A stretch of DNA of 64,000 nucleotides. Source: Amoebophrya sp. A120. Lineage: Eukaryota > Protista > Dinoflagellata. Positions 1 to 64,000 of the stretch are shown here, in pieces (within the stretch, counting starts at the first letter, position 1; the number at the start of each line of letters is the position of its first letter). The stretch lies in assembly GCA_905178155.1 (NCBI GenBank), contig CAJINV010000002.1, forward strand, positions 11,874,729 to 11,938,728, read 5' to 3'. A program made the position numbers and the translations under genes. Under the pieces are notes generated by a model. The model was not told where the DNA came from, ran no database searches, and saw only the letters and a program-made list of their open reading frames with translations.

Positions 1-42
1 GGGTTTGGATCGCAAAACCAGCCGACAGGCTCGATTGGGACC

Positions 43-3000
43 ATGAACCACGGTATGGCAGCCACTTTCCAGGGGACGAATGCAGGGGGCGCGGGGCAAA
101 ACAATATGGGCGGTGGCAACATGAACCAAATGGGTGGAGGCATGATGGGCGGAAGCCAAAACAGTAACCCGAACGCCATGGGGGCTGCAAACAGTATGCA
201 GAACACAATGAGTGGAAGCAACCAGAACCCTGGCATGATGGGCTACGGTGGGGCAAACCAACAAAACCAAAATGCCGGCAGCATGATGGGCGGGCAGGGG
301 AACGCGATGCAGATGCAGAACAACATGAACGCACAGAACCTGCAACAAAGCATGAACCAACCTGGGGGCGCGAGCAACCAAAGCACGGCGGGAGGCGGCC
401 CGGTCGTGGGAGCTCTTTCTATGAGCAATTTAACCCAGATGTCCAGCTCCTTGCAGCAGCAGCAGCAGCTGTCGCATCAGCAGGGGGGTCCGGGAGCAAA
501 TCAGATGATGCAGGGCGGGATGTACGGGGCGCAGAACACGATGAATTTGCACCAGAACCTGATGAACCCGGACGGCACCATGCCGGATCAGGGTTCTTTG
601 AACGCGTCCACGATGAGCATGAACCAAAACGACGGCACGCAGTCGCAGGTTGGTCAGCTGACGGCCACGCAGTCGATGATGAGCTCGCACTCGAACGTCG
701 GCGGCATGGGGCAGCACACGCAGAGCCAGGGCGGCGCTGCGGGTTCCTTTAACCAGTTTCAGTACAACCAGCAGGGCAGCAGCAGCAGTTTGAACGCGGG
801 ACAAGCCGGGCAGCAGTTCCAATACAACATGGGCGGGGGCCCCGGGTCGCAGTTGCAAACGCAAGGCAGCGCCACGTTTTACCCCGCCGCCACCTTTTCG
901 CAGAACCCCTCAGGAAACAACCTGATTCCGGCATCCACCACCTCGGGCACCGCGGTGCAGATGGGGTTCCAGGCCCCGCCTACTTCCACTGGCACCACGG
1001 CCAGCGGTGCCGCCGCGCCGGAGCCACCGAAGAAGAGCAAGGCGTTTGCAATCATCAATCCCAACACAGGGAAGAGCATAAGTGACCAGGTGAAGGACGA
1101 CGAGGCGCGCCGCCAGAGCAAGGAAAAGCAGGAAGAGGGAGGGTCGGCGCTCGCCAAAACCCAGTCGCTGCTCGTCGGGGCGGGCGCTACGGCAAATGGC
1201 ACAGCCACGAATGAGCAGACGCCCGCAAGCACCTCCGCGGACCCCAAGCAAGCCCAGACCGTGCCCGCGACCCCGATCGTGCTGGCCGCGGCCGACGGTG
1301 GCGCCGGCACCGCGGCGCCGATGGCGACACCGGGCGCACCAGATGGGGGCGACGGACCGGCGTCTACGGCCGGCAAGAGAGAGGAAGCGCCGGAGCAGCC
1401 GGGGAGCGCGGAGTCAACAGGCAGCAAGCTCCCGGTGTCAAGTACGGAGTCCACGGCAGGAACCAGCAAGTTGGCGAAGCAGCGCGATATGTTTGCTGCG
1501 TTCGACGAAAAGACCAAGGGGCGGAGTAATGCGGCCTTTCTTCAATCGAAAGGCCTCGGGCTCGGTGTCCAGACCGCGACCAGGAAGGATCATAAGGCCT
1601 TTATCAACACTGGGGCAAGAGCACAGCATCACCTCCAGCACCACGATATCAAGGAGCCGCACAGTAAAAACGGAGCAGACGTGAAGAGCAAGGAGCACAT
1701 CAAGAAGGAAGGCGCGACAAGCAAAGCGGGGGTGCTGGATGGGTACGCTACCTTGCAGGAGTACATGAAAGCGCAGCAGGAGAAGGCGCATCTGCCGAAG
1801 CCTCATAAAGCGGCGAAACAAAATAAGCCGTCACCCACTCTGCAGCCCCAGCCTGTTGCTTCCGGCGCCGGGGAGCAGCCGCCCACCTCGCGGCCGAAGC
1901 CACAGCAGCCTGACGCGGCGTTGAGCGAGCACCTGAAAGAGGATGCTGTGCACCAGCCGCTGGCGCCGATGGAAAAGTTGCACGCAAAGCTGGCCGCCAA
2001 ACGAGGCGGAGATAAGTATTTCAACGCGGATCACAAGTTCGAGAACCGCGACGACTTAAAGAAGCAGTTTATGGAAAGTCTGCAAAAGATCAGTCGGCGG
2101 GAGAAACACCGCAGCAGCGCGGACGCCGCGGACAGGGATACGGGGAGCCTACTGAAAAGCGGGCCCAAGAGCGACAAGCCGGCGACACCATCACCCACGA
2201 CGGAGCCGGAGGATGGCGGGCGGAAGGCGTTCCAGCCCGGCTCCCGCACTACCGCGCAATCCAAGGACACCACGCTGCGCACGCGCAACCAGTCGGCGAA
2301 GCCCTCGCACCGCAACGATTTGATCGCCGCCCTCGCGCTGGATAGCGAACACGGGACGACGCGCCAGGCGCGCCGCAGCGTCAACAGCTTGGACCTGCAC
2401 AACAAAACCACCTCCAGCTCGTCCAAGCGGTCCAATCGCTCCCCACTAGATGCCGGCGGTAACGTGCCGGACCCCCGTACCTCGGACATGAGCGCATACA
2501 CCTTAGGGGGCAACAAGCGCGAGAAGAAGAAGCTGCAGAATCGTGCGCTCGCGGACCTGGGGAATGCAGCTGCAGAGCCTGGGGGCGGCGGCGCTCAGGC
2601 TGACGGAAAAGTACTTTTCTTTACTTGCGATACTTCTGACGTTTTGATGGAGATATTTTGACTTTCTACTAAATAAACATGTACATCATGGAATCACTAC
2701 AGCCGGTTGACGCGGCTCCTCACATCCCTGCAGCCAGCAAGTGCTGGTGTTCTTTTCTTGTTGTAGGAAAGCTGTGCATGAAATTCTAGATGAAGGCACA
2801 CGGATAATAAGAGAGCTGTTCGTCAGACTTGCGTGTGCCTACGTATCTGAAATCAACAAAGATTTGACCTCTACTCTAACTTGTCAGGGTCAGCAGACGG
2901 CGCAACCACCTTTACCCATTGGTACCCTATCCACCGCCAACGTGCGCGCCTTCACTCAGGGAACAGGGTACCAACCGAACGACGCGTACTTGTATCAGGC

Positions 3001-6000
3001 GGGCTTTCCGCAAAACCAACACCATATGATGATGGCGCAAAACAACATGCACGGCATCGCCAACGGTGCTCAGCAAAATCAAGTCGGAATGCAGCAGCTG
3101 CCCGTTGCTTCCCAAGATCTCACCCAAGGCACGGAAGCACTCTACCAAGCAATGCGCATTCGCTTTGACGAGCTCAAGATACCCGGGGAGCTGATGATGA
3201 AAACAGTATTTCAAAATTTCCATACACTTTCTCGCCCTTTGTTGTACATGCACTTAGACATCATCTTCCAGGCTCGCAGCGTACTATCGAATCAAAATCT
3301 GGATGAAGAGACAGTGCAAAGTCTGCTTGCTTTATATAGTGTGCAAAACCATAATATCCGCAACAAAATCATAGGCGGAATATTGTATGCACCTCGTAGT
3401 CACCAACGAGATTGACGTGGAGGTGCAGCAGGTGCTAGCGAACGCTCCCGACAACAACATAGTGCAAGTGCGCGGACAGATGATGCGTAGTGCACAACAT
3501 CGTGGGGCGCAGCTTTTGGCCGCCTGGGCCGTGCGCGAGGATTTGTTCTTTGACGTAAAGAACCCTCCGACACTTACCGACCTCCAACAGACTATCATGG
3601 ATTGGTATAGCCGCGGCCAATGGCAGCAAGCGGATGGTACGTGGGGACGCAGGACCTTTAACGAAATCATCGCTGCACCTATGCACACGTACTTACCATT
3701 TTTCCCAATGATTATTTCTGACTAATTCTCAACTGATTTTTGCTCGCGGCGATCCGGATTGTTGCCGGCATGCTTGAGATGTCAAACTGAAATCTACTTT
3801 AACTTTTACAAAAACCCTTCTAGGGTAGTTGCCATGTTGAAGATGAGTCAGCTTAGTACTTAGAGGCTGTGCAACAATTGGACCCCCTTTCGCCAAGGCG
3901 AAAGGGGGGGGGGGTAGGTTGGTCCAATTCCGGAGGACGGGGGCTGGCACCCCGACGCAAGGGCGGCGGGGGCTCCCGTCGGTCTCGCCCCACAGACAAC
4001 AATCGAACGCCCGGCGGCTCTTCTTCGTGTGCCGCCTTCGCAGGTGGCGGCTGTTCGGTTGGTCGGCAGTAGGCCCACAGGCGTACGCAACACGGCCGAA
4101 ACCATTTGCCTGCTATCTATGGGCGAGTCCAGAACCGGGCGCGCCGTAGCATGTGCGTCGGGGCGGGCAGCCCTAGGAGGGCGGGCGCCCGCGGTGTTTT
4201 TCTTCACAGACATTCCGAGCAGCAAGGTGCATCGGGTCGATTGCGGGCGCCCAATGTCATGACCCCGGGCTCCCCGTGCTGCTTGGGGGGGGGTTTGACA
4301 AGTCGGTGGGCACATGGGGTCGGCCCGAAGTTTTTTTGCCCCGTGTTGTGAGGCGCAGGCGGAGGGGGTGGGGAGGCATCCATGCGCGCGCTGTCAGGAC
4401 CGGCGAGCACAGACGGAGGCATGCAGTGTGATGCAAATGTAGTCCGAACGGGCGCGCGCAGCGCGCCCCGCAAAATTTGCCACATTAGCACTACGCGCCC
4501 GCCACCACAAATAAAACGAACAGAACAAACCTGCTCGGTTTATCGGCAGCGGGCGCGCGCAGCGGGCCCCGCAAAATTTGCCACATTAGCATCACGCGCC
4601 CGCCACCACAAATAAAACGAACAGAACAAACCTGCTCGGTTTATCGGCTGCGGGCGCGCGCAACGCGCCCCGCAAAATTTGCCACATTAGCATTACGCGC
4701 CCGCAACCACAAATAAAACGAACAGAACAAACCTGCTCGGTTTATCGGCAGCGGGCGCGCGCGGCACGCCCCGCAAAAATTTCCACATTACCAGTACGCG
4801 CCCGCCGCCACAAATAAAACGAACAGAACAAACCTGCTCGGTTTATCGGGAGCAGGCGCGCGCAGCGCGGCCCGCAAAATTTTCCACATTACCATTACGC
4901 GCCCGCCACCACAAATAAAACAAACAGAACAAACCTGCTCGGTTTATCGGGAGCAGGCGCGCGCAGCGCGAATTTTTTTGAATTCCGGCAGCGCGAGCAC
5001 TGATCGCAGCTCAAGGCCTGCTCGCAGCGGGCACGCGCACCGCGCCCCGCAATTTTTTTCACTGCGCACAGCTCCCGGCGAAAGGGGGGGGGGAGGGGGG
5101 AGGTTGGTCTCCAGCGGGCCGCTACCCCCCCTTTCGCCATGGCGAAAGGGGGTCCAATTGTTGCACAGCCTCTTACATGTCTTTACGCTAAAAAATAGGA
5201 CTGGTGACGTGGCACCCGTGCCGTCACCCAGCCCGCCCACTTCGATTCCGGTCCGCGATCTGACAGAGGAGTTTCAGACGCAGCTGCATGGCACGGTATT
5301 GTGAAATTTTTGTTTTTTCATGTTGCGGTTTCATCAAAAGTTGTATGAGATTGTCGTAAGTGTCGTGTTGTAACTCTTGGAGTATCGCCTTTTGATCATG
5401 GGTTGTGAGTTGCTGGTGTAATTTAGTGCTGCTCAGCTCGAAAAAGTACTCTGTAGAAGTAGGAGCTCTCCTGGTTTTCGCAGATCTTCGCCCGATTTCA
5501 TCACGTTCTCTCGCTTGGGGTTTTTCGAAAACTTCACACGCGAGGAACTTGCGCCTGCGCAAACGATGGAAAAAAAGATCGATCCTCCACGCATTCTATT
5601 TACTCGTACAACCCGAAAGGACACTTCTCGCTCTTTCGCGAAGACGCAACGAAAGCCAGTTTGTATGTGTCTAATACTACGCACCTACACACCAGGTGGA
5701 GGGAATGCTGCAATACAATGCGCAACACATGGAGCATGCGCGCAAGGCGTTGGATGCTCTGATGACAGACCAGCTGGAGTGGGTTAAGGTGTTTAAGAAC
5801 GAGCAGGTGCTTCAGACGCTGTTCAGATCCAATCATCACGTTTTTAGCACGTGGCACCCCCACATCAACGGCCTTGTGAACCACATCAACGCCGTTTGGC
5901 ACACGAATCCCAACTTTGACTTCGTGGCGAATCTGGGTTCCCCGCACCACAAATTGCCAGACATGCCGGGGCTGAGCAGTCCCCTGGACCAGGCCACGAT

Positions 6001-9000
6001 GGAGTGGCTGCAAAGCGGGCTGCGCGCACAGCAAACCAAACAGCCACTACAGCGGCTCACTGGAGCGGCTGCGAACGGAGCGCTTGGCGGAACGCAGCAG
6101 CCGCAGCAGAACTTGCAGCAGCAGCCGCAGCAGATGTTGCCGCTGACACAGCAACAACTACAGATAGGGCTCCAAACCTTCCAGAGTCTCCCGCAGCAGT
6201 CGCAACAGGCGCTGCAGCAGATGGCACTGAACGTCCTCACGCCTGAAGAGACCATGTTCCAGCAGAACCTGCAGCTGCGGATGCAGAGCACGCCGAACTA
6301 CCAGCTGCCTCCCCAGGAGTTGCAGCAACTCCACCAAAACCAATACAAGATCCAGATGAAGCTAGCTGAGACGGGCTGGGAAATGTACCGGCAGAACCAA
6401 GCAAGGCAGGATGGCGGGGCGACAGCGGGTGGCATGATGCAAGGCCAGCAGGCCCAGGTCGCCGCGCCCGCAAATCAGCAGTTTGGAAACATGATACCGA
6501 ACAACGGGGCCGCGACTGGGACCGGCGCCACCACGCAGCACCCCCTGCAGCAGGACGGTGCGGCGCCGCCCGCGCTGTCCCCGCCCAACGTGAACCGAGC
6601 GGGCGGTACGGGTGGTGCGGCCATGGGAGGCAACCTGTACACAAGCCATAGCGTCGAGTCCTCCGTGATGGATCCTGAGGAGGCCGCGCGCAGGGACAAG
6701 CACTACCCGCGGGACTTCATGGTGCAGGTCAGAGTGAGCCTGGAAAAGGCCGGCAAGCTCTCGGAGCCGACTGTACATTGGAAGACTGCAAAAATGGCTT
6801 CGACCGGCGAATACGACATTAAGCGAAAGACCCCATCGGGTAGCGGCCAGGGACAGCTTAGCAAAGTAAGTTCCCGTGGCGCAGGCGGGCAAGACTGGAA
6901 AAAGAAAAAGGTACCAAAATTGCATCTTGTTCACCTGCCTTACGAAGTGCTTTCGTAGAAAGTTTTGTACACCGAAACCGAATGACTTCTACTCCGTTTT
7001 GTTAGATTTGTAGTTTTGTCTAAGTACTATGATAATGATTGTTTCATCGCGCCGTCTCTCATGGTTGTCCTAATAAAGGTGTCGCAAGTACTAGAGACGA
7101 GTGACTGGATATGATCAGGAGTAGATTTGAGTCACCCGTTCTAGCCAAGAACTTCAGTATTTTTACGGCATTCTTTATCACAGTTGTTCACGGACGAGGC
7201 AGATAACTTTAGCAGTCGTGCGGACTTGATCGGCGTGCGCAATTTTAGCAACAACGCATTTGCCGGCGGAAACCGGGGGTACGGCCAGTACCAGCAGCCG
7301 AACGACCTGGGGCTGCTGAAGAAGACGCAGAACGCGTACCAGGTGGGGCACGTGGACGGCAGCCGGCTTCAGCAGATCAAGCGGCAAGTACAGGCCTTGC
7401 TGAACAAGATCGCGCCGGACAACCTGCAGGTTATCGTGGACCAGATGGCCAAGATCGAGATCGAGCGGGCCAACGAGCTCGACATGGTGATCGAACTGGT
7501 GTACGCAAAAGCCTTGAACGAGGACCACTACTGCCAAACTTATGCGGACATGGTCTACAATCTGAAAACCCGGTACCCCGAATTCCCCTCGGAGGAGGAT
7601 CCCACCAAAAAGATCACTTTCCACCGCCAGCTACTCACCGTCTGCCAAGACAAGTACGAATCCTGTAGCAGAATGCTGGCGGGCGACGAAATGGTATTGG
7701 CTGACATTCAGCGCTTTTTTTTATTCAAGATAATGCCCTGATTCTGATCCAGTCCAGAGCCGTCGCAGAATTAGGATCTGTAGGCGGAAACGGGTTTCTT
7801 GATTCGTTCAGGGTTTCTATTTTTTATTTTGGAGAAATTCAACTGGCAGCACACACACAAACTTGTACTCCACCGTTGTAAAAAAACTAGAAGAACATCA
7901 ACGAGAGAGTCAGAATGTTGCTGATTCATCTAATGCGGCGTGGTCGCAAAAAGTAACAGAAAACGGAAACTATGAGATACGTTCTTCTTGTGGCGTGTTA
8001 GGTTTTCTGTGGTACTTGACACTCCCATTAAAAACAATATCACAGCCAGCGGACCTGAAAGGCCAGGAGCTGGCCGCGGAGATGAAGAAGCGACGCAAGC
8101 ACAGTATAACGAACATGAAGTTTATCGGGCAGTTGTTTCTGCGGCAGTTGCTGTCTGTGAAGGTGATCACGTCTGTGATAGAGGATCTGATCCAGCTGAA
8201 CAGCGAAGAAGTGGGGGGACCGCGGGAAGATGAGCTCGAGTGCGCCGTGGAGTTACTGCAGACGATCGGCTACACGCTCGAGTCCGTCACGGCCAACGCC
8301 CCGAACGGGGAGCAGCAGCAGGGCGGTAACAACGGCGAGCAGCAGCAGTCCTCGCGCCTTTCGAACTACTTCTCCAAGTTGCGATTCCTCAAGACGAGCA
8401 AGGATGAGGGGGGCAATTACCGCTACAGCAAGCGCTGCCAATTTCTCATTCAAGACCTGCTTGACCTACGCATGCAGGGGTGGAGAAAAAAGATGCTCAA
8501 GGAGGCCGCTAAGAAGAAGGAGGACATGTCGGGTGACTTGAACGACCCTAACGCGGCCCGACCATTCGAATTCGAAATTGCAGGCGCCAGGCCTGACTAC
8601 ATATCAGGTAACAGTATTAGCACGTCTAGTTTATCATGTTTGTTGTTGCCAACGTCGACAGCCTGTGCACAAACACTGTTTCTGGAGGTGAAGCAGTACA
8701 GTACTTCCAATTCATTTTCTGTCTACCGTTTCTTTTAGAACCGAAAGAAGAACCGTCGGGTCAGCTTTTCAGCGAGCAAGTTCGAATTTTCCTATTCGAT
8801 GAATGAAGATCGCGATCCCTCAAGCGACAAGTTCAATAAATGAAGTCAATGCGTGGACACCAAAACCACAGCTGCCAAGAATCAGCGAGCAGACAAAGGC
8901 GAGCAGAAGGACGTCGACATGAAGTCAGTCACCAAGATCATCACGTATTTTGCGGAGGACGACGATAAAGACGAGCAAGCTGTGGCGAACAGACTAAAGA

Positions 9001-9860
9001 AAGGTATAGCATTAAAGCCCATCATGCACACATTCTAGTAAGTACCATGCGTAAAGCAATACGTTTTTGTTACTGCGCTCGCGTATTTTTTCTCAGCGTT
9101 GTGATCGCATTTTCTGCGTCGCTTTTTTTTGGGAACAGCATGTACTGCGAGAAAGAAATCAGCGCAAGAAAAGCTTTTACTTTCATCTTCTTGCCGATTG
9201 GTGGCATTCATTGCGGGCGCTTCGCGACGAGAGCGTGCTGAGTAATAAGGCGCCAAAATAATGAATGAAAATAACATCTACATCTCGACAGATTTCACGG
9301 ATTCGGTACCGCCGAACATGGTAGAAAAGGCCCTGCAAATCGCGGTTCAATACGCGCAAGCGAAAGGCGAACGAAGTGGGAAAGTATCAAGCATGTTCTT
9401 AGCACTTGCCGACAAGGGCGCCTGCAGATACGGACAAGTAGGAGCAGCTATTGGGGACGGTATTGATTGTTTTTGTTTTCATCTTTTATGTGGATCACTT
9501 TACATGAGAGTTTTCCTATTTACGTTTGAAAATGCCTGCCCCTTGAAGATCCACGACAATTCATTCTGATGATCAGGCCTGGCTAACCTGCACGATACGC
9601 TGATGGACGAACCGCAGGCGGACCAGATTTTCCACGTGTTTTTCGCGCGTTGTTTTACCGAAGTGAAGAACATGGGTCATTTTGATAACTTCTTCACGGA
9701 GCTGCGGGATCGCGTCTTGGTGGAAGACGAAGGGGCCGATATGGTGGCGCGCAAAGAATGCGTCCGCAAGGTGATGAACCAGGTCAAGCAAACATCCTTT
9801 CGCATTCGGAGGGAGCAGCGGGAGCTGATTGACAAGTTTCTAGTCGACTTGGAGCCTTGA
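43..9860 (+). CDS. eIF4G: Eukaryotic translation initiation factor 4G (MIF4G domain), multi-exon; probably begins upstream of the window
   Basis: Phase-consistent GT-AG exon chain: 43-2610, 2888-3205, 3272-3320, 3400-3688, 5199-5295, 5696-6910, 7184-7693, 8046-8607, 8872-9003, 9292-9459, 9577-9860. MIF4G motifs VQALLNKIAPDNL, ELVYAKALNEDHYCQTYADM, NMKFIGQLF, LECAVELLQTIG, SKRCQFLIQDLLDLR. eIF4E-binding-like YPRDFMV and PABP-binding-like KKSKAFAIINPNTGKSI. The frame is open back to position 1. Confidence 0.88.
3863..5172. mobile_element. Non-autonomous PIF/Harbinger-type DNA transposon inside eIF4G intron 3689-5198
   Basis: ~48-bp TIR GAGGCTGTGCAACAATTGGACCCCCTTTCGCCA(A/T)GGCGAAAGGGGGGG at both ends; TTA at 3860-3862 and 5173-5175; no transposase ORF. 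Confidence 0.88.
4451..4970. repeat. ~101-bp tandem repeat, about 5 copies, internal to the Harbinger-type element
   Basis: Unit GCGCGCGCAGCGCGCCCCGCAAAATTTGCCACATTAGCA...CACAAATAAAACGAACAGAACAAACCTGCTCGGTTTATCGG recurs with CAAAA(T/A)TT at ~4471, 4572, 4673, 4774, 4875. Confidence 0.93.
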
Positions 9861-12489
9861 AGAAAGGAGCAGGCACAAGGCGGACTACAGTTCCCGGGCT
9901 GACGATCAATTTCGACAGTTAGAAGCTGTGCTGCTTTCCCCTGTTCTTTCCGGTTCTAGTCGTTCGCGAGGATAGTAAGGATCCGCTCACTCCGACTCCC
10001 CGCGCCATTGCTACCGCCGCACGATCTCCAACAACGCGATCTCCTGATGTGATTGCAAAATGCGCGACTTCATCTCCCTCGTCCCATCCCTGTAAAAAAT
10101 TACAATTCACAAGAACGACACCCGCGTGCGACCCCGGAGCAGTCTACTAACTTAGCTGTTTTTATCGAATAAGATTGGAGCAGGCCAGCATCAATCTTCT
10201 AGTTAGGAAAAGCAATCGCAATCACCAAGTAGTCAACGTAAATACAAAAGTGACACCAGTTGTCAAAAGATGAAACTCAGTAAATGATAAACTCGACCAT
10301 TGCCAGTAAGTGTCTTGCGGTGGGGGTTCGTCTAAAGTAGCACCACACAAGAAGACCCTTGTTGGCAAGCGCAAACGTCGGGCAAAGAAGTTTTTCTCGT
10401 TTCCATCACAAGCAACCCTGGCGTTGAGCGATCGAAATTCAAGATAAAGTTGCTGCGTTTGATTTTTTTTTGAAGTTGAGGAATTTTTTTAAAAAAGGAG
10501 TTTGACCAGAAAAACGCAGGTCAAGCATCGCGGCAGGGAACAAAGAAAGTGTCGTCCTCTACAACTGGCATTGTTGTAGCTTCCATAATACCTTTAGGCC
10601 ATTATCAGGATAGCCGTGAGAACCGATTCAGCTTGTCCTGTGCGCACGCTTATTTTACAGATTAGCGTGAGTGTGGGAACCGAAGGATGAATGTGATAAG
10701 TACTACTTGTCTAGTTTCCGAGAAGCATAAGTGGTGACGCATGAAGATGGTCACACAATCTCAAGGTCGCCGGTATCTGCATCTGAGACTATAACCGAAG
10801 GAAAAACTACAAGCAGTGCCGGCTTTTTTCAAGTACTGGCTAGAGAATACAGATTGAGAGTCAGCAATTACTGGTCGATAAGGCTGCTCCCGTATCCATT
10901 TACCAAGTTTGGTACTCTCCAACGACACGGATGAGGAGTGCCAGTAGATGGACGCGAAAACTTAAACTCGTCGAAAATTCTTGTGCTAGCAACACGCATC
11001 AACATTTCAAAAGAAAATTATAATCAGCAGAACTTGTTTATTTTGTCGTGAGGAAGCAGCTGCGCCTGCGCCCGCTGGGTTTTTGACTGGATACACATCA
11101 TTTTTATTTACTCTAGACTACGGCGCTTCTTCATGAATAGGACGTATGTACCCAACGAATTGAGTTTCTTTGAAATGATACAGGTCATCCCCCGTATTAT
11201 TACTAATTGGAATTGGAATCTGTCGCTTCTAAGTCTGTTACAGCTGTAGTTTCGAAGGGCAAGCATTTCTTGTGTCTTCGAGCGTTTCACCAAAAAGTTT
11301 ATACCACTCTCGTCCTCACTACTGTACGTAGTTTGTTTACAGCAACACATATGAGAATCAATGTATCTTTCACGCATTCGTACTTTCACTTTTCAATTGC
11401 TCCTGTTCCGGTTCGTATAGGAGGATTCTTGGAACTACAAGAGCACGCTTTTTCATCTTTTTTCGTCAATGTACCTACAAGCAGCACAAGACGGCTTATC
11501 TATCTAATATCTGAAATTAATTGTTGTAAGTTGCTGTAAGTTGTTGCTAACGCTCTCGCTCGCATTACCCTTCATGAATTATCTGTTCACCTACAGTACT
11601 CCACTACTCCTCCACCCGCATTGAATTTTGTTTTTTCGGGTCCAGCTTCTCCTCGGTACTCCGACTTCAGTTAGTCGCGCCGTTGCAAAGCTGGAATTCC
11701 GAAAAGCGCAGCGCCACTTCGATGGAACAAGTTATTTTTCGATGTGCCGGCTTCACTATCTTAATCTTTACGTCTGGATGTCCTTCCCCTTTGTCGATCT
11801 CAGCTGTCTCAACGTATCTACCGGTAGGAACGGGGATTGGCGATGAATTTGAGGCAACTTTTTATGAGCAGGGGACACAAAATCAAACTCAAAGTGTTCA
11901 GTGTCCCGTTCTGAGAGCTGTTTTTTTGTGTGCTAGATTCGGTCAGTTGTTTTGTCCGTGCTTGCGCGGAAGCATTTTTTTTTGTCGATGATTGGCACCG
12001 AGAGCGAAGCAGTTTTTTTGGTATCCATATATTCGATTTGGAGTTGGACGTCGAGATGAGCGTCAGTAATTTGAGGGAAGTCCCCATCCTTGCGGGCCCT
12101 CATACATTCAGCACTAAAATGAAATGCTTTGTTGCGATTGTACTTCAAATTCTTGCAGGCTTCTTGGGAGCTTTGTCTCACAAAGTCCTTGATGTAAAGA
12201 TTTCTTAATGTTGGACGAATTAAAAGTCAGTGTCAGACGAATCACAAGCACAACATCGAATGCATGCTAGTCGCACAGCAGTTGCGAACGGTCCAGAAGA
12301 GTTTGTGACCGTGTGATTGAATCGGCTGTACGACGTTGTGCCCCTCCTACACGAAAAATTACAGTATTTTGACAAGCAGAGAAAAGTCGCATTGCGGTTG
12401 ATCTTAATAGATTTCACTAGCTCATCAGTCCCCCCGTTTTTACTTTTGAAGATTTTCATCGTAAGCCGCATTACTGAAAACACCAAAAG

Positions 12490-15326
12490 ATGGCGGCGGT
12501 CGCAAGCACCGCCTCGGGCGGCGGGTTGAAAGTTTTCACCGCCGACGAGGTGGCCAAGCATAATACCTTTGGGGATCTGTGGTTGATCGTTGACAACAAG
12601 GTCTACGACGTGTCCAAATTTGCCAACGTCCACCCCGGTGGCAAGCATATCCTGCTCGACGTTCCGAACAACGATGCCACGGAATATTTCTACGCGTTCC
12701 ACGCAACGGACGTATTTTTCGACAAAATGTCTTTCATGATGCATATTAAGTTTCCCCCGATCATCTTCTTCAAAACGCCGAGGATTTTTTTTTTGGCTGG
12801 TATCGGTATGATCAGTGCTCCAGGTCTGCCCCGTCATTATGGTTTTTTCTTTTTTGAGCTGGTCTTTTTCCACCCAATTTCTCGTTTTCATTTTTCATAT
12901 GATGAAAATGCAGGTGCTTGACAAGTACCACAAAAAGTTGTGTATCGGCACTGTGGAGGGCAAGACCGAGCAAATCTATGAGCCGAAGCAGAAGGCCAAG
13001 GGCGGCAAGAAGCTGGATGTGGCCACCGCCCCGGCGGAGCAGCTGCTGAAGGAGCATCCGCTGCTGTGCCGCACACCCTTTGGCGAACCGGCAAGTATGA
13101 AGCGGTTCTACGCGAGCCCCTACCATAACGAGACGCACCTGCGATTTCGCCTCGGGTGCCGCGAGTTTTTCCACGAAATGCTACCGGAAGCGGAGGAGCT
13201 GGAAGAGAGTCAGGACTACATTCCCAACGAAATCTGGGAGGAGTTCGGAAAAACGGGCATGTTTGCTTGCTCCATCGGCGTCACCGCCATGCCGGCCGTG
13301 AAAAAACTGGGGTTGCCGCTCCCGGGAGGCATCAAGCCAGAGGAATTCGACTTCTTCCATGAGCAGATCCTCCATGAAGAAGCGGCAAGGATACTGCCAC
13401 CGAGGTAAGCAGTCAGGTTTGATACGTATATAGTACAAAACAATACGAATATTACTCTGGTGGGTCAACCTCTTATGCCCACGCCTCAACTTGATGACCC
13501 AGGATTTCTGCGAGTTGTGATGCTGTTCTCAGAAATAAACCAACGAAGCAAATTGTGATGAGCTAAAAACGTAGTTCAATTTCAATCAAAAATTTCAAAA
13601 TCCGATACAGCTTTCTGGATGGTATTTTTGCGGGTTTCAACATTGGTCTCCCCCCGATCATGAACTTCTATCACGGTCCCGACAAAATGGAGATGATTGC
13701 CAACATCCTGCTCGGCAAGAAAAAGGTTGCCCTCGCGATCACTGGTCCGGAGGCGGGTTCGGACGTGGCCAATCACCAGTGTATTGCGAAGTTTTCGGAA
13801 GACAAGAAGACCTTCACGGTGCGGGGCTTGAAGAAGTGGATCACCGGTGGCTGCCAGGCCGACTACTTTGTCACCGCGGTGCGTACGGGCAAGCCTGGCC
13901 TCAAAGGAATCAGCATGCTGTTGATCAAACGCGAGGACGGAAACGTGCTGACTAAGCAACTGTCAACCTCCTACGGGAAAACCGCAGCCACCGCACTGGT
14001 TCAGTTTGAGGACGCCAAGGTTCCGGTCGAGGGCCGTCTCATGGGCGTGAAGAAGGGAGACGAACTGAACAAGGGCTTCCAGTGCATCATGCTCAACTTC
14101 AACCACGAGCGGTGGATGATTTGGTAAGTATTCACTTCCACTCAGACTGTTTTTTTCTGACAATAAGTCAATCTTGACATGAACAGTAAAGTAAAGGATC
14201 ATGTTGAAATGTACTACGACGCTCAAGCATGAAATTTTTCTCGATTACATTCGAAAAGACCGATCGAGCAATGATCTTCCACAGCGCCAATGCTCTGGGC
14301 ATGCAACGCGTCGTAGTTTCGGATTGCCTCCAGTGGTTGACTATCAAATGTAAAAATGTCTGGGTCTGGAAGATTGCCAGGTTTGTCATGCATGTTTTGC
14401 ATGACCCCTGACGTCTGTGATGCATGCCCTAGCATCACAGATTTTGTGAGGGCTACCTGATGCCTATACCGCATGACAAATGCTCTTTCAGTGCAGCAAA
14501 ACTTGGACTCTCTTTCTTGCTGCTCATGCAATACAGATTTTTTTACAATCCAAAGCCAGCATGACAAACATGCATTCTTCCAGACCCAGACATTTTTACA
14601 TTTGATATTGACCCAGCGGAAGGCCTTCGGTCGACCGCTGTCGGACCAGCCGGTGCTGCGGTTCAAGTTTGGCCAGATGGTGGCTATCCTGAGTAAAAAC
14701 GTACCCACACCAGAGTTGTAATGCAGATTCGCAAAGACATGAAGACTTGTAATGCGCATCCCCATGAGAGCCATTTCCAATCGTGTTTTGGAATTTGTGA
14801 TGCTGTGAACAGGATGAGCAGCTGGATTTGTGATGCGGCTGCACTTGCTAACCTGCACTACACTGCAGAGTGCAACTTGTCATGCGTGACTCGCAAAACT
14901 CCTAGGTTTGTGTTGCAAAATCCTCATCCTGACTCTGGTGTGGGTGCGTTTTTACTCAGGATAGTGGCTGCTCTGGAGTCACTGCAGAGCTACATGGACC
15001 ACGTCACCTACCAGATGAAGGTGTACTACGACCGGGTGATGAGCGACCCGAAAACCTGGAAGACCCGGGATTACCTCGCGGGCGAGATCGGGCTGCTCAA
15101 GTACCAGACCACCCGCGTGAGCACCTTGCTCGCAGACAACGGGTGCCAGATTTTCGGCGGCCGGGCGGTCACCCGCACGGGCATGGGGAAGAAGATGGAG
15201 CGCTTCAACCGCATGTACAAAATCTCGTCCATCTACGGCGGCAGCGAGGAAATCATGGCCGACCTCGGGGTGCGACAAGCGCTGCGCGAGTGGACGCCCG
15301 AAGACAAACTGAAAGCCAAGCTGTAG
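12490..15326 (+). CDS. Cytochrome b5-domain / acyl-CoA dehydrogenase fusion with C-terminal PTS1-like AKL
   Basis: Exons 12490-12711, 12914-13404, 13611-14123, 14285-14341, 14613-14684, 14969-15326. b5 motif WLIVDNKVYDVSKFANVHPGG; ACAD motifs ALAITGPEAGSDV, RGLKKWITGG, NFNHERW, QRKAFGRPL, CQIFGGRAV, IYGGSEEIM. The last two introns are non-canonical. Confidence 0.92.
14342..14607. mobile_element. Introner-like non-canonical intron 1 (TIR element, 5-bp TSD TTGAC)
   Basis: 32-bp perfect TIR TATCAAATGTAAAAATGTCTGGGTCTGGAAGA; TTGAC at 14337-14341 and 14608-14612; removal restores QWLT|QRKAFG. Confidence 0.92.
14685..14963. mobile_element. Introner-like non-canonical intron 2 (TIR element, 5-bp TSD GTGGC)
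   Basis: TIR TATCCTGAGTAAAAACG(T/C)ACCCACACCAGAGT; GTGGC at 14680-14684 and 14964-14968; removal restores GQMVA|ALESLQ. Confidence 0.92.
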
Positions 15327-17775
15327 ATGCGAAAAATCGTTCAACATCATCTCATTTTTTATGGATGTACTACCCAGTTGTGCTTGCAGTCTCTGGCGGT
15401 GCAGCATCGCACAGCATGCAGCTGCGGCACCGTGAACTTCGGTCCAGGCACGAAGCAAGGCTGTTTTGTTTGTAGGACGTGTGGAAAGATTGATTCGATA
15501 CAAACCAGCACCTGTCACATAGGTCATGTAATTACACGTATATAGTAGAAAATTCGATTGATAATGAAGGTAAATGATAGGAAAAGAATATAACGCCCTT
15601 GTATCTTCAAAGTATAGGTTCTTTCTTTGTAGTTCTTGTTGAGTCAATTCTTCGAACCGTAAACACCGTATCGGAAACTAGTTGAAGAAATAGTACCAAG
15701 TGCACTAATGCCCTATGATGCAGGAAACTGAAACAATTTTCTAGACTTGTCAAAGGGAAGTTTAAATTTTATGGTAACCATCCAAAGCCGAATCGAGGGA
15801 CAGTCTTGCTTTGACGACCCTGGTTCGCAAGTTCTTAGAGGCAGTGATAGAAAACATGTCTCAACGAAGTAATCTTCAGTTCTTTGGTACCGAAAGAAAT
15901 TGTGCACAGCGTTGTATAGATGTAACTAAACCCTGAAAATCAAAATGACGCCGAATAAGGAAAGCATTAGAATGACTACACATGATATGATGATTCGCAA
16001 TCGCAGTGCATCTGCGGCGACAAAAGTAGTAGCCGGCCCTCGACTCTCACCCTCCTGTAGACTACCTAGCTCATTTTCCACCCGATTCGATGTTTCGTCA
16101 AGATTGTCCCATGATAAACGAGCGCAGCGCATGCTGCAGTTTCGGCGCTCGAAAATAATCCAGATAACAGTCGGCCATCGATGATATCGCATGTAAAATT
16201 TTCCAATAATTACCACTATGTTTATACAAAAGCCAGAAGGTGCGCGTTTGCAAAAAGAAAAAATTACAGACAAGAAGCGTGCGGGTGTAAATACCAATGC
16301 GGAACACAACTCTGACTGGGATTGGGACAACTTGTCGCCTCGAGTTAGGTTTATTGATTCGATAAAAAGCTATTTTTGTACGTTGGCTTTTTTGTTGAGA
16401 TCCAGCTAAAGGTTGAGGCGTCGAGAGGCCACATTCGCACATATGCCAAAAGGCACAGGGAAACTCAATAACGTCATTTTACGTTTCTGACAAAAGCTGC
16501 ATCAAGATCAGGGAAAACAAAGAAATAAACGATATAATAAGTGCTGCGAATTTTTCGGGGGATAAAGATTAAGATGCTGTTCACCTGTATAATCTGTGTT
16601 CATTATCCTGATCTACGTAGAGGAAAGATTTTATCACGCGCCTGGCTAGTAAACAAAAACCACGATCGAGCAAAGCGAAGTCCGAGAAAGCACCTGCTGC
16701 AAGGTGACGGTCAGCACGCATATCCATTTCTTCTCTGCATTAGCAAACTGATTGGTGAACACGGAGATGCAACACAAATACAGCAGTCTGCTTCTATGTC
16801 TACCTTCTAGAGATGATCGATACAACGTGTAAATACAGTTTCATTTATTCCACATGATTCCATGTTAGTAGCTCGGATTTAATACTTCGTAGTTGGTACT
16901 GATTTGATCGTCTGCAGAAACTAAACACGAAAAAAGAACATAAGCTTCTGGCAGCACGCGCAACGCCGCGCACCGGGTTTTTTTTTGAAGCAACACGCAC
17001 AAAAACCGAAAGTACCTGTACATCAGCAAACATATTGGACTTTGCTTTATTCAGCCTCTAACAAACTTTCCTTTATCCAGCTTCGTGCGCAATACGGACG
17101 CAGCCGCAGGAAGAGCAGACTTTTTGCCTGCGTGGTTCGCTGAAAAGGGCACGATCGCAAGCCGGGCGACAAGTTCCCGCATCTTTCCCTGCCTGCGGAC
17201 GCAACAATCTGGACGTAGAAGTGCAGTGCTCGTCGGACCCTGAAGAGCGAAAGCAAAGTGGAACACGTCGTGTACTCTCCTGATTTATTTCCACCTGGCG
17301 CGAATCTTGTTCGTCTTACCGGCCAGAGAGAAGCATCTTCCACCACCGGAGTCCTTGATTTTTCTCGTAGCGACGCGGCGGAGCATCTCTGAGGAGTGTA
17401 GAAGTGCTAGCCTCCTGCAATCAGGGTGGTAGGACCTTTTGAAGCGGCCGCATCACCTCCGACACGCAGCCCTTATTCTTCGCAGAAGAAACCGCAATAC
17501 CAATACACCAAGCAACGAACCAAATCTTATCTGTCACAACAATCGCAAGCAAGAAGCAAGTAGACGGCATGGATTTTGGATGCTGGCAGACAACCTGATA
17601 AGCTAGAATATTTGTAAAAATATATTACCGAGCTGAGCAGCAGGCGCAGGGAAACCACCTGCTATAGCAGCTTCCGACTTACGCGACCAGGGACGCCCCT
17701 GCAGTTCTGTGTGGATTGGTCAAAATAGAGGACGCAAAACGACGAAAGATCGCGGCCGACCCGCTCCCCGGAAAG

Positions 17776-18851
<1,076 letters not shown>

Positions 18852-19909
18852 CACGAGCGACCCAAGGAAGATGCGTGGCAAAAGCCAGAAGAACACCTCG
18901 CATGACTGCCATTTCAAAGAACCACCCAGCGACACAGATTGATTTTCATATAGACACGATGCGATGTTGGAAAGAACGGCACTCGAAGCAGTGCTGATGA
19001 CAACATTTTGACATTTGCTGAAATTTCAGACAAAAATAGTCACTTCACGCGCCTCCATTGCTAAGGATGGACCATCATACTCCAGTTACGTACGCCGCGA
19101 GTGGTTTCACGTGATACAAGCAATGGCCGCTAGGGATTTTGAAGCGGGACAGTAATTGCGCATGCGTTCTGCTCCCAAATGTCCGTTTGTGTTAGTGCCA
19201 GGGGCAGTTTTATTTCCGCTTTTGATTTCCATTTCGTCGCAAGTGGAAGTTAAATCAAGTTCCCTTGTGATTCATAATTTCGTGCGTCCCGGCTGCCAGA
19301 AATCCGTCGTCGTCGTCGTCGTGATGATCGACCGAGCTAGTAGAGCGACCTGCGCTACTTTTTCCATATTCGAGCTGCCTTCATCGACGTCGATCGCGCT
19401 CGAAGCGATGCTTTCTCTCTTCAGAGAACCGACTGCACTCGTCTCATAGCGAGCAAGAGAGATGTAGAAGTCCAATCCAGGGCTACGAATGTATCGTCCG
19501 CGTGTGAGTGACAGCGAGCCATTATGATCTATCGTATGAAGTTCGACCCTTGTCGATTGCACGAGGAATCTCGATTGTTTTTCGTACTAGGTTCACGCCG
19601 TGGTGCTCACTTTTTAATTCGGTTGCCGCGGTCTTATCGTTCGATGTTTTATCGTTTGCTATTTGCACACCTCAAGTAAGTAATCTCAAACAAAAATAAC
19701 AAGTTCCAGCGAGTGCCTGACATTTCTGTGCAGTAGCTTGTGGTGCGGGACTAGACGAGGATAAAAGAAAACAAGCGAAGGCCTAATAATTCAACCTTTA
19801 TTTGTCGGAGATACTGGATTTAGACCGAGTTGTAGGCCAGAAGTACAAGAATAAAGATAACGGTTGCAAGCAGGCCAGGACCGGTGGTTGAAAGTGGGGA
19901 AGCGGCAAC

Positions 19910-22898
19910 ATGCCGGAGGGCAGCGGTAGTCCTGCGGATGTGGTAGCGACGTTGCTCCCGTCCGACGTGCAAACGCAGAATGAAGCTGTCGCCCGGAGGA
20001 AGCTCTTGCCAAAGATCAGTCGGAAGGACGGAATTAGCGAAAGGAGGTAAAAACTTTTTGGAAAGAATCAACTCAATGAATACGAACCATCCGTTGTCAT
20101 GCGTACACGTCGCTATGAACTAGGCATAGTCTGGCAAAAAAGTGCTAACAGAAGCTGCTCTTGAACTTGATTGGTTTCAGCAAGGTCGAATGATTTCGAT
20201 GCAACAATTCCACGAGCACCATGAACATCTACCAGGACGGAGTTTGCGAAGAGCTTGTTTAACCAAGATCTGAAGGAGCTTACCGAGTGGCACAGATGGC
20301 GAAGCCCATTGGAGCAGAAGAAATTTCTCAAGTCCGTGGACTCGCTTTACAGCGTTTGGCAGAAGAAGGCAGAGCAGACTCTGGAACCTTGTATAAAAAG
20401 TTCATGCTCATGGGCCTGCACACAGACACAGCTTTATCTTCTGGAAAAAGAAAACTCGAAACCGAAAGCGAACTCTCTTACCTCGCTATTCGTCTTGATA
20501 GGCAAAAACTTGATGATGTACATACTACTCAATGCAGTAGGGCTTGCAATACAAATTTGCTGCTACGTTTCCTCCGCTGCATTCATCCTCAAGATCAAAA
20601 CAAACACGAACTCTCACAGCCTCGTCCAGCACGGCGCCGATGACAAATTTAGTCGAGGCACCACTGCAGAATATACCGGAGGATAGGACGATTCTGCCAG
20701 GCGAAGCAGGTTAGTCTACTTTTTGCGGGTGACGCATTCTAATTCTTCTTCTACTTCTTCGCTAACGCAAACCAGAGGATGTGACTCTGCGTCGTACTCT
20801 TGATGTATGATTGCGTGCCAGCCGGTCTCTGATGCGATTGTTCTCATCCTGTCAGCACACTGTTTGACGACATAACCCTCAGGTGACCTTCTAAGTCCTT
20901 CGCTTGCAGCTAAGCCGAAGGATGCGGTGGACCAGCTTATGACCGGCGATGTCGCCCAGAGTATCGCACTCGGAGCCCACATCACAGGCGACGAACCAGC
21001 GTCAGGCTCGAGGAAAGGTATCATCATAAAGGTAGATGGTCGAAAGTGCACAATGAGGACTGATTCAAATAATCCATTGCTGCATGAAAAGAAATGGAAA
21101 TAGTGTTTCATGGTTCGCTGCAAAACACGATAAAAATCCTTGCCTCACCGAGAAAATGGAAAAGGGACTCCGCATTAATCGCAGGGACAACGCGCGGGAG
21201 TCGGTCATTACCGTCCATGGGTAGCGCGGCGCAGAAATCCGTGGCCAGTGGCGTGAGTCAGGGCGCCGTCTCTTCCACCGCGTCCGCGTCCAAGTTAAAC
21301 CCGATTGACGTGCACAATGAAAAACGAAGGCGGAGATACATCCGTGCGCCCGAAAGCTTGACTCTCGATGCATGGTAATGCGCATATTTAGACTGAGGGC
21401 CTGACTTTTCTGCTCGTTGTTTACTTTATGCAAGCAGAAAATGAAAAACTCAAACGAAGACGCTGACCACGCTCTACCGCATGTCATGCAGGCGCTGCTC
21501 AGTGTCTTGACGAGTTTTTTCGAATGAGTATCAAGTATCTATGTATCTATCAGAATCAACTCTCTTTTTGCAGGTTGGATGCGAACTCGCAGGCCAGTAC
21601 GTACTCAGTATCAACAGATGTCTCGGACTACAGTAGGTGGACCGGGATATCAGAGATGACAGAAACCACGGAGGGCAGCATCACTTCGCAGCCCATGCCG
21701 ATGTTCAAAGTAATTTTCGAAATGTTTCATCTTTTGCGGATTTTTCCCTTGCAGGAGAAACAGGAGATGAATTCAATGATTTTGATCTCCACGCCGGAAA
21801 GATCCTTGTCCTTGAATACACGAGATATCATGTTGGCGCACAGCATGTATTTTCGTCAATACAAATCCAGACACAATACCGTCACCATCGGAGGGGATAC
21901 GCGATCAACCGCAGAAAGTGGCGCACGATGTCAAACCAAGTGGGCCACCCGGTACCGCACCAAGACTATCCAGACAGCCGGCGGTTTCGCACCACGACCA
22001 AGAGTCAGTTTCCCAACCCCTTCGGCGACAAACCGAACCCCTTGCACAAGGACGAGGCGATGTACGCCTCGGTATTCAAGCCGGAGGTCCACGGCAAGGT
22101 CGCTGAGGTGTTGGACGAGATGCCGGAGGACAACATGAAAGACTTCCTTTACATGGTGCGGTGTCTGCACCAGGTGCGAAAAGAGACGAAGCCGCGAACC
22201 ACCACGGAGCGATTTTACGATCTGGAGGAAAACCAGCGGCTGTATGAGCCACCAAGAGCCAAACCCATCGGCGATCCCACGGATCTCCGGAAGAGCAGCG
22301 TGCCACTCGGTAAGGAATCGGAAAAATTTGTGTTTCGGAAATTCAAGGAAGTCGTGTCGAGTTGGTTGCTTGTGCATTGCGATTTGCCGCTACTCTGCCG
22401 TACTTCCGCGTTTTGCAGTAGAAAATTGGGGACTTAGAAAATGTGAAAAAAAAATGTATCATGTAAAATGAATGCTTATGAGTCACACTCACAGGTACCC
22501 TCACGGAGAACATCAACAAGTATCAAGTCCAACTCGGGGGGAAACCGCTCATCACACAAGAAGACTACAAACGAAATATGGAGGTAAAAGAAAAGGGAAG
22601 GCTATCTAAGTATATTACTTTTTTTGTAGGCCGTCGCATCAACATATTACCATGAAAATTACATGCGGTCTACGATGCGGCTTGCAATTTCGGTGCCACT
22701 GGGTATTCTGACGTCAACGAACTGAAAGTGCATTTACAACATGAAAATTCTCAGATGCTTGACGTGGAGAACGATCCGACGGCGTTACCGAGCGTGCCAA
22801 AGAGCAGGATCAACGATCTAAACAACGACGGGACCGCGATGAGTGACGTTTTTTCGATGGGAGACCACTTGGACGGTGCCGCCTCGGATGTGTTTTAG
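19910..22898 (+). CDS. Hypothetical protein, about 9 exons
   Basis: Chain of GC-richer open segments flanked by splice signals (~19910-20046, 20236-20368, 20620-20709, 20883-21017, 21185-21373, 21574-21709, 21871-22309, 22495-22583, 22755-22898); boundaries approximate and no recognised domain. Confidence 0.6.
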
Positions 22899-25800
22899 AT
22901 GTTGATTTTTTTCACCACTTCTTGATGTATCCGTTTCACAAGAAGTTGCCTGTTGGCGTTACAATCCAACTTTACCTTGTTAAAACGATTGCAAAGAACT
23001 TTAGCAAAACACTTAGTCCTATAATATCAAATCATCCTCTCAGATCCTTGTTACGATTTACCAAGCTATAGGCTTGTCAGACACGCCGCTTCGGCTTTGT
23101 TTCAAAGCGCGCAAGCAGTAGTTTACGATTTATCCAAAAAGTTGCAAAATGTCAGGAAGCGATACGGTTTCAGCAGGCGATTTACCAGTTACGATTTATC
23201 AGACAACAGCGTTCACGTTCGAAATGATAGAGCAAATTGTTAAAATGTTATCTACCACACTAGCTGCAGTGATTTAGAGCATGCAGTGTAGGAGCAGTCC
23301 TGCCCAAAGGAGAGGAGCAGCTGGAGGAGCTCGAAAGGAAAAACATGCAGCGGAAATGCACCAGCCACGAGGCTCAGTTTGGACTGCGTTATTTTACGAT
23401 TTTTCATGTTATCAATTTTGGTGCTTGGACTCAACATTCAAATTTACACCCGGGCAACTACTGTCGTGATCGCGCGCATTGAAAACCAGAGGCACAGTTG
23501 TTCTGAAGGAATGAACTCTTTCTCTGCTGCTCTGTTGGAGACGATCTGTTTTTTTTGGTCTCTTTTGCGCAGCAGGTGGGTGACCAAAAGAGGAAGCGAC
23601 CATTGTTACGTACGAATACAAGACGGGCAAGCTAGGGTGATTGAATTAAGATAAGGAGATGCGCAGCCGGTCAAGATCAATTTTTCGGGATCAATGCTGG
23701 CAAATGCTCTGATGCTTGTTCTTTCACTCTTTGAGCACCTCCACGAGGATCCTTTTTGTGTGTGTCAAGTCTGTGTGAGTCTTTCTCTTGTCTCAGCGCA
23801 CGACCACGATAATCATGGTGAAGTAGAAGAACGCTATTGGACCGAAACTAGATACGTCGAAAAATAGACACGGAACCAAGTACAGGAGGCATTGACGTCA
23901 CCTCTTCTTTTCTGATTTTGAACCACTTTTACAAGAACTTCCCCACGAAGAAACCCCAAGCATCTTCGAACAAACATGTTGGAAGGGCTCGCAACTTTTC
24001 CGGTTGTGCTGAGCTGCATGGCCGGCTGCCCCGCTACGACGAAAGCTGCGATGCTGCCGTTTGTGTCGCTGCTCGGAGCTGCGTACGGTCCCGTAGACAT
24101 GCGTCAGCAGGGGTCTACCAGAAAAGCGGTTGGCGAGACGTAAGAGAGAGTTACAACAATTGAAGCATTTGAGTAAACGAGCCTAAATTTTCCAAGGAGC
24201 AAGTTTTGATTCCGGATGCTGTACTGCTGTATCACGAGAAAAGCGAGCTGACAAATAAATTCGGCCCGACCCAATTTCAGAGTCGTGCTAAACTATAAAA
24301 TCAGGTCGACCCAGCGCCAGGACAAGAGCGCCAAAGATTACGAAGTGTTTCTCTTTGGGGAGGATACTGCAGGCAGCGAGACGGTGGCGATGGGCCAGAC
24401 AGGTTTACGTGCGACGCAATGAATCGGAAGTGGGACGAGTGTAGCTGGAGCAACCTTATCTTTGCTCTTGCGTACGATATTCCTTTCCAGATTCTTGACG
24501 AGGAGCGCCTGCTGCTATCATCAATCTGCGCAAAAAAGAACGGTTTCCTAGAAACAAAAACACTTTTTATATTTCCCAAGACCTACACGTACACACGATT
24601 CCTGTTGATATATCTCTTCATGTTGATACCCACCAAGGCAATTTTCCAACCCGTTTTGTAACTTGAGTAAGTATTTCACAGACATGGCATGAAGAAACCA
24701 AAGCCGAAGGACGAATATCGTCTTCGACAGTGAGACACTGTTTATGAATGGTAATAAGACAGCTCGAGTTGTGCAGGCGAACTATTTTTGCATCCCTGGA
24801 AGATCCGCCCGCTTCCGTGCAACAACGCACTGAAGATGCCTTTAGTATTCGCAAATTTTTGCTTTTGCCTGTTTTCTGTTCGTGCCCACTGTCGCGCTCC
24901 CCGTCGTATCGGTGCGTCCTTTTCCTCTTTCTGCGGTTTGATTGGTTGATCGATATTTCGTCCCGAGTTCGCGGCGATCTACCTGAGTTCTGCGTGTGAG
25001 GAGCGTGAGGCGCGGTTGTGCATTTGGTTGTCCAACTGAGAGCGAGTGTTGCGGCCAGTCCTTGCGCGCTCGTCGATTTGGAGAGTAAGCCGAGCGTGAC
25101 AGGCAAGTCCGTGATAGGCAAAGCGCGTCGGGCAAGGCCATTAATACAGATCGACGGCGTCGCGTGCAATGGATGCAACGCGACCGAGCAGCAAATGCAC
25201 CTCGGAAAACTCGCGATCGGACTTTTTTGGTTGTGGCATCTTACGTACTTATTTGATAGGAGAGAGAAAGAGGGAATTCGCCGTGCCAGTTTCTCGCGGT
25301 ACTACTCGCTTCACAAAACTGTTTAGCTGTAGACCTGCCGCGTCTCTCATCCGTACGGACAAGAGGGCTCAGGTAAAACAAGCGCAGCGGTGCCGCAATA
25401 TTTATTTTGTAATGAATTCACTTCGGCGCCGCCCGCCCATTTCGAGCTACGGACTTTGCTAGTCGTCTCCTTCTTCATTTTCAACCGACATCTCACAGGA
25501 CGCGCTTGCAGAATTATGCTCCAGTGCTAAGCTTCATCAAGCTTTCCGTTCCAACAACAATGGACTCAGATTCTGCGAGTGAAGCCGTCGGCCCCTCCGT
25601 CCTTAAGATGAGGAGGATTAATACCAAGGGCGACGGGAGGCCGACGGCTTTGCAGGGGAAAGAGGATCACGCAGCGGCCCATCATGGTGCAGCGGGGGAG
25701 GAAGAAATCAAGGAAGCGGATCCGCCAGAAGATCTGCGGGGAATAAACGGAGACAACATTAAGTCCCCTGCGTCTTTAAGATGAGGAGACTTAATCCTCA

Positions 25801-27059
25801 GGGCGACGGACAGGAGGCCGACGGCTTTGCGTAGGAAGGGGCGCGCGCGCGCCGGACGGACCTCCGCGCCCGCGTGCCCGCGCGCGCTTCCGGTCGCATG
25901 TTCGCAGGATCGTGCGCGCGCTCGCAGACCACGCCCCTCGCGCGCCCGCGCGCACTCCCCAGAACGCAGGAGCAACGGGCGTGCCCGCGTGCGATGGGCA
26001 TGCGCGCGTGCGCAAGGTCGCAGCTTCGCGCGCCTCGCGATTTTTATCGCAGGATCGCGCGCGCGCAGGCAAGGTTTGGTCGGGCCCGCGCTTGCGCTCT
26101 TTCAAATTTTACTGTGCGAGGAACCGGCCATGATCATGAATCAAAGTTAAGTGAACGCCTCGGCTTGACGGCCGAAGGGTCTTGATGATGGACTGCAGGA
26201 CCGCGCAGAGAAACGACATTTTGCAAAAGATGAAAAGGCATCGTACTTTTCGCAAAAGATGAAACTTCCCCAGCAAAGATTCATTTCTGTCACAAGTTGC
26301 GGGAGCAGATTAGTCGCTTTGTCGCGATCAAGCCTCCAGTGAGTGTATGTTGTTCGCCCCTGCGTTTTCAGTGTCTCAACAGGCGCCGTGTAGTCGTGAC
26401 TCATACCGGAGCAATCGTAGCGGAAGCCAGACATCAACGTCGTATCAATAAATCTGACGCGGAGGGCCCAGGCAAGATGACACAATGGATCCATGTTGCA
26501 CAGCAACCAAATAGAAAATAACGTCGTGAGATGATCGATCTTTAGGAAGATCCGAATGCAAAAGGCAAGCTGCAAATGCACTACAAGAAAATTGCGATCA
26601 GGATAGAGTCACGGAAGTAAAAAAAGGGAACAGCTCTCCGTGCGAAGATCCCGAACAAAATCAAACCGCACCAGAACGTGGGTGCTGACGCGAAGATCAA
26701 GAACAACGCTACAGCGATTCAAATTCAGAAATTGGTTCACGCCTCTTTCAGTTCAGGTTCGACACTGTACGTTTTCCCTACTACTTGATAGATACGGTGG
26801 TCTCTCAGTGTGAATGCTCCCGGTCTGTGTAGTTTCGTAGAACCACGGACGCTCTACTTCGACTTACGAAAACCGTCCGTTTAAACTTGTTTGGATGTCA
26901 TCGACATCACATGGCTTTCGCTTGCCGTCGCCATCGCAAGCGAACATTTATTTCTGTGTGGGCTCTTGTGTTTGTTGACCATACCTAATGAAGGTGTTGT
27001 GACCACGTCCTTTATCTTATCCTGTAATACTCGCCACGATTACGACACCAAAACACATC

Positions 27060-28946
27060 ATGGACACAAAGGATCTGCAGGCCACCAGCAGCCCGGACGG
27101 CTTGATGGAATCCCTGCCCCTACACCGTCGCCACGAACAAGGTGCTGCAAACTCTGCGGCGGCTGGAGAAAAATCTTGCTGGCTTTCCGTAATCCTAGAA
27201 GACAAGGGAACTACACCATCTCGCGGCGTGCAGCTTGGGGGAGAAAGCTGCGAAGGCGAAAGGGAAACAATAGCTCTCCAGGTACTGAAATGGACGAGCA
27301 CAGATCCGGTTGTCGATGCAACTCCTTCTGCACGACAGATTAGCTGCAACTCGACTACCTCACCCTGCAGGAAGCGCACCATGCTCAACGAGCGGTCTTC
27401 GTCGTCGACGAGGAGGTTACCGGAGGCCTGCTCTGCTGGCGGCAGTTGTGCTGGGACATCTGCGCGTGGGGACGAGTTCTCCGCTGTTGGTACACTTGAC
27501 GACATGACGACGCAGACCGTTGATCAAATGAGCGGACTCGGCGTGTGGGAGTGCAGTGTCGACTTGGCGAACTACTTGCTGGATAAGAAGCTTGTTGCTG
27601 CGAGTGGTTCATGCGCCTTTGTTCCAAGAAGGATAAACAACTACGCCGTCCTCGAGCTTGGTTGCGGACATGCATTGCCCACTATGGCCCTGCTACATCA
27701 GTTTGAGAGTAGCAGCAGGGCGGAGAACAGGACGTCACCAGTTGGGTGCACCGGGGGAAAGGCTCCTGAACCGTCGTTATCCACCGAAACAAGGAGCTTG
27801 CAGCAGGGAACAAGCTCAATGGAGTGCTTTCTCCATGACTACGACCGTAGAACGCTCGAAGAGGTGACGAAAAGAAATCTGCTGAGAAACGCCGAAGCTC
27901 TTGGATTGTTCAGGAAGTCCGAGCAGGGATCCGAGTCCTGTGCACTGAGACCTGCCACGCCCAAGATTCGGTTTCTAGCCGGAGATTGGAGCACGCTCTC
28001 GGCGAACGAAATTTTACAGGTGGTACAAGAAGGACGCACAGCAGGCCAGGAACGAAAATTATTCAAATTTGAGCCACACGGCAGGAAGGCGGTGTTGGAA
28101 GAGTGGGGCCCCGTGCGAGCACTGCGTGCGGTATATGGATCGCGGGAGAGCGGACAAAAACAAGAAGCGGCAGATCGAGAGGAGGAAATTTTGCAGCAAA
28201 AATCATTGCGAGATGAGACCGAGACATCCGAATCTTTTGACAGCGGCTTTGGCGCGCACTCCTCGGAAGAAGGAGAGGAACCCGATGGGGATGCGGCTGG
28301 GTCATCAGGCGTCGATGCAGCAGGTGCCATTCCGCAACAATCCGGCGAAGCTGACCATCAAAAGGCAGATGGCAGTAATGAAGACAGTGCTGAGTTGGAA
28401 GGAGAAGAAGGGTCTGACTCTGACTCACAGGAGAAGAGCCTCGATTCCGAAGAGCAATCTGATTCACAGGACGATGACGACAGTGCGGATGAAGATCCAC
28501 CGCTGGAATTGTTTTTTGACGAGCAAGAGGATCCTACCGGCCATAATCTGAAGCAGTTCGACCTCATCTTGTGTTCCGAGGGAATTTACAAGGAAGAATC
28601 CTTTCAGGCACTATTTGACGTACTCGAGAATCACTTGAAACTGGACGACTCTACTGAGCCTGCTTCCTTGGTCGGCGCGGCCCCTTCAACGACCCACTCT
28701 TCAGACGGCCAAGAAAACCTCCCGCGTTCTGTGGCACTTTTTTCTGGCAAGCGCTACTACTTTGGTTGCGGCGGCGGCACGCAGGCCTTTCGCACCTTCC
28801 TGCTGCAGAAAAACAAAGAGAAAGAGGCAAAAAAGGCCTGCTCTGGTGGACCATGGCGCTACGAAGTTTCCGTTGTGAAAAAGTTCAAAGACAAGAAGTC
28901 AAATTTACGGGAGATTCTCGCTGTCACGAAGAGAAAGGTTTCGTGA
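27060..28946 (+). CDS. Histidine protein methyltransferase Hpm1/METTL18-like, apparently intronless, with acidic insertions
   Basis: 628-aa ORF with GLGVWECSVDLANYL, VLELGCGHALP, RFLAGDW, FDLILCSEGIY, KRYYFGCGGGT. Confidence 0.85.
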   Translation: MDTKDLQATSSPDGLMESLPLHRRHEQGAANSAAAGEKSCWLSVILEDKGTTPSRGVQLGGESCEGERETIALQVLKWTSTDPVVDATPSARQISCNSTTSPCRKRTMLNERSSSSTRRLPEACSAGGSCAGTSARGDEFSAVGTLDDMTTQTVDQMSGLGVWECSVDLANYLLDKKLVAASGSCAFVPRRINNYAVLELGCGHALPTMALLHQFESSSRAENRTSPVGCTGGKAPEPSLSTETRSLQQGTSSMECFLHDYDRRTLEEVTKRNLLRNAEALGLFRKSEQGSESCALRPATPKIRFLAGDWSTLSANEILQVVQEGRTAGQERKLFKFEPHGRKAVLEEWGPVRALRAVYGSRESGQKQEAADREEEILQQKSLRDETETSESFDSGFGAHSSEEGEEPDGDAAGSSGVDAAGAIPQQSGEADHQKADGSNEDSAELEGEEGSDSDSQEKSLDSEEQSDSQDDDDSADEDPPLELFFDEQEDPTGHNLKQFDLILCSEGIYKEESFQALFDVLENHLKLDDSTEPASLVGAAPSTTHSSDGQENLPRSVALFSGKRYYFGCGGGTQAFRTFLLQKNKEKEAKKACSGGPWRYEVSVVKKFKDKKSNLREILAVTKRKVS

Positions 28947-29860
28947 CGAGCGATTGGAAAACACGGATGCAGCTGGTGGTAGAGCTTTTCTGTTTAGAAA
29001 AACTGCTTTAGCACTTTCTGGATCCTACTCACTCTTCAGCGACAGTGTGATCATTCATCATATTTTCTCAAACGACTTTCTCTGACTATGTGACCGCGAC
29101 AGAAGAAAATCGATTAAGCAGCAGGGCCTGGGAGTTTTTCTGGATAACGCATGTTGGTCAACCGCAACAGCGCGCCAACAAATGAAATAGTACTGAGACC
29201 TGTCATCTCATAGTGTTCCAGCAGCCGACGCTCCCGTACATCATGCCAGTTCCAACGCTGCCTTCTGCACATGCTTTATCCTTCATTGCAGCAGTGCACG
29301 CAAACGATATAGTGCGATGATCCACACGATTTCTGGCGCCATTTTGGCTTGCTCAGCAGCGGGCTGTGAGCATACTAACTAAGTACTTACATGCGGCAGC
29401 GGCAGATCCTTTGTTCGATAGCGTTTTCGCTACCTAAAAACGCGGACGCGCTCAGCATGTGCTTTCAATTGTGCTTGGCTGTTCTCGCAGATCCTCCATT
29501 TTACAGCGAAGATGCTGAACGAAGGATTTTTTTCTTTTCCGGGCTTTTTTTTACTACTTCACTTAGGAATTCCCTTCTGCTCAAAGTCAAAACTGCGTGC
29601 GTGGTACGGGTAAAAGTAAGACTTACATATCAAATTCAGCAGCGACAGAAAGTTGACCAACGCCACAAGGCCAACATCACGGCCCGTTTCTTTTTTTTTT
29701 CGTATTAGCTTAAGTACTTGCTTTTGCGTGCCTGCTAAACTTTTTGTCTTGAGCCGAACTAGTATCGAGCACTCTTATTTGCGATACGTAGCGTTTTCTG
29801 CAGTCTACATCTGCAGCGACACAACAAATTTAAGAACCCGACCATTGAACAACATAAACC

Positions 29861-32605
29861 ATGGAAGCAAATTTCGCAGCTGCAGTAGGCTCGAAGCTGC
29901 GATTGGTACAGCCCCGCACGACTCTCCATGGCGAGCCAGATTCTGGGCGACACATCGTCGCTGGAGCGGAAGGATTTAAGAAAGGGGCGACTGTTTTTGC
30001 GGAAACGGCTCTGGCAAGTGCAAGCTTCGCATCGTCCGAACAGGATTCCATATGCGATTGGGGCACGATAATAGCGCAGAAGAAACACCATTTGGCAGAA
30101 GTGGAAGCGGTTTTGTGTAGAAATGGCGATAGTGAAAACAGTGAGAGCAACAGGTCATCCATTCGCCTTATGTTCCGTCGCTCTGATGGACGTTGCGATT
30201 CGCGGCAAAGGAGCCGTGAGAGTAATCGCGAAGCTCAAGCTTCTGCAAGGAACGGAGTTTCAGGAGAGAGAAGCGAACGCTGGGCCAGCATGCAACTCGA
30301 GAACGAAATCTTTAGCCAGGTCGCGGCAAAGAAGCGAGGGAGCCCGCTTTCGCATTTCCCGTTTGACAGGAGCAGGACAGACGGGGACTCTCGTGGCTGT
30401 ATTTCCTGCGCTTTTTCGCGTTCAAGAACACAAAGAGAAAGTGCGGACGCGGAAACGAGGCCCTTGGGAGAGCCCGAAGGGGGAACTCACGCCGGGTGTT
30501 ATTTCGACTCCGAAGAAGTGCCCGCGTCGGATGAAGGGCTGGAATTTGCTCTCTTTCGGCCTACGGTAGCTGACTTCTTCGCGTGCTGTGTCGACGACAG
30601 CATAGCTAGACGTGCGGCACCGGAAGATGATGACCAATTACCCAAACCACTGAACTCAAACCCGGCAGGCCGCAGAGAACAAGTAGTCGTTGCTGATGCG
30701 AACGATAGCGATGCGCAAAAAGAGCCTTTGAGATATCTCGAACTTCCCACGCCAGCCCGGCTGCGCGCGACAGTGAATGGTGGGAGCGTGGTACCAGAGC
30801 CGAAAGTTTCGCATCCAGTGGGAGACGGTACCAGCGAGGCACAGCTAGGACGCAGCCTCTGGTCGTGGGAACAGGCAGACTTGGACCACCCAAGCGAATT
30901 GCGACGGCAAATTCGTGCCCGGTTCAGCCGCAACAATTTCGCTATTGTGGACGAGGATTTTTCTCCCGTCGGGGCAGCGGTTCTCCCTCACGTCGCTATG
31001 CTAAACCACAGCTGCGACCCCAACGTCGTGCTACGGTACTTTCTTATGCATATGGATGAAATGGATACCGGTACTATGCGTGTGAACTTGGTTGAAGATG
31101 ACGTGAGTTGCCCCCCACATCACGGCCGGCGCACCAAAAAACCGAAGATTTTGTGCGTTTTGGTCGCGCTGCGGGACATTGCGCCGCACGAGGAGATTTG
31201 CCACTCCTACGTAGACATTGGTCAATGCGTACGGGAAAGGCGCCAACAGTTGAGAAGCCAGTTTGGGTTTGCTTGTAACTGCAACCGTTGCAAACGCGAC
31301 CTGCGTGGCGAGAAGCACCTCGTGATGCATTTTTGTGCAGAAGGACAAGGAGAAGGGCAAGTGCGTGGATCCTCCTGTGCCGGAGTATCAACAAGCTCGT
31401 GGCCGAAAAATTCATTTCCCCATTTGCAGCCACACTTCCACCTACCGGGGCAGACGTACTCCCAAAGTAGTAATCCAGATCATGCGAAAGCGAAAGGTAC
31501 AGGTAGAAGAAATCTTCGGCTCGCGGAGAAGTCGCGGCGCACAATGTGGCTGATGCCAGGAGAGAAAATGCGTGCAGCGATGAAAAGCAGTACGCAGATC
31601 ATCGGGAGTGTGGATTTTGTGCCCGATAAGATTCTCTTCTGCGGGCCTGTAGTGCTCGACGACTTACAATACTTGGCTGTTCGCGAAGAGGACTTTGTTC
31701 GCGCCGGAAAGACACCGACAACCTCTCTCGGCTGCTCGACCGCTGCGTATCCGGATGCCGATGCGCTGCTTCAGGCCGCGGCTCGACTCGGCTCCAAGTG
31801 TGATTTTCTGACGCTTCTAGAGTGGGCGGGAAACGCAGAGCATCCCTACTGGGTGTTCAAGGAGCGAATGTGTGTTTTGGAGGCCGACGATGCGGATGAA
31901 GCGGATTGCGGCGAAGGTTCGTCTTTACTGGACCTGCTCGACTCTATCATGGAGATGTGCAGTGCGCACTTAGTAGAGCAAGGTGGGACGTCGAACGCAG
32001 CTGCGACATCTGAGGGTGGCGCTTTGACTTCCGTGAAGACGTCACTTCCACCAGCACTTTTCCGTGCTTGTTTGGTCTCCAAAGCCTGCGTGAGCTTGCT
32101 GCTCGACGAATACGCAACTCGTGCCCCGGGATGGCACTTTGCGAAGTTTGTGGAGGGATTTCTGGCTCAGATGGAGCTACTACAGGACCTTCCCCCGGGT
32201 GAAGAAGATTCGATCAGGGGTTTTTATGAGAGACTGGTTCGCGAACTGTTTGCTGCCTTTACGGTGAACCAGTGTTGCTTGCGACCCGAAATCCTGGCGC
32301 ACGAAGGCCTCCAGCAGGTTGTGCAACAGGAATTGGCCGAATTGGAGCGCAGTTTTTTGAGAAGAAAGGTTGTGGTGCATGGGAGGCAGGGCGCCCCCAC
32401 GAGGGATGAAAAAAATCTGAAATACTGTCAGCGGGGAACCGAGGCAAGTTCGAACAGTCCTGACCTATTGACCAACGACCTTGCAGGGGATCTGGCGCTG
32501 CAGCACAGCCTTTTTCTGGTCCAGCAGCTGGAGCGCAAATACCCGGCGGGGCACCCCGTGCAGAGGCTGGCGAGGTGCCGGATGCTTGCGATCGGCGAGG
32601 GATAA
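29861..32605 (+). CDS. SET-domain (SMYD-like) lysine methyltransferase, apparently intronless
   Basis: 914-aa ORF with split SET: GRHIVA...KGATVFAE, AMLNHSCDPN, ALRDIAPHEEICHSYVD, post-SET FACNCNRC. Confidence 0.85.
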   Translation: MEANFAAAVGSKLRLVQPRTTLHGEPDSGRHIVAGAEGFKKGATVFAETALASASFASSEQDSICDWGTIIAQKKHHLAEVEAVLCRNGDSENSESNRSSIRLMFRRSDGRCDSRQRSRESNREAQASARNGVSGERSERWASMQLENEIFSQVAAKKRGSPLSHFPFDRSRTDGDSRGCISCAFSRSRTQRESADAETRPLGEPEGGTHAGCYFDSEEVPASDEGLEFALFRPTVADFFACCVDDSIARRAAPEDDDQLPKPLNSNPAGRREQVVVADANDSDAQKEPLRYLELPTPARLRATVNGGSVVPEPKVSHPVGDGTSEAQLGRSLWSWEQADLDHPSELRRQIRARFSRNNFAIVDEDFSPVGAAVLPHVAMLNHSCDPNVVLRYFLMHMDEMDTGTMRVNLVEDDVSCPPHHGRRTKKPKILCVLVALRDIAPHEEICHSYVDIGQCVRERRQQLRSQFGFACNCNRCKRDLRGEKHLVMHFCAEGQGEGQVRGSSCAGVSTSSWPKNSFPHLQPHFHLPGQTYSQSSNPDHAKAKGTGRRNLRLAEKSRRTMWLMPGEKMRAAMKSSTQIIGSVDFVPDKILFCGPVVLDDLQYLAVREEDFVRAGKTPTTSLGCSTAAYPDADALLQAAARLGSKCDFLTLLEWAGNAEHPYWVFKERMCVLEADDADEADCGEGSSLLDLLDSIMEMCSAHLVEQGGTSNAAATSEGGALTSVKTSLPPALFRACLVSKACVSLLLDEYATRAPGWHFAKFVEGFLAQMELLQDLPPGEEDSIRGFYERLVRELFAAFTVNQCCLRPEILAHEGLQQVVQQELAELERSFLRRKVVVHGRQGAPTRDEKNLKYCQRGTEASSNSPDLLTNDLAGDLALQHSLFLVQQLERKYPAGHPVQRLARCRMLAIGEG

Positions 32606-33923
32606 GATAGCTGCTGAAAAAGAAATTCAAACGTGATTTGACGGAAGGACGAAGCCTTTTAAGTTTCCTACGAGGGTGAGGACGGACCCAAGGCCAATGC
32701 AAATGCTAACTCATTCGCAACGTCGCGGTCGCTCGCGTTGTCCTTGCGTCAGACAGCCCAGAACTGTAGCATGTCTTGCTGCATTTTCCGTGCCAGATAC
32801 GTACACGTTTTGGGCTGTAAGGGTAGGGCGGTTGAATTCAAATTAATAAGAAGTCTAGATAGTATGTTACATAGTAATGAGATCGCGCCATGTCTGTATG
32901 TTTCACTTTTATCTTCTGGGCGTGCAACGAGAACAATGACAATCTTTGCGCTTCCGATTTTTGTTGTCAAAATAAGCCATTCCCATTTTCGAAAAAAGTG
33001 AAACTAAGCAACAAAATATAACATAGATTGGTAAGAATAAGAGAAGAAAATCAAAGCGTCACAATGCTGGCCACGGTGCCGTTGCCTTCGTTGTGTCCGC
33101 ACCGTCTGAATAAGGCTGAGCATGAGTCTGCAATCGGGTGTCGTAGGGTCGCAGTCCTCATGTTCCGTGTCAGGAGGTGGGTCATGTTCACCGTGAAATT
33201 TCCCGTCACTACCATCAAAATTCTCTGTACCATGCTGCACTTTGATGTCGAGGCACCTGCTCTTCTTGTTTTCTTGCCGTCAGCGCGCTTTTTGGTTTGT
33301 CATGTCAGTTTCATTCCGCTTCTTTGTGTTTTCTGATCTAGTTGTTGCTCCTCAGACTTTCTGCTATGCAGGAAATACGCTGAAGATTTCCACTTGTAGT
33401 AGAGTCCACGTGCGCGACAGCTAATTTGGAGATCGAATAATCTGATCCATTGTCTCGGTCCATCTTGTTGGTCGTGTCGTTTTTTATTTTTGTTTTACTC
33501 GAACTTCGTTCGTCATCGTCTCGTCTCAGTCGGGGTATCAAGGTTGCTTTCCAATAAATCGCCCTCGGAACCTGGGAGCAAGAGCATCTTTTTGCTCCGT
33601 TGAGGAATACTTTACTTACATATTCGTCTTCAAAAATCCAAATGGTTTTCTTGGGTACAGAGTACTGTGGTGGGTCTTCAAGGCCTGTTGTCTTCGGCAG
33701 GTTGCTCGATTTTCCCACTGCTGCTTCCGTAGACTGTGACGTTTCTGCTGCAGACGCGGCAACATCACTGGACGAAGTGAGACCAAGGATGCCCCGGAAA
33801 TGGAAAAGCCACTGCGTACTGAATAAAGGTGGATCCCTGGCTAGAAATGCGGCTTCAGCCGACCCAGCGGTGGTTTTTACGTGCACGAATCAATGTGGAA
33901 GGTCATCAAAACCATCAAATACA

Positions 33924-36120
33924 ATGCGGCGAAAAGGGCATGCAGAAGCATCGAGAAACGGGGCTATGAAAGAAACAGGTCGGCGCCAACGCAGATCATG
34001 GAAACGAGTTCTAACACGGACCGCAGCCGGCGCGGCCACTGCCTTTCTTGGAGCTGCCACTATTCTGCATGGAGGCCTATCCGGGGTTTCCGCTGCCAAC
34101 CCGCAGTGCTTGACCGCCGATGCAATGATCGGGGGCATGCGACACTATCTGGTCGACTGGGACCAGCAGTTGCTGCACGGGGCCAACAAAACTTGGACTT
34201 GCGAAGACTTCGCGCAGTTTCTGTACCGTCATATTCAAAACTTTCATTTACTTGTTCATGGTTCACATTGTGTTTGTCACCACATGCATGACGATAAATC
34301 ATCCTAGAACAAAACACGCAAAGCGTCCTTGTACTTACTTACAAAGAAATAGCGAGAGCCGTGACGACGTCATCCTCAGGCACAGCAACAATCTACACCG
34401 ACCTGCAGGTACAATTCGCGTGACCGCATCCAGCAGGAGCTTTTCTACACCTATTCCAACATGACCACCGTTCCCACGCCGAAGTCCGTTGCGAAGGACG
34501 GCGGGGAAGGCGGCGGCGAACAAGACGAGGTGGTGTCCGTCTCGGACGCAGAACTTCCGGAGGGGTTTGGAGATTTGCCTTGGATTTTGTCGCACGTGAA
34601 CAAGGCGGCGTCGCTGGTGTCGGCCTCGGTCCACGTGAACTCGGGGCTGGGCGTGATCCGGCAGGAGTGCTTCGTGGAGCCCGCGGTGCACCTGCTGTTC
34701 TTTGTCAGCCTGCGCCGGGTGCATCAGCTGATGCTGAACCAGCTCAAGTATTTGTGGTACCTGATGCAAAACACCCCGGAGATGTACCGCGGAGCCGCCA
34801 CGCAGTGGATCATGGAGGCGTCCCAGGTGTTCCGCGGCGATCTGGACACGACGGAAAGCATCTTCGAGGGCTGGAACCCGCCGAACTCCACCATCAGCGA
34901 CGAAAACCCGCTCACGTATGAAAAGCACGAGAAACCAAAGGTAAAATAGGAAACTGCTACGTGCTTCTCGAGATTTATTCCTCGCACTCATTTCGGCCTG
35001 CCTTCGTGCTCTCAGGCAGATCTGGGTCGCGGAAGTCGATACTCGTCCGCGACGGAGCGTGGATCACATACATTCCCTACCTGTTTGTGCTTTTCTGCGT
35101 ACGGTCAAGGATGTTCATCTTCTTGTGTGTGCTACGAGAAATACTTTTCCTATACAGGTTTTCTCTATCGTCGAGCTGCTGCGACGACAAACGTTTAAGG
35201 AGACGGACTTTGACCGGGAGCTCGTGCGGGCCACCATGCGGCACGTGTTCAGCAAGAACGACATCATTCTGGAGCTCGGGGCGGGCACGGGCGACCTGAG
35301 TCGGTGGCTGAACGAGACCGGGTGGGTACAGAGCCACGCTTACGACTACAGCAGCGACATTGAGCTCATCACCTTCAACAACGTGCATCAATTACGGGCC
35401 GACAACTACCCACCGCGGTTAGGAGACGGAGACATCCCCTACGACTGGATTCTCTGCCTCTCCGAACAATGCCCCATGATGCTGGAACCCATCCAGGCGA
35501 AGTTCTCGAACGTAAGCACGTTTATTTTTGAATAAAGCGAAACGGCATCTGGAGAAACGGCATCTGGATCTGATTTCAGAATTCGCTTAGCTTGTCGACA
35601 AATGTTGTGTTTTTTCTCCGTGAGATGGAGCTGAGGAAGACAACTGTTCCTCTTTCCGTCTGCGTTGCTTGTTAGTTAGTTTCGGTTCGGCAGCATCAAA
35701 AGCAATCCTTTCTGGCACGCACGCATGTTTGGACTCATTTTCCTTTGTATGTATGAAACGAAAACAACCTATACCGTTACTCCAGTTGCGCGACTACACG
35801 CACAAGGGTGTGATACTGCAGAAAGACGTCCTGGGGGTCAGCGACATCTCGCCGGCTTTGGTAGACGCGAATAGCGAGGCGTACGTGGATATCCTAGGTG
35901 GAATCACTGCCATCACCTGCGATTTGTCACGCTGCGGACACGACAACGTCTAAATCCAATGAATGCAAGCCAAAGTCTCTGAGATGGGAAGGGAAAGCAT
36001 GCAATTTAGACGTGTTCATCTTGGCATCGCAAATTGAAGGTGATGTTGGTGATTTTGCACAGGATAGCCGAAAAAGGCCTGGCGGAAAGATACGCGGTGT
36101 TGGTGCACGCTGCGGCGTAG
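33924..36120 (+). CDS. Signal-anchored/secretory protein with C-terminal class I SAM-dependent methyltransferase-like domain
   Basis: Phase-consistent GT-AG exons 33924-34222, 34409-34940, 35158-35511, 35786-35880, 36063-36120; hydrophobic N-terminal segment AAGAATAFLGAATILHGGL; motif I ILELGAGTGDLSRWL. Confidence 0.7.
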
Positions 36121-36941
36121 CCACGGGCGTCTGAATCCTGGAAAGCGCAATCATCACGGCGAGAACAAAAAGGTAGAAACGTCCGATGATTGCTTTACAG
36201 CATGGACGTGTTTTCGCGATTACAAAAAGGAACAAAACCTTGACAAAGTCGTACATTCAGTTCTTGATCGCCCTAGACAAAAGTGTTTGCTGAAACTGAT
36301 ATGTACTTCGGCTCCTCGTCGTCAGACCGAAGAAGTGCAGCGAAATGTTTCTGATGGAAACAGTCCTGGGCCTCGGCGGTGTAATGAATAATGCCAGCAT
36401 AGGCAGTGTTTTTGTTCATGTTCTAAGTAGCAATTCGTTACTCTGGACTGCTCAGTTCTGCTTTTGCCCAACGATCAACTTTGGTACTATAGAAGCGTCC
36501 GGCTTTACTCGATCTGGACAATGACAATCTGCTCGTGTTTCCTTTCTCGTAAGTTGGTTTTTGAACACGAACCCGATCCGTTATTTTTCGTACAGACGAT
36601 CGCTCGATCCTCACGCTGAGCCCGATCCACTTTTTTTCGCATTGGCCATAAGTTTTTCTTCTATCGCCTATCACGGCAATATCGTCTTTGCTAACTTGGT
36701 CTGCTTCTGCATTCTCGGACGCGAAGTCAGAGTTATGCGAGACGAGAGTGCAGCGGAGCAGTTTCGATACTTGCTAAGTAGCAATTGCATGCAAGTCTGA
36801 TTCTAATGTCAATCGCGTGGTGAGTATGATGGTGGCGAAGCACGCACGAAAGAGCTCTTTGATGCGTATGACGCTACCTCGAAGTGGTCGCACACACGAC
36901 CGACGCTGACAGGCGCTTCGAAACCCCCGGCAACAAGGAGC

Positions 36942-38676
36942 ATGGACAACTTGGTGCGGCGGTTCGATTGGTACCGGCGGGTGCCGAAGGACCTCACGGA
37001 AAGCAGTGTGCACGGTGCTGTTGTATCGATTTTAACTATCACTGTGGCACTCTACCTGTTTCTGTCCAACTTGTCTGAGTTTCTGACGGTCCAAACCAGA
37101 TCGGAGATGTTCGTGGACGACTTTCACCAGAATATCGAGGATTCAAGCCGGAACAAGCTCAGGATAAACCTGGACATCAAATTTCCCCGCGTGCCCTGCG
37201 CAGCGCTCGCCCTGGACGCACAGGACGTCATGGGCTCGCACGAGCTGTCCACTGGCGGACTGCTCTTCAAGCTGCAGCTCGGTCGCGACGGAAATACGGT
37301 TCTGAATCGGGAAGAGGTGCACGGAAACCACATGACCGAGTCCAAATTTCACGGCCTCTCTCGCCACAATTGGAACATACTGCATCAACACGACAAAGAT
37401 CACGTACCACATTTACTTACATCATATCTTGCATTGCGTTTCCAAACTTGGCGAGTAGCGTTGGCCCGTATCGACATGACGTTTGTTTTGCTGCATGTAA
37501 AAAAGTTGGATTTCTCAAATCTTCTGACCTATCAGATAAAGGAGGAGCTTCTTGCCCAGGAAGGGTGTCGCCTGCAGGGATCTCTGGAAGTCAATCGCGT
37601 CCCAGGAAATATCCACATATCGACCCACTACCTCGGCGGCTTTCCAACGCTTTCGTATATATTCTGCATTTCCGTGATTTTAATTTCTCCCGTTCTCTTG
37701 AAGCTGTTTGTTTGTAAGTTTTCGTTAGTGCAGACACAGACCTCGTTCTGTTCTTCCTGGTTCATTCTTTACCGTTGTTTTCTCTGAAAACGCACAACAA
37801 AATATCAGCCTCGACGATGACGGCATGTTTGGGCGGGGTCCTAGTTTCGGCTCGTCGTCGAACAAACAGAAGGGCGGTAAGGAAAACGACGTCCGTTGGG
37901 AGGACCTGTCGACGGAGCAAAAGTACCAGAGGCTGCAGAATCTGGACTTGGAACACGAGATCCTACACCTTTCCTTCGGCGACGATCGCGACCTGCAGTG
38001 GGTCGTCGACAATTTTCAGAACGCTGGGATCCTGTCTCCGCTCGACGGAGTGAAGCAGACCTGCGAGCGGAAAAAGTACGACCCGAATTCCTACCACGGC
38101 GGCCTCTTTAACTTGCCCGGACTGGACGGGCCATCCTTGTTCAACAGCGACCAAACCGCGAAACTGCACGACCCGGGAGCGGCCAAGGTCCCCTCTGGAT
38201 CGACGTCCGTGTCGGGAAATAAGAACGGAGAAGGAAGTTCCTCCTCTAGTACGATCGACCTGGTGAACACCGTCGCGCAACCGACAATCTTCGAGTACTA
38301 CTGCAATGTAGTCCCCACCCGCTACGAAAAGCTGGGCGCCAGCAGCAGGAACGGAAATCGGGGAGGAGGTTCTTCTTATGGAGCGGCGAGTGGGAGTGAT
38401 GGGCCGCAAGATGACACAAGGCGGCGTGACGTCTACCAATTCACGTCAAATCAGAACGAGCTGAAAAACACGCACGCGCCCGGGATTTACATCCGTTACG
38501 GCATCGCGCCGGTCGCCGTCAAGTTCGTGGAGCATCGAATCGCGTTCTTTACCTTCTTCGTGCAGACCCTGGCCATCCTGGGAGGCCTCTTCACTGTCGC
38601 TGGACTCGTCGAGTCCGTGTTGCACACAGGGTTGCAGTCGGTGCAAAGAAAGTTTGAACTGGGAAAGTTGACCTGA
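36942..38676 (+). CDS. ER-Golgi intermediate compartment protein (ERGIC3/Erv46 family)
   Basis: RRFDWYRRVPKDL, N-terminal TM, LRINLDIKFPRVPC, EGCRLQGSLEVNRVPGNIHIS, YYCNVVPTRYE, PGIYIRYGIAPVAV, C-terminal TM ILGGLFTVAGLVES and ELGKLT end; exons ~36942-37403, 37536-37654, 37809-38676. Confidence 0.9.
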
Positions 38677-40155
38677 GGGCTTGCGTTCTCTACAACGCGA
38701 ACTAGCATTGTTTTCTCCAAATCAGCCTGTTCCAGGGACTAGCTGTTCCTTCGAGTCTTTTACGCACACAAATCTAATGACAGTTAGCTCATCTACTTCA
38801 GGACCAGGAGGTTCGTGCAGCTGCTCCCTGGCCACGCTGCAGCAGACCGACCCCCGTCTTGTTTAGAAAAGGAAACAGCTGCAGGAGAGTCCCTACGGAA
38901 GGAATCGATCTACTGCGCATCATGTGCGAAGGTCACTGCGGGCTGGCGGAGGGGGAGGCTCGCGCCGGCCAAAGGACCAGGCTGCAGTTTAATTTTTAGG
39001 AGATCTTTGAGTAAGATCAAGATTCGATAATTTCCATCCTTGATGATGATGGCATCGAGCTCCAATACCTCACCATGCAATGCATCCGCAAAGCACTGCA
39101 GCGGTTTCTGTTTCGTAGGTTCCGATTGTACCGAAAACTATAGATAAATCTAGCGAAAGTGAGAACGCGTTGGCCGCGCCCGCCCATGAGGGACAGTAAA
39201 AAAATAGTATTTGCATACATTCACAGACGTAAAAAAAAGTGATTGAGATCTTCATTGTGATAGAAGAAAGCAGCCAGTTCGTTACTATGTACTGGTTGGC
39301 GGAGATGAAGCTGCACGACTTTTGCGTAGCGCTTTGATAGCTGACATGTCAGGCATTGATTTCCCTTCTCGTCAATACTTAAAAATTCGGTAGCTGCCAA
39401 AAACGTTTTTCGGATTCGGACATGATGCGAGTATTACTACCGGGAGGTACTTATGTGACTTCTCCGCGAGTGCCACTGCCAGGAAAGGATGCATTCAATT
39501 CGGTGCCGTAGTCGAAGCAAGGTCGGTTGGCTGGTACTTCTAAAAGTTTTGTCGGTCTCGTTCCCTCAGGATGCTCATCTGAATTGGAGGCATGCACGTT
39601 CATCGCATGTAGTCGTTTTTGACCTTCTGATCAACGATTTTCCTGTGCTGCTGCTCGTTGACACCGTTCTCCTGAGTCGTGCCCACCAAAAATTAAACGC
39701 GCAATCGGACTCGTACTCGACTTAATTATGACAAAACTTCGCTGTCCTCGTATCACGACAAACTGATTCTGATTTTCGTGTCGTCGTATCGTTTCATTGC
39801 AGTTCCTTCGTAATCATTCCTTTTCACACAAAACCAGGGTAAATATTCATTCTCATTTGCCCCCCTTTCGAAGTCACACCTCCAACTACGATGCTTTTAT
39901 CAGAAAGCGCCATTGATCATTCGCTATCGCTCCGTATTCGTATCGTTCTCGTTTCGGGTTGCGGTGGGAGTGAATCGTTAGCACTATCGTAAAGTCGTGG
40001 AATTAGATCGAAATCTATCAACAAAAACTAACACAACCACACAAAAAGTAAATAAAGGGAAAAACTGGTAAAGAAGATAAAGACGAGGCCCGGGGGGCAC
40101 GAGTCGTGGTTTCGTATAGTCACAGTTTAGTGTCCATTTGAGCACCTCCGACACC

Positions 40156-41148
40156 ATGGTGGTTCCGATGCCAAGTATCCAGGTGACGCCCGTCCCAACG
40201 GACTACGCATTGAAGAGCAGAAATTGGTTCTGGGCTTTCTCGGCGACTATCTTCGTTTGCAGTAATATAATTTTGCCACTTTTATTCGGCGACGGCGTCG
40301 TGCTCGTGCTGCACGACTCAGGTCTCTTTGGAAGCACGTGCTCGTTCGGTTTTTGTACAGAGTCCTCCTGGTTGAGATCTTCTTCGTGAAATAAGCTGAG
40401 TTCTTTCGAATATGGTAATAAAACAACAAAAAATACAAATTTTTTCAGGTATGGTGCAGATATTCATGTTCCTGAACATTATTCCGGGTTTTATGATGCT
40501 GATCATTTGCGGCGTCGGGTTTTACACGCTCCGCGAGAAGTCCATCGATATGAACTGCCTCATGACCTGGGGGATGATCTGCCTCGTAAATGGCGTTTTC
40601 GACACCGTTTTTCTCATCGACCGAGCAGTGAAGATGGACCGCCCACTGTTCTCCTTCCAAGTGGAGAAGGCTTTTCTGTACAACACCATCCATTTTCTCA
40701 TACTCGCGGGACCAACCGCCGAACTGTGTAGTGCCTACCTGGTCTACAAGGTAAATTACTGAGTTTTACCAACTAGCAGCAACATCAGATGATCGCCACT
40801 GTTTCTCATACTTGAACTTGTTTTTTGGTAGGAATAGGAGAAGTTCTGTATCTCCTGCTTGATCAGGTCCAATCTTTAACACGAGGTTGAGAGGGACTAT
40901 CCTATGCTTCTGTCTGTTGCTACGCACAGGTATACAAGGACGCGACGGACGAGAGCTTCATGGTCGACAACTACCACAGCCGACAGCGAGGAGCCGCCGC
41001 CGGCAACGTCGCAAGCGCGTCCTACGGGGCAGGAGAGACCACCGGACTCACCTCGGGAGCGTCTCAGAGCGGCTCCACATTTACACCCTTCGTCGGCAAG
41101 GGCAACACACTCGGGGGTACCCAGAGCAACGATGAAAATAGTGCCTGA
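40156..41148 (+). CDS. Multi-pass membrane protein with C-terminal SHP-box-like motif (paralog 1)
   Basis: Exons 40156-40261, 40449-40750, 40930-41148 (GT-AG); about 4 hydrophobic helices; FTPFVGKGNTLGG; aligns end to end with paralog 2. Confidence 0.8.
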
Positions 41149-42672
41149 GTTTTGTTGACCTTGATCAAAAACTGACATGATGTGTGCTACTCTGTAATCC
41201 AGCTCGAGATGGACACTCATGCCCTTGTTTTCCATTGTACGCCAGATTTTATGTAGATTTTTTCATGTATTTTCGCCTGTCTACTTTGTAATTCATTTTA
41301 CCTGTATTAAGCCCTTTTTCGATGTATGATTTGTTCAAAATTCACATTGTCGCGATGTTTGTGTATGCTTCCAAAATCCGCCCGTAGAAATATCATAGCG
41401 ATATTGCTTCTCTGTCTCCTTTGTAAAAATTGGCGCGCTTGACTCTACTATCTACTTGACGTCTGCGCCCCCCAGAGACAGCAATAGCGGCCATCGCTGC
41501 ATCCAGCTATTCTTCCCTTATCCTCCGCCTCCGCGCGGCTGCACACGCAACTCAACTGCATGTAGAAAGCCGCGGCGCCTGTGTAACAGCACAATGTCAG
41601 CAATGCGGGAGCTATTCGCGAGGTCAAGAATATCTGGTACGGCGACCACTGCTCTTCTATGATAAATACTCTACTCGTGCCACAAGAAGTAGAAACGGGA
41701 TCTCTGCTTCCCTAGATTGGCAAAGATTGTTTTGTAGAATACAGTCTTCATCAGATACCAAGCACGTTGCATGTGCTGTCAAATTCGAAAGGAAACGAGC
41801 CACCACGGATAAGATGTGTTCAGTATTGGCGTCGACTCAACGTTACTTATTCGTTTCAGATCTTTGGTGAGTGCTGAAAAATCGGATGTCCGTTGTGTGT
41901 CGCTGTGCATTTGTGCATGGATCCGTTGCTTCTGGTGAGCACTGTTCCAGGGTCGTCACAAATCGTTTTCATTTCATCTCGTCTTGCAAGTCTGATCAAC
42001 GGGAACAGCTAGAGCATCATACCAATCAATCGTGTGATCGTGATGGATGAAAACATGGAACTATGGTAATTTCTACTATGTCGATTTTTCGTCTATGCTG
42101 ACGCGATCCTTGAGACTCGTTTCTCTACAAATCGTGGGTATGTCTTCAGTTTCACCAGTGCCGTGGTTTCTGCTGCACAGAAAGTTCGTTGTAGGTTGGA
42201 GTCATACGTTCTCGTTTAGGTTTATGTCGTGACCGTGAGGAAAATGGAGGCCTGCACCCTGGGTTTCGGCCTATCCTTTATTCACCGTTCTTGCCTTCAT
42301 AAAAATGTAGTTTCGTGCTTAGCATGCTGCCTGTCGCAGTTGTTTATGGAAGGCGCCATTTTGTTTCGGATTTTTTTAGCAAAGGCAAAACTAACCCTAA
42401 AAAAATATAAGTTGCCCGCAATATTCATATATACTTAAATCAAGAGCATACTTTATACTTTTTGGTATTTCTCTGCTACGTCGCCGGTTGGGTACGCGGC
42501 ATGAAAAAGATTCGCTCCTGGTGTGACGAAACTCGTGCCCCTCTCTCTCTTCGTAACTACTTGTAAGAAAGTGGGAACTTGATTTGAGTCCTCTCGTTAT
42601 TGTGCCGCGCGTCCAGGAGCGAGACGTAGCGCAGTTTGCCAGCAAACAACCTCCTCCGAGTAATTTTTCAGC

Positions 42673-44520
42673 ATGGTGGTGCCCCTGCCGCCAATCTACA
42701 TCACCCCGGTGCCTTCCGAGTACGCACTAAAATGTCGTCCCTGGTTCACCGTTTTCGCGTTTGTCATGCTGGTCGAATCCATCCAGAAGATGTTTCTGGA
42801 TCTCGAGATTTTTCCGGGTTTCATATCAAAATGAAAAATCCCCCCTCCCCATATCAAAACGGAAATTTGTGATGCTCATTTGTGACCACAAATCAGCTTT
42901 GTATTGCAGAGAGGCACTGCGGCCAGATCCCCAGGCTAGGTAGGGGCGTATGGGTCTAGTAGTTCAGCATGGCAAACGGCCCCCCTTTAGGCCCAACAGC
43001 ATGACAAATCGCTTCCACAATGGGGCGGAAGCTTCTGGCCTTGTCTTCTTGCAAGACAGATGTGATTTGTGACCTCAAATCCGCAACGCAAATTTTTGGA
43101 AACATACCTTTTCAATATGGGGAGGGGGGATTTTTCCTCTCAATATTTCATGGTGGCGATCCTGGCTGGCGTGGGGTTCTACTGCCTGCGCGACAAGTCC
43201 GTCGACATGCACTGTCTCATGACTTGGGGTAAGTATGTACTTGGCAGGGCGAGATGCTTCATTCACATTTTTTGTCAAGCGCAAGCATGACGCTCTGAAG
43301 TTCGCTGTACGACCCCACAGATCTTACATAGAGACCATAATTTCACTCGGTAGAAGCAACTAAAAGGGAACAGGTCGGTGGTGAATCGAATGCATTATGT
43401 TGAAGAAATGGATTTTCAAACTGAATCTTAATGCAGGCATGGTGTGCATGATCAATGGGGTTCTTACGGTGGTGTTGCTGATTGATCGAGTCGTGCGTCC
43501 CATGTCCGAGCCGCTCTTCGTCACGAGCAACGACCAACTGCGGGACAAAGGCGTTTGGGTCCACAACACGAAGTCCCTGATCCGCATCGCAAGTCCCGTA
43601 GCGATGTTGTGCGTCGCCGGGCTCACCTATCGGGTAAGTACCTACTGATCATGCTGATGTTTTGTACACCACGTCAACGGACGATCTTTCTTTATTTATT
43701 GCCTCTAAAGGTGCTAAAGGTGACGAATTTTAATGACATGTTTCTTACTTTATGAGGTTTACAACGAGGTGATGGATACCCTCGACGATATGGCGGCAGA
43801 CCAGCAGGTGCGAAATAATATGAAAGTGAAAAGAGTTGTGGGCGCGCAGCGACAGAAGCGTCTTCATGATGTGTTTATATCAGAAATATGTGAAAAATTC
43901 TTCATCTACATCTTGCTGTACGTCTGAGATCACAGGTTTTATCCGCAGCTGCGGATCAAGGTTTGATCCGCAGCAACATGCTCGCTTGTTTAAGTAAGCA
44001 TCACAGGCGGAAGATCACGTATGCGAAATTCAGCACTGCTATGTGACGAAGACGATGGTCATGTTGCTGCGCATCTACGGTTTTTCTTTTCCAAAACGAT
44101 TGCGATACAAGAGCAGCGAGAGCAATACGTCGCGGGGACAAAATATTCTTCGAATCTCGATCGGCTTTTTGTTGTTATATAATTCTAACGACGCATTTCC
44201 ATTTGCATTGCTTTGATTTTGATGGGCGAAGGGACTTTTCTGAGAACAATTTGAATTCAGTAATGAGAGCTACAAAGAACTACAATTTGCAGATGGTAGC
44301 TAAGTTGTGTCGCTAAATAGACGAGTGCCGGTTCCCACAACAGCAGAAGTAGAGCGAGATTTGTGGAAGTTTTTAAGCGAGCTATACAGCAGAGCAGACG
44401 CAGCGGCTGAACCAACGCCAGAGCGCAGGTGCGCCACAAAATACGAATGCCAGCAATACCGGCACGACGTTCACACCCTTTGGGGGAGTTGGTAATCAAT
44501 TGGGCGGAGAACTGGACTAA
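42673..44520 (+). CDS. Multi-pass membrane protein with C-terminal SHP-box-like motif (paralog 2)
   Basis: Exons 42673-42823, 43151-43228, 43437-43633, 43757-43807, an uncertain middle exon, ~44378-44520; MVVPLPPIYITPVPSEYALK, GVGFYCLRDKSVDMHCLMTWG, FTPFGGVGNQLGG match paralog 1. Confidence 0.78.
42824..43145. mobile_element. Introner-like non-canonical intron 3 (imperfect TIR, 5-bp TSD TTTCA)
   Basis: Left TATCAAAATGAAAAATCCCCCCTCCCCATATCAAAA vs right reverse complement TATTGAGAGGAAAAATCCCCCCTCCCCATATTGAAA; TTTCA at 42819-42823 and 43146-43150; removal gives PGF|MVAILAGVGFY, colinear with paralog 1. Confidence 0.9.
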
Positions 44521-46247
44521 ATTAGGATCGGAAACTGCGTCTAAAGTCTTGTGCAAGCCAGTGCAGAACCAATGTAAAATTACTTAGTTCGGTCTGTAGT
44601 GCAACTAGTACTAGTAGACCATTCCAAGTTGTACTAGTGCTTCTGAGCAGCTGAACATTTGTTGTTCCCCCCACCTCTCAAACGTGTATAATGTATTTCG
44701 ACTGTTGCGCCTCCATGTACCTCTCCGCATGCAAAAACGTATAGTTTCGAGGATCATGGAGAAGTGCATTTAGCAAACTTTGTACTCAAACGGAAAGCGG
44801 ATGAAGTGGCTCCCCGGCATCAAGCGAAAAAGGAGTACGCAAGAAGTGCTTGAAGTTGTACAAGACGTATCTATACTGCATCGGAACCTGACTGGTTCCG
44901 CATCTAACCTCTGGCATCTTGGTGATGTTCTGGTTCTCCTCGCTTCTTGCTGAGTCTCTGATTTAAAATGTTGAGTGGTTGTTTGACAGGTCCAGATAGT
45001 TGGTATACAACACAAATCATATGAAATACTAGACAGCGCCAGCATTGTTCACAAACGTAGATGTTTGATGTTGATGTACCTATGTATGCCATCCGGACCG
45101 CTCGCTTTTAAGTTCAAGACTAAATAGATGCAAATGCTCGGTTGTATCAAAGTTGGGTTTTATTTGTAGAACCACAGAGTGAGATAATCACAATTCTCCT
45201 CTCACGTTGCGGTCGCGGAACATAGAGCCAAGTGTTCTCCCGAAGCATGATTGCCGAGACAGCGCCACTCGTCGGCGAGAGATCGGATAAGCGGAGAAAC
45301 GCAAACACACGAGGGATGAAGTGCTTTGAGTTTCATTTTCGACAAAAATGAATCGGTGACCCATTGCGTTTGGCCCCGAGCCCGGCGAACCGGAACCCAC
45401 TTCCCGTTTGCAGAGCAAGGAACCGACGGCGGATTACCGTGAGGGAGATATAGATGGAACAAAGGGGCGCCACCTCCCCACAGTGAGGCAGTTCATTGTA
45501 GCATCGAGGGAAGGGCTTCCTAAGTGTAAGCTGGAACCGGGGTCGGCCGCGTGCGCCAAAAGCGCGGCGCCCCGCCGAGCGAAGGTGGAAAAGTGTGGAC
45601 ATCCCCGCCCAATAAAGGCGCGCTGGTAGCCAAGAAGTGAGAGCTTTTTTTATAGTGCGCGTTCATCCCCGCGGTATGCTTGCGAAAGAGTAGTAAACTC
45701 GGACCCTTCGTTTGGCCGCAGTGACGTCGTCGATCGCAAGAAGGAAATAGAAAAATCAAAAAAGTCGCCCATTTGTAAATATGCGCCTTGCGCTGAACTC
45801 GGAATTTGTCAGCCCGCCAAACATGGCGAGAAACTGAAAACTTAGCCAGCATGTAGTCGTATTTGCTTTTTCGTGGGGGTTCTACATTGGGAGGCGTTGT
45901 TGTTGAAAAACAAAAAGTCCGCAACTTGGAATTGCATGAACTCATTGTCAAACACAATCACAAACTCTCTTGCCCGTATGAAAGGAGCTCGTCTGACAAA
46001 TCGAAAGACTCTTGCCTCCTGAGTAACATCGAAGAGGCCCAAGCAGAAATGGACAACTCTCGTACTAAACTCGGTCGTAAACTTCTATTCGAGCGACATG
46101 TTTTTGTTTTGTCTGGTACGTTGATGTTTACGTTCGGGATGTAAACACGCATCAATTATCGAGACAGAAGACTAGATTAGGTTCATAGATAGAGCGAGCA
46201 CGTGAATCTTTTTCTCCGTCGGCCGAAAGTAAAAATAGGGACGCAAC

Positions 46248-48167
46248 ATGCCACCTAAAGAGCCACAGAAGGGGGCCAGTGCGCGAAGCTCATCGGCTCA
46301 CCGGAGGACCGCGGGCGGGTCCCGTAACCTCTCAGCAAAAGGCAAGGACGCCGCAGCAACCTCGGTGCCGGCGCAGCAGGATACTACTAAAATCTTCTCT
46401 ACGGCACCGTCTGGCGGGACAGAGAAGAAAAAAAATCCACGCGACGAACTTGCAGCAGCCGCGGCTTTAGCAACTAGATGCAAGGACGGCTCCAAGGGAA
46501 AGAGTGCGGCCGTGTTCAAGAAAAACCCCGCCACTAGTCATCCCTCGTCTAGCAGCTCATCCTCTATCTTCGTCTCAGATCGCGCCAATGCCGCAACCAA
46601 AAGCAAAAACAAGGAAGCGGGTGGCATAGCGCCATCAGCATTGACACGCGGACGAAGTACTGACGTCAAGAACAAATCCAGTGCTGGCAGTAGTAGCTCC
46701 GGAACCGCAACAAGCTCCAAGTCGGTGAAAAAGGTTGTATCATCCGCCTCCGTTGGTCATGGTCGCAGCAAGGGCGCAGCTTCTTCAGTAGCAGTACCAC
46801 CACCCGGCAACGTGAACAATGCGGCCCTGGATGCCGCTTCTGCTGATGAGGGACCTGCTCCTGCAGTACGGCGTCGACAAAAAAAAGACAGCTTTGAGAA
46901 GGGCGTGTTCATGCCGCAATTTCTGTTCAATTTCGAAAACGAACGCGAGAAGGACCAGCTTGCTAAGCCCGAAAAATACGAGTCCGACGGCGAGACTGTG
47001 ACGGAAGCCTGGAAGGACTACACTCGAGCTAACCACGCCAGGCGCGAGCGGCTCCGGTATTGGTCCAGCAAGCCTCTCACCGCAGAGACAAACAACAACC
47101 GTCAAGGGGCATCAGCATTCCAGACCAGGTTCGAGCAATGGCAACGCGACTACAGGTATCGAGAGCATCCGGGGCCAGCTATTCGCGCGACGGAGCAGGG
47201 GAGTGAAGCGGCGAAAGCTGGCGATGAGGACCACGCTCATGATGATGAAGATGAAGATCATTTTTTTCAAGCGGAAGAAAAAGATGATGGCGATGATGAT
47301 GATGATGATGAAATCCATGGTGATGGAGTAGAAGACGTTGCTGCAGAGATCGCCAGCTTCGATGATCTCCTGGACGACGACATTAAAGAGAGCAGTATGC
47401 CGATTGCGGTCCGCACCAAGAAACAGGACGCAAAGGCGCTCCACACACTGGAGATCCACCAGAAGCAGAACAGCACAGCAGCAGCAGAACAGCAGCCCCG
47501 TCTGCAGCATCGCGATAACCATGGTGCGAAACAACTACCACCACCCGCCTCGCCTTTGCGAGACAGGAAGCAGAGCATCAACAAGCGCCAAGTCGCTGCG
47601 GACGTTTTCCAGTATGGACTCGAAGCAGAGGCGGAGATGGAGGAGATGAACTCAGTTGCGCAGATCGACTTGGAATTAAACGGCTCAACTCCAGGTCCGG
47701 ACGAGAGCAAGAATGAAGACGAGCAGCTGGCCTTGAATAGTAAGAAGGCGAAGTTTTTTGCTCTGAACAGTACGAAGAACAAAAGCAAAGAATCAATCTT
47801 CTTGCGGAATAACGGCCCCGGAAGCAGCTTGTTGTTCTCACGGAGCGCAACTCCGCGGAAAAGCACCCCAAGACGTGTGACCGCACATGACAGAAGGGAG
47901 TTGCTTCGCGACAAAATCGCGATCGAGAAGTTGGACACGGCGCGCAGAAGCAGGAAGTCAGCTGCAGCATCTTCTGCAGATAAACCATCAGCGCCTGTCA
48001 CTCCTGCTTCCTCTTCTTCGGCTGACATAGGAACTTCGCAGGAAAGCGGTCAAGCAGCGCGGACGACTCCTGTTTCGCAGGAACGTGGATTAGGGGGCGA
48101 CGTCGCGGGGGAACCCTCTGTGACCTATGGCAACGAAATCTTGAGTCCTGGCAGCCGGCATTTTTGA
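46248..48167 (+). CDS. Low-complexity (S/K/A/D-rich) hypothetical protein; may continue by splicing into exons at ~48.2-49.8 kb
   Basis: 639-aa ORF with coding-like composition; downstream open hydrophobic segments 49085-49345 (ending at GTAAG) and 49571-49830 look like further exons. Confidence 0.6.
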   Translation: MPPKEPQKGASARSSSAHRRTAGGSRNLSAKGKDAAATSVPAQQDTTKIFSTAPSGGTEKKKNPRDELAAAAALATRCKDGSKGKSAAVFKKNPATSHPSSSSSSSIFVSDRANAATKSKNKEAGGIAPSALTRGRSTDVKNKSSAGSSSSGTATSSKSVKKVVSSASVGHGRSKGAASSVAVPPPGNVNNAALDAASADEGPAPAVRRRQKKDSFEKGVFMPQFLFNFENEREKDQLAKPEKYESDGETVTEAWKDYTRANHARRERLRYWSSKPLTAETNNNRQGASAFQTRFEQWQRDYRYREHPGPAIRATEQGSEAAKAGDEDHAHDDEDEDHFFQAEEKDDGDDDDDDEIHGDGVEDVAAEIASFDDLLDDDIKESSMPIAVRTKKQDAKALHTLEIHQKQNSTAAAEQQPRLQHRDNHGAKQLPPPASPLRDRKQSINKRQVAADVFQYGLEAEAEMEEMNSVAQIDLELNGSTPGPDESKNEDEQLALNSKKAKFFALNSTKNKSKESIFLRNNGPGSSLLFSRSATPRKSTPRRVTAHDRRELLRDKIAIEKLDTARRSRKSAAASSADKPSAPVTPASSSSADIGTSQESGQAARTTPVSQERGLGGDVAGEPSVTYGNEILSPGSRHF

Positions 48168-48433
48168 CGATTCTACTTTTTTGCATTCCCATCATAAGCT
48201 GCTTCGTTCGTTTGTCAGCCACAGGCAAATCGTTTTCGTCGTGGTTGCAGACGACCATGGGGGTGTTGCCACAGCTGCTGGCGCTCTCGAAAATGAAATG
48301 CTCCAAAAGCACGAGTTTGCTGTGGTCCTTGACTCAAAAATTTTATTGCGATAGCAACCACGCCCTGGAACAAGGAAGGCAAGAAGTGGTTTCTGGACGA
48401 GTGGCTCCGCCGCTAGCAGATAGAGGGTATGCG

Positions 48434-48668
48434 TTGCAAACGTGTCAGTCTGGGTTTGGAAGAGTTTCGATGGTGATGCTGCCTCAGATTTCAAAGGGAA
48501 AGAAAAGAGAATCCGTATTGCAGAGCAGTTTTTTCTACACGGAGAGCGCATTTGTCATGCAGGAGAGGCATTAAAAACCCGATGCTAGAGCATGCATTGA
48601 CAGACCAGAGTGCCATGGTGCATGGCAAGCTTTGCAGAGTCCCAGACCCAGACATTTTGCATTTGATG
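48434..48668 (-). mobile_element. Diverged copy of introner 1 family, opposite orientation
   Basis: Colinear blocks shared with the reverse complement of 14342-14607: GTCTGGGTTTGGAAGA, AATCCGTATTGCAGAGCAG, GCATTTGTCATGC, GATGCTAGAGCATGCAT, CCAGACCCAGACATTTTGCATTTGAT. Confidence 0.75.
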
Positions 48669-51600
48669 GCGGCATCGATCTCGTAGCTGCAGAAAGCTCT
48701 CTGCTCGCCTCCGCAACAACCCGTGGCACAAGCCGTCTCGACCATGGAGACCCCTGCTCAGGCACCACGGTGCGCGCCGAGCCGTCCAAACGATGTCGGG
48801 AAAGCATCGAATTTTTCAAGCAGTTTGCATTGCTATCGCCCGAGAAGAATCTACTGGTGTCATTGTGGTGTACTTTATGGTCAATGTCTTCCAAAGTCGG
48901 ACTGCGCTTGTTCTTCCAACGCTAGAACTACATAGCGTTCGCGTGACATGAACACGCGTGCTCGTGAAAGTGATATTTTATTCCCGCTTGCGCGTGGTCC
49001 ACTCTGAAGCCCTCGCTTCCGTCCAGGTCTTGCGCCATCGTCTCCCTGAAGAAATTGTTGCTTGATATTTTTTCTCGTTGATAGTTGCATTCGGCGATTG
49101 TGTTGTTCGGGAGTTTTTTCGAGATCGGGCTTGGCGTCGAACGGATCTTCCTCTACAAAGCAATCTCGGTGCACCACAGTGACTCGCGCGTGCTCTTTCT
49201 GCTGTGGGGGCTTCGAGCGGTTTTTGTGCTGATCGTCCTCTTCCTGAAGTGGAGCGCACAGTGCCGCTCCTTTCTCCTGGGGGTTCTCGGGACCAATGTC
49301 GGGCTGTTTTGCGCAAAGCGGTTCGACGAACAGGCAGGGTCGGGGTAAGTGCGCGAGTCTTTGTTTAGTTCCAAAAAAGCATGGTCATTCGCACTCCATA
49401 AAAGGACTCCGCATTCTAAGTGTTCGAAATGTTTCGCCTTCTGCTCGACGAGCGAGTCCGTGTAAGTCTAAACTTCTTTTATTTGAAGACCACCATTGAC
49501 ACTGAGTGTCCGGGAAAGTCAATTGATGTATACTAGAAACATCACAAAAAAAAACAATTGAAACTACAGAAACTGGTGGACCGGGGCTGCGCTGATGGAC
49601 TATACAAGCGACGGGGGCATGTGGCGATGGCTGGAAGAAAATCTTCACGCATGACGCTGCGCCTCCGTTTGGGACAACATGAAGGCCGCGGGATGTCATG
49701 CACTGACTTGGCTATATTGGCATGGGCATCGCTAGCTTGCACCAATCAAATTTACTTATTTACAACGCTTCGGAGTTTCGTCAGTTTGGCACAAGAACTA
49801 CAGCCAGCATTCCATCACGCGGGCGGAAAAGTAATCAAATCAAAGAACAGTTGAAGACAGACGCAATCTCGTTGCTCCGAAATCTTGCGTCCGGAAAGGT
49901 TCAGATGCACGATATCAATTATTCGGAATTACCAAGCTTCATCAGATGTACATAATAAGATACAATCCCTCGAACGAAAGGTCTATCAATTGGAATTTTT
50001 CGAAAGCTTCAACAGATGTACTATATCAAGCATTTTTGTGTGCGTACAACAACAATTGTGTGGAGCGGAAAAATTCGGATGGCGGCCTCCTGCATCCATG
50101 TCCATTGGCAGGAAAAGGCAGAATCGCGAGCGTGTTCAGCCCCCTGGAGCTCTTGCAAATTCATCGGTGTTGGCAGTGGCCGAGTTCGTCACGTCGCTCG
50201 GTCGGTTACTCGCTCCCAAGTGAGTCAGGATCTTGGACGTTTCAAGTTTAAACTCAGGATCTTCGGAACCCGAAAAAAAAGAAGAAAAGTCGTTGTGAAG
50301 GCGCTGTGGCGAAGGCTCTGAGCGCTGTGAAGTAGATGTCGTTTTTTCTAGTTAGTATATAGACAGAGATATGTGCGTTTGTTGTGGTTAGGTTGTCCTG
50401 GGGGAGATAGAGTCTTGGTAGTTTGAGTTTCGTCCTTCTCTGCATAAGTCTCACCAACTATGACGCTTTCCTCTTTTAGCAGTATGGTTCGTTAGTATAT
50501 TCGTGCAAAAAAAAAACTATATCCCGCGTTCTGTTCGTTCAAAGTTCGTTGCTATCTCAATCAAAATAAAAAAGGTCGTGCGTTTCCTGTAGTATGCCTC
50601 TAGTTGTGTAAATATCTTTGTGGAGGCAGCAGCGAGGTAGTGTTTTTGGTGAAGTAAGGAGTGCGCTGGTGTAAAAGTCAAACGAGCGCTGCGTTTGGCT
50701 TTGTTTTTTTTCCTTTTTTTCAACTTCCCGATTGAGTGGTGAAGAGAGACGGCTGACCTCGTGTGCGGCCTCTCATCCTAACGCCATCGTTGTTTGCTGG
50801 GGGACCGAGAGAGCTTTTAACCTGGTCGCCAGGTAAGGGCCGAGGAACGAGTTATAAGCTTCGCACTTCGTAGTCAAAGTTCCTCAAGCTCTGAGAATCC
50901 ATCATGCTCGCCTGGTCCCGATGCTATGGTGGAAAAGCAGACTCATTAACGGCAGCGAAAGTCCAAAAAGTCTCGGCTTTTCCAGGATCTCAAACGTATC
51001 GCCTGCAGTTTTCGTTAGGAGAGGTGTGCGCTTTCGTTAATAAACAATAACTCCCCGACCTAAAACTCGCCTTGACCTTTTTCAGGCGAGGCATCGGCTT
51101 TTTTTGATCTTCTGCAACCTAGCGCTTAGCGCGGTATACGCGATATAAGACTTTGCTTTCGAAATGAGAGGCGTGCGCTTTTCTTAGTGATTCGAAATGA
51201 GAGGCGCGCGCTTTTCTTAATATTAGTCACTATCTTCCCGACGTAGAAATCGTCTGTACCTTTTTCAGACGTGGTCGCGGCTTGTGTTTTTTCGAAGCAC
51301 TTGCCACGGTATAGGCGATGAAATGTGATCACCTTGCACTTCTCAAACCTACCTTGAGTGATATCTAAAACCTGAAAGCTTAGTTTTGTTGTAGCTCCCC
51401 CAGGCCCGCTCCTCGGAGCATAGTTTTTCAAATATCTTTCCATGACTCGCAACCCTCTAATAGAATTGATAGCCGGAGAACTTCCCCGAAGACTTTCGAG
51501 GGGTAGCAGCGCGAGAACGTCGCAAAGGGCGCGCGTGGACGCGTGGGCCACGAAGGACCCGCCTTCATTCTGAAGCTGTTTCTTTTTGAGAAACAAGGGG

Positions 51601-51765
51601 CCTACATTCCGTCCAGAAACGGGACGAGGAGAACGCGCTTTCTGACTTCGGAAGAGTTTTCATTTTGGAAGACTTCTCACTCGACTCCGGTCCGTTTCCC
51701 GCAGGGCTTCGAACAGCGGAGTGAGAGGTCAGCGACCTCCCGCTTCTGAAGCATTTTCATTCTGG

Positions 51766-52077
51766 AAAAGTGAGAAATCAGAAAAGTGAGAAATCACTGA
51801 TTTCTCACTTCTGAAAAGTTTCCATTTTGAAAAAGTAAGAAGTCACTGACTTCTCACTTCTGAAAAGTTTTCATTTGGGAAAAGTGAGAAGTCACTGACT
51901 TCTCACTCTGTTTCTCGAACACCTTCGAGAAACGGAGTGAGAAATCAGTGATTTCTCACTTGTGAAAAATTCTCACTCCGGAGTCGGAGTCGCGTTCACT
52001 CTTTCCAGAGTGAGAATTTTTCAAAAGTGAGAAATCAGTGATTTCTCACTACTTTTCTCGAAGGTACTTCGAGCCCC
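51766..52077. repeat. Array of 25-bp palindromes next to the assembly gap
   Basis: AGTGAGAA(A/G)TCA(C/G)TGA(T/C)TTCTCACT at 51785, 51834, 51883, 51936, 52026. Confidence 0.9.
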
Positions 52078-52672
52078 NNNNNNNNNNNNNNNNNNNNNNN
52101 NNNNNNNNNNNNNNNNNNNNNNNNNNNNNNNNNNNNNNNNNNNNNNNNNNNNNNNNNNNNNNNNNNNNNNNNNNNNNNNNNNNNNNNNNNNNNNNNNNNN
52201 NNNNNNNNNNNNNNNNNNNNNNNNNNNNNNNNNNNNNNNNNNNNNNNNNNNNNNNNNNNNNNNNNNNNNNNNNNNNNNNNNNNNNNNNNNNNNNNNNNNN
52301 NNNNNNNNNNNNNNNNNNNNNNNNNNNNNNNNNNNNNNNNNNNNNNNNNNNNNNNNNNNNNNNNNNNNNNNNNNNNNNNNNNNNNNNNNNNNNNNNNNNN
52401 NNNNNNNNNNNNNNNNNNNNNNNNNNNNNNNNNNNNNNNNNNNNNNNNNNNNNNNNNNNNNNNNNNNNNNNNNNNNNNNNNNNNNNNNNNNNNNNNNNNN
52501 NNNNNNNNNNNNNNNNNNNNNNNNNNNNNNNNNNNNNNNNNNNNNNNNNNNNNNNNNNNNNNNNNNNNNNNNNNNNNNNNNNNNNNNNNNNNNNNNNNNN
52601 NNNNNNNNNNNNNNNNNNNNNNNNNNNNNNNNNNNNNNNNNNNNNNNNNNNNNNNNNNNNNNNNNNNNNNNN
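52078..52672. other. Assembly gap
   Basis: Run of N. Confidence 1.
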
Positions 52673-55600
52673 AGATTTGTTTTGTGCCGCCGATCTTCGT
52701 GCTGCTGCAGATGTTTGCTAAGCTTCAAAAGAACTACACCAGCGCGCCAAACCGATCGACTTGGCATGAATTGCGTCCCCCGAGGGCGTTCGGAGAAGTT
52801 TTCCGGCGAAAAGGGGGGGGCTTTTGCGAGTCATGTATCTTTCCAATGTAGCTCCTCGGAGCATAGTCTTCTCGCCCATTCCAGCCCAGCTCTTCGGAGC
52901 CTAGATTTTAGTTTCTCTGGTCTGCAAAAGGGTCTAGCTCTCTCTGTTTCAGCTGCAAACTTCTGACAAAGGCAAATCTGTTTTACGGCCGACGTGGTGG
53001 CTAGGATTGCCTGACTGCTGCGTTGAGCCCAGCCTGCGTGACGGCGTGCAGTCTATAAATTCGGTTTACTTAGCGCCCCTGTTGCAGCAGGAGATAACAC
53101 TGAGAGTATACATCGACCGGCGGTAGTTAGACGGGGATGACTAGAATAGGCCCGAAGGGCTTAGCTTATCACATCCCCCGCACTGCTGTTGCATCAGCAG
53201 GAGCGGCGACATGCGTGACGTTCACGGGGCCCACTGAGGTGGCTAGAAAAAATTTGCATTGCGGCCCGCGGGTCGCTTAACTGCCATGGCCGCCACAGCT
53301 GCGTGATCGTGCAACTGCGTGGCCGTGTAGTACATGCCGCGTAGCGCTGGCGCCCGCCTCCCTGTAACTTTAGTGGTAGCGCACAAGACCGCTGCGCGGC
53401 TCGGCGGCATTAACCGGCCCTGAGTTCCTGCGTGTATGCACCTCGGCCACAGGAACCAGAGGTGGTAGGTTTGTTTTTACTAAAAAGAAAAACTAGTGCT
53501 CAAAAACAAAAGAAAGCAAAGCTACACTCTTGAAAAAAGTCAACGGAGATTCAGCTCCCAGTGCTGTGCATCGCATGCCGCCCCCAGGGTGGTGTGTGTG
53601 TACACGCCCGCGGCGCTACTAGATGGATCCAAACTTTATTTTCAACAAAAGGGCCCAAGGACAGACGTCAATCAGGCCAAGGTGAGATGCGTGAAGAAGT
53701 AATAGCTTTGCATTGTTAGAAAAGAAGCTAGTATGTAGGTGATTGATAACTTAGACAGGGTTTAGGGTTCGACGTGTGCCCCCGTCTGGTGCGTGAAGTT
53801 AGTACGTTGACCGGTATAAGACTCTCGCCGAAAATTGGATCGAATCGATACACCCGTCGTCCGATTCGATCCAAGAAGCTGGGCAAAAGTTGAAACAGAA
53901 ACGAGAAAAAGCAGGAGCCCGCGCTTCAGATAGATCCCAGGCTCTGGCTGCCCTTATGGGCCCACTTCGTTCCGCAACGCCGGGAATTGGATCGAATCGA
54001 TACCCCCGGCGTCCGATTCGATCCAAAAATCTGGCCAAAAGTTGAAACAGAAACGAGAAAAAGCAGGAGCCGGCGCCGCAGAGAGATCCCAGGCTCTGAC
54101 TGCCCTTATGGGCCCACTTCCACAACGCCGAAAATTGGATCGAATCGATACCCGCGTCGTCCGATTCGATCCAAAATAAAATCTGGGCAAAAGTTGAAAC
54201 ATAAACAAGAAAAAGCAGGAGCCGGCGCTGCAGATGGATTGGCTCCAGGCTCTGGCTGCCGTTATGGGCCCACTTCGTTCCACAACGCCGGAAATTGGAT
54301 CGAATCGATACCCCCGTCGTCCGATTCGATCCGAAAATCTGGGCAAAAGTTGAAACAGAAACGAGAAAAAGCAGGAGCCCGCGCTTCAGATAGATTCCAG
54401 GCTCTGGCTGCCCTTATGGGCCCAGTTCCACAACGCCGGAAATTGGATCGAATCGATACCCCCGTCGTCCGATTCGATCCGAAAATCTGGGCAAAAGTTG
54501 AAACAGAAACGAGAAAAAGCAGGAGCCCGCGCTTCAGATAGATTCCAGGCTCTGGCTGCCCTTATGGGCCCACTTCCGCAACGCCGGAAATTGGATCGAA
54601 TCGATACCCCCGGCGTCCGATTCGATCCAAAAATCTGGGCAAAAGTTGAAACAGAAACGCGAAAAAGCAGGAGCCGGCGCTGCAGATAGATTCCAGGCTC
54701 TGGCTGCCGTTATGGGCCCACTTCCACAACGCCGCAAATTGGATCGAATCGATACCCCCGTCGTCCGATTCGATCCAAAAATCTGGGCAAAAGTTGAAAC
54801 AGAAACGCGAAAAAGCAGGAGCCGGCGCTGCAGATAGATTCCAGGCTCTGGCTGCCGTTATGGGCCCACTTCCACAACGCCGAAAATTGGATCGAATCGA
54901 TACCCCCGTCGTCCGATTCGATCCAAAAATCTGGGCAAAAGTTGAAACATAAACAAGAAAAAGCAGGAGCCGGCGCTTCAGATAGATTCCAGGCTCTGAC
55001 TGCCGTTATGGGCCCACTTCCACAACGCCGGAAATTGGATCGAATCGATACCCCCGGCGTCCGATTCGATCCGAAAATCTGGGCAAAAGTTGAAACAGAA
55101 ACGAGAAAAAGCAGGAGCCGGCGCTTCAGATAGATTCCAGGCTCTGGCTGCCGTTATGGGCCCACTTCCACAACGCCGGAAATTGGATCGAATCGATACC
55201 CCCGTCGTCCGATTCGATCCGAAAATCTGGGCAAAAGTTGAAACAGAAACGAGAAAAAGCAGGAGCCGGCGCTTCAGATAGATTCCAGGCTCTGGCTGCC
55301 GTTATGGGCCCACTTCCACAACGCCGGAAATTGGATCGAATCGATACCCCCGTCGTCCGATTCGATCCGAAAATCTGGGCAAAAGTTGAAACAGAAACGA
55401 GAAAAAGCAGGAGCCCGCGCTTCAGATAGATTCCAGGCTCTGGCTGCCCTTATGGGCCCACTTCCACAACGCCGGAAATTGGATCGAATCGATACCCCCG
55501 GCGTCCGATTCGATCCAAAAATCTGGGCAAAAGTTGAAACAGAAACGCGAAAAAGCAGGAGCCGGCGCTGCAGATAGATTCCAGGCTCTGGCTGCCGTTA

Positions 55601-58496
55601 TGGGCCCACTTCCACAACGCCGGAAATTGGATCGAATCGATACCCCCGTCGTCCGATTCGATCCGAAAATCTGGGCAAAAGTTGAAACAGAAACGAGAAA
55701 AAGCAGGAGCCCGCGCTTCAGATAGATTCCAGGCTCTGGCTGCCCTTATGGGCCCACTTCCGCAACGCCGGAAATTGGATCGAATCGATACCCCCGGCGT
55801 CCGATTCGATCCAAAAATCTGGGCAAAAGTTGAAACAGAAACGCGAAAAAGCAGGAGCCGGCGCTGCAGATAGATTCCAGGCTCTGGCTGCCGTTATGGG
55901 CCCACTTCCACAACGCCGGAAATTGGATCGAATCGATACCCCCGGCGTCCGATTCGATCCAAAAATCTGGGCAAAAGTTGAAACAGAAACGCGAAAAAGC
56001 AGGAGCCGGCGCTGCAGATAGATTCCAGGCTCTGGCTGCCGTTATGGGCCCACTTCCACAACGCCGCAAATTGGATCGAATCGATACCCCCGTCGTCCGA
56101 TTCGATCCAAAAATCTGGGCAAAAGTTGAAACAGAAACGAGAAAAAGCAGGAGCCGGCGCTTCAGATAGATTCCAGGCTCTGGCTGCCGTTATGGGCCCA
56201 CTTCCACAACGCCGGAAATTGGATCGAATCGATACCCCCGTCGTCCGATTCGATCCGAAAATCTGGGCAAAAGTTGAAACAGAAACGAGAAAAAGCAGGA
56301 GCCGGCGCTTCAGATAGATTCCAGGCTCTGGCTGCCGTTATGGGCCCACTTCCACAACGCCGGAAATTGGATCGAATCGATACCCCCGTCGTCCGATTCG
56401 ATCCGAAAATCTGGGCAAAAGTTGAAACAGAAACGAGAAAAAGCAGGAGCCCGCGCTTCAGATAGATTCCAGGCTCTGGCTGCCCTTATGGGCCCACTTC
56501 CACAACGCCGGAAATTGGATCGAATCGATACCCCCGGCGTCCGATTCGATCCAAAAATCTGGGCAAAAGTTGAAACAGAAACGCGAAAAAGCAGGAGCCG
56601 GCGCTGCAGATAGATTCCAGGCTCTGGCTGCCGTTATGGGCCCACTTCCACAACGCCGGAAATTGGATCGAATCGATACCCCCGTCGTCCGATTCGATCC
56701 GAAAATCTGGGCAAAAGTTGAAACAGAAACGAGAAAAAGCAGGAGCCCGCGCTTCAGATAGATTCCAGGCTCTGGCTGCCCTTATGGGCCCACTTCCGCA
56801 ACGCCGGAAATTGGATCGAATCGATACCCCCGGCGTCCGATTCGATCCAAAAATCTGGGCAAAAGTTGAAACAGAAACGCGAAAAAGCAGGAGCCGGCGC
56901 TGCAGATAGATTCCAGGCTCTGACTGCCGTTATGGGCCCACTTCCACAACGCCGAAAATTGGATCGAATCGATACCCCCGTCGTCCGATTCGATCCAAAA
57001 ATCTGGGCCAAAGTTGAAACATAAACAAGAAAAAGCAGGGGCCGGCGCTTCAGATAGATTCCAGGCCCTGACTGCCGTTATGGGCCCACTTTCTCCCACA
57101 ACGCCGAAAATTGAAGCGAATCGATGCCCCCGGCGTCCGATTCGATCCAAAAATCTGGGCAAAAGTTGAAACAGAAACGCGAAAAAGCAGGAGCCGGCGC
57201 TGCAGATAGATTCCAGGCTCTGACTGCCGTTATGGGCCCACTTCCACAACGCCGAAAATTGGATCGAATCGATACCCCCGTCGTCCGATTCGATCCAAAA
57301 ATCTGGGCCAAAGTTGAAACATAAACAAGAAAAAGCAGGGGCCGGCGCTTCAGATAGATTCCAGGCCCTGACTGCCGTTATGGGCCCACTTTCTCCCACA
57401 ACGCCGAAAATTGAAGCGAATCGATGCCCCCGGCGTCCGATTCGATCCAAAAATCTGGGCAAAAGTTGAAACAGAAACGCGAAAAAGCAGGAGCCGGCGC
57501 TGCAGATAGATTCCAGGCTCTGACTGCCGTTATGGGCCCACTTCCACAACGCCGAAAATTGGATCGAATCGATACCCCCGTCGTCCGATTCGATCCAAAA
57601 ATCTGGGCCAAAGTTGAAACATAAACAAGAAAAAGCAGGGGCCGGCGCTTCAGATAGATTCCAGGCCCTGACTGCCGTTATGGGCCCACTTTCTCCCACA
57701 ACGCCGAAAATTGAAGCGAATCGATGCCCCCGTCGTCCGATTCGATCCAAAAATCTGGGCAAAAGTTGAAACAGAAACGCGAAAAAGCAGGAGCCGGCGC
57801 TGCAGATAGATTCCAGGCTCTGACTGCCGTTATGGGCCCACTTCCACAACGCCGAAAATTGGATCGAATCGATACCCCCGTCGTCCGATTCGATCCAAAA
57901 ATCTGGGCCAAAGTTGAAACATAAACAAGAAAAAGCAGGGGCCGGCGCTTCAGATAGATTCCAGGCCCTGACTGCCGTTATGGGCCCACTTTCTCCCACA
58001 ACGCCGAAAATTGAAGCGAATCGATGCCCCCGTCGTCCGATTCGATCCAAAAATCTGGGCAAAAGTTGAAACAGAAACGCGAAAAAGCAGGAGCCGGCGC
58101 TGCAGATAGATTCCAGGCTCTGGCTGCCGTTATGGGCCCACTTCGCAACGCCGGAAATTGAATCGAATCGATACCCCCGGCGTCCCATTCGATCCAAAAA
58201 TCTGGGCAAAAGTTGAAACACAAACAAGAAAAAGCAGGAGCCGGCGCTGCAGATAGTTTCCAGGCTCTGACTGCCGTTATGGGCCCACTTCCACAACGCC
58301 GAAAATTGGATCGAATCGATACCCCCGTCGTCCGATTCGCTCCAAAAATCCGGGCAAAAGTTGGAACACAAACAAGAAAAAGCAGGAGCCCGCGCTTCAG
58401 ATAGATTCCAGGCTCTGGCTGCCCTTATGGGCCCACTTCCGCAACGCCGGAAATTGGATCGAATCGATACCCCCGGCGTCCGATTCGATCCAGAAA

Positions 58497-59841
58497 TCAG
58501 GTGGAGGACAGTGGGGCCAGTTCGTGGGCTAAAAACTGGCTAAATTTTTCGGGATTTCCCCGAGGCCCCAAGGCCCGGGCACCTCTCTGGCTTGGCCCGT
58601 GTGCCGCCGCCCAGGTTCGTGTCTTATCGCTCCCCCCTGTCTGGTTCGTCTCCGCCTTGTCGGTCCCATGGGGTTTGTTCGTGTCTGTGGGCCACTGGTA
58701 CAATGCGGCCGCGGTGCCTGCTCCTACCTTGTGTTTTGTGTTTGGCCGCGCGCCAAGTTTTAAAATTTAAAAATTGGCCCGGTTTTCCATAGAAATGTGG
58801 AGACGGCCAATTTCGACATGTCTTCCGACGCTGGTTTTCCGGATATTTTGCACCACGCAAAATATCCGGCAGCGTGGTCATGTGTGTTGCAGGGGAAGGC
58901 ATTATCTCAGGCACAACAGGCTCGAGATGGTGTCTGTCACTATCTCGGCCAAGCCCTGGGGGTTGCCTCTCCTTATAATTGTTCTGCATCGCGCTCCGCG
59001 CTGTGTTGTGTTTGTCTTTCTGATGACGTCGACCTTCGTCGCAGGATTCTTGTTCTAAATGTGGCTTTGGAAATATAGAAGTCCAGAGGACTTCCATGTT
59101 TCCAAAGCCGCGGGATTCACACTTTTTCATCTTCGAAGTCGGCGGCTAAATCTGCAAGTTTGTGACTTCCTTCCCGAAATCACTGTACTCGCGAATTTAG
59201 CCGTTCGAGGCGAAGATGAAAGGAGTGTGAATCCCGCAAAGTTTAGAACAAGAATTAGAAGGGCAATTTAGCGCATGACTTAGCCATGCGATTTAGAACA
59301 AAAAATAGAATAGGATTTAGAATAGGATTTAGCCGGCCGATTTAGCACACAATTTAGCGGGCCAAATTAGAAAGGATTTTCCGCGCTTTTTGCTAAACTG
59401 CCAATTTAGCAAAAAGCGCGGAAGGCTAAATCGTTTGGGGTGGTGGAAATGTGGTGGGGAAATATAATAACCATTCGCGCATGGGATGGTGGCCCACTGA
59501 TTTCCGGGGGCCAAACACATTTCCGCCGGCGCCGGCTTCCGTTTGGGTCTGTCCTTCTTGGGTTCAAGGGCTTCCGCCTTCGGGCATTTCGTTTCCATGT
59601 CTATCCCCCATGCGCCATGGGGTGTCGTCTCGTTCTGTGCGCGCTCCGTCCGGGCCGCCGCAAAATAGCCGTCGCAAACTCCGCTGGGGTTTTGTTTTCT
59701 TTTGCCCACGCCGCGCGGGCTTACTCTTTTCCTTCGGCGGCAACGCCACCACGGTCGCCTTTGTTTGCCCGGACTTTTTAAAAATCCCGAAAAAATTAGC
59801 CAAAATTTAGCGGGCGAAGTCGCCCCACGCCCTCCATCTGA
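58497..59841. mobile_element. Non-autonomous TIR element A inserted in the satellite (TCA...TGA, 6-bp TSD)
   Basis: Imperfect ~60-bp TIR TCAG(G/A)TGGAGG..GTGGGGC..TTCG..GCTAAA..TGGCTAA.TTTTTCGGGATTT; flanks CAGAAA (58491-58496) / CAAAAA (59842-59847); removal restores the satellite unit. Confidence 0.8.
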
Positions 59842-62444
59842 CAAAAATCTGGGCAAAAGTTGAAACAGAAACGCGAAAAAGCAGGAGCCGGCGCTGCAGA
59901 TAGATTCCAGGCTCTGACTGCCGTTATGGGCCCACTTCCACAACGCCGAAAATTGGATCGAATCGATACCCCCGTCGTCCGATTCGATCCAAAAATCTGG
60001 GCAAAAGTTGAAACACAAACAAGAAAAAGCAGGGGCCGGCGCTTCAGATAGATTCCAGGCTCTGACTGCCGTTATGGGCCCACTTCCATCCCCAACGCCG
60101 AAAAAAAATTGGATCGAATCGATACCCCCGTCGTCCGATTCGATCCGAAAATCTGGGCAAAAGCTGAAACAGAAACGAGAAAAAGCAGGAGCCCGCGCTT
60201 CAGATAGATTCCAGGCTCTGGCTGCCCTTATGGGCCCACTTCCGCAACGCCGGAAATTGGATCGAATCGATACCCCCGGCGTCCGATTCGATCCAAAAAT
60301 CTGGGCAAAAGCTGAAACAGAAACGAGAAAAAGCAGGAGCCCGCGCTTCAGATAGATTCCAGGCTCTGGCTGCCCTTATGGGCCCACTTCCGCAACGCCG
60401 GAAATTGGATCGAATCGATATCCCCGGCGTCCGATTCGATCCAAAAATCTGGGCAAAAGTTGAAACAGAAACGCGAAAAAGCAGGAGCCGGCGCCGCAGA
60501 TAGATTCCAGGCTCTGACTGCTGTTATGGGCCCACTTCCACAACGCCGAAAATTGGATCGAGTGAATCGATACCCCCGGCGTCCGATTCGATCCAAAAAT
60601 CTGGGCAAAAGTTGAAACACAAACAAGAAAAAGCAGGAGCCGGCGCTTCAGATAGAGTCCAGGCTCTGACTGCCGTTATGGGCCCACTTCCACAACCAAC
60701 GCCGAAAATTGGATCGAATCGATACCCCCGGCGTCCGATTCGATCCAAAAATCTGGGCAAAAGTTGAAACACAAACAAGAAAAAGCAGGAGCCGGCGCTT
60801 CAGATAGAGTCCAGGCTCTGACTGCCGTTATGGGCCCACTTCCACAACCAACGCCGAAAATTGGATCGAATCGATACCCCCGGCGTCCGATTCGATCCGA
60901 AAATCTGGGCAAAAGTTGAAACATAAACAAGAAAAAGCAGGAGCCGGCGCTTCAGATAGATTCCAAACTCTGACTGCCGTTATGGGCCCACTTCCACAAC
61001 GCCGGAAATTGGATCGAGTCGCTACCCCCGTCGTCCGATTCGGTCCAAAAATCTGGGCAAAAGTTGAAACACAAACAAGAAAAAGCAGGAGCCGGCGCTG
61101 CAGATAGATTCCAGGCTCTGACTGCCGTTATGGGCCCACTTCCACAACGCCGAAAATTGGATCGAATCGATACCCCCGGCGTCCGATTCGCTCCAAAAAT
61201 CTGGGCAAAAGTTGGAACACAAACAAGAAAAAGCAGGAGCCCGCGCTTCAGATAGCTTCCAGGCTCTGGCTGCCGTTATGGGCCCCCTTCCACAACGCCG
61301 GAAATTGGGCCGAGTCTATCGATACCCCCGTCGTCCGATTCGATCCGAAAATCTGGGCAGAAGTTGAAACAGAAACGAGAAAAAGCAGGAGCCCGCGCTT
61401 CAGATAGATTCCAGGCTCTGGCTGCCGTTATGGGCCCACTTCCACAACGCCGGAAATTGGATCGAATCGATACCCCCGGCGTCCGATTCGATCCAAAAAT
61501 CTGGGCAAAAGTTGAAACAGAAACGCGAAAAAGCAGGAGCCGGCGCTGCAGATAGATTCCAGGCTCTGACTGCCGTTATGGGCCCACTTCCGCAACGCCG
61601 GGAATTGGATCGAATCGATACCCCCGTCGTCCGATTCGATCCAAAAATCTGGGCAGGAGTTGAAACATAAACAAGAAAAAGCATGAGCCGGCACTTCAGA
61701 TAGCTTCCAGGCTCTGACTGCCGTTATGGGCCCACTTCCACAACGCCGGAAATTGAAGCGAATCGATACCCCCGCCGTCCGATTCGATCCGAAAATCTGG
61801 GCAAAAGTTGAAACAGAAACGCGAAAAAGCAGGAGCCCGCGCCTCAGATAGATTCCAGGCTCTGGCTGCCCTTATGGGCCCACTTCCGCAACGCCGGAAA
61901 CTGGATCGAATCGATATCCCCGGTGTCCGATTCGATCCAAAAATCTGGGCAAAAGTTGAAACAGAAACGCGAAAAAGCAGGAGCCGGCGCTGCAGATAGA
62001 TTCCAGGCTCTGACTGCCGTTATGGGCCCTGGATCGAATCGATATCCCCGGCGTCCGATTCGATCCAAAAATCTGGGCAAAAGTTGAAACAGAAACGCGA
62101 AAAAGCAGGAGCCGGCGCTGCAGATAGATTCCAGGCTCTGACTGCCGTTATGGGCCCTGGATCGAATCGATATCCCCGGCGTCCGATTCGATCCAAAAAT
62201 CTGGGCAAAAGTTGAAACAGAAACGCGAAAAAGCAGGAGCCGGCGCCGCAGATAGATTCCAGGCTCTGAGCTGACTGCCGTTATGGGCCCACTTCCACAG
62301 CGCCGAAAATTAGATCGAATCGATACCCCCGTTGTCCGATTCGATCCAAAAATCTGGGCAAAAGTTGAAACATAAACAAGAAAAAGCAGGAGCCGGCGCT
62401 TCAGATAGCTTCCAGGCTCTGACTGCCGTTATGGGCCCACTTCC

Positions 62445-63748
62445 TCATGCGGAGACACCCCGGGCGGATTTCTGTTCTAAAATTCCGCTAATTTTTCCGG
62501 TTTTTCAAAAATTCCGGGCGCCCTTTCCACCAGGCCGGGGAGGCCGCCGCCGGGGGCGCCCGCTTGCTGTACTCCCCCACCGCGTGCCCAGCGTCGCCAT
62601 GGTGTTTCGGTCAATGGGCTTAGCGGTGGGGCGCCCGTTTTTGTCTCTTGGGATTCGGCGTGGCGGGTTTTAAAATTTAAAAATTTGGGCAGGTTTCTTG
62701 GGTAATTGCCGCCGCGCAATTTCAAGGCGAGCGCAGGGGGGAATAGGTGGTGGCGGTTGGGGCAAGTGCGATTTTGTTTATGTTTGTGGTAGGAGGGTCG
62801 ACGTGGGGTTGTGAATTCCCTGGAGATGCGAAGAGGCGCAGCTTGTGCGTGCCTCTTCGCATCTTCGCATTTTGTTCTACAGCTCGAGACAATATCATAT
62901 TCGTATGTCGCGGAGCTGGAGATGATGTTCGTGAGAGTGAACATCATCTCCAGCAGCGCCGAAAACAAATCTCGAGTTGTCAGGCATTGGATGTTCGCGT
63001 GAAGCGAAACCGGAAGTCTTCCGGTTTCGCTTCCGCTTTTGGTGTCCCGAAATCTTCTACTCCGACTTCTAAAATCGCCAAATGGCGATTTTATGTGGGA
63101 TTTTGCGCTACCTGCAATTTTAGAGAAGTATTATAACTTCCGAAATTGCAGTGCGCGCAACGGAATTAAAGGATTTTTAGAGACGAAATTAAAGGGCGGA
63201 GTTAAAGGATTTTTTAAAGGCCTTTTTAGAGGCCATTTTAGAGGCGGCTTTTCGAGACGGGTTTTAGAGGCCCGTTTTAGAGGCCCACTTTCGAGGCCGG
63301 CTTTAGAGACCGGCTTTAGAGGCCGGTTTTAGAGGCCCGCTTTAGAGGCCGCTTTTAGAGGCCAAAATTAGAGGCGCACTTTAGAGGCCGAAATTAGAAG
63401 TCCACTTCGTAAGCGGCTTCTGCAGCGGGCTTGTAGTTTCGGCCTGTCTTTCACATGGGATCGTCGCGACTAAGTAGTCATGGCAGCGATCCGGTGTGCA
63501 GGCTTTCTGGGTGATCTCTTGTTCTTTCTTCTCTTCTTCGCGATCGTCTTCCGGTCCAGGGGTGTTCTTTCCTCATCGCGGAATTTCGTCTGTGCGCCGC
63601 GTCGCCTATTTCCTTTTGTGACTTCGGCGCCGCCCTCTTCATTCCCATGGGCGTGCCACCAGGGTTTTTGGGTCCTTGCTTTTTTTGTAAAACCGGAAAA
63701 ATTAGAAGAATATTAGAGGCCGAGGCCGCCCGGGCGTTTTCCGCATGA
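62445..63748. mobile_element. Non-autonomous TIR element B inserted in the satellite (TCA...TGA, 6-bp TSD)
   Basis: Imperfect ~65-bp TIR TCATGCGGA.A...CCCGGGCGG...TCTAA.ATTC..CTAATTTTTCCGGTTTT; perfect ACTTCC at 62439-62444 and 63749-63754; removal restores GGGCCCACTTCCACAACG. Confidence 0.85.
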
Positions 63749-64000
63749 ACTTCCACAACGCCGAAAATTCGATCGAATCGCTACCCCCTTCGTCCGATTC
63801 GATCCAAAAATCTGGGCAAAAGTTGAAACAGAAACGAGAAAAAGCAGGAGCCCGCGCTTCAGATAGATTCCAGGCTCTGGCTGCCCTTATGGACCCACTT
63901 CCGCAACGCCGGAAATTGGATCGAATCGATACCCCCGGCGTCCGATTCGATCCAAAAATCTGGGCAAAAGTTGAAACAGAAACGCGAAAAAGCAGGAGCC

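What the first reader, a model, noticed from the sequence alone, without database searches (positions are those of the whole stretch)
14337..14612. Transposon-shaped intron with no GT-AG ends in a conserved enzyme helix
Seen: a 266-bp unit with a 32-bp perfect TIR (TATC...GATA) and perfect TTGAC duplication interrupts the acyl-CoA dehydrogenase frame. Removing it plus one TTGAC (271 nt) restores SDCLQWLTQRKAFGRPL. The six equivalent registers give TT-TA, TG-AT, GA-TT, AC-TG, CT-GA and TA-AC, never GT-AG, GC-AG or AT-AC. The nearest in-frame GT-AG alternative would delete about 10 residues before the conserved RxxFG. The rest of the gene is intact and its first three introns are canonical. Known: inverted/direct-repeat non-canonical introns (introner elements) have been reported in Amoebophrya, and to my knowledge their splicing mechanism is unresolved. 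Inference: the TIR hairpin brings the exon ends together and defines a second, structure-guided splicing route running beside the normal spliceosome in the same transcript.
Basis: partly seen in the sequence, partly recalled or inferred. Interest (0 to 1): 0.88.

Follow-up and report, generated by a model that had tools for sequence, protein, structure and literature searches.

The report
Hairpin transposon intron of Amoebophrya
A small hairpin-shaped mobile element inside an enzyme gene of the marine parasite Amoebophrya is missing, to the base, from RNA assemblies although it has no normal splice signals; this kind of intron is already published, and older copies nearby suggest it is likely cut at one fixed position relative to the hairpin ends.

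Summary
In detail: 266-bp element (14342-14607), 32-bp perfect inverted repeat, TTGAC duplication, no GT-AG, GC-AG or AT-AC in any of six registers. RNA contigs of two samples skip exactly 271 nt at full gene depth; the DNA run shows no such joint. The spliced 570-aa protein is identical to a public Amoebophrya sp. A120 protein, and the repeat fits the published A120 introner motif (TAT-N7-AAA; Farhat 2021). So this is a known kind, already annotated, and the hairpin idea is in that paper. Five have decayed duplications, and the only cut register that fits all eight is 1 nt before TAT and 4 nt after ATA. All then start N-T-A, like a GTA donor with a free first base. A related copy in the opposite orientation is spliced too. 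Farhat calls the borders variable or unknown. The machinery is unproven: an altered spliceosome (about 0.5) or a separate Euglena-like cut-and-ligate route (about 0.35).

The parts
14342..14607 (.). Introner element 1 (266 bp), TAT-N7-AAAAA termini
14342..14373 (.). Left terminal inverted repeat, 32 bp perfect
14576..14607 (.). Right terminal inverted repeat
14337..14341 (.). Left copy of 5-nt duplication TTGAC
14608..14612 (.). Right copy of 5-nt duplication TTGAC
14341..14611 (+). Inferred true intron (271 nt, CT..GA) under the -1/+4 register; length shown by RNA, register inferred from other copies
14685..14963 (.). Sister introner element 2 (279 bp, GTGGC duplication 14680-84 and 14964-68); inferred intron 14684-14967
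   Evidence: removal inferred from contig coordinates (125 nt between pieces = 53 + 72) and identity to P0001
12490..15326 (+). Host gene: cytochrome b5-fused acyl-CoA dehydrogenase, 570 aa, six exons; GT-AG introns 12712-12913, 13405-13610, 14124-14284
42823..43149 (+). Young TAT element intron (327 nt, TTTCA duplication), spliced
43818..44099 (+). Old non-canonical intron (282 nt), allows -2/+3 or -1/+4
44125..44390 (+). Old non-canonical intron (266 nt), allows -1/+4 or 0/+5
48125..48357 (+). Old non-canonical intron (233 nt), allows -1/+4 or 0/+5
48427..48672 (+). Old relative of element 1 in the opposite orientation, spliced (246 nt), allows -3/+2 to -1/+4
48833..49087 (+). Old non-canonical intron (255 nt), allows -4/+1 to 0/+5

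Best explanation
The element is a transposon-derived non-canonical intron (introner) of Amoebophrya A120 that RNA contigs lack exactly, together with one copy of its 5-nt duplication; it is likely cut 1 nt before the left repeat and 4 nt after the right repeat, probably by an altered spliceosome. Shown: exact removal, repetition in the genome, paired ends in folding predictions, splicing of a related copy in the opposite orientation. Inferred: (a) insertion as a MITE-like DNA element made the 5-nt duplication; (b) because the repeat is symmetrical, either orientation offers N-T-A at the 5' cut and a paired end from which the 3' cut is measured, so no AG is needed and the duplication restores the exon exactly; (c) the spliceosome keeps its +2 U/+3 A requirement but has dropped the first and last G. 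Odds by step: known A120 introner spliced from RNA 0.97; fixed -1/+4 register 0.8; altered spliceosome as the machinery about 0.5.
For: RNA joint 14336->14608 (skips 271, slide 5) at depth 135.5 and 38.8, equal to the three GT-AG joints on the same contig in X3 and X5; depth 0 in DNA run X1. Model identical to P0001, named Amoebophrya sp. A120 by its source. Ends fit TAT-N7-AAA. Register: TA at intron positions 2-3 is the only (position, dinucleotide) of 144 tested that 5 of 5 old introns can share; 0.022 expected by chance. Two old introns exclude 0/+5 and two exclude -2/+3. End-to-end duplex z = -2.6 to -10.0 for 8 of 8 non-canonical introns, against -1.3 to +2.0 for 6 of 6 GT-AG introns. 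Opposite-orientation relative: internal alignment z 14.8 against 1.1, spliced in 4 of 4 runs. Canonical introns here start GTA in 6 of 6. In Farhat Table S4, 9 of 9 listed top A120 sites are NT-xx and 9 of 9 for A25 are TT-xx; A25 repeats start TTA plus two purines, which resembles GTAAG. Nearly all spliceosomal proteins are reported present. A retuned spliceosome is proposed for Fritillaria (review section; preprint abstract).
Against: Nothing here tests the machinery. The perfect 32-bp stem would bury the donor (+2 to +33) and the branch region, +5 is not G in young copies, and there is no AG; a spliceosome would have to melt it. No 3' dinucleotide is shared by the five old introns at any of 9 positions. 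T-A at +2/+3 may simply be inherited from the transposon end rather than read. [quoted passage not shown] The register rests on 5 informative introns in two genes, from contigs of 2 samples of 1 study; the public annotation may rest on the same RNA data, and Table S4 may reflect aligner preference. Repeat termini of the five old introns are degenerate (scores 11.5-28.5, at or near shuffle background) and were assigned after the joints were seen.
Confidence: 0.55

Rival explanations
1. A separate, spliceosome-independent route: an endonuclease and ligase recognise the paired ends, cut in a staggered way (-1/+4) and release a circle or linear intron, convergent with euglenid nonconventional introns.
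For: Very stable terminal stems; orientation independence; no shared 3' dinucleotide; U1 snRNA not found. Euglena needs 3 nt before and 5-6 nt after its paired motif, a similar 3'-long stagger (PMC12501133 abstract and section 8); its introns are reported to leave as circles (review).
Against: T-A at +2/+3 in 8 of 8, in the positions of the GTA donor; A25 TTA-R-R resembles GTAAG; Farhat reports the same repeat layout in 15% of A120 canonical introns, which suggests a continuum; old copies with weak overall folding (z about -2) are still spliced. The Euglena CDG/CH'G motif is absent. No candidate enzyme is known to me.
Confidence: 0.35
2. The joined form arises in DNA (excision or an empty allele) or as a reverse-transcriptase jump across the hairpin between the 5-nt repeats, not by splicing.
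For: Strong hairpin plus direct repeat is a known setting for template switching (own knowledge). Contigs drop rare variants, so rare empty sites cannot be excluded.
Against: DNA contig runs from the exons into the element and the joint has depth 0 in X1. Exon-4 depth in RNA (70.4 and 20.3) matches the spliced contig alone, so no retained form is assembled. Retention would truncate a conserved enzyme at codon 451. Old introns with only 1-2 nt of repeat are removed exactly and give open frames of 216 and 818 codons.
Confidence: 0.05
3. The element is a self-splicing RNA.
For: Strong structure; no protein factor identified.
Against: No Rfam match in 12000-16000 beyond one chance hit at E 0.69; interiors of the eight introns are mostly unrelated; a reversed copy works.
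Confidence: 0.03

Closest known systems
Introner elements among the non-canonical introns of Amoebophrya sp. A120 (Farhat et al. 2021, PMC7789003; read: abstract, sections 10, 11, 12, 16, 32, 36, supplement passages incl. Tables S4 and S7)
   Same: Same strain by protein identity; non-GT-AG intron; inverted repeat starting TAT-N7-AAA; 5-nt direct repeat; length near the 240-nt mean; repeated; gene with both intron types; hairpin proposed to join exon ends.
   Different: Perfect repeat is 32 nt against the 8-20 nt motifs described. [quoted passage not shown] Supplementary figures S19-S25 are pictures I could not see and may already show this.
Euglenid nonconventional introns (PMC12501133: abstract, sections 8 and 12; review PMC11282704: section 6)
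   Same: MITE-like origin, paired ends, fixed spacer from the paired motif to each cut with the 3' spacer longer, coexistence with GT-AG introns.
   Different: Needs CDG...CH'G and a purine at the exon start; absent here in all six registers. Circles are reported there, untested here.
Fritillaria borealis non-canonical introns (review PMC11282704 section 6; bioRxiv 10.1101/2025.08.15.670264 abstract and outline only)
   Same: Transposon-derived, TIR and duplication, proposed removal by a retuned U2 spliceosome.
   Different: Dominant ends AG-AC and AG-AT; here only +2 T and +3 A are shared.
Introners in general, e.g. A120 families in Gozashti et al. 2025 (PMC12130899, passages)
   Same: TIR DNA-transposon-derived intron generators.
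   Different: Most carry or co-opt GT/GC-AG ends; the passages read give no cut rule for A120.

Membership tests
Amoebophrya A120 introner element (Farhat 2021) | Non-GT-AG intron supported by RNA | tested here: met
   271-nt skip in X3 and X5; six registers, none canonical
Amoebophrya A120 introner element (Farhat 2021) | Inverted repeat (8-20 nt or more) pairing the intron ends | tested here: met
   32 bp perfect, hairpin z -13.8
Amoebophrya A120 introner element (Farhat 2021) | 3-5 nt direct repeat at the borders | tested here: met
   TTGAC twice
Amoebophrya A120 introner element (Farhat 2021) | Repeat starts TAT, seven variable bases, three or more A | tested here: met
   TAT-CAAATGT-AAAAA in the sequence; motif
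Amoebophrya A120 introner element (Farhat 2021) | Repeated in the genome | tested here: met
   summed DNA depth about 1.2 million on the left repeat against 42 on exons (not a copy number), 68 and 93 contigs with foreign flanks at the two ends; one relative in the window
Amoebophrya A120 introner element (Farhat 2021) | Organism is A120 | tested here: met
   spliced protein identical to P0001, source name Amoebophrya sp. A120
Amoebophrya A120 introner element (Farhat 2021) | Assignment to one of the 1,954 published families | not testable with these tools
   family models not held; no genome held
MITE (non-autonomous TIR transposon) | Short, TIR, duplication, no transposase inside, many copies | tested here: met
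   longest open frame in the element 88 codons
MITE (non-autonomous TIR transposon) | Cognate autonomous transposase with the same ends | not testable with these tools
   no genome held; Farhat reports no transposase in A120
U2-type spliceosomal intron | GT/GC-AG ends | tested here: not met
U2-type spliceosomal intron | Lariat formation, spliceosome dependence | not testable with these tools
   only contigs cover the gene
U12-type intron | AT-AC or GT-AG ends | tested here: not met
   minor spliceosome reported absent
Euglenid nonconventional intron | N3-CDG at the 5' end and CH'G-N5-6 at the 3' end | tested here: not met
   positions 4-6 in the six registers read ACT, CTA, TAT, ATC, TCA, CAA (sequence as printed; signature)
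Group I/II self-splicing intron | Match to Rfam intron models | tested here: not met

The most novel reading that the evidence does not exclude
A120's tens of thousands of 'variable-border' introns obey one hidden code: cut 1 nt before TAT and 4 nt after ATA, in either orientation of the element, with no AG. It is read by a dedicated hairpin-measuring route, separate from the spliceosome and convergent with Euglena, that makes this transposon family harmless in exons.
Probability: 0.28. Interest if true: 0.8.

Novelty: already known. Interest (0 to 1): 0.42.

Why it matters
The intron itself is one of about 30,000 published A120 introners and is already removed in the public protein. The open question is how introns without GT-AG are spliced in this parasite. 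A fixed -1/+4 register with an N-T-A start, if it holds genome-wide, turns that into exact predictions: where lariat or circle junctions should map, and which bases to mutate. It would also give gene finders a rule for most introns of this genome. I did not find the register in print: paper searches; 'Amoebophrya + A120 + lariat' gave 0 papers. Subscription journals (e.g. Roy 2023, not read) and supplementary figures were not visible.

Tried and rejected
Whole genome not held, so no genome-wide register test or transposase search. Flanking or internal GT-AG use: many in-frame pairs are possible, none among displayed RNA joints (77 joints hidden). Joints dropped before counting: three X5-only joints (13851->14071, 14111->15237, 14115->15237; sides 21-30, foreign loose ends, likely another organism), all X1 element-to-element joints (other loci), and two joints inside the 42.8-kb element (42855->43110, 42875->43117; sides 23-30, likely shorter paralogous copies). 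Raw-read run X12 had no reads on the exons, so no read-level splicing rate, strand or circle test. A sequence-only scan for more degenerate elements did not separate from shuffles (61 hits against 36-45) and was not used. One search overflowed on the N run and was redone. Rfam: nothing. Review PMC13149111 has no mention of Amoebophrya; PMC9860276 and the Entamoeba preprint cite it only in references; PMC12005148, PMC11453091 and PMC12787238 passages give no cut rule. Earlier-findings look-ups by place and by sequence were empty.

Full report
Observation. The coordinates, the 32-bp perfect inverted repeat, the TTGAC duplication and the six non-canonical registers are all as described. Keeping the element stops the frame at codon 451. 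These two are the only elements in the window with a repeat of 15 or more bases, a 5-nt duplication and a length of 100-700; 20 of 20 shuffles gave none. Both fold into long terminal stems (z -13.8 and -8.5).

Host gene and organism. Removing three GT-AG introns and both elements gives a 570-aa cytochrome b5-fused acyl-CoA dehydrogenase. It is identical to P0001, which its source names Amoebophrya sp. A120, so the public annotation already removes both elements. In 97 of 97 full-length homologues (120 fetched; P0001 and those under 480 aa left out) residues 405-470 have the same length, and W426, R430 and F433 around the insertion are invariant.

RNA evidence. In one search, contigs of X3 and X5 skip 14337-14607 (271 nt, slide 5) at depths 135.5 and 38.8, the same contigs and depths as the three GT-AG joints. 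The tool only guesses that these runs are RNA, but bins inside the canonical introns have zero depth. Run X1 covers introns and exons evenly at 42, runs from the exons into the element, and has depth 0 for the joint. The joint of element 2 was among 77 not displayed; it follows from the 125 nt between listed pieces (53 + 72) in both runs. Limits: contigs drop rare forms; X3-X6 are 2 samples of 1 study; the raw-read run X12 had no exon reads. Summed X1 depth on the left repeat is about 1.2 million, with 68 and 93 contigs leaving into foreign flanks at the two ends, so the family is highly repeated (not a measured copy number).

What is known. Farhat 2021 (PMC7789003) reports that over 60% of A120 introns are non-canonical, that 29,850 are repeated elements with inverted repeats and 3-5 nt direct repeats, that A120 repeats start TAT, seven variable bases, three or more A, and that the hairpin allows the exon ends to join. 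Both elements match that motif exactly. The paper finds no clear dinucleotide signature, calls the borders variable or unknown, finds no U1 snRNA and leaves the mechanism open. A 2024 review reads it as an adapted spliceosome. The finding is therefore a member of a described class.

Laying X3-X6 on 42400-49600 gave 11 joints: 3 GT-AG, 6 non-canonical introns and 2 dropped as likely paralogous copies. Five of the six have decayed duplications, which narrows the slide to 1, 1, 1, 2 and 4 nt. Relative to the TAT...ATA ends they allow -2/+3 or -1/+4; -1/+4 or 0/+5 (twice); -3/+2 to -1/+4; and -4/+1 to 0/+5. Only -1/+4 fits all, and it also fits the three young elements. An unbiased test over 9 positions and 16 dinucleotides found TA at positions 2-3 as the only one shared by 5 of 5 old introns (0.022 expected); nothing is shared at the 3' end. 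For the finding this puts the intron at 14341-14611, CT..GA. The ends pair better than shuffles in 8 of 8 non-canonical introns and in 0 of 6 GT-AG introns by a comparable margin (z -2.6 to -10.0 against -1.3 to +2.0). The intron at 48427-48672 is a relative of element 1 in the opposite orientation (z 14.8 against 1.1) in a plus-strand gene and is spliced in 4 of 4 runs. Spliced models of both genes are open for 216 and 818 codons. Farhat's Table S4 lists 9 of 9 top A120 sites as NT-xx and 9 of 9 A25 sites as TT-xx, which agrees but may reflect aligner preference. Against: five informative introns, two genes, one study, and degenerate ends assigned after the joints were seen.

Mechanism. Inferred: a MITE-like element inserts with a 5-nt duplication; its symmetrical ends give, in either orientation, N-T-A at the 5' cut and a paired end 4 nt before the 3' cut; the mRNA keeps four bases of the left duplication and one of the right, which restores the exon. 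I favour an altered spliceosome (about 0.5), because +2 T and +3 A sit where the GTA donor has them in 6 of 6 canonical introns here, the A25 start TTA-R-R resembles GTAAG, the first and last G are lost together (they pair with each other in the spliceosome; own knowledge), nearly all spliceosomal proteins are reported, and Fritillaria offers a precedent. The rival, a separate cut-and-ligate route like that proposed for Euglena (about 0.35), is favoured by the buried splice sites, the missing U1 and AG, and the similar 3'-long stagger. DNA excision or a reverse-transcriptase artefact (0.05) and self-splicing (0.03) fit poorly. Nothing here tests the machinery.

Earlier notes of this scan describe similar hairpin introns in other genomes, two of them with a fixed 3' cut; I did not check them and do not count them as support.

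Verdict. Real, spliced and already known as a kind and in annotation. The fixed register and orientation independence were not found in the papers searched, with supplementary figures and subscription journals unseen. They make the open mechanism question directly testable. Interest 0.42.

Noticed in passing
window 14685-14963: Second TAT element in the same gene, 72 nt downstream of the first; also removed.
   Followed up: yes
window 40155-41150 and 42674-44520: Neighbouring paralogous membrane-protein genes; the upstream one has no intron at the PGF|M site where the downstream one carries the 327-nt element, which suggests intron gain. My model of the upstream gene's first intron was not checked against RNA.
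   Followed up: partly
window 3863-5172: 1,310-bp element with a 33-bp perfect inverted repeat, TTA duplication and an internal tandem array; looks like a different DNA transposon (PIF/Harbinger-like, label recalled).
   Followed up: no
window 24731-26378, 51441-52835, 62445-63748: Further TIR-bounded stretches with 4-, 8- and 6-nt duplications; the second spans the N gap 52078-52672.
   Followed up: no
window 48397-48700: X6 holds a contig retaining the old inverted intron at depth 5.7 against 73.2 for the spliced joint: partial retention or pre-mRNA.
   Followed up: no
window 14342-14375 (reads from another locus): One copy of the element-1 family with foreign flanks is present in RNA of X3 and in about 100 raw reads of X12: an unspliced copy at another locus.
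   Followed up: no
X1 contigs laid on 14342-14963: Many loci have two elements separated by only about 30-40 nt (table 5c), implying micro-exons between adjacent introners; the window has a 26-nt exon at about 44100-44124.
   Followed up: no
window 42852-43106: A second TAT...ATA-like pair lies inside the 327-nt element, possibly a nested or older end.
   Followed up: no

What the first reader, a model, noticed from the sequence alone, without database searches (positions are those of the whole stretch)
14680..14968. Second, different TIR intron only 72 nt downstream
Seen: a 279-bp unit with TIR TATCCTGAGTAAAAACG(T/C)ACCCACACCAGAGT and perfect GTGGC duplication; removal gives GQMVAALESLQ. The registers include GT...TA and TG...AG, but not GT and AG together. 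Its TIR differs from intron 1 yet shares the skeleton TATC-N4-GTAAAAA-N-GT and the 5-bp duplication length. Inference: two independent insertions in one otherwise intact gene argue that both are spliced out rather than inactivating.
Basis: partly seen in the sequence, partly recalled or inferred. Interest (0 to 1): 0.8.

Follow-up and report, generated by a model that had tools for sequence, protein, structure and literature searches.

The report
Known Amoebophrya transposon-intron, cleanly removed
A 279-base mini-transposon sits in a coding exon of a fatty-acid-oxidation gene of the marine parasite Amoebophrya A120 and is cleanly missing from transcript assemblies although it has no GT-AG ends; it is one copy of this strain's already published 'introner' introns, likely removed by a modified spliceosome that reads the element's ends.

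Summary
Real, but already published. The element (14685-14963; 31/32-nt inverted repeats; GTGGC duplicated) interrupts a cytochrome b5/acyl-CoA dehydrogenase gene 72 nt after a sister element. A spliced transcript contig joins 14679 to 14964 (284 nt skipped), a second sample agrees, the DNA-like run does not show the joint, and no GT14680-AG14978 joint appears. The spliced model is identical to a public Amoebophrya sp. A120 protein, so this intron is already in the public gene model. Its ends fit the published A120 introner motif (TAT, 7 nt, AAA; Farhat 2021); Gozashti 2025 class such families as TIR DNA elements. In a related assembly 56 of 66 full-length hits carry a perfect 5-bp duplication of near-random sequence; copies insert in either orientation (15 vs 19), 94 of 104 exonic elements have no canonical register, and 218 of 220 share a short internal motif. 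Splicing chemistry, cut register and transposase stay unknown. This scan noted the same system before on other DNA of this genome (8 notes listed).

The parts
14685..14963 (.). Element 2 (the finding): 279-bp non-autonomous TIR element, introner
   Evidence: dispersed copies
14685..14716 (+). Left terminal inverted repeat, 32 nt, TAT + 7 nt + A-run
14932..14963 (-). Right terminal inverted repeat, 31/32 match to the left
14680..14684 (+). 5-bp target-site duplication, left copy
14964..14968 (+). 5-bp target-site duplication, right copy
14680..14963 (+). Skipped 284 nt, leftmost of 7 equivalent registers (rightmost 14686-14969); true cut site not resolvable from this junction
   Evidence: joint 14679 to 14964, 'both' = 6
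14716..14885 (+). Five copies of the internal motif YTGT[ACG]ATGC (14716, 14747, 14795, 14828, 14877), shared across introner families; candidate transposase-binding sites (inference)
14608..14679 (+). 72-nt exon between elements 1 and 2
14342..14607 (.). Element 1: 266-bp sister introner of another family, TTGAC duplication, also precisely removed
12490..15327 (+). Host gene: cytochrome b5 / acyl-CoA dehydrogenase fusion, 570 aa, six exons, three GT-AG introns and two introners

Best explanation
This is a non-autonomous DNA transposon that inserted into a coding exon of an Amoebophrya A120 gene with a 5-bp duplication, and the element plus one duplication copy is precisely missing from transcript assemblies, likely because a modified major spliceosome reads the inverted-repeat ends instead of GT-AG. 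Shown: anatomy, dispersed copies, precise 284-nt loss in spliced contigs of two samples, restored protein. Inferred: (1) insertion by a cut-and-paste transposase supplied in trans (TIRs, constant 5-bp duplication of near-random sequence, shared internal motif); (2) removal at RNA level in the cell, not during cDNA synthesis; (3) the signal lies in the TIRs, which read TAT..AAAA at the 5' end and TTTT..ATA at the 3' end in either orientation and pair into a long stem, so the cut falls at a set distance from the ends whatever the target; (4) the catalyst is the major spliceosome (U2/U4/U5/U6 reported present, U1 not found; Farhat 2021), about 0.6 likely given RNA-level removal.
For: Joint 14679 to 14964, 284 skipped, depth 135.5 in X3, 0 in X1, X9, X10. 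In X3 and X5 one contig lacks the three GT-AG introns and element 1, and holds exactly 125 letters (53+72) between 14122 and 14964. Model from these joints is identical to P0001, Amoebophrya sp. A120. 100 of 101 aligned homologues have 9 residues across the junction; the GT-AG alternatives would give 4 or 13. 56 of 66 full-length hits in another assembly have a perfect 5-bp duplication, 7 more 4/5 (at least 5 sites counted twice). 153 different 5-mers among 182 perfect duplications. Removal of element plus 5 nt keeps frame in 128 of 158 same-strand junctions (220 scored). Orientation unbiased: 15 same, 19 opposite, p 0.61; 94 of 104 exonic elements lack GT-AG, GC-AG and AT-AC registers. Published motif match.
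Against: All junction evidence is cDNA-derived contigs from one study (two samples; RNA status is the tool's guess, backed by the loss of GT-AG introns); contigs drop rare forms; raw-read run X21 did not cover the gene. Hairpin plus direct repeat is the signature of reverse-transcriptase skipping. A120 has a paralogue (P0004, 81% identical over the query exon), so this copy need not be essential. Nothing here tests the spliceosome (no lariat, no snRNA). No transposase found in 74 loci or viral contigs; Farhat et al. found none in A120. My register test was inconclusive. Strand and frame calls in the other assembly rest on a self-trained codon model, with no RNA.
Confidence: 0.8

Rival explanations
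1. RNA-level removal is real but non-spliceosomal: a nuclease/ligase pair or domesticated transposase cuts at the base of the stem, as proposed for euglenid nonconventional introns (recalled comparison).
For: Strong stem bringing the ends together; no dinucleotide rule; orientation independence; U1 not detected in A25 or A120.
Against: Same gene and mRNA carry ordinary GT-AG introns; 83 of 89 spliceosomal proteins reported present and 15% of canonical A120 introns share the DR/IR layout; no such enzyme identified.
Confidence: 0.3
2. The joined form is a reverse-transcription artefact (template switch across a hairpin between direct repeats); the gene is disrupted or the element is retained in mRNA.
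For: Geometry equals that of 'falsitrons', seen in up to 70% of cDNA reads (PMC8240250 passages); only cDNA-type data here; a paralogue exists.
Against: One unbroken 3226-nt contig at one depth runs through all five junctions and no exon-into-element contig of this locus is listed for X3 (tables cut); retention gives a stop; the reading frame is otherwise intact; tens of thousands of exonic copies are reported genome-wide, which a genome could not carry unspliced (inference).
Confidence: 0.05
3. The element is removed through nearby ordinary GT-AG sites (14680-14978, -5 aa; or 14693-14964, +4 aa).
For: Both are in frame.
Against: Only the 284-nt joint is listed; piece lengths exclude both in two samples; 100 of 101 homologues fit precise removal. 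Minor use cannot be excluded from contigs.
Confidence: 0.02
4. The element is excised from DNA during the life cycle, as ciliate internal eliminated sequences are.
For: Precise loss of element plus one repeat resembles DNA-level excision (recalled).
Against: DNA-like run X1 reads from both flanks into the elements at single-copy depth and shows no joint.
Confidence: 0.02

Closest known systems
Introner elements (IEs) among non-canonical introns of Amoebophrya sp. A120 (Farhat et al. 2021, PMC7789003; seen: abstract, sections 10, 11, 12, 16, 32, passages, supplement legends)
   Same: Same strain by an identical protein; IR starts TAT, 7 nt, then 3 or more A; 3-5-nt direct repeat at the boundary; about 240 nt mean length; non-GT-AG; hairpin; repeated.
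   Different: Nothing of kind. The arm is 32 nt against the 8-20 nt motifs they called; I did not find orientation independence or the internal motif in the parts read (figures and Table S7 content not visible).
A120 introner families classed as 'TIR DNA, superfamily unknown' (Gozashti et al. 2025, PMC12130899; seen: passages, 19 of 58 A120 rows of supplementary file 8)
   Same: Short TIR elements, mostly non-canonical splice sites, non-autonomous; one listed family has 278-279 bp and 30-nt TIRs (fam124).
   Different: Could not assign this copy to a numbered family: the TIR string was not found in 12 of 14 supplement files searched; their automated TSD calls vary from 2 to 5.
Euglenid nonconventional introns (seen: search listing and abstract starts)
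   Same: Non-canonical borders with a stem joining the intron ends.
   Different: Different lineage; here the intron is a recognisable repeated TIR element with a target duplication.
Falsitrons, RT-slippage artefacts (Schulz et al. 2021, PMC8240250; seen: passages)
   Same: Hairpin flanked by direct repeats, joined form in cDNA.
   Different: There the unjoined form is the functional exon; here the unjoined form breaks a conserved frame.

Membership tests
Amoebophrya A120 introner element | Lies in the A120 genome | tested here: met
   Spliced model identical to P0001, named Amoebophrya sp. A120
Amoebophrya A120 introner element | Inverted repeat beginning TAT, 7 nt, at least 3 A | tested here: met
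   Both arms fit
Amoebophrya A120 introner element | Direct repeat of 3-5 nt at the exon/intron boundary | tested here: met
   5-nt repeat
Amoebophrya A120 introner element | Removed from transcripts with non-GT-AG ends | tested here: met
   (cDNA-type contigs); registers
Amoebophrya A120 introner element | Repeated in the genome | tested here: met
   X1: many different flanks on both ends, summed depth 10^5 or more against about 43 in flanks (not a copy number); 74 loci in a related assembly
Non-autonomous TIR DNA transposon (MITE) | TIRs, constant-length target duplication, no coding capacity | tested here: met
Non-autonomous TIR DNA transposon (MITE) | Cognate autonomous element with the same ends | tested here: inconclusive
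Non-autonomous TIR DNA transposon (MITE) | Empty site in a relative's DNA | tested here: inconclusive
   X9 and X10 hold element copies but not this gene; homologous proteins are uninterrupted
Canonical U2 (GT-AG/GC-AG) or U12 (AT-AC) intron | Terminal dinucleotides in some equivalent register | tested here: not met
   None of 7 registers
Spliceosomal intron of any kind | Lariat with branch adenosine; snRNP dependence | not testable with these tools
   No raw reads on this locus
RT-slippage artefact (falsitron) | Joined form absent from direct RNA sequencing | not testable with these tools
   No direct RNA run among the 23 listed

The most novel reading that the evidence does not exclude
All TAT...ATA families are products of one undescribed transposase that binds the shared internal YTGT[ACG]ATGC repeats and makes random 5-bp duplications, and Amoebophrya A120 has rewired its splicing so that the transposon end itself, read alike in either orientation, replaces both GT and AG: a splice code set by distance from a hairpin end, making any exonic insertion silent.
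Probability: 0.4. Interest if true: 0.65.

Novelty: already known. Interest (0 to 1): 0.17.

Why it matters
This single copy adds little: the class is published for this strain and the intron is already in the public gene model. The system matters because how A120 removes tens of thousands of non-GT-AG introns, apparently without U1, and what moves them, were open in the papers read. This gene is a compact test substrate: two introners of different families 72 nt apart beside three ordinary introns. The orientation-independence and shared-motif counts narrow the signal to the terminal repeats and give a bait for the missing transposase.

Tried and rejected
No whole genome was held, so copy number and a genome-wide transposase search were not possible. 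Raw-read run X21 (same species label) gave no coverage of the exons; its 103 reads lay on element ends of other loci. Two TIR patterns gave 0 hits in viral contigs. Long TIR-bounded copies proved to be nested insertions. Register test from mismatched duplications: a first look suggested G on the left copy at position 5, but with element calls independent of the duplication it was 4 left vs 1 right (p 0.375) among 32 strand-confident elements with 1-2 mismatches (of 177; 215 called), and codon scores favoured neither copy: inconclusive. No strand asymmetry of G at position 5 in perfect duplications (39 vs 41 of 138); AG at positions 3-4 was 16 vs 8 for its mirror, too few to use. An 81-nt internal period in the element was weak (0.37 identity) and TRF did not report it. 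Literature searches listed no paper that resolves the A120 splicing mechanism; only the open library was searched.

Full report
Observation. The sequence holds a 279-bp unit at 14685-14963 whose arms match at 31 of 32 positions, flanked by GTGGC on both sides. As RNA it folds into a long stem (-140.3 kcal/mol, z -9.5). A sister unit (14342-14607, TTGAC duplication) lies 72 nt upstream. A TAT-anchored scan of the window gave 5 TIR pairs, 3 with a perfect duplication; 20 shuffles gave 0 with 4/5 or better. Removal of element plus one repeat (284 nt) restores the frame; retention gives a stop. Seven registers are equivalent and none is GT-AG, GC-AG or AT-AC. Two in-frame GT-AG alternatives exist nearby: 14680-14978 (-15 nt) and 14693-14964 (+12 nt).

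Host gene and organism. The exons match Pfam Cyt-b5, Acyl-CoA_dh_N, _M and _1. The best hit is P0001, 570 aa, 100% identical, named Amoebophrya sp. A120; next come P0002 and Amoebophrya A25 and A120 homologues. The model built from the transcript joints equals P0001 letter for letter, so the public annotation already treats both elements as introns. Of 101 aligned homologues over 450 aa (from 120 listed), 100 have 9 residues across the junction, as precise removal gives; the alternatives give 4 or 13.

Transcript evidence. Of 23 runs listed I laid 6. In X3 and X5 (two samples, one study; RNA status guessed by the tool) one contig lacks the three GT-AG introns and element 1, and carries exactly 125 letters between 14122 and 14964, which is 53 + 72. 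Laid again on 14612-15330, X3 shows the joint 14679 to 14964, 284 skipped, depth 135.5, equal to the exon depth; X1, X9 and X10 show 0. No joint to 14979 or 14965 is listed (15 of 18 joints shown, in order of position). X1 reads from the flanks into both elements, so the DNA keeps them. X21 raw reads did not cover the exons. Contigs show the main form only.

The family. An exact scan with the left arm found 74 loci in metagenome contigs, all with one assembly prefix. 66 full-length hits (68-97% identical): 56 perfect 5-bp duplications, 7 with 4/5, 3 others, one of them an 8-bp duplication; at least 5 sites are counted twice. In these 316 kb an end-agnostic scan gave 361 calls, 218 starting with TAT; their arms read TAT[C/G], 4 variable bases, G, one base, AAAA; 182 perfect duplications hold 153 different 5-mers (the set is biased to this family by the way it was fetched). 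A TAT-anchored scan gave 239 elements; 78 in 25 loci against 0 in their shuffles. With a self-trained codon model, 158 of 220 junctions had the same strand on both sides and 128 of these kept frame after removing element plus 5 nt (14 and 16 shifted). Among 123 confident exonic sites, relatives of this element lay 15 in the same and 19 in the opposite orientation to the host gene (p 0.61; all sites 32 vs 31), and 94 of 104 with perfect duplications had no canonical register. The motif YTGT[ACG]ATGC or its complement occurs in 218 of 220 elements, 12.1 per kb against 1.35 outside, and in all three window elements although elements 1 and 2 share no blastn similarity.

Mechanism. Insertion: constant TIR skeleton, constant 5-bp near-random duplication and repeated internal motif point to a cut-and-paste transposase acting in trans (inference); none was found in the loci, where long copies were nested insertions, or in viral contigs. 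Removal: since the target is arbitrary and orientation free, the signal cannot lie in the duplication or in a strand-specific interior; it must lie in the TIRs, as sequence, as stem, or both (inference). I favour a modified major spliceosome because ordinary introns share the mRNA and most spliceosomal parts are reported present; a nuclease/ligase route is the main rival. RT slippage has the same geometry and is not formally excluded, but is unlikely given one unbroken contig and a frame that needs removal. Earlier notes of this scan propose a cut one base before and four after the element; that is one of the 7 registers here (14684-14967), this junction cannot test it, and my test on mismatched duplications was inconclusive.

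Comparison. Farhat et al. 2021 (PMC7789003; abstract, sections 10-12, 16, 32, passages, supplement legends) report over 60% non-canonical introns, and A120 introners with IR 'TAT, seven less-conserved nucleotides, at least three A' and 3-5-nt direct repeats, 29,850 copies by HMM, no U1, no transposase in A120. Gozashti et al. 2025 (PMC12130899; passages, 12 of 14 supplement files searched, 19 of 58 A120 rows read) list 58 A120 families; most rows read are TIR DNA of unknown superfamily. PMC11282704 names Amoebophrya only in its references. Figures, Table S7 content and two unsearched files may hold the orientation or motif observations, so I do not claim them as new.

Verdict. Observation confirmed, interpretation supported, class already known and already annotated, and noted repeatedly by this scan on other DNA of this genome. 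Interest 0.17; the open mechanism would deserve more if solved.

Noticed in passing
window 42824-43145: Third introner (322 bp, TTTCA duplication, another family) in an apparent coding exon; removal reads in frame by eye. No RNA laid.
   Followed up: partly
window about 48428-48667: Degenerate element-1-like copy (69% over 161 nt) with decayed ends and no clean duplication; would be an informative junction if transcribed.
   Followed up: partly
window 13405-13610: The ordinary GT-AG intron 2 contains one copy of the introner internal motif (13515); chance or an old introner.
   Followed up: no
window 3862-5173: 1.3-kb element with 49-nt, 98% inverted arms of another type, holding a 101-bp tandem array.
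   Followed up: no
window 53826-62444: 148-bp satellite array (about 31 + 15 copies) interrupted by a 1.3-kb inverted-arm element at about 58511-59828 and followed by another at 62445-63748 with a 6-bp duplication ACTTCC.
   Followed up: no
window 51765-53000: Palindromic 49-bp repeats followed by a 1-kb bin with GC 0.20; not read.
   Followed up: no
L067 3001-5861; L028 1547-2930; L020 3502-4708: Introners carrying nested insertions of about 2.6, 1.1 and 0.9 kb while keeping both ends and the 5-bp duplication.
   Followed up: partly
L007 3001-3280: A copy of this family flanked by an 8-bp rather than 5-bp duplication.
   Followed up: no
window 14342-14375 (reads of run X21): About 98 raw RNA reads carry an element-1-type end followed by one and the same foreign sequence, also seen in X3, while the gene itself has no reads: an abundant RNA that retains an introner.
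   Followed up: no

Follow-up and report, generated by a model that had tools for sequence, protein, structure and literature searches.

Amoebophrya carries tens of thousands of non-canonical introns, whose spread and splicing are presented as open questions in the text of Farhat 2021 (PMC7789003). That text describes A120 introners with TAT-N7-AAA ends, 3-5-nt direct repeats and hairpins, reports having found no transposase in A120, and argues against a general transposase-mediated mobilisation. Within the text and table of Gozashti 2025 (PMC12130899), most of the terminal inverted repeat (TIR) families of A120 are classed as 'Unknown'; one family, fam38, is entered in the table as 'Ginger, 5-bp TSD, TA/TA termini' and is described in the main text as lacking the termini and duplications expected for Ginger. 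As far as the respective accounts go, transposases have been shown to bind the subterminal repeats of Hermes (PMC10368747) and of Emigrant, the latter by Lemi1 (PMC1636448).

The elements described here were found in a 64-kb window (the whole stretch of Amoebophrya sp. A120 DNA that was analysed, 64,000 nucleotides) and in loci of a related strain. They share with the A120 introners, as these are presented in Farhat 2021, TAT-N7-A-run ends, 3-5-nt repeats, hairpins, non-GT-AG junctions and a multiplicity of families. Their cluster lengths (110, 150, 211, 236, 262, 282 and 307-322 bp) match the A120 family lengths given in the published accounts (107, 149, 209, 234, 252-261, 278 and 305-322 bp; PMC7789003, PMC12130899). 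As reported for Hermes and Emigrant, short conserved words are repeated inside their TIRs, facing either way and distributed unevenly between the two ends. The described Hermes duplications are 8 bp long and its word is AAG(T/C) (PMC10368747), whereas the duplications here are 5 bp, which does not qualify the elements as hAT; the Emigrant repeats are described as copies of half of its own TIR (PMC1636448). Unlike in either system, a single word here extends across families with differing TIRs, and the elements appear to double as introns. The TA..TA termini are also those reported for IS3EU/GingerRoot, whose duplications are usually 6 bp rather than 5 bp (PMC10045372). The elements themselves, with their TAT, A-run and direct repeats, have been described before, as has binding to subterminal repeats in general; the internal code was not encountered in the literature searched. 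The text and supplementary text of PMC7789003 and PMC12130899 make no mention of a shared internal motif, its phase or its 31-33-bp spacing, and the literature searched on Amoebophrya introners or on the motif strings yielded no description of it, figure logos aside.

Elements of the window and their host gene

A scan of the window for TAT-N6-8-AAA ends combined with a direct repeat returned exactly three intact units (E1, E2 and E3), with TAT-N7-A5 as their common end pattern. The features that the preliminary description had assigned to all three are indeed present in each of them: TAT...ATA ends, an A5 run at positions 11-15, a perfect 5-bp direct repeat and a length in the range of 266-322 bp. 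E1 (14342..14607, no strand assigned) is a 266-bp element with a ~30-bp perfect TIR and a hairpin z of -14.0, bounded by the target duplication TTGAC (left copy at 14337..14341 on the plus strand, right copy at 14608-14612). Its inward-reading plus-strand motif cores at 14384 and 14416 (spanning 14384..14423) lie 43 bp and 75 bp inward of the left end with a spacing of 32 bp, and its minus-strand cores at 14559, 14528, 14471 and 14432 (spanning 14432..14566) lie 42, 73, 130 and 169 bp from the right end, the one at 14528 being the variant TGTATTGC. Two pairs of these sites mirror each other (at 43/42 and 75/73 bp from opposite ends) and so do not count as independent.

A short exon (14613..14684, plus strand) separates E1 from E2 and corresponds to positions 39-60 of the Acyl-CoA_dh_1 profile (E 0.0042, below the curated cut-off). 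E2 (14685..14963, no strand assigned) is a 279-bp TAT...ATA element of another family than E1, with a hairpin z of -9.3 and the duplication GTGGC, whose left copy (14680-14684) forms the end of that exon and whose right copy occupies 14964-14968. Its six motif cores, at 14717, 14748, 14796, 14829, 14878 and 14909 (spanning 14717..14916), are all on the plus strand and form pairs 31, 33 and 31 bp apart. E3 (42824..43145, no strand assigned), a 322-bp TAT...ATA element of a third family with the duplication TTTCA, has cores within 42868..43006, namely two on the plus strand (42868 and 42900, 45 and 77 bp from the left end and 32 bp apart) and one on the minus strand (42999). From the reading of the flanking frame we infer that E3 is an intron, and no frame-keeping GT/GC-AG pair is present near its ends. 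The copy at 48.4 kb cited in the preliminary description proved to be a relative of the E1 family with a motif core, as claimed, but one reduced to a decayed remnant (E4, 48525..48667, no strand assigned) that falls outside the intact-element scan: it aligns to the E1 family at ~70%, has one core at 48553 and a degenerate left end near 48430, and was not recovered by the TIR-plus-duplication scan of the window.

Apart from the motif, the three intact elements are as dissimilar as had been stated, with no blastn match linking E1, E2 and E3 and pairwise z values of 1.6, 0.4 and -1.2 once the motif is randomised. The family clusters that hold them have 122, 36 and 25 members, respectively. Being short, non-coding and of high copy number, with a TIR and a target duplication, they are of the MITE type; the summed contig depth over E1 is 513,699 against ~45 in its flanks, a value that is not a copy number.

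E1 and E2 lie within a gene coding for a cytochrome b5 - acyl-CoA dehydrogenase (12478..15326, plus strand; Pfam PF00173, PF02771, PF02770 and PF00441), which also has three GT-AG introns on the same strand (12712-12913, 13405-13610 and 14124-14284). A transcript-like contig of 3,226 nt from run X3, taken to be RNA by a guess, aligns to the window at 12158-12711 and again from 14964 on; 1,128 nt of the contig lie between the aligned parts, so that 1,124 genomic bases are missing from it. The three GT-AG introns together with E1 and E2, each element counted with one duplication, amount to 1,124 nt, an exact match (1124/1124). Since the junctions themselves are not among the aligned rows, the removal of E1 and E2 is seen as a length match only. 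Another X3 contig skips GT-AG introns in a neighbouring gene. The host frame after removal is stop-free over 574 aa, as compared to 432-473 aa if an element or one duplication stays, and no equivalent register of E1 or E2 offers GT/GC-AG ends. The raw-read run X21, which covers only 4 of 30 bins, contained no junction. Judged by lengths and reading frame, E1 and E2 probably leave the transcript as introns that lack GT-AG ends.

Other repeats of the window and loci were recorded alongside. A 1,310-bp TIR element with a TTA duplication occupies window positions 3863-5172, and similar elements with 3-bp duplications, starting with GAG, were seen in the loci (L018:11414-12261 and L068:14695-15321). 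We take these elements to be PIF/Harbinger-like; no Pfam match was obtained for them in the three frames tested, and the four TIR elements with 3-bp duplications carry 0-1 motif sites each. Positions 53800-64000 of the window are a satellite of ~148-bp units, interrupted by two ~1.3-kb stretches bounded by inverted repeats (58511-59828 and 62445-63748), and nested inverted repeats without the motif are located at 51780-52077, before an N gap (52078-52672).

Density and placement of the internal motif

All 11 motif strings listed in the preliminary description sit at the coordinates given there. The strict form TTTGTSATGC accounts for eight of these sites and not for the other three, the true consensus being wider; similarly, the reported occurrence in both orientations applies to E1 and E3 but not to E2, whose six broad sites are all on the plus strand. 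The strict form occurs nine times in the window against 0.47 expected, a number reached in 0 of 100 shuffles, with eight of the nine sites within elements and the ninth, at 42760, in the exon directly before E3. As the motif had been derived from these very elements, this enrichment test is circular, and independent DNA was therefore sought.

A metagenome scan returned at least 140 loci matching the E1 end; 81 long ones (65 contigs, 589,435 non-redundant bp) were used, and 59 loci shorter than 1 kb were left out. Exons in this DNA diverge by a few percent from organism A, which marks it as another strain. An element caller that is blind to the motif and requires TAT at the ends identified 339 TAT...ATA elements (335 of them not longer than 600 bp), with perfect duplications in 299 of the 339 and an A frequency of 0.73-0.95 at end positions 11-15 of the short ones. 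A scan blind to TAT gave TAT with a 5-bp duplication as the top class (211 of 617 matches). Clustering by whole sequence divided the 335 short elements together with E1-E3 into 28 clusters.

The density of YTGTSATGC is 9.15 per kb in called elements, 7.99 per kb in partial copies and 0.21 per kb elsewhere (763 sites within the 83,402 bp of element sequence, as against 97 in the other DNA, which totals 458,243 bp), and that of the strict motif is 3.97, 3.29 and 0.107 per kb, respectively. Pattern-predicted GT-AG introns of the loci (242 in number) contain YTGTSATGC at 0.18 per kb. Over the 589 kb the motif is, therefore, commoner in the elements than in canonical introns or other DNA, and this enrichment supports the proposal of the preliminary description that one cis-code unites otherwise dissimilar TIR introns. 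The eight GT-AG introns of the window (1,526 bp) have two core matches, which is above background and a tiny count. Single TGTSATGC cores, above background, were noted at window positions 13516, 20095 and 21482, inside three GT-AG introns; they may be left over from old elements.

Outside the E1 TIR cluster, which had been used for fetching the loci, the strict motif is present in 129 of 209 elements (203 sites vs. 0.9 in dinucleotide shuffles) and the broad motif in 207 of 209. A de novo count of 8-mers ranks TGTCATGC first, in 22 of the 28 clusters, followed by TGTGATGC, TGTAATGC, TCTCATGC and TGTATTGC. The working consensus is approximately YYTGTVATGC, with the broad form found in 333 of the 335 short elements and 27 of the 28 clusters. 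Unmasked DNA of the loci contains 32 further motif clusters (e.g., L007:6765-7001, L027:502-653 and L052:7559-7823), several of which mark degenerate TAT...ATA elements missed by the caller, so that the motif serves to detect old copies.

TAT, the A-run at positions 11-15, the 5-bp duplication and the motif are common to all families, which differ from one another at TIR positions 16-30 and in the interior. At arm positions 16-30 there are 155 cases in which the two arms share a variant, compared to 86 expected, a surplus consistent with selection for pairing but also with arm homogenisation or subfamily structure. The first inward-reading motif site starts 33-34, 41-45 or 53-56 bp from the element end. 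For 40 cluster-end sites the phase concentration is R = 0.62 at a period of 10.5 (best period 9.75), with p 0.0003 against uniform placement over a short range and across clusters that are not all independent; the phase rests on two main peaks within 31-62 bp, single-copy clusters included, and the first of these peaks coincides with the end of the ~30-bp stem. The motif often repeats 31-33 bp further in, as in E1, E2 and E3 alike. Same-orientation pairs at 31-34 bp are present in 19 of the 28 clusters, with a pair statistic of 18.7 compared to a mean of 3.1 and a maximum of 11 in 1000 permutations.

Constraint, strand and competing explanations

Overall, the elements are probably short non-autonomous TIR transposons in exons, likely removed from RNA together with one 5-bp duplication, and the word is likely a double-stranded DNA site bound by one mobilising protein, a reading in keeping with the subterminal repeats of Hermes and Emigrant/Lemi1, which bind transposase. 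Of the two mechanisms offered in the preliminary description, DNA binding by a mobiliser agrees better with the data than recognition of the RNA strand by a splicing factor. The motif spacing would reflect a protein gripping one face of the helix, as subterminal repeats are gripped by the DNA-binding domains of transposases, and with such binding at a shared word a single transposase (or accessory factor) would move all families. Copies losing the motif would stop spreading, which would explain its conservation. Splicing would use the paired ends (hairpin) rather than the motif, and would thus tolerate insertion in either orientation.

Substitution trees were built for the nine largest clusters, which comprise 298 copies. 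On terminal branches the invariant motif positions evolve at 0.44 of the interior rate and on internal ones at 0.20, and the degenerate fourth position changes at approximately 1.0-1.2 of that rate. A test with single-site decoys was noisy (11% and 19% of decoys were as low as the motif) and revealed that internal-branch ratios are biased low, and a pooled decoy correction was therefore applied: the pooled ratios for 44 recurrent sites are 0.40 (terminal) and 0.13 (internal), as compared to 1.00 and 0.58 for 1,035 overlapping decoy 8-mers. Motif positions that are slower than decoys, combined with a free degenerate position, point to sequence-specific selection. The constraint is 0.43 in copies with coding flanks (n=194) vs. 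0.44 in copies with noncoding-like flanks (n=35, a class defined by a weak codon score). The terminal-branch value of 0.40 may reflect unsampled lineage history or selection on resident copies, the latter of which would be in line with a host function, for instance splicing.

Such a function is the basis of an alternative that we consider unlikely, in which a host DNA-binding protein reads the motif, marks the element on the chromosome and recruits a co-transcriptional machinery for non-GT-AG removal. The persistence of constraint on terminal branches (0.40, with little rise from short, 0.43, to long ones, 0.48) is in its favour, as is the failure, reported in Farhat 2021 (PMC7789003), to find U1 snRNA in A120; a GT/GC-AG reading in any register is possible in only 11 of 194 exon copies, and the independence of orientation described below fits a host mark equally well. 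Nevertheless, equal constraint in copies with noncoding-like flanks argues against it, and so does the decoy-corrected constraint, which is stronger on internal (0.13/0.58) than on terminal branches (0.40/1.00).

In a second alternative, a dedicated splicing factor would recognise the motif as an RNA signal on the pre-mRNA. A codon model assigned the host strand of 216 of the 335 copies (209 of the 216 confident calls match the contig majority; ~117 of 3,579 training codons were taken in a wrong frame). In the 219 exon-embedded copies that result when E1-E3 are included, strict sites are split evenly between the sense (110) and antisense (105) strands. None of the clusters is biased in orientation (smallest p 0.13), and in 22 copies the sense strand is devoid of broad sites. 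In the E2 family the sites are distributed 4.33 vs. 0.14 per strand, yet insertions go both ways (9 vs. 13), with 8 of the 21 exon-embedded copies in the loci lacking a sense-strand site. Most elements do have at least one sense copy in either orientation, and a weak excess on the sense strand is seen for the broad and the core motif (flip p 0.08-0.10 across the two; 0.08 with a sum of +61 for the broad one), as well as in subterminal sites present only at the 5' or only at the 3' end (51 vs. 32, nominal p 0.048). A case against this explanation comes from locus L063, where a transcript-like contig of 2,177 nt is without four elements, each with five more bases (missing lengths of 319 = 314+5, 214 = 209+5 and 483 = 267+5+206+5), among them an E2-family copy with no sense site (L063:10690-11003); the comparison crosses strains, and the DNA of organism A visibly enters an element only at 11465-11673. 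Taken together, we regard a signal read on RNA as quite improbable.

A third possibility, that the motif has no function and was inherited from a common ancestor or arose as a side effect of internal duplication, draws on the end grammar common to all families, which therefore probably had one ancestor, on the residual similarity retained in 9 of 136 cluster pairs, and on the 31-33-bp repeats, which could come from tandem duplication. However, position-specific constraint with a free fourth position largely refutes it in the substitution test, and 127 of the 136 pairs (among the 17 largest clusters) share nothing else detectable once the motif is randomised, leaving this possibility with very little probability. 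Maintenance of the motif for base pairing of RNA or single-stranded DNA inside the hairpin would suit the opposite E1 copies, which pair in an extended stem, but is extremely improbable as a general rule, which is contradicted by the nearly one-stranded sites of the E2 family that cannot pair together, and pairing does not need the same sequence in every family.

The putative mobilising protein and a possible two-layer code

The search for the protein that, in the favoured reading, would bind the motif covered both the window and the loci. No transposase or integrase domain was detected by Pfam in 49 frames of the window or in the 122 longest of 213 non-overlapping ORFs of the loci, and no autonomous element was detected in the 589 kb of loci, a small part of the ~115-Mb genome. 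PDB searches returned 0 matches and 1 match at E 0.86. The pattern of ends plus phased motif had 0 matches in viral contigs and 0 in prokaryote genomes; two E1 TIR matches in viral contigs were rejected as chance, both being inside a phage gene. A 6,197-bp 'long element' in L046 was likewise discarded, as the ends paired in it belong to two distinct short elements, and none of the other three calls longer than 600 bp has a stop-free frame of more than 96 aa. By its TA..TA ends, as in IS3EU/GingerRoot, the enzyme might be an integrase-type DDE transposase, which is a guess only.

Two long E1-family copies (L048:10001-10972 and L032:3862-4492) have inserts of ~700 bp (L048) and ~350 bp (L032), which lie between motif-containing duplications of 19 and 13 bp, respectively. 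The L048 insert ends in an A-rich tail and sits in the gene for the largest subunit of RNA polymerase II. These two cases (n = 2) suggest a retroelement landing at the motif. The TTTGT half of the motif resembles HMG-box sites, and the whole word a Sox-Oct composite element; this resemblance is likely a coincidence, and an HMG-box host factor is a lead.

A word in phase and common to nearly all families provides a bait with which to look for the mobilising protein, and a means both of recognising decayed copies and, by mutation, of telling a mobility code from a splicing code. Tentatively, and with considerable doubt, the observations may be extended to a code of two layers, in which one protein, possibly encoded by the host given that no transposase is reported for A120, would read TAT, the A-run and the phased motif on DNA and move every family irrespective of its TIR sequence, and the paired family-specific arms would enable non-GT-AG excision. 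If this two-layer code is true, the tens of thousands of introns would be the cargo of one undescribed mobilisation system.

What the first reader, a model, noticed from the sequence alone, without database searches (positions are those of the whole stretch)
42819..43150. TIR intron with an empty site in the adjacent paralog: intron gain visible within the window
Seen: a 322-bp unit with imperfect ~39-bp TIR (TATC...AATA) and perfect TTTCA duplication in paralog 2. Paralog 1 reads straight through the same position (IIPGFMMLIICGVGFY vs IFPGF|MVAILAGVGFY), which fixes the spliced product. There is no usable AG near the 3' boundary. Several TIR mismatches (C/A, A/C type at the DNA level) show the termini have drifted while the C-run/G-run stem core is intact. 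Inference: gained by insertion after the tandem duplication and still removable despite TIR decay.
Basis: partly seen in the sequence, partly recalled or inferred. Interest (0 to 1): 0.85.

Follow-up and report, generated by a model that had tools for sequence, protein, structure and literature searches.

The report
Young Amoebophrya introner in old paralog
A small hairpin-ended mobile element sits in a gene of the marine parasite Amoebophrya A120 and is missing cleanly from transcript assemblies although it lacks normal splice signals; it is one ordinary, likely recent copy of an already published class, and its mismatched ends are shared with its closest relatives rather than decayed.

Summary
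Real, but a published class. The window is Amoebophrya sp. A120. The 322-nt unit (42824-43145) is one of the introner elements that Farhat et al. 2021 described for this strain, and the public gene model already uses this splice. Likely-RNA contigs of two runs (one sample) skip exactly 327 nt; a DNA run keeps the unit. It belongs to a high-copy family: 63 of 77 copies from another assembly have a perfect 5-nt target duplication. Gain after duplication is supported, but by the element's youth and by orthologs, not by the empty paralog site: the paralogs are 45% identical, older than the strain splits, and differ in two canonical introns too. 'TIR decay' is wrong: the four closest copies carry the same mismatched ends, and the outer 7 nt match in only 2 of 77 copies without covariation. 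Two truly decayed elements in the same gene are still skipped and fit a cut 1 nt before and 4 nt after the element, a rule this scan had already noted on other DNA of this genome.

The parts
42824..43145 (+). Introner element proper, 322 nt, TAT-N7-AAAAA ends, no long ORF in the gene's frame (stop at codon 54 if retained)
   Evidence: family boundaries fixed by loose ends at 42823/42824 and 43145/43146 in DNA contigs
42819..42823 (+). Left copy of the 5-nt target-site duplication TTTCA
   Evidence: 5 nt is the family's duplication length, 63 of 77 copies
43146..43150 (+). Right copy of the target-site duplication
42824..42862 (+). Left inverted-repeat arm; positions 4-10 differ from the right arm at 4 of 7 places, a family trait
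43107..43145 (+). Right inverted-repeat arm
42823..43149 (+). Likely intron as cut (327 nt, 1 nt before and 4 nt after the element, AT..TC); any of seven registers from 42819-43145 to 42825-43151 gives the same mRNA
   Evidence: joint 42818>43146 in X3 and X5; register inferred from the two neighbouring introns
42673..44520 (+). Paralog 2 coding region, 213 aa (P0003, GSA120T00016766), five introns: this one, two GT-AG, two older non-canonical
43229..43436 (+). Canonical GT-AG intron of paralog 2, absent from paralog 1
43634..43756 (+). Canonical GT-AG intron of paralog 2, same position as paralog 1's second intron
43818..44099 (+). Older non-canonical intron, 282 nt; arms match at 15 of 30, duplication decayed; allowed registers 2+3 or 1+4
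   Evidence: 26-27 nt on the short side of the joint
44125..44390 (+). Older non-canonical intron, 266 nt; arms match at 11 of 30, duplication decayed; allowed registers 1+4 or 0+5
   Evidence: 26 nt on the short side; terminus placement less sure
40156..41149 (+). Paralog 1 coding region, 208 aa (P0001, GSA120T00016768), two GT-AG introns
40489..40493 (+). Homologous unoccupied site in paralog 1 (TTTTA, single copy)

Best explanation
This is one copy of the multi-copy, inverted-repeat introner class of Amoebophrya A120, flanked by a 5-nt duplication and missing from transcript contigs by exactly its length plus five bases; it likely inserted recently into one of two old paralogs and is likely cut out of the pre-mRNA by the cell's loosened spliceosome at a fixed offset from the element's ends. 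Shown: the element in DNA, its absence from RNA contigs, the restored frame, the family, the 5-nt duplication, the age of the paralogs. Inferred: insertion by a DNA-transposase in trans (MITE-like; no transposase identified here); the cut 1 nt before the left TAT and 4 nt after the right ATA, which keeps four bases of the left duplication and one of the right; recognition of the TAT-N7-A-run end motif and the inner stem, not of perfect pairing at the tips, which is why it would work in either orientation and after the duplication decays. The confidence below is for identity, removal and recent gain; the splicing machine itself I put at about 0.55 spliceosome.
For: Junction 42818>43146 (327 nt) in contigs of X3 and X5, which also skip the GT-AG introns. 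DNA run X1: one 27.9-kb contig runs from the left flank into the element and a 7.8-kb contig out of it, flank depth 25-28 against 40,000-200,000 inside, loose ends of 48+152 and 86+38 contigs at the termini with unrelated flanks. 111 near-full copies at 67-97% in 138 loci of another assembly; 63 of 77 with perfect 5-nt duplication, none of 4 or 7-9 nt. Only 3 of 322 positions private to this copy against its five nearest, the same three that nearly all DNA depth contradicts, whereas third codon positions of the paralogs are 42% identical. Tree: paralog 1 with an A25 protein (98/97), paralog 2 with AT5 and A25 proteins (97/96); sisterhood of the two A120 genes rejected, p-AU 7.6e-9. The AT5 ortholog (68%) has a genome gene model identical to its transcript and reads through the site, and AT5 introns were reported 99.98% canonical. 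End motif, duplication and lengths match Farhat et al. for A120; all nine predominant A120 splice pairs in their Table S4 have T as second base, as a cut one base before TAT gives. The two older introns of this gene together allow only 1+4. Copies in both orientations restore long frames only on removing element + 5 (3 of 4 Pfam-oriented copies).
Against: RNA support is contigs from one sample, typed as RNA by guess, and probably the same data behind the public gene model; raw-read runs X10 and X11 and metatranscriptome X9 laid nothing. This junction cannot fix the register itself (seven equal cuts). No genomic DNA of any ortholog was seen, so absence in AT5 and A25 is indirect, and an Augustus model would not reveal a canonical intron at the same place. 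Nine joint rows of the DNA lay were not shown. The codon-model orientation calls were noisy (control 2 right, 1 wrong, 2 no call of 5). Nothing here tests which enzyme cuts; U1 snRNA was reported undetected in this genome.
Confidence: 0.9

Rival explanations
1. Same element and gain, but removal is by a non-spliceosomal, structure-guided cut-and-join route (hairpin brings the ends together; an endonuclease and ligase act), as proposed for euglenid non-conventional introns (recalled).
For: No conserved terminal dinucleotides (last two bases spread over all 16 pairs); strong stem; U1 undetected; both orientations occur.
Against: The outer 10 nt are unpaired in this copy's predicted fold and paired in only about half of 77 copies in this orientation; arms do not covary; an intron with 11 of 30 arm matches is still skipped; an invariant T at intron position 2 resembles a 5' splice site; nearly all spliceosomal proteins are present.
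Confidence: 0.35
2. Ancestral intron lost from paralog 1 (and from orthologs) rather than gained in paralog 2.
For: The paralogs do differ in two canonical introns, so losses or gains have happened in this pair; no ortholog DNA was seen.
Against: Perfect target duplication, 96.6% identity to copies elsewhere and 3 private changes cannot survive the time that saturated the paralogs' third positions; A120 families are strain-specific.
Confidence: 0.03
3. The unit is a MITE that disables a pseudogene, or is excised from DNA in part of the cells, so the joined form is not splicing.
For: Paralog 2 contigs have lower depth than paralog 1 (61.5 v 276; 4.3 v 27.4; a poor measure); RNA typing of X3/X5 is a guess.
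Against: The same contigs skip GT-AG introns; the DNA contigs run unbroken across those introns and into the element from both sides; the protein is full length with a 68% ortholog; transposase excision would not be expected to restore exactly one target copy every time (own knowledge).
Confidence: 0.04
4. One reading: the TIRs were perfect at insertion and have since decayed.
For: 4 of 7 outer positions mismatch.
Against: All 4 copies above 94% and 5 of 8 above 90% have the identical first 10 nt at both ends; no variant listed in 42824-42866 or 43115-43145 in the complete RNA table; left and right ends have distinct consensus across 77 copies.
Confidence: 0.03

Closest known systems
Introner elements (IEs) among the non-canonical introns of Amoebophrya sp. 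A120 (Farhat et al. 2021, PMC7789003; abstract, passages, section 10, supplement legends and part 3 of 5 seen; figures not seen)
   Same: Same strain; TAT + 7 loose nt + A-run inverted repeat; short direct repeat across the boundaries; hairpin; no GT-AG; multi-copy family; no transposase inside; gain after strain split.
   Different: Nothing that removes it from the class. Added here: duplication is 5 nt in 63 of 77 copies, left and right ends differ heritably in the 7 loose positions without covariation, both orientations occur. The paper leaves splice positions variable or unknown; its figures S19-S25, which I could not see, may already show part of this.
TIR DNA-transposon introners of Amoebophrya A120 and other eukaryotes (Gozashti et al. 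2025, PMC12130899, and 2022, PMC9860276; passages seen)
   Same: TIR + TSD non-autonomous elements creating introns; splice boundaries partly taken from the TSD; ortholog with empty site used as evidence of gain (Aureococcus example).
   Different: Most described families use or recruit GT/GC/GA..AG; this one has no fixed dinucleotide but the second base.
MITEs (non-autonomous TIR DNA transposons; general knowledge and discussion in PMC7789003)
   Same: Short, TIRs, fixed-length TSD, high copy number, unrelated flanks.
   Different: Removed from RNA without a trace; no cognate transposase identified here or, by the paper, in A120.

Membership tests
Amoebophrya A120 introner element | Host is Amoebophrya sp. 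A120 | tested here: met
   Window exons 100% identical to A120 proteins GSA120T00016768 and GSA120T00016766
Amoebophrya A120 introner element | Intron supported by RNA, without GT-AG | tested here: met
   Joint in contigs of X3 and X5; none of seven registers is GT-AG. Contigs of one sample, not raw reads.
Amoebophrya A120 introner element | Terminal inverted repeat starting TAT, 7 loose nt, then at least AAA | tested here: met
   Both ends fit
Amoebophrya A120 introner element | Short direct repeat overlapping the exon/intron boundaries | tested here: met
   5-nt duplication, 6-nt junction repeat
Amoebophrya A120 introner element | Repeated family | tested here: met
   Which of the paper's 1,954 families it is could not be told.
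Amoebophrya A120 introner element | Strain-specific (absent from other strains at the orthologous site) | tested here: inconclusive
   Only ortholog proteins were seen; no ortholog DNA. The strain of the second assembly is not known (one search found nothing).
MITE / non-autonomous TIR DNA transposon | Fixed-length TSD with unrelated flanks | tested here: met
   63 of 77 perfect 5 nt; no strong sequence preference
MITE / non-autonomous TIR DNA transposon | Cognate autonomous element with the same ends | not testable with these tools
   No whole genome is held for this window
Spliceosomal intron | GT/GC/AT..AG/AC termini | tested here: not met
   Seven registers: TT-TA, TT-AT, TC-TT, CA-TT, AT-TC, TA-CA, AT-AT
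Spliceosomal intron | Lariat intermediate and snRNP dependence | not testable with these tools
   Needs lariat reads or inhibition experiments
Known structured RNA or self-splicing intron family | Rfam match | tested here: not met
   0 matches at E 0.1 in 42700-44500

The most novel reading that the evidence does not exclude
Amoebophrya A120 removes these introns with a ruler that reads a short, orientation-symmetric DNA-transposon end motif (TAY ... RTA with an A-run about ten bases in), cutting 1 nt before and 4 nt after it regardless of tip pairing, target duplication or GT-AG: a second splice code co-opted from transposon ends. This one gene then holds an age series (one fresh, two decayed elements, two canonical introns) that makes a compact reporter for it.
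Probability: 0.4. Interest if true: 0.65.

Novelty: already known. Interest (0 to 1): 0.22.

Why it matters
As a single locus it matters little: it is one of about 30,000 published elements of this kind in this strain, and the splice is in the public annotation. Its use is as a tidy test case. The open question is how an organism without detectable U1 snRNA removes tens of thousands of introns lacking GT-AG. The family data narrow that: the tips need not pair, the two ends differ heritably, either orientation is tolerated, and decayed neighbours are still removed at one register. It also warns against reading TIR mismatches as decay, or an empty paralog site as proof of gain, without the family and the tree.

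Tried and rejected
No whole genome is held, so copies and a cognate transposase could not be sought in this assembly. No second copy of this family in the window (best other hit 48 nt at 73%, E 0.06). TIR core in viral contigs: 0. Codon-model orientation calls (28 same, 20 opposite of 70 before retraining) were too noisy to use for a ratio; only 4 of 136 flank pieces had Pfam hits. A protein search with one flank of the second assembly found nothing at E 1e-10, so its strain stays unknown. The idea that mismatches are selected to give G-U pairs on one strand (125 v 56 such mismatches, 90 transversions in 66 copies) is not supported, since both orientations occur in genes; it follows from the left/right consensus difference. 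Canonical alternatives near the boundaries were rejected. Rfam gave nothing. Pfam does not name the host protein; the structure search of the ESM Atlas gave no usable family. The first large tree did not finish its careful search and was replaced by a 17-row tree chosen from 98 proteins held. Earlier notes near this place or with the words orientation/asymmetric/paralog: none.

Full report
Observation. Such units are not chance: 4 in the first 53.8 kb against 0-1 in each of 10 shuffles. The junction repeat is really 6 nt, since the base after the right copy equals the element's first T, so seven cuts give one mRNA and none is GT-AG. If retained, the unit stops the frame at codon 54.

Organism and genes. 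Exons of both genes are 100% identical to Amoebophrya sp. A120 proteins, GSA120T00016768 (paralog 1, 208 aa) and GSA120T00016766 (paralog 2, 213 aa). The public model of paralog 2 already reads IFPGFMVAILAG, that is, it uses this splice.

Removal from RNA. Of four runs laid first, X3 and X5 (one sample, typed as RNA by guess) have a contig with the joint 42818>43146, 327 nt skipped, 82 nt on the short side; the same runs skip the GT-AG introns of both genes and two more non-canonical introns of paralog 2. X10 and X11, raw reads under the same species label, laid nothing and are no test. In the DNA run X1 a 27.9-kb contig runs without difference from the left flank to 42850 and a 7.8-kb contig from 43120 across all later introns; the joint is not among the 15 rows shown (9 not shown); X9 laid nothing. 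So the unit is in the DNA and absent from transcripts. This is probably not independent of the public model.

Family. In X1 depth is 25-28 in the flanks and 40,000-200,000 inside (not a copy number, but clearly very many), with 48+152 contigs leaving at the left end and 86+38 at the right end into unrelated sequence. They hold 111 hits of at least 250 nt among 426; 91 had both termini matched, and 77 were distinct with usable flanks (20 dropped for unmatched termini, 14 for short or repeated flanks). 63 of 77 have a perfect 5-nt duplication; perfect repeats of 4 or 7-9 nt occur in none. Selection by the 21-mer makes the inner stem look conserved partly by construction; it does not touch the outer 10 nt or the duplication.

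The mismatched ends are inherited. All four copies above 94% identity, and 5 of 8 above 90%, have the same first 10 nt at both ends as the focal copy. Against its five nearest flanked copies the focal one has 3 private changes, at 42877, 43018 and 43038, none in the arms; the DNA lay shows the same three, and the complete variant table of the RNA lay has no row in 42824-42866 or 43115-43145. Across 77 copies positions 4-10 match fully in 2; the mean match is 3.75 of 7 against 3.95 with partners shuffled, so the arms do not covary, while left ends resemble left ends (4.9) and right ends right ends (4.7).

Gain or loss. The paralogs are 45% identical and 42% at third codon positions. Paralog 1 groups with an A25 protein (98/97), paralog 2 with an AT5 and an A25 protein (97/96), and holding the two A120 genes together is rejected (p-AU 7.6e-9; 17 of 98 proteins). 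The duplication is older than the strain splits. Each paralog also has a canonical intron that the other lacks, and they share one, so an empty site by itself says nothing on direction. Direction comes from age: a perfect duplication and about 1% private change cannot be as old as saturated third positions. The AT5 ortholog (68%) reads through the site in a protein that is both a genome model (g17935.t1) and a transcript product; AT5 models were made with Augustus (passages) and its introns reported 99.98% canonical. That excludes a non-canonical intron there only indirectly; I saw no ortholog DNA.

How it is likely cut. Earlier notes of this scan on other pieces of this genome proposed a fixed cut 1 nt before and 4 nt after the element; I took the idea from them. 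The focal junction cannot test it. The two older non-canonical introns of the same gene can: their duplications have decayed, arms match at 15 and 11 of 30, and the joints allow 2+3 or 1+4 for one and 1+4 or 0+5 for the other, leaving 1+4 (short sides of 26-27 nt, one terminus less sure). All nine predominant A120 splice pairs in Table S4 of Farhat et al. have T second, as this cut predicts. These two, not the focal element, show removal despite decay. Of 136 flank pieces 4 had Pfam hits, orienting two copies like the focal one and two oppositely; in 3 of the 4 a long frame continues only when element + 5 (mod 3) is removed, and in L003 the SNF2 profile continues from 225 to 228 (no RNA for these). 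A rough codon model preferred that class in 42 of 70 copies but its control was poor. In the focal orientation the predicted stem starts about 10 nt inside the ends, and the tips pair in about half of 77 copies against about 90% in the other orientation. I infer that the ends are read as a motif plus inner stem rather than as a perfect hairpin. A loosened spliceosome is my first choice (about 0.55): position 2 is always T and almost all spliceosomal proteins are present, though U1 snRNA was not detected. A non-spliceosomal route remains open (about 0.35).

Comparison and novelty. Every feature that Farhat et al. 2021 give for A120 introner elements is met. Gozashti et al. 2022 and 2025 place such elements among TIR-transposon introners and use empty orthologous sites as evidence of gain (passages). 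Three searches gave 7, 12 and 4 listings; in the passages I read I found no statement of the end asymmetry or of a single register, but I saw no figures, only part 3 of 5 and legends of the supplement, and not Roy et al. 2023, so I do not claim they are unpublished. Verdict: real, already known as a class and as a splice; gain after an old duplication; decay reading refuted; interest low.

Noticed in passing
window 40156-41149 and 42673-44520: The host proteins belong to an unnamed family of small membrane proteins (93 representatives at E 0.001) with a C-terminal F-x-G-x-G-x-x-L motif in 53 of 68 full-length members, like the p97/Cdc48-binding SHP box (name recalled). ESM Atlas gives AGTRAP on 14% of one cluster as a lead only. 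A120 has at least four paralogs.
   Followed up: partly
window 41150-42672: Public gene numbers skip one between the two paralogs (16768, 16766), but no convincing ORF lies there; only a 251-nt low-depth RNA contig at 41995-42245.
   Followed up: partly
P0002 and P0015: The apparent A25 orthologs of the two adjacent A120 genes lie on scaffolds of different length with distant gene numbers, so the pair seems not adjacent in A25; P0015 has a long branch.
   Followed up: no
window 14342-14607, 14685-14963, 35890-36066, about 48530-48660: Other introner-like units of different families; the first two have near-perfect arms (30 and 29 of 30) and 5-nt duplications, 77 nt apart.
   Followed up: partly
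window 3862-5173: 1.3-kb element with 49-nt, 98% inverted repeats, apparently flanked by TTA, which would fit a PIF/Harbinger-type element (family rule recalled). Similar-sized inverted pairs at 58511-59828 and 62445-63748.
   Followed up: no
window 53848-63700: Long tandem array of about 148-nt units with internal palindromes, 95-100% alike in its core.
   Followed up: no
window 51785-52672: AT-rich cluster of short inverted repeats next to a 595-nt assembly gap.
   Followed up: no
L003 and L004: One SNF2 helicase exon is bracketed by two copies of this family in opposite orientations, one 94.8% identical to the focal element.
   Followed up: partly
window 37729-38673: Upstream neighbour is an ERGIC/Erv46-type vesicle protein (Pfam PF07970, E 4e-19).
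   Followed up: no
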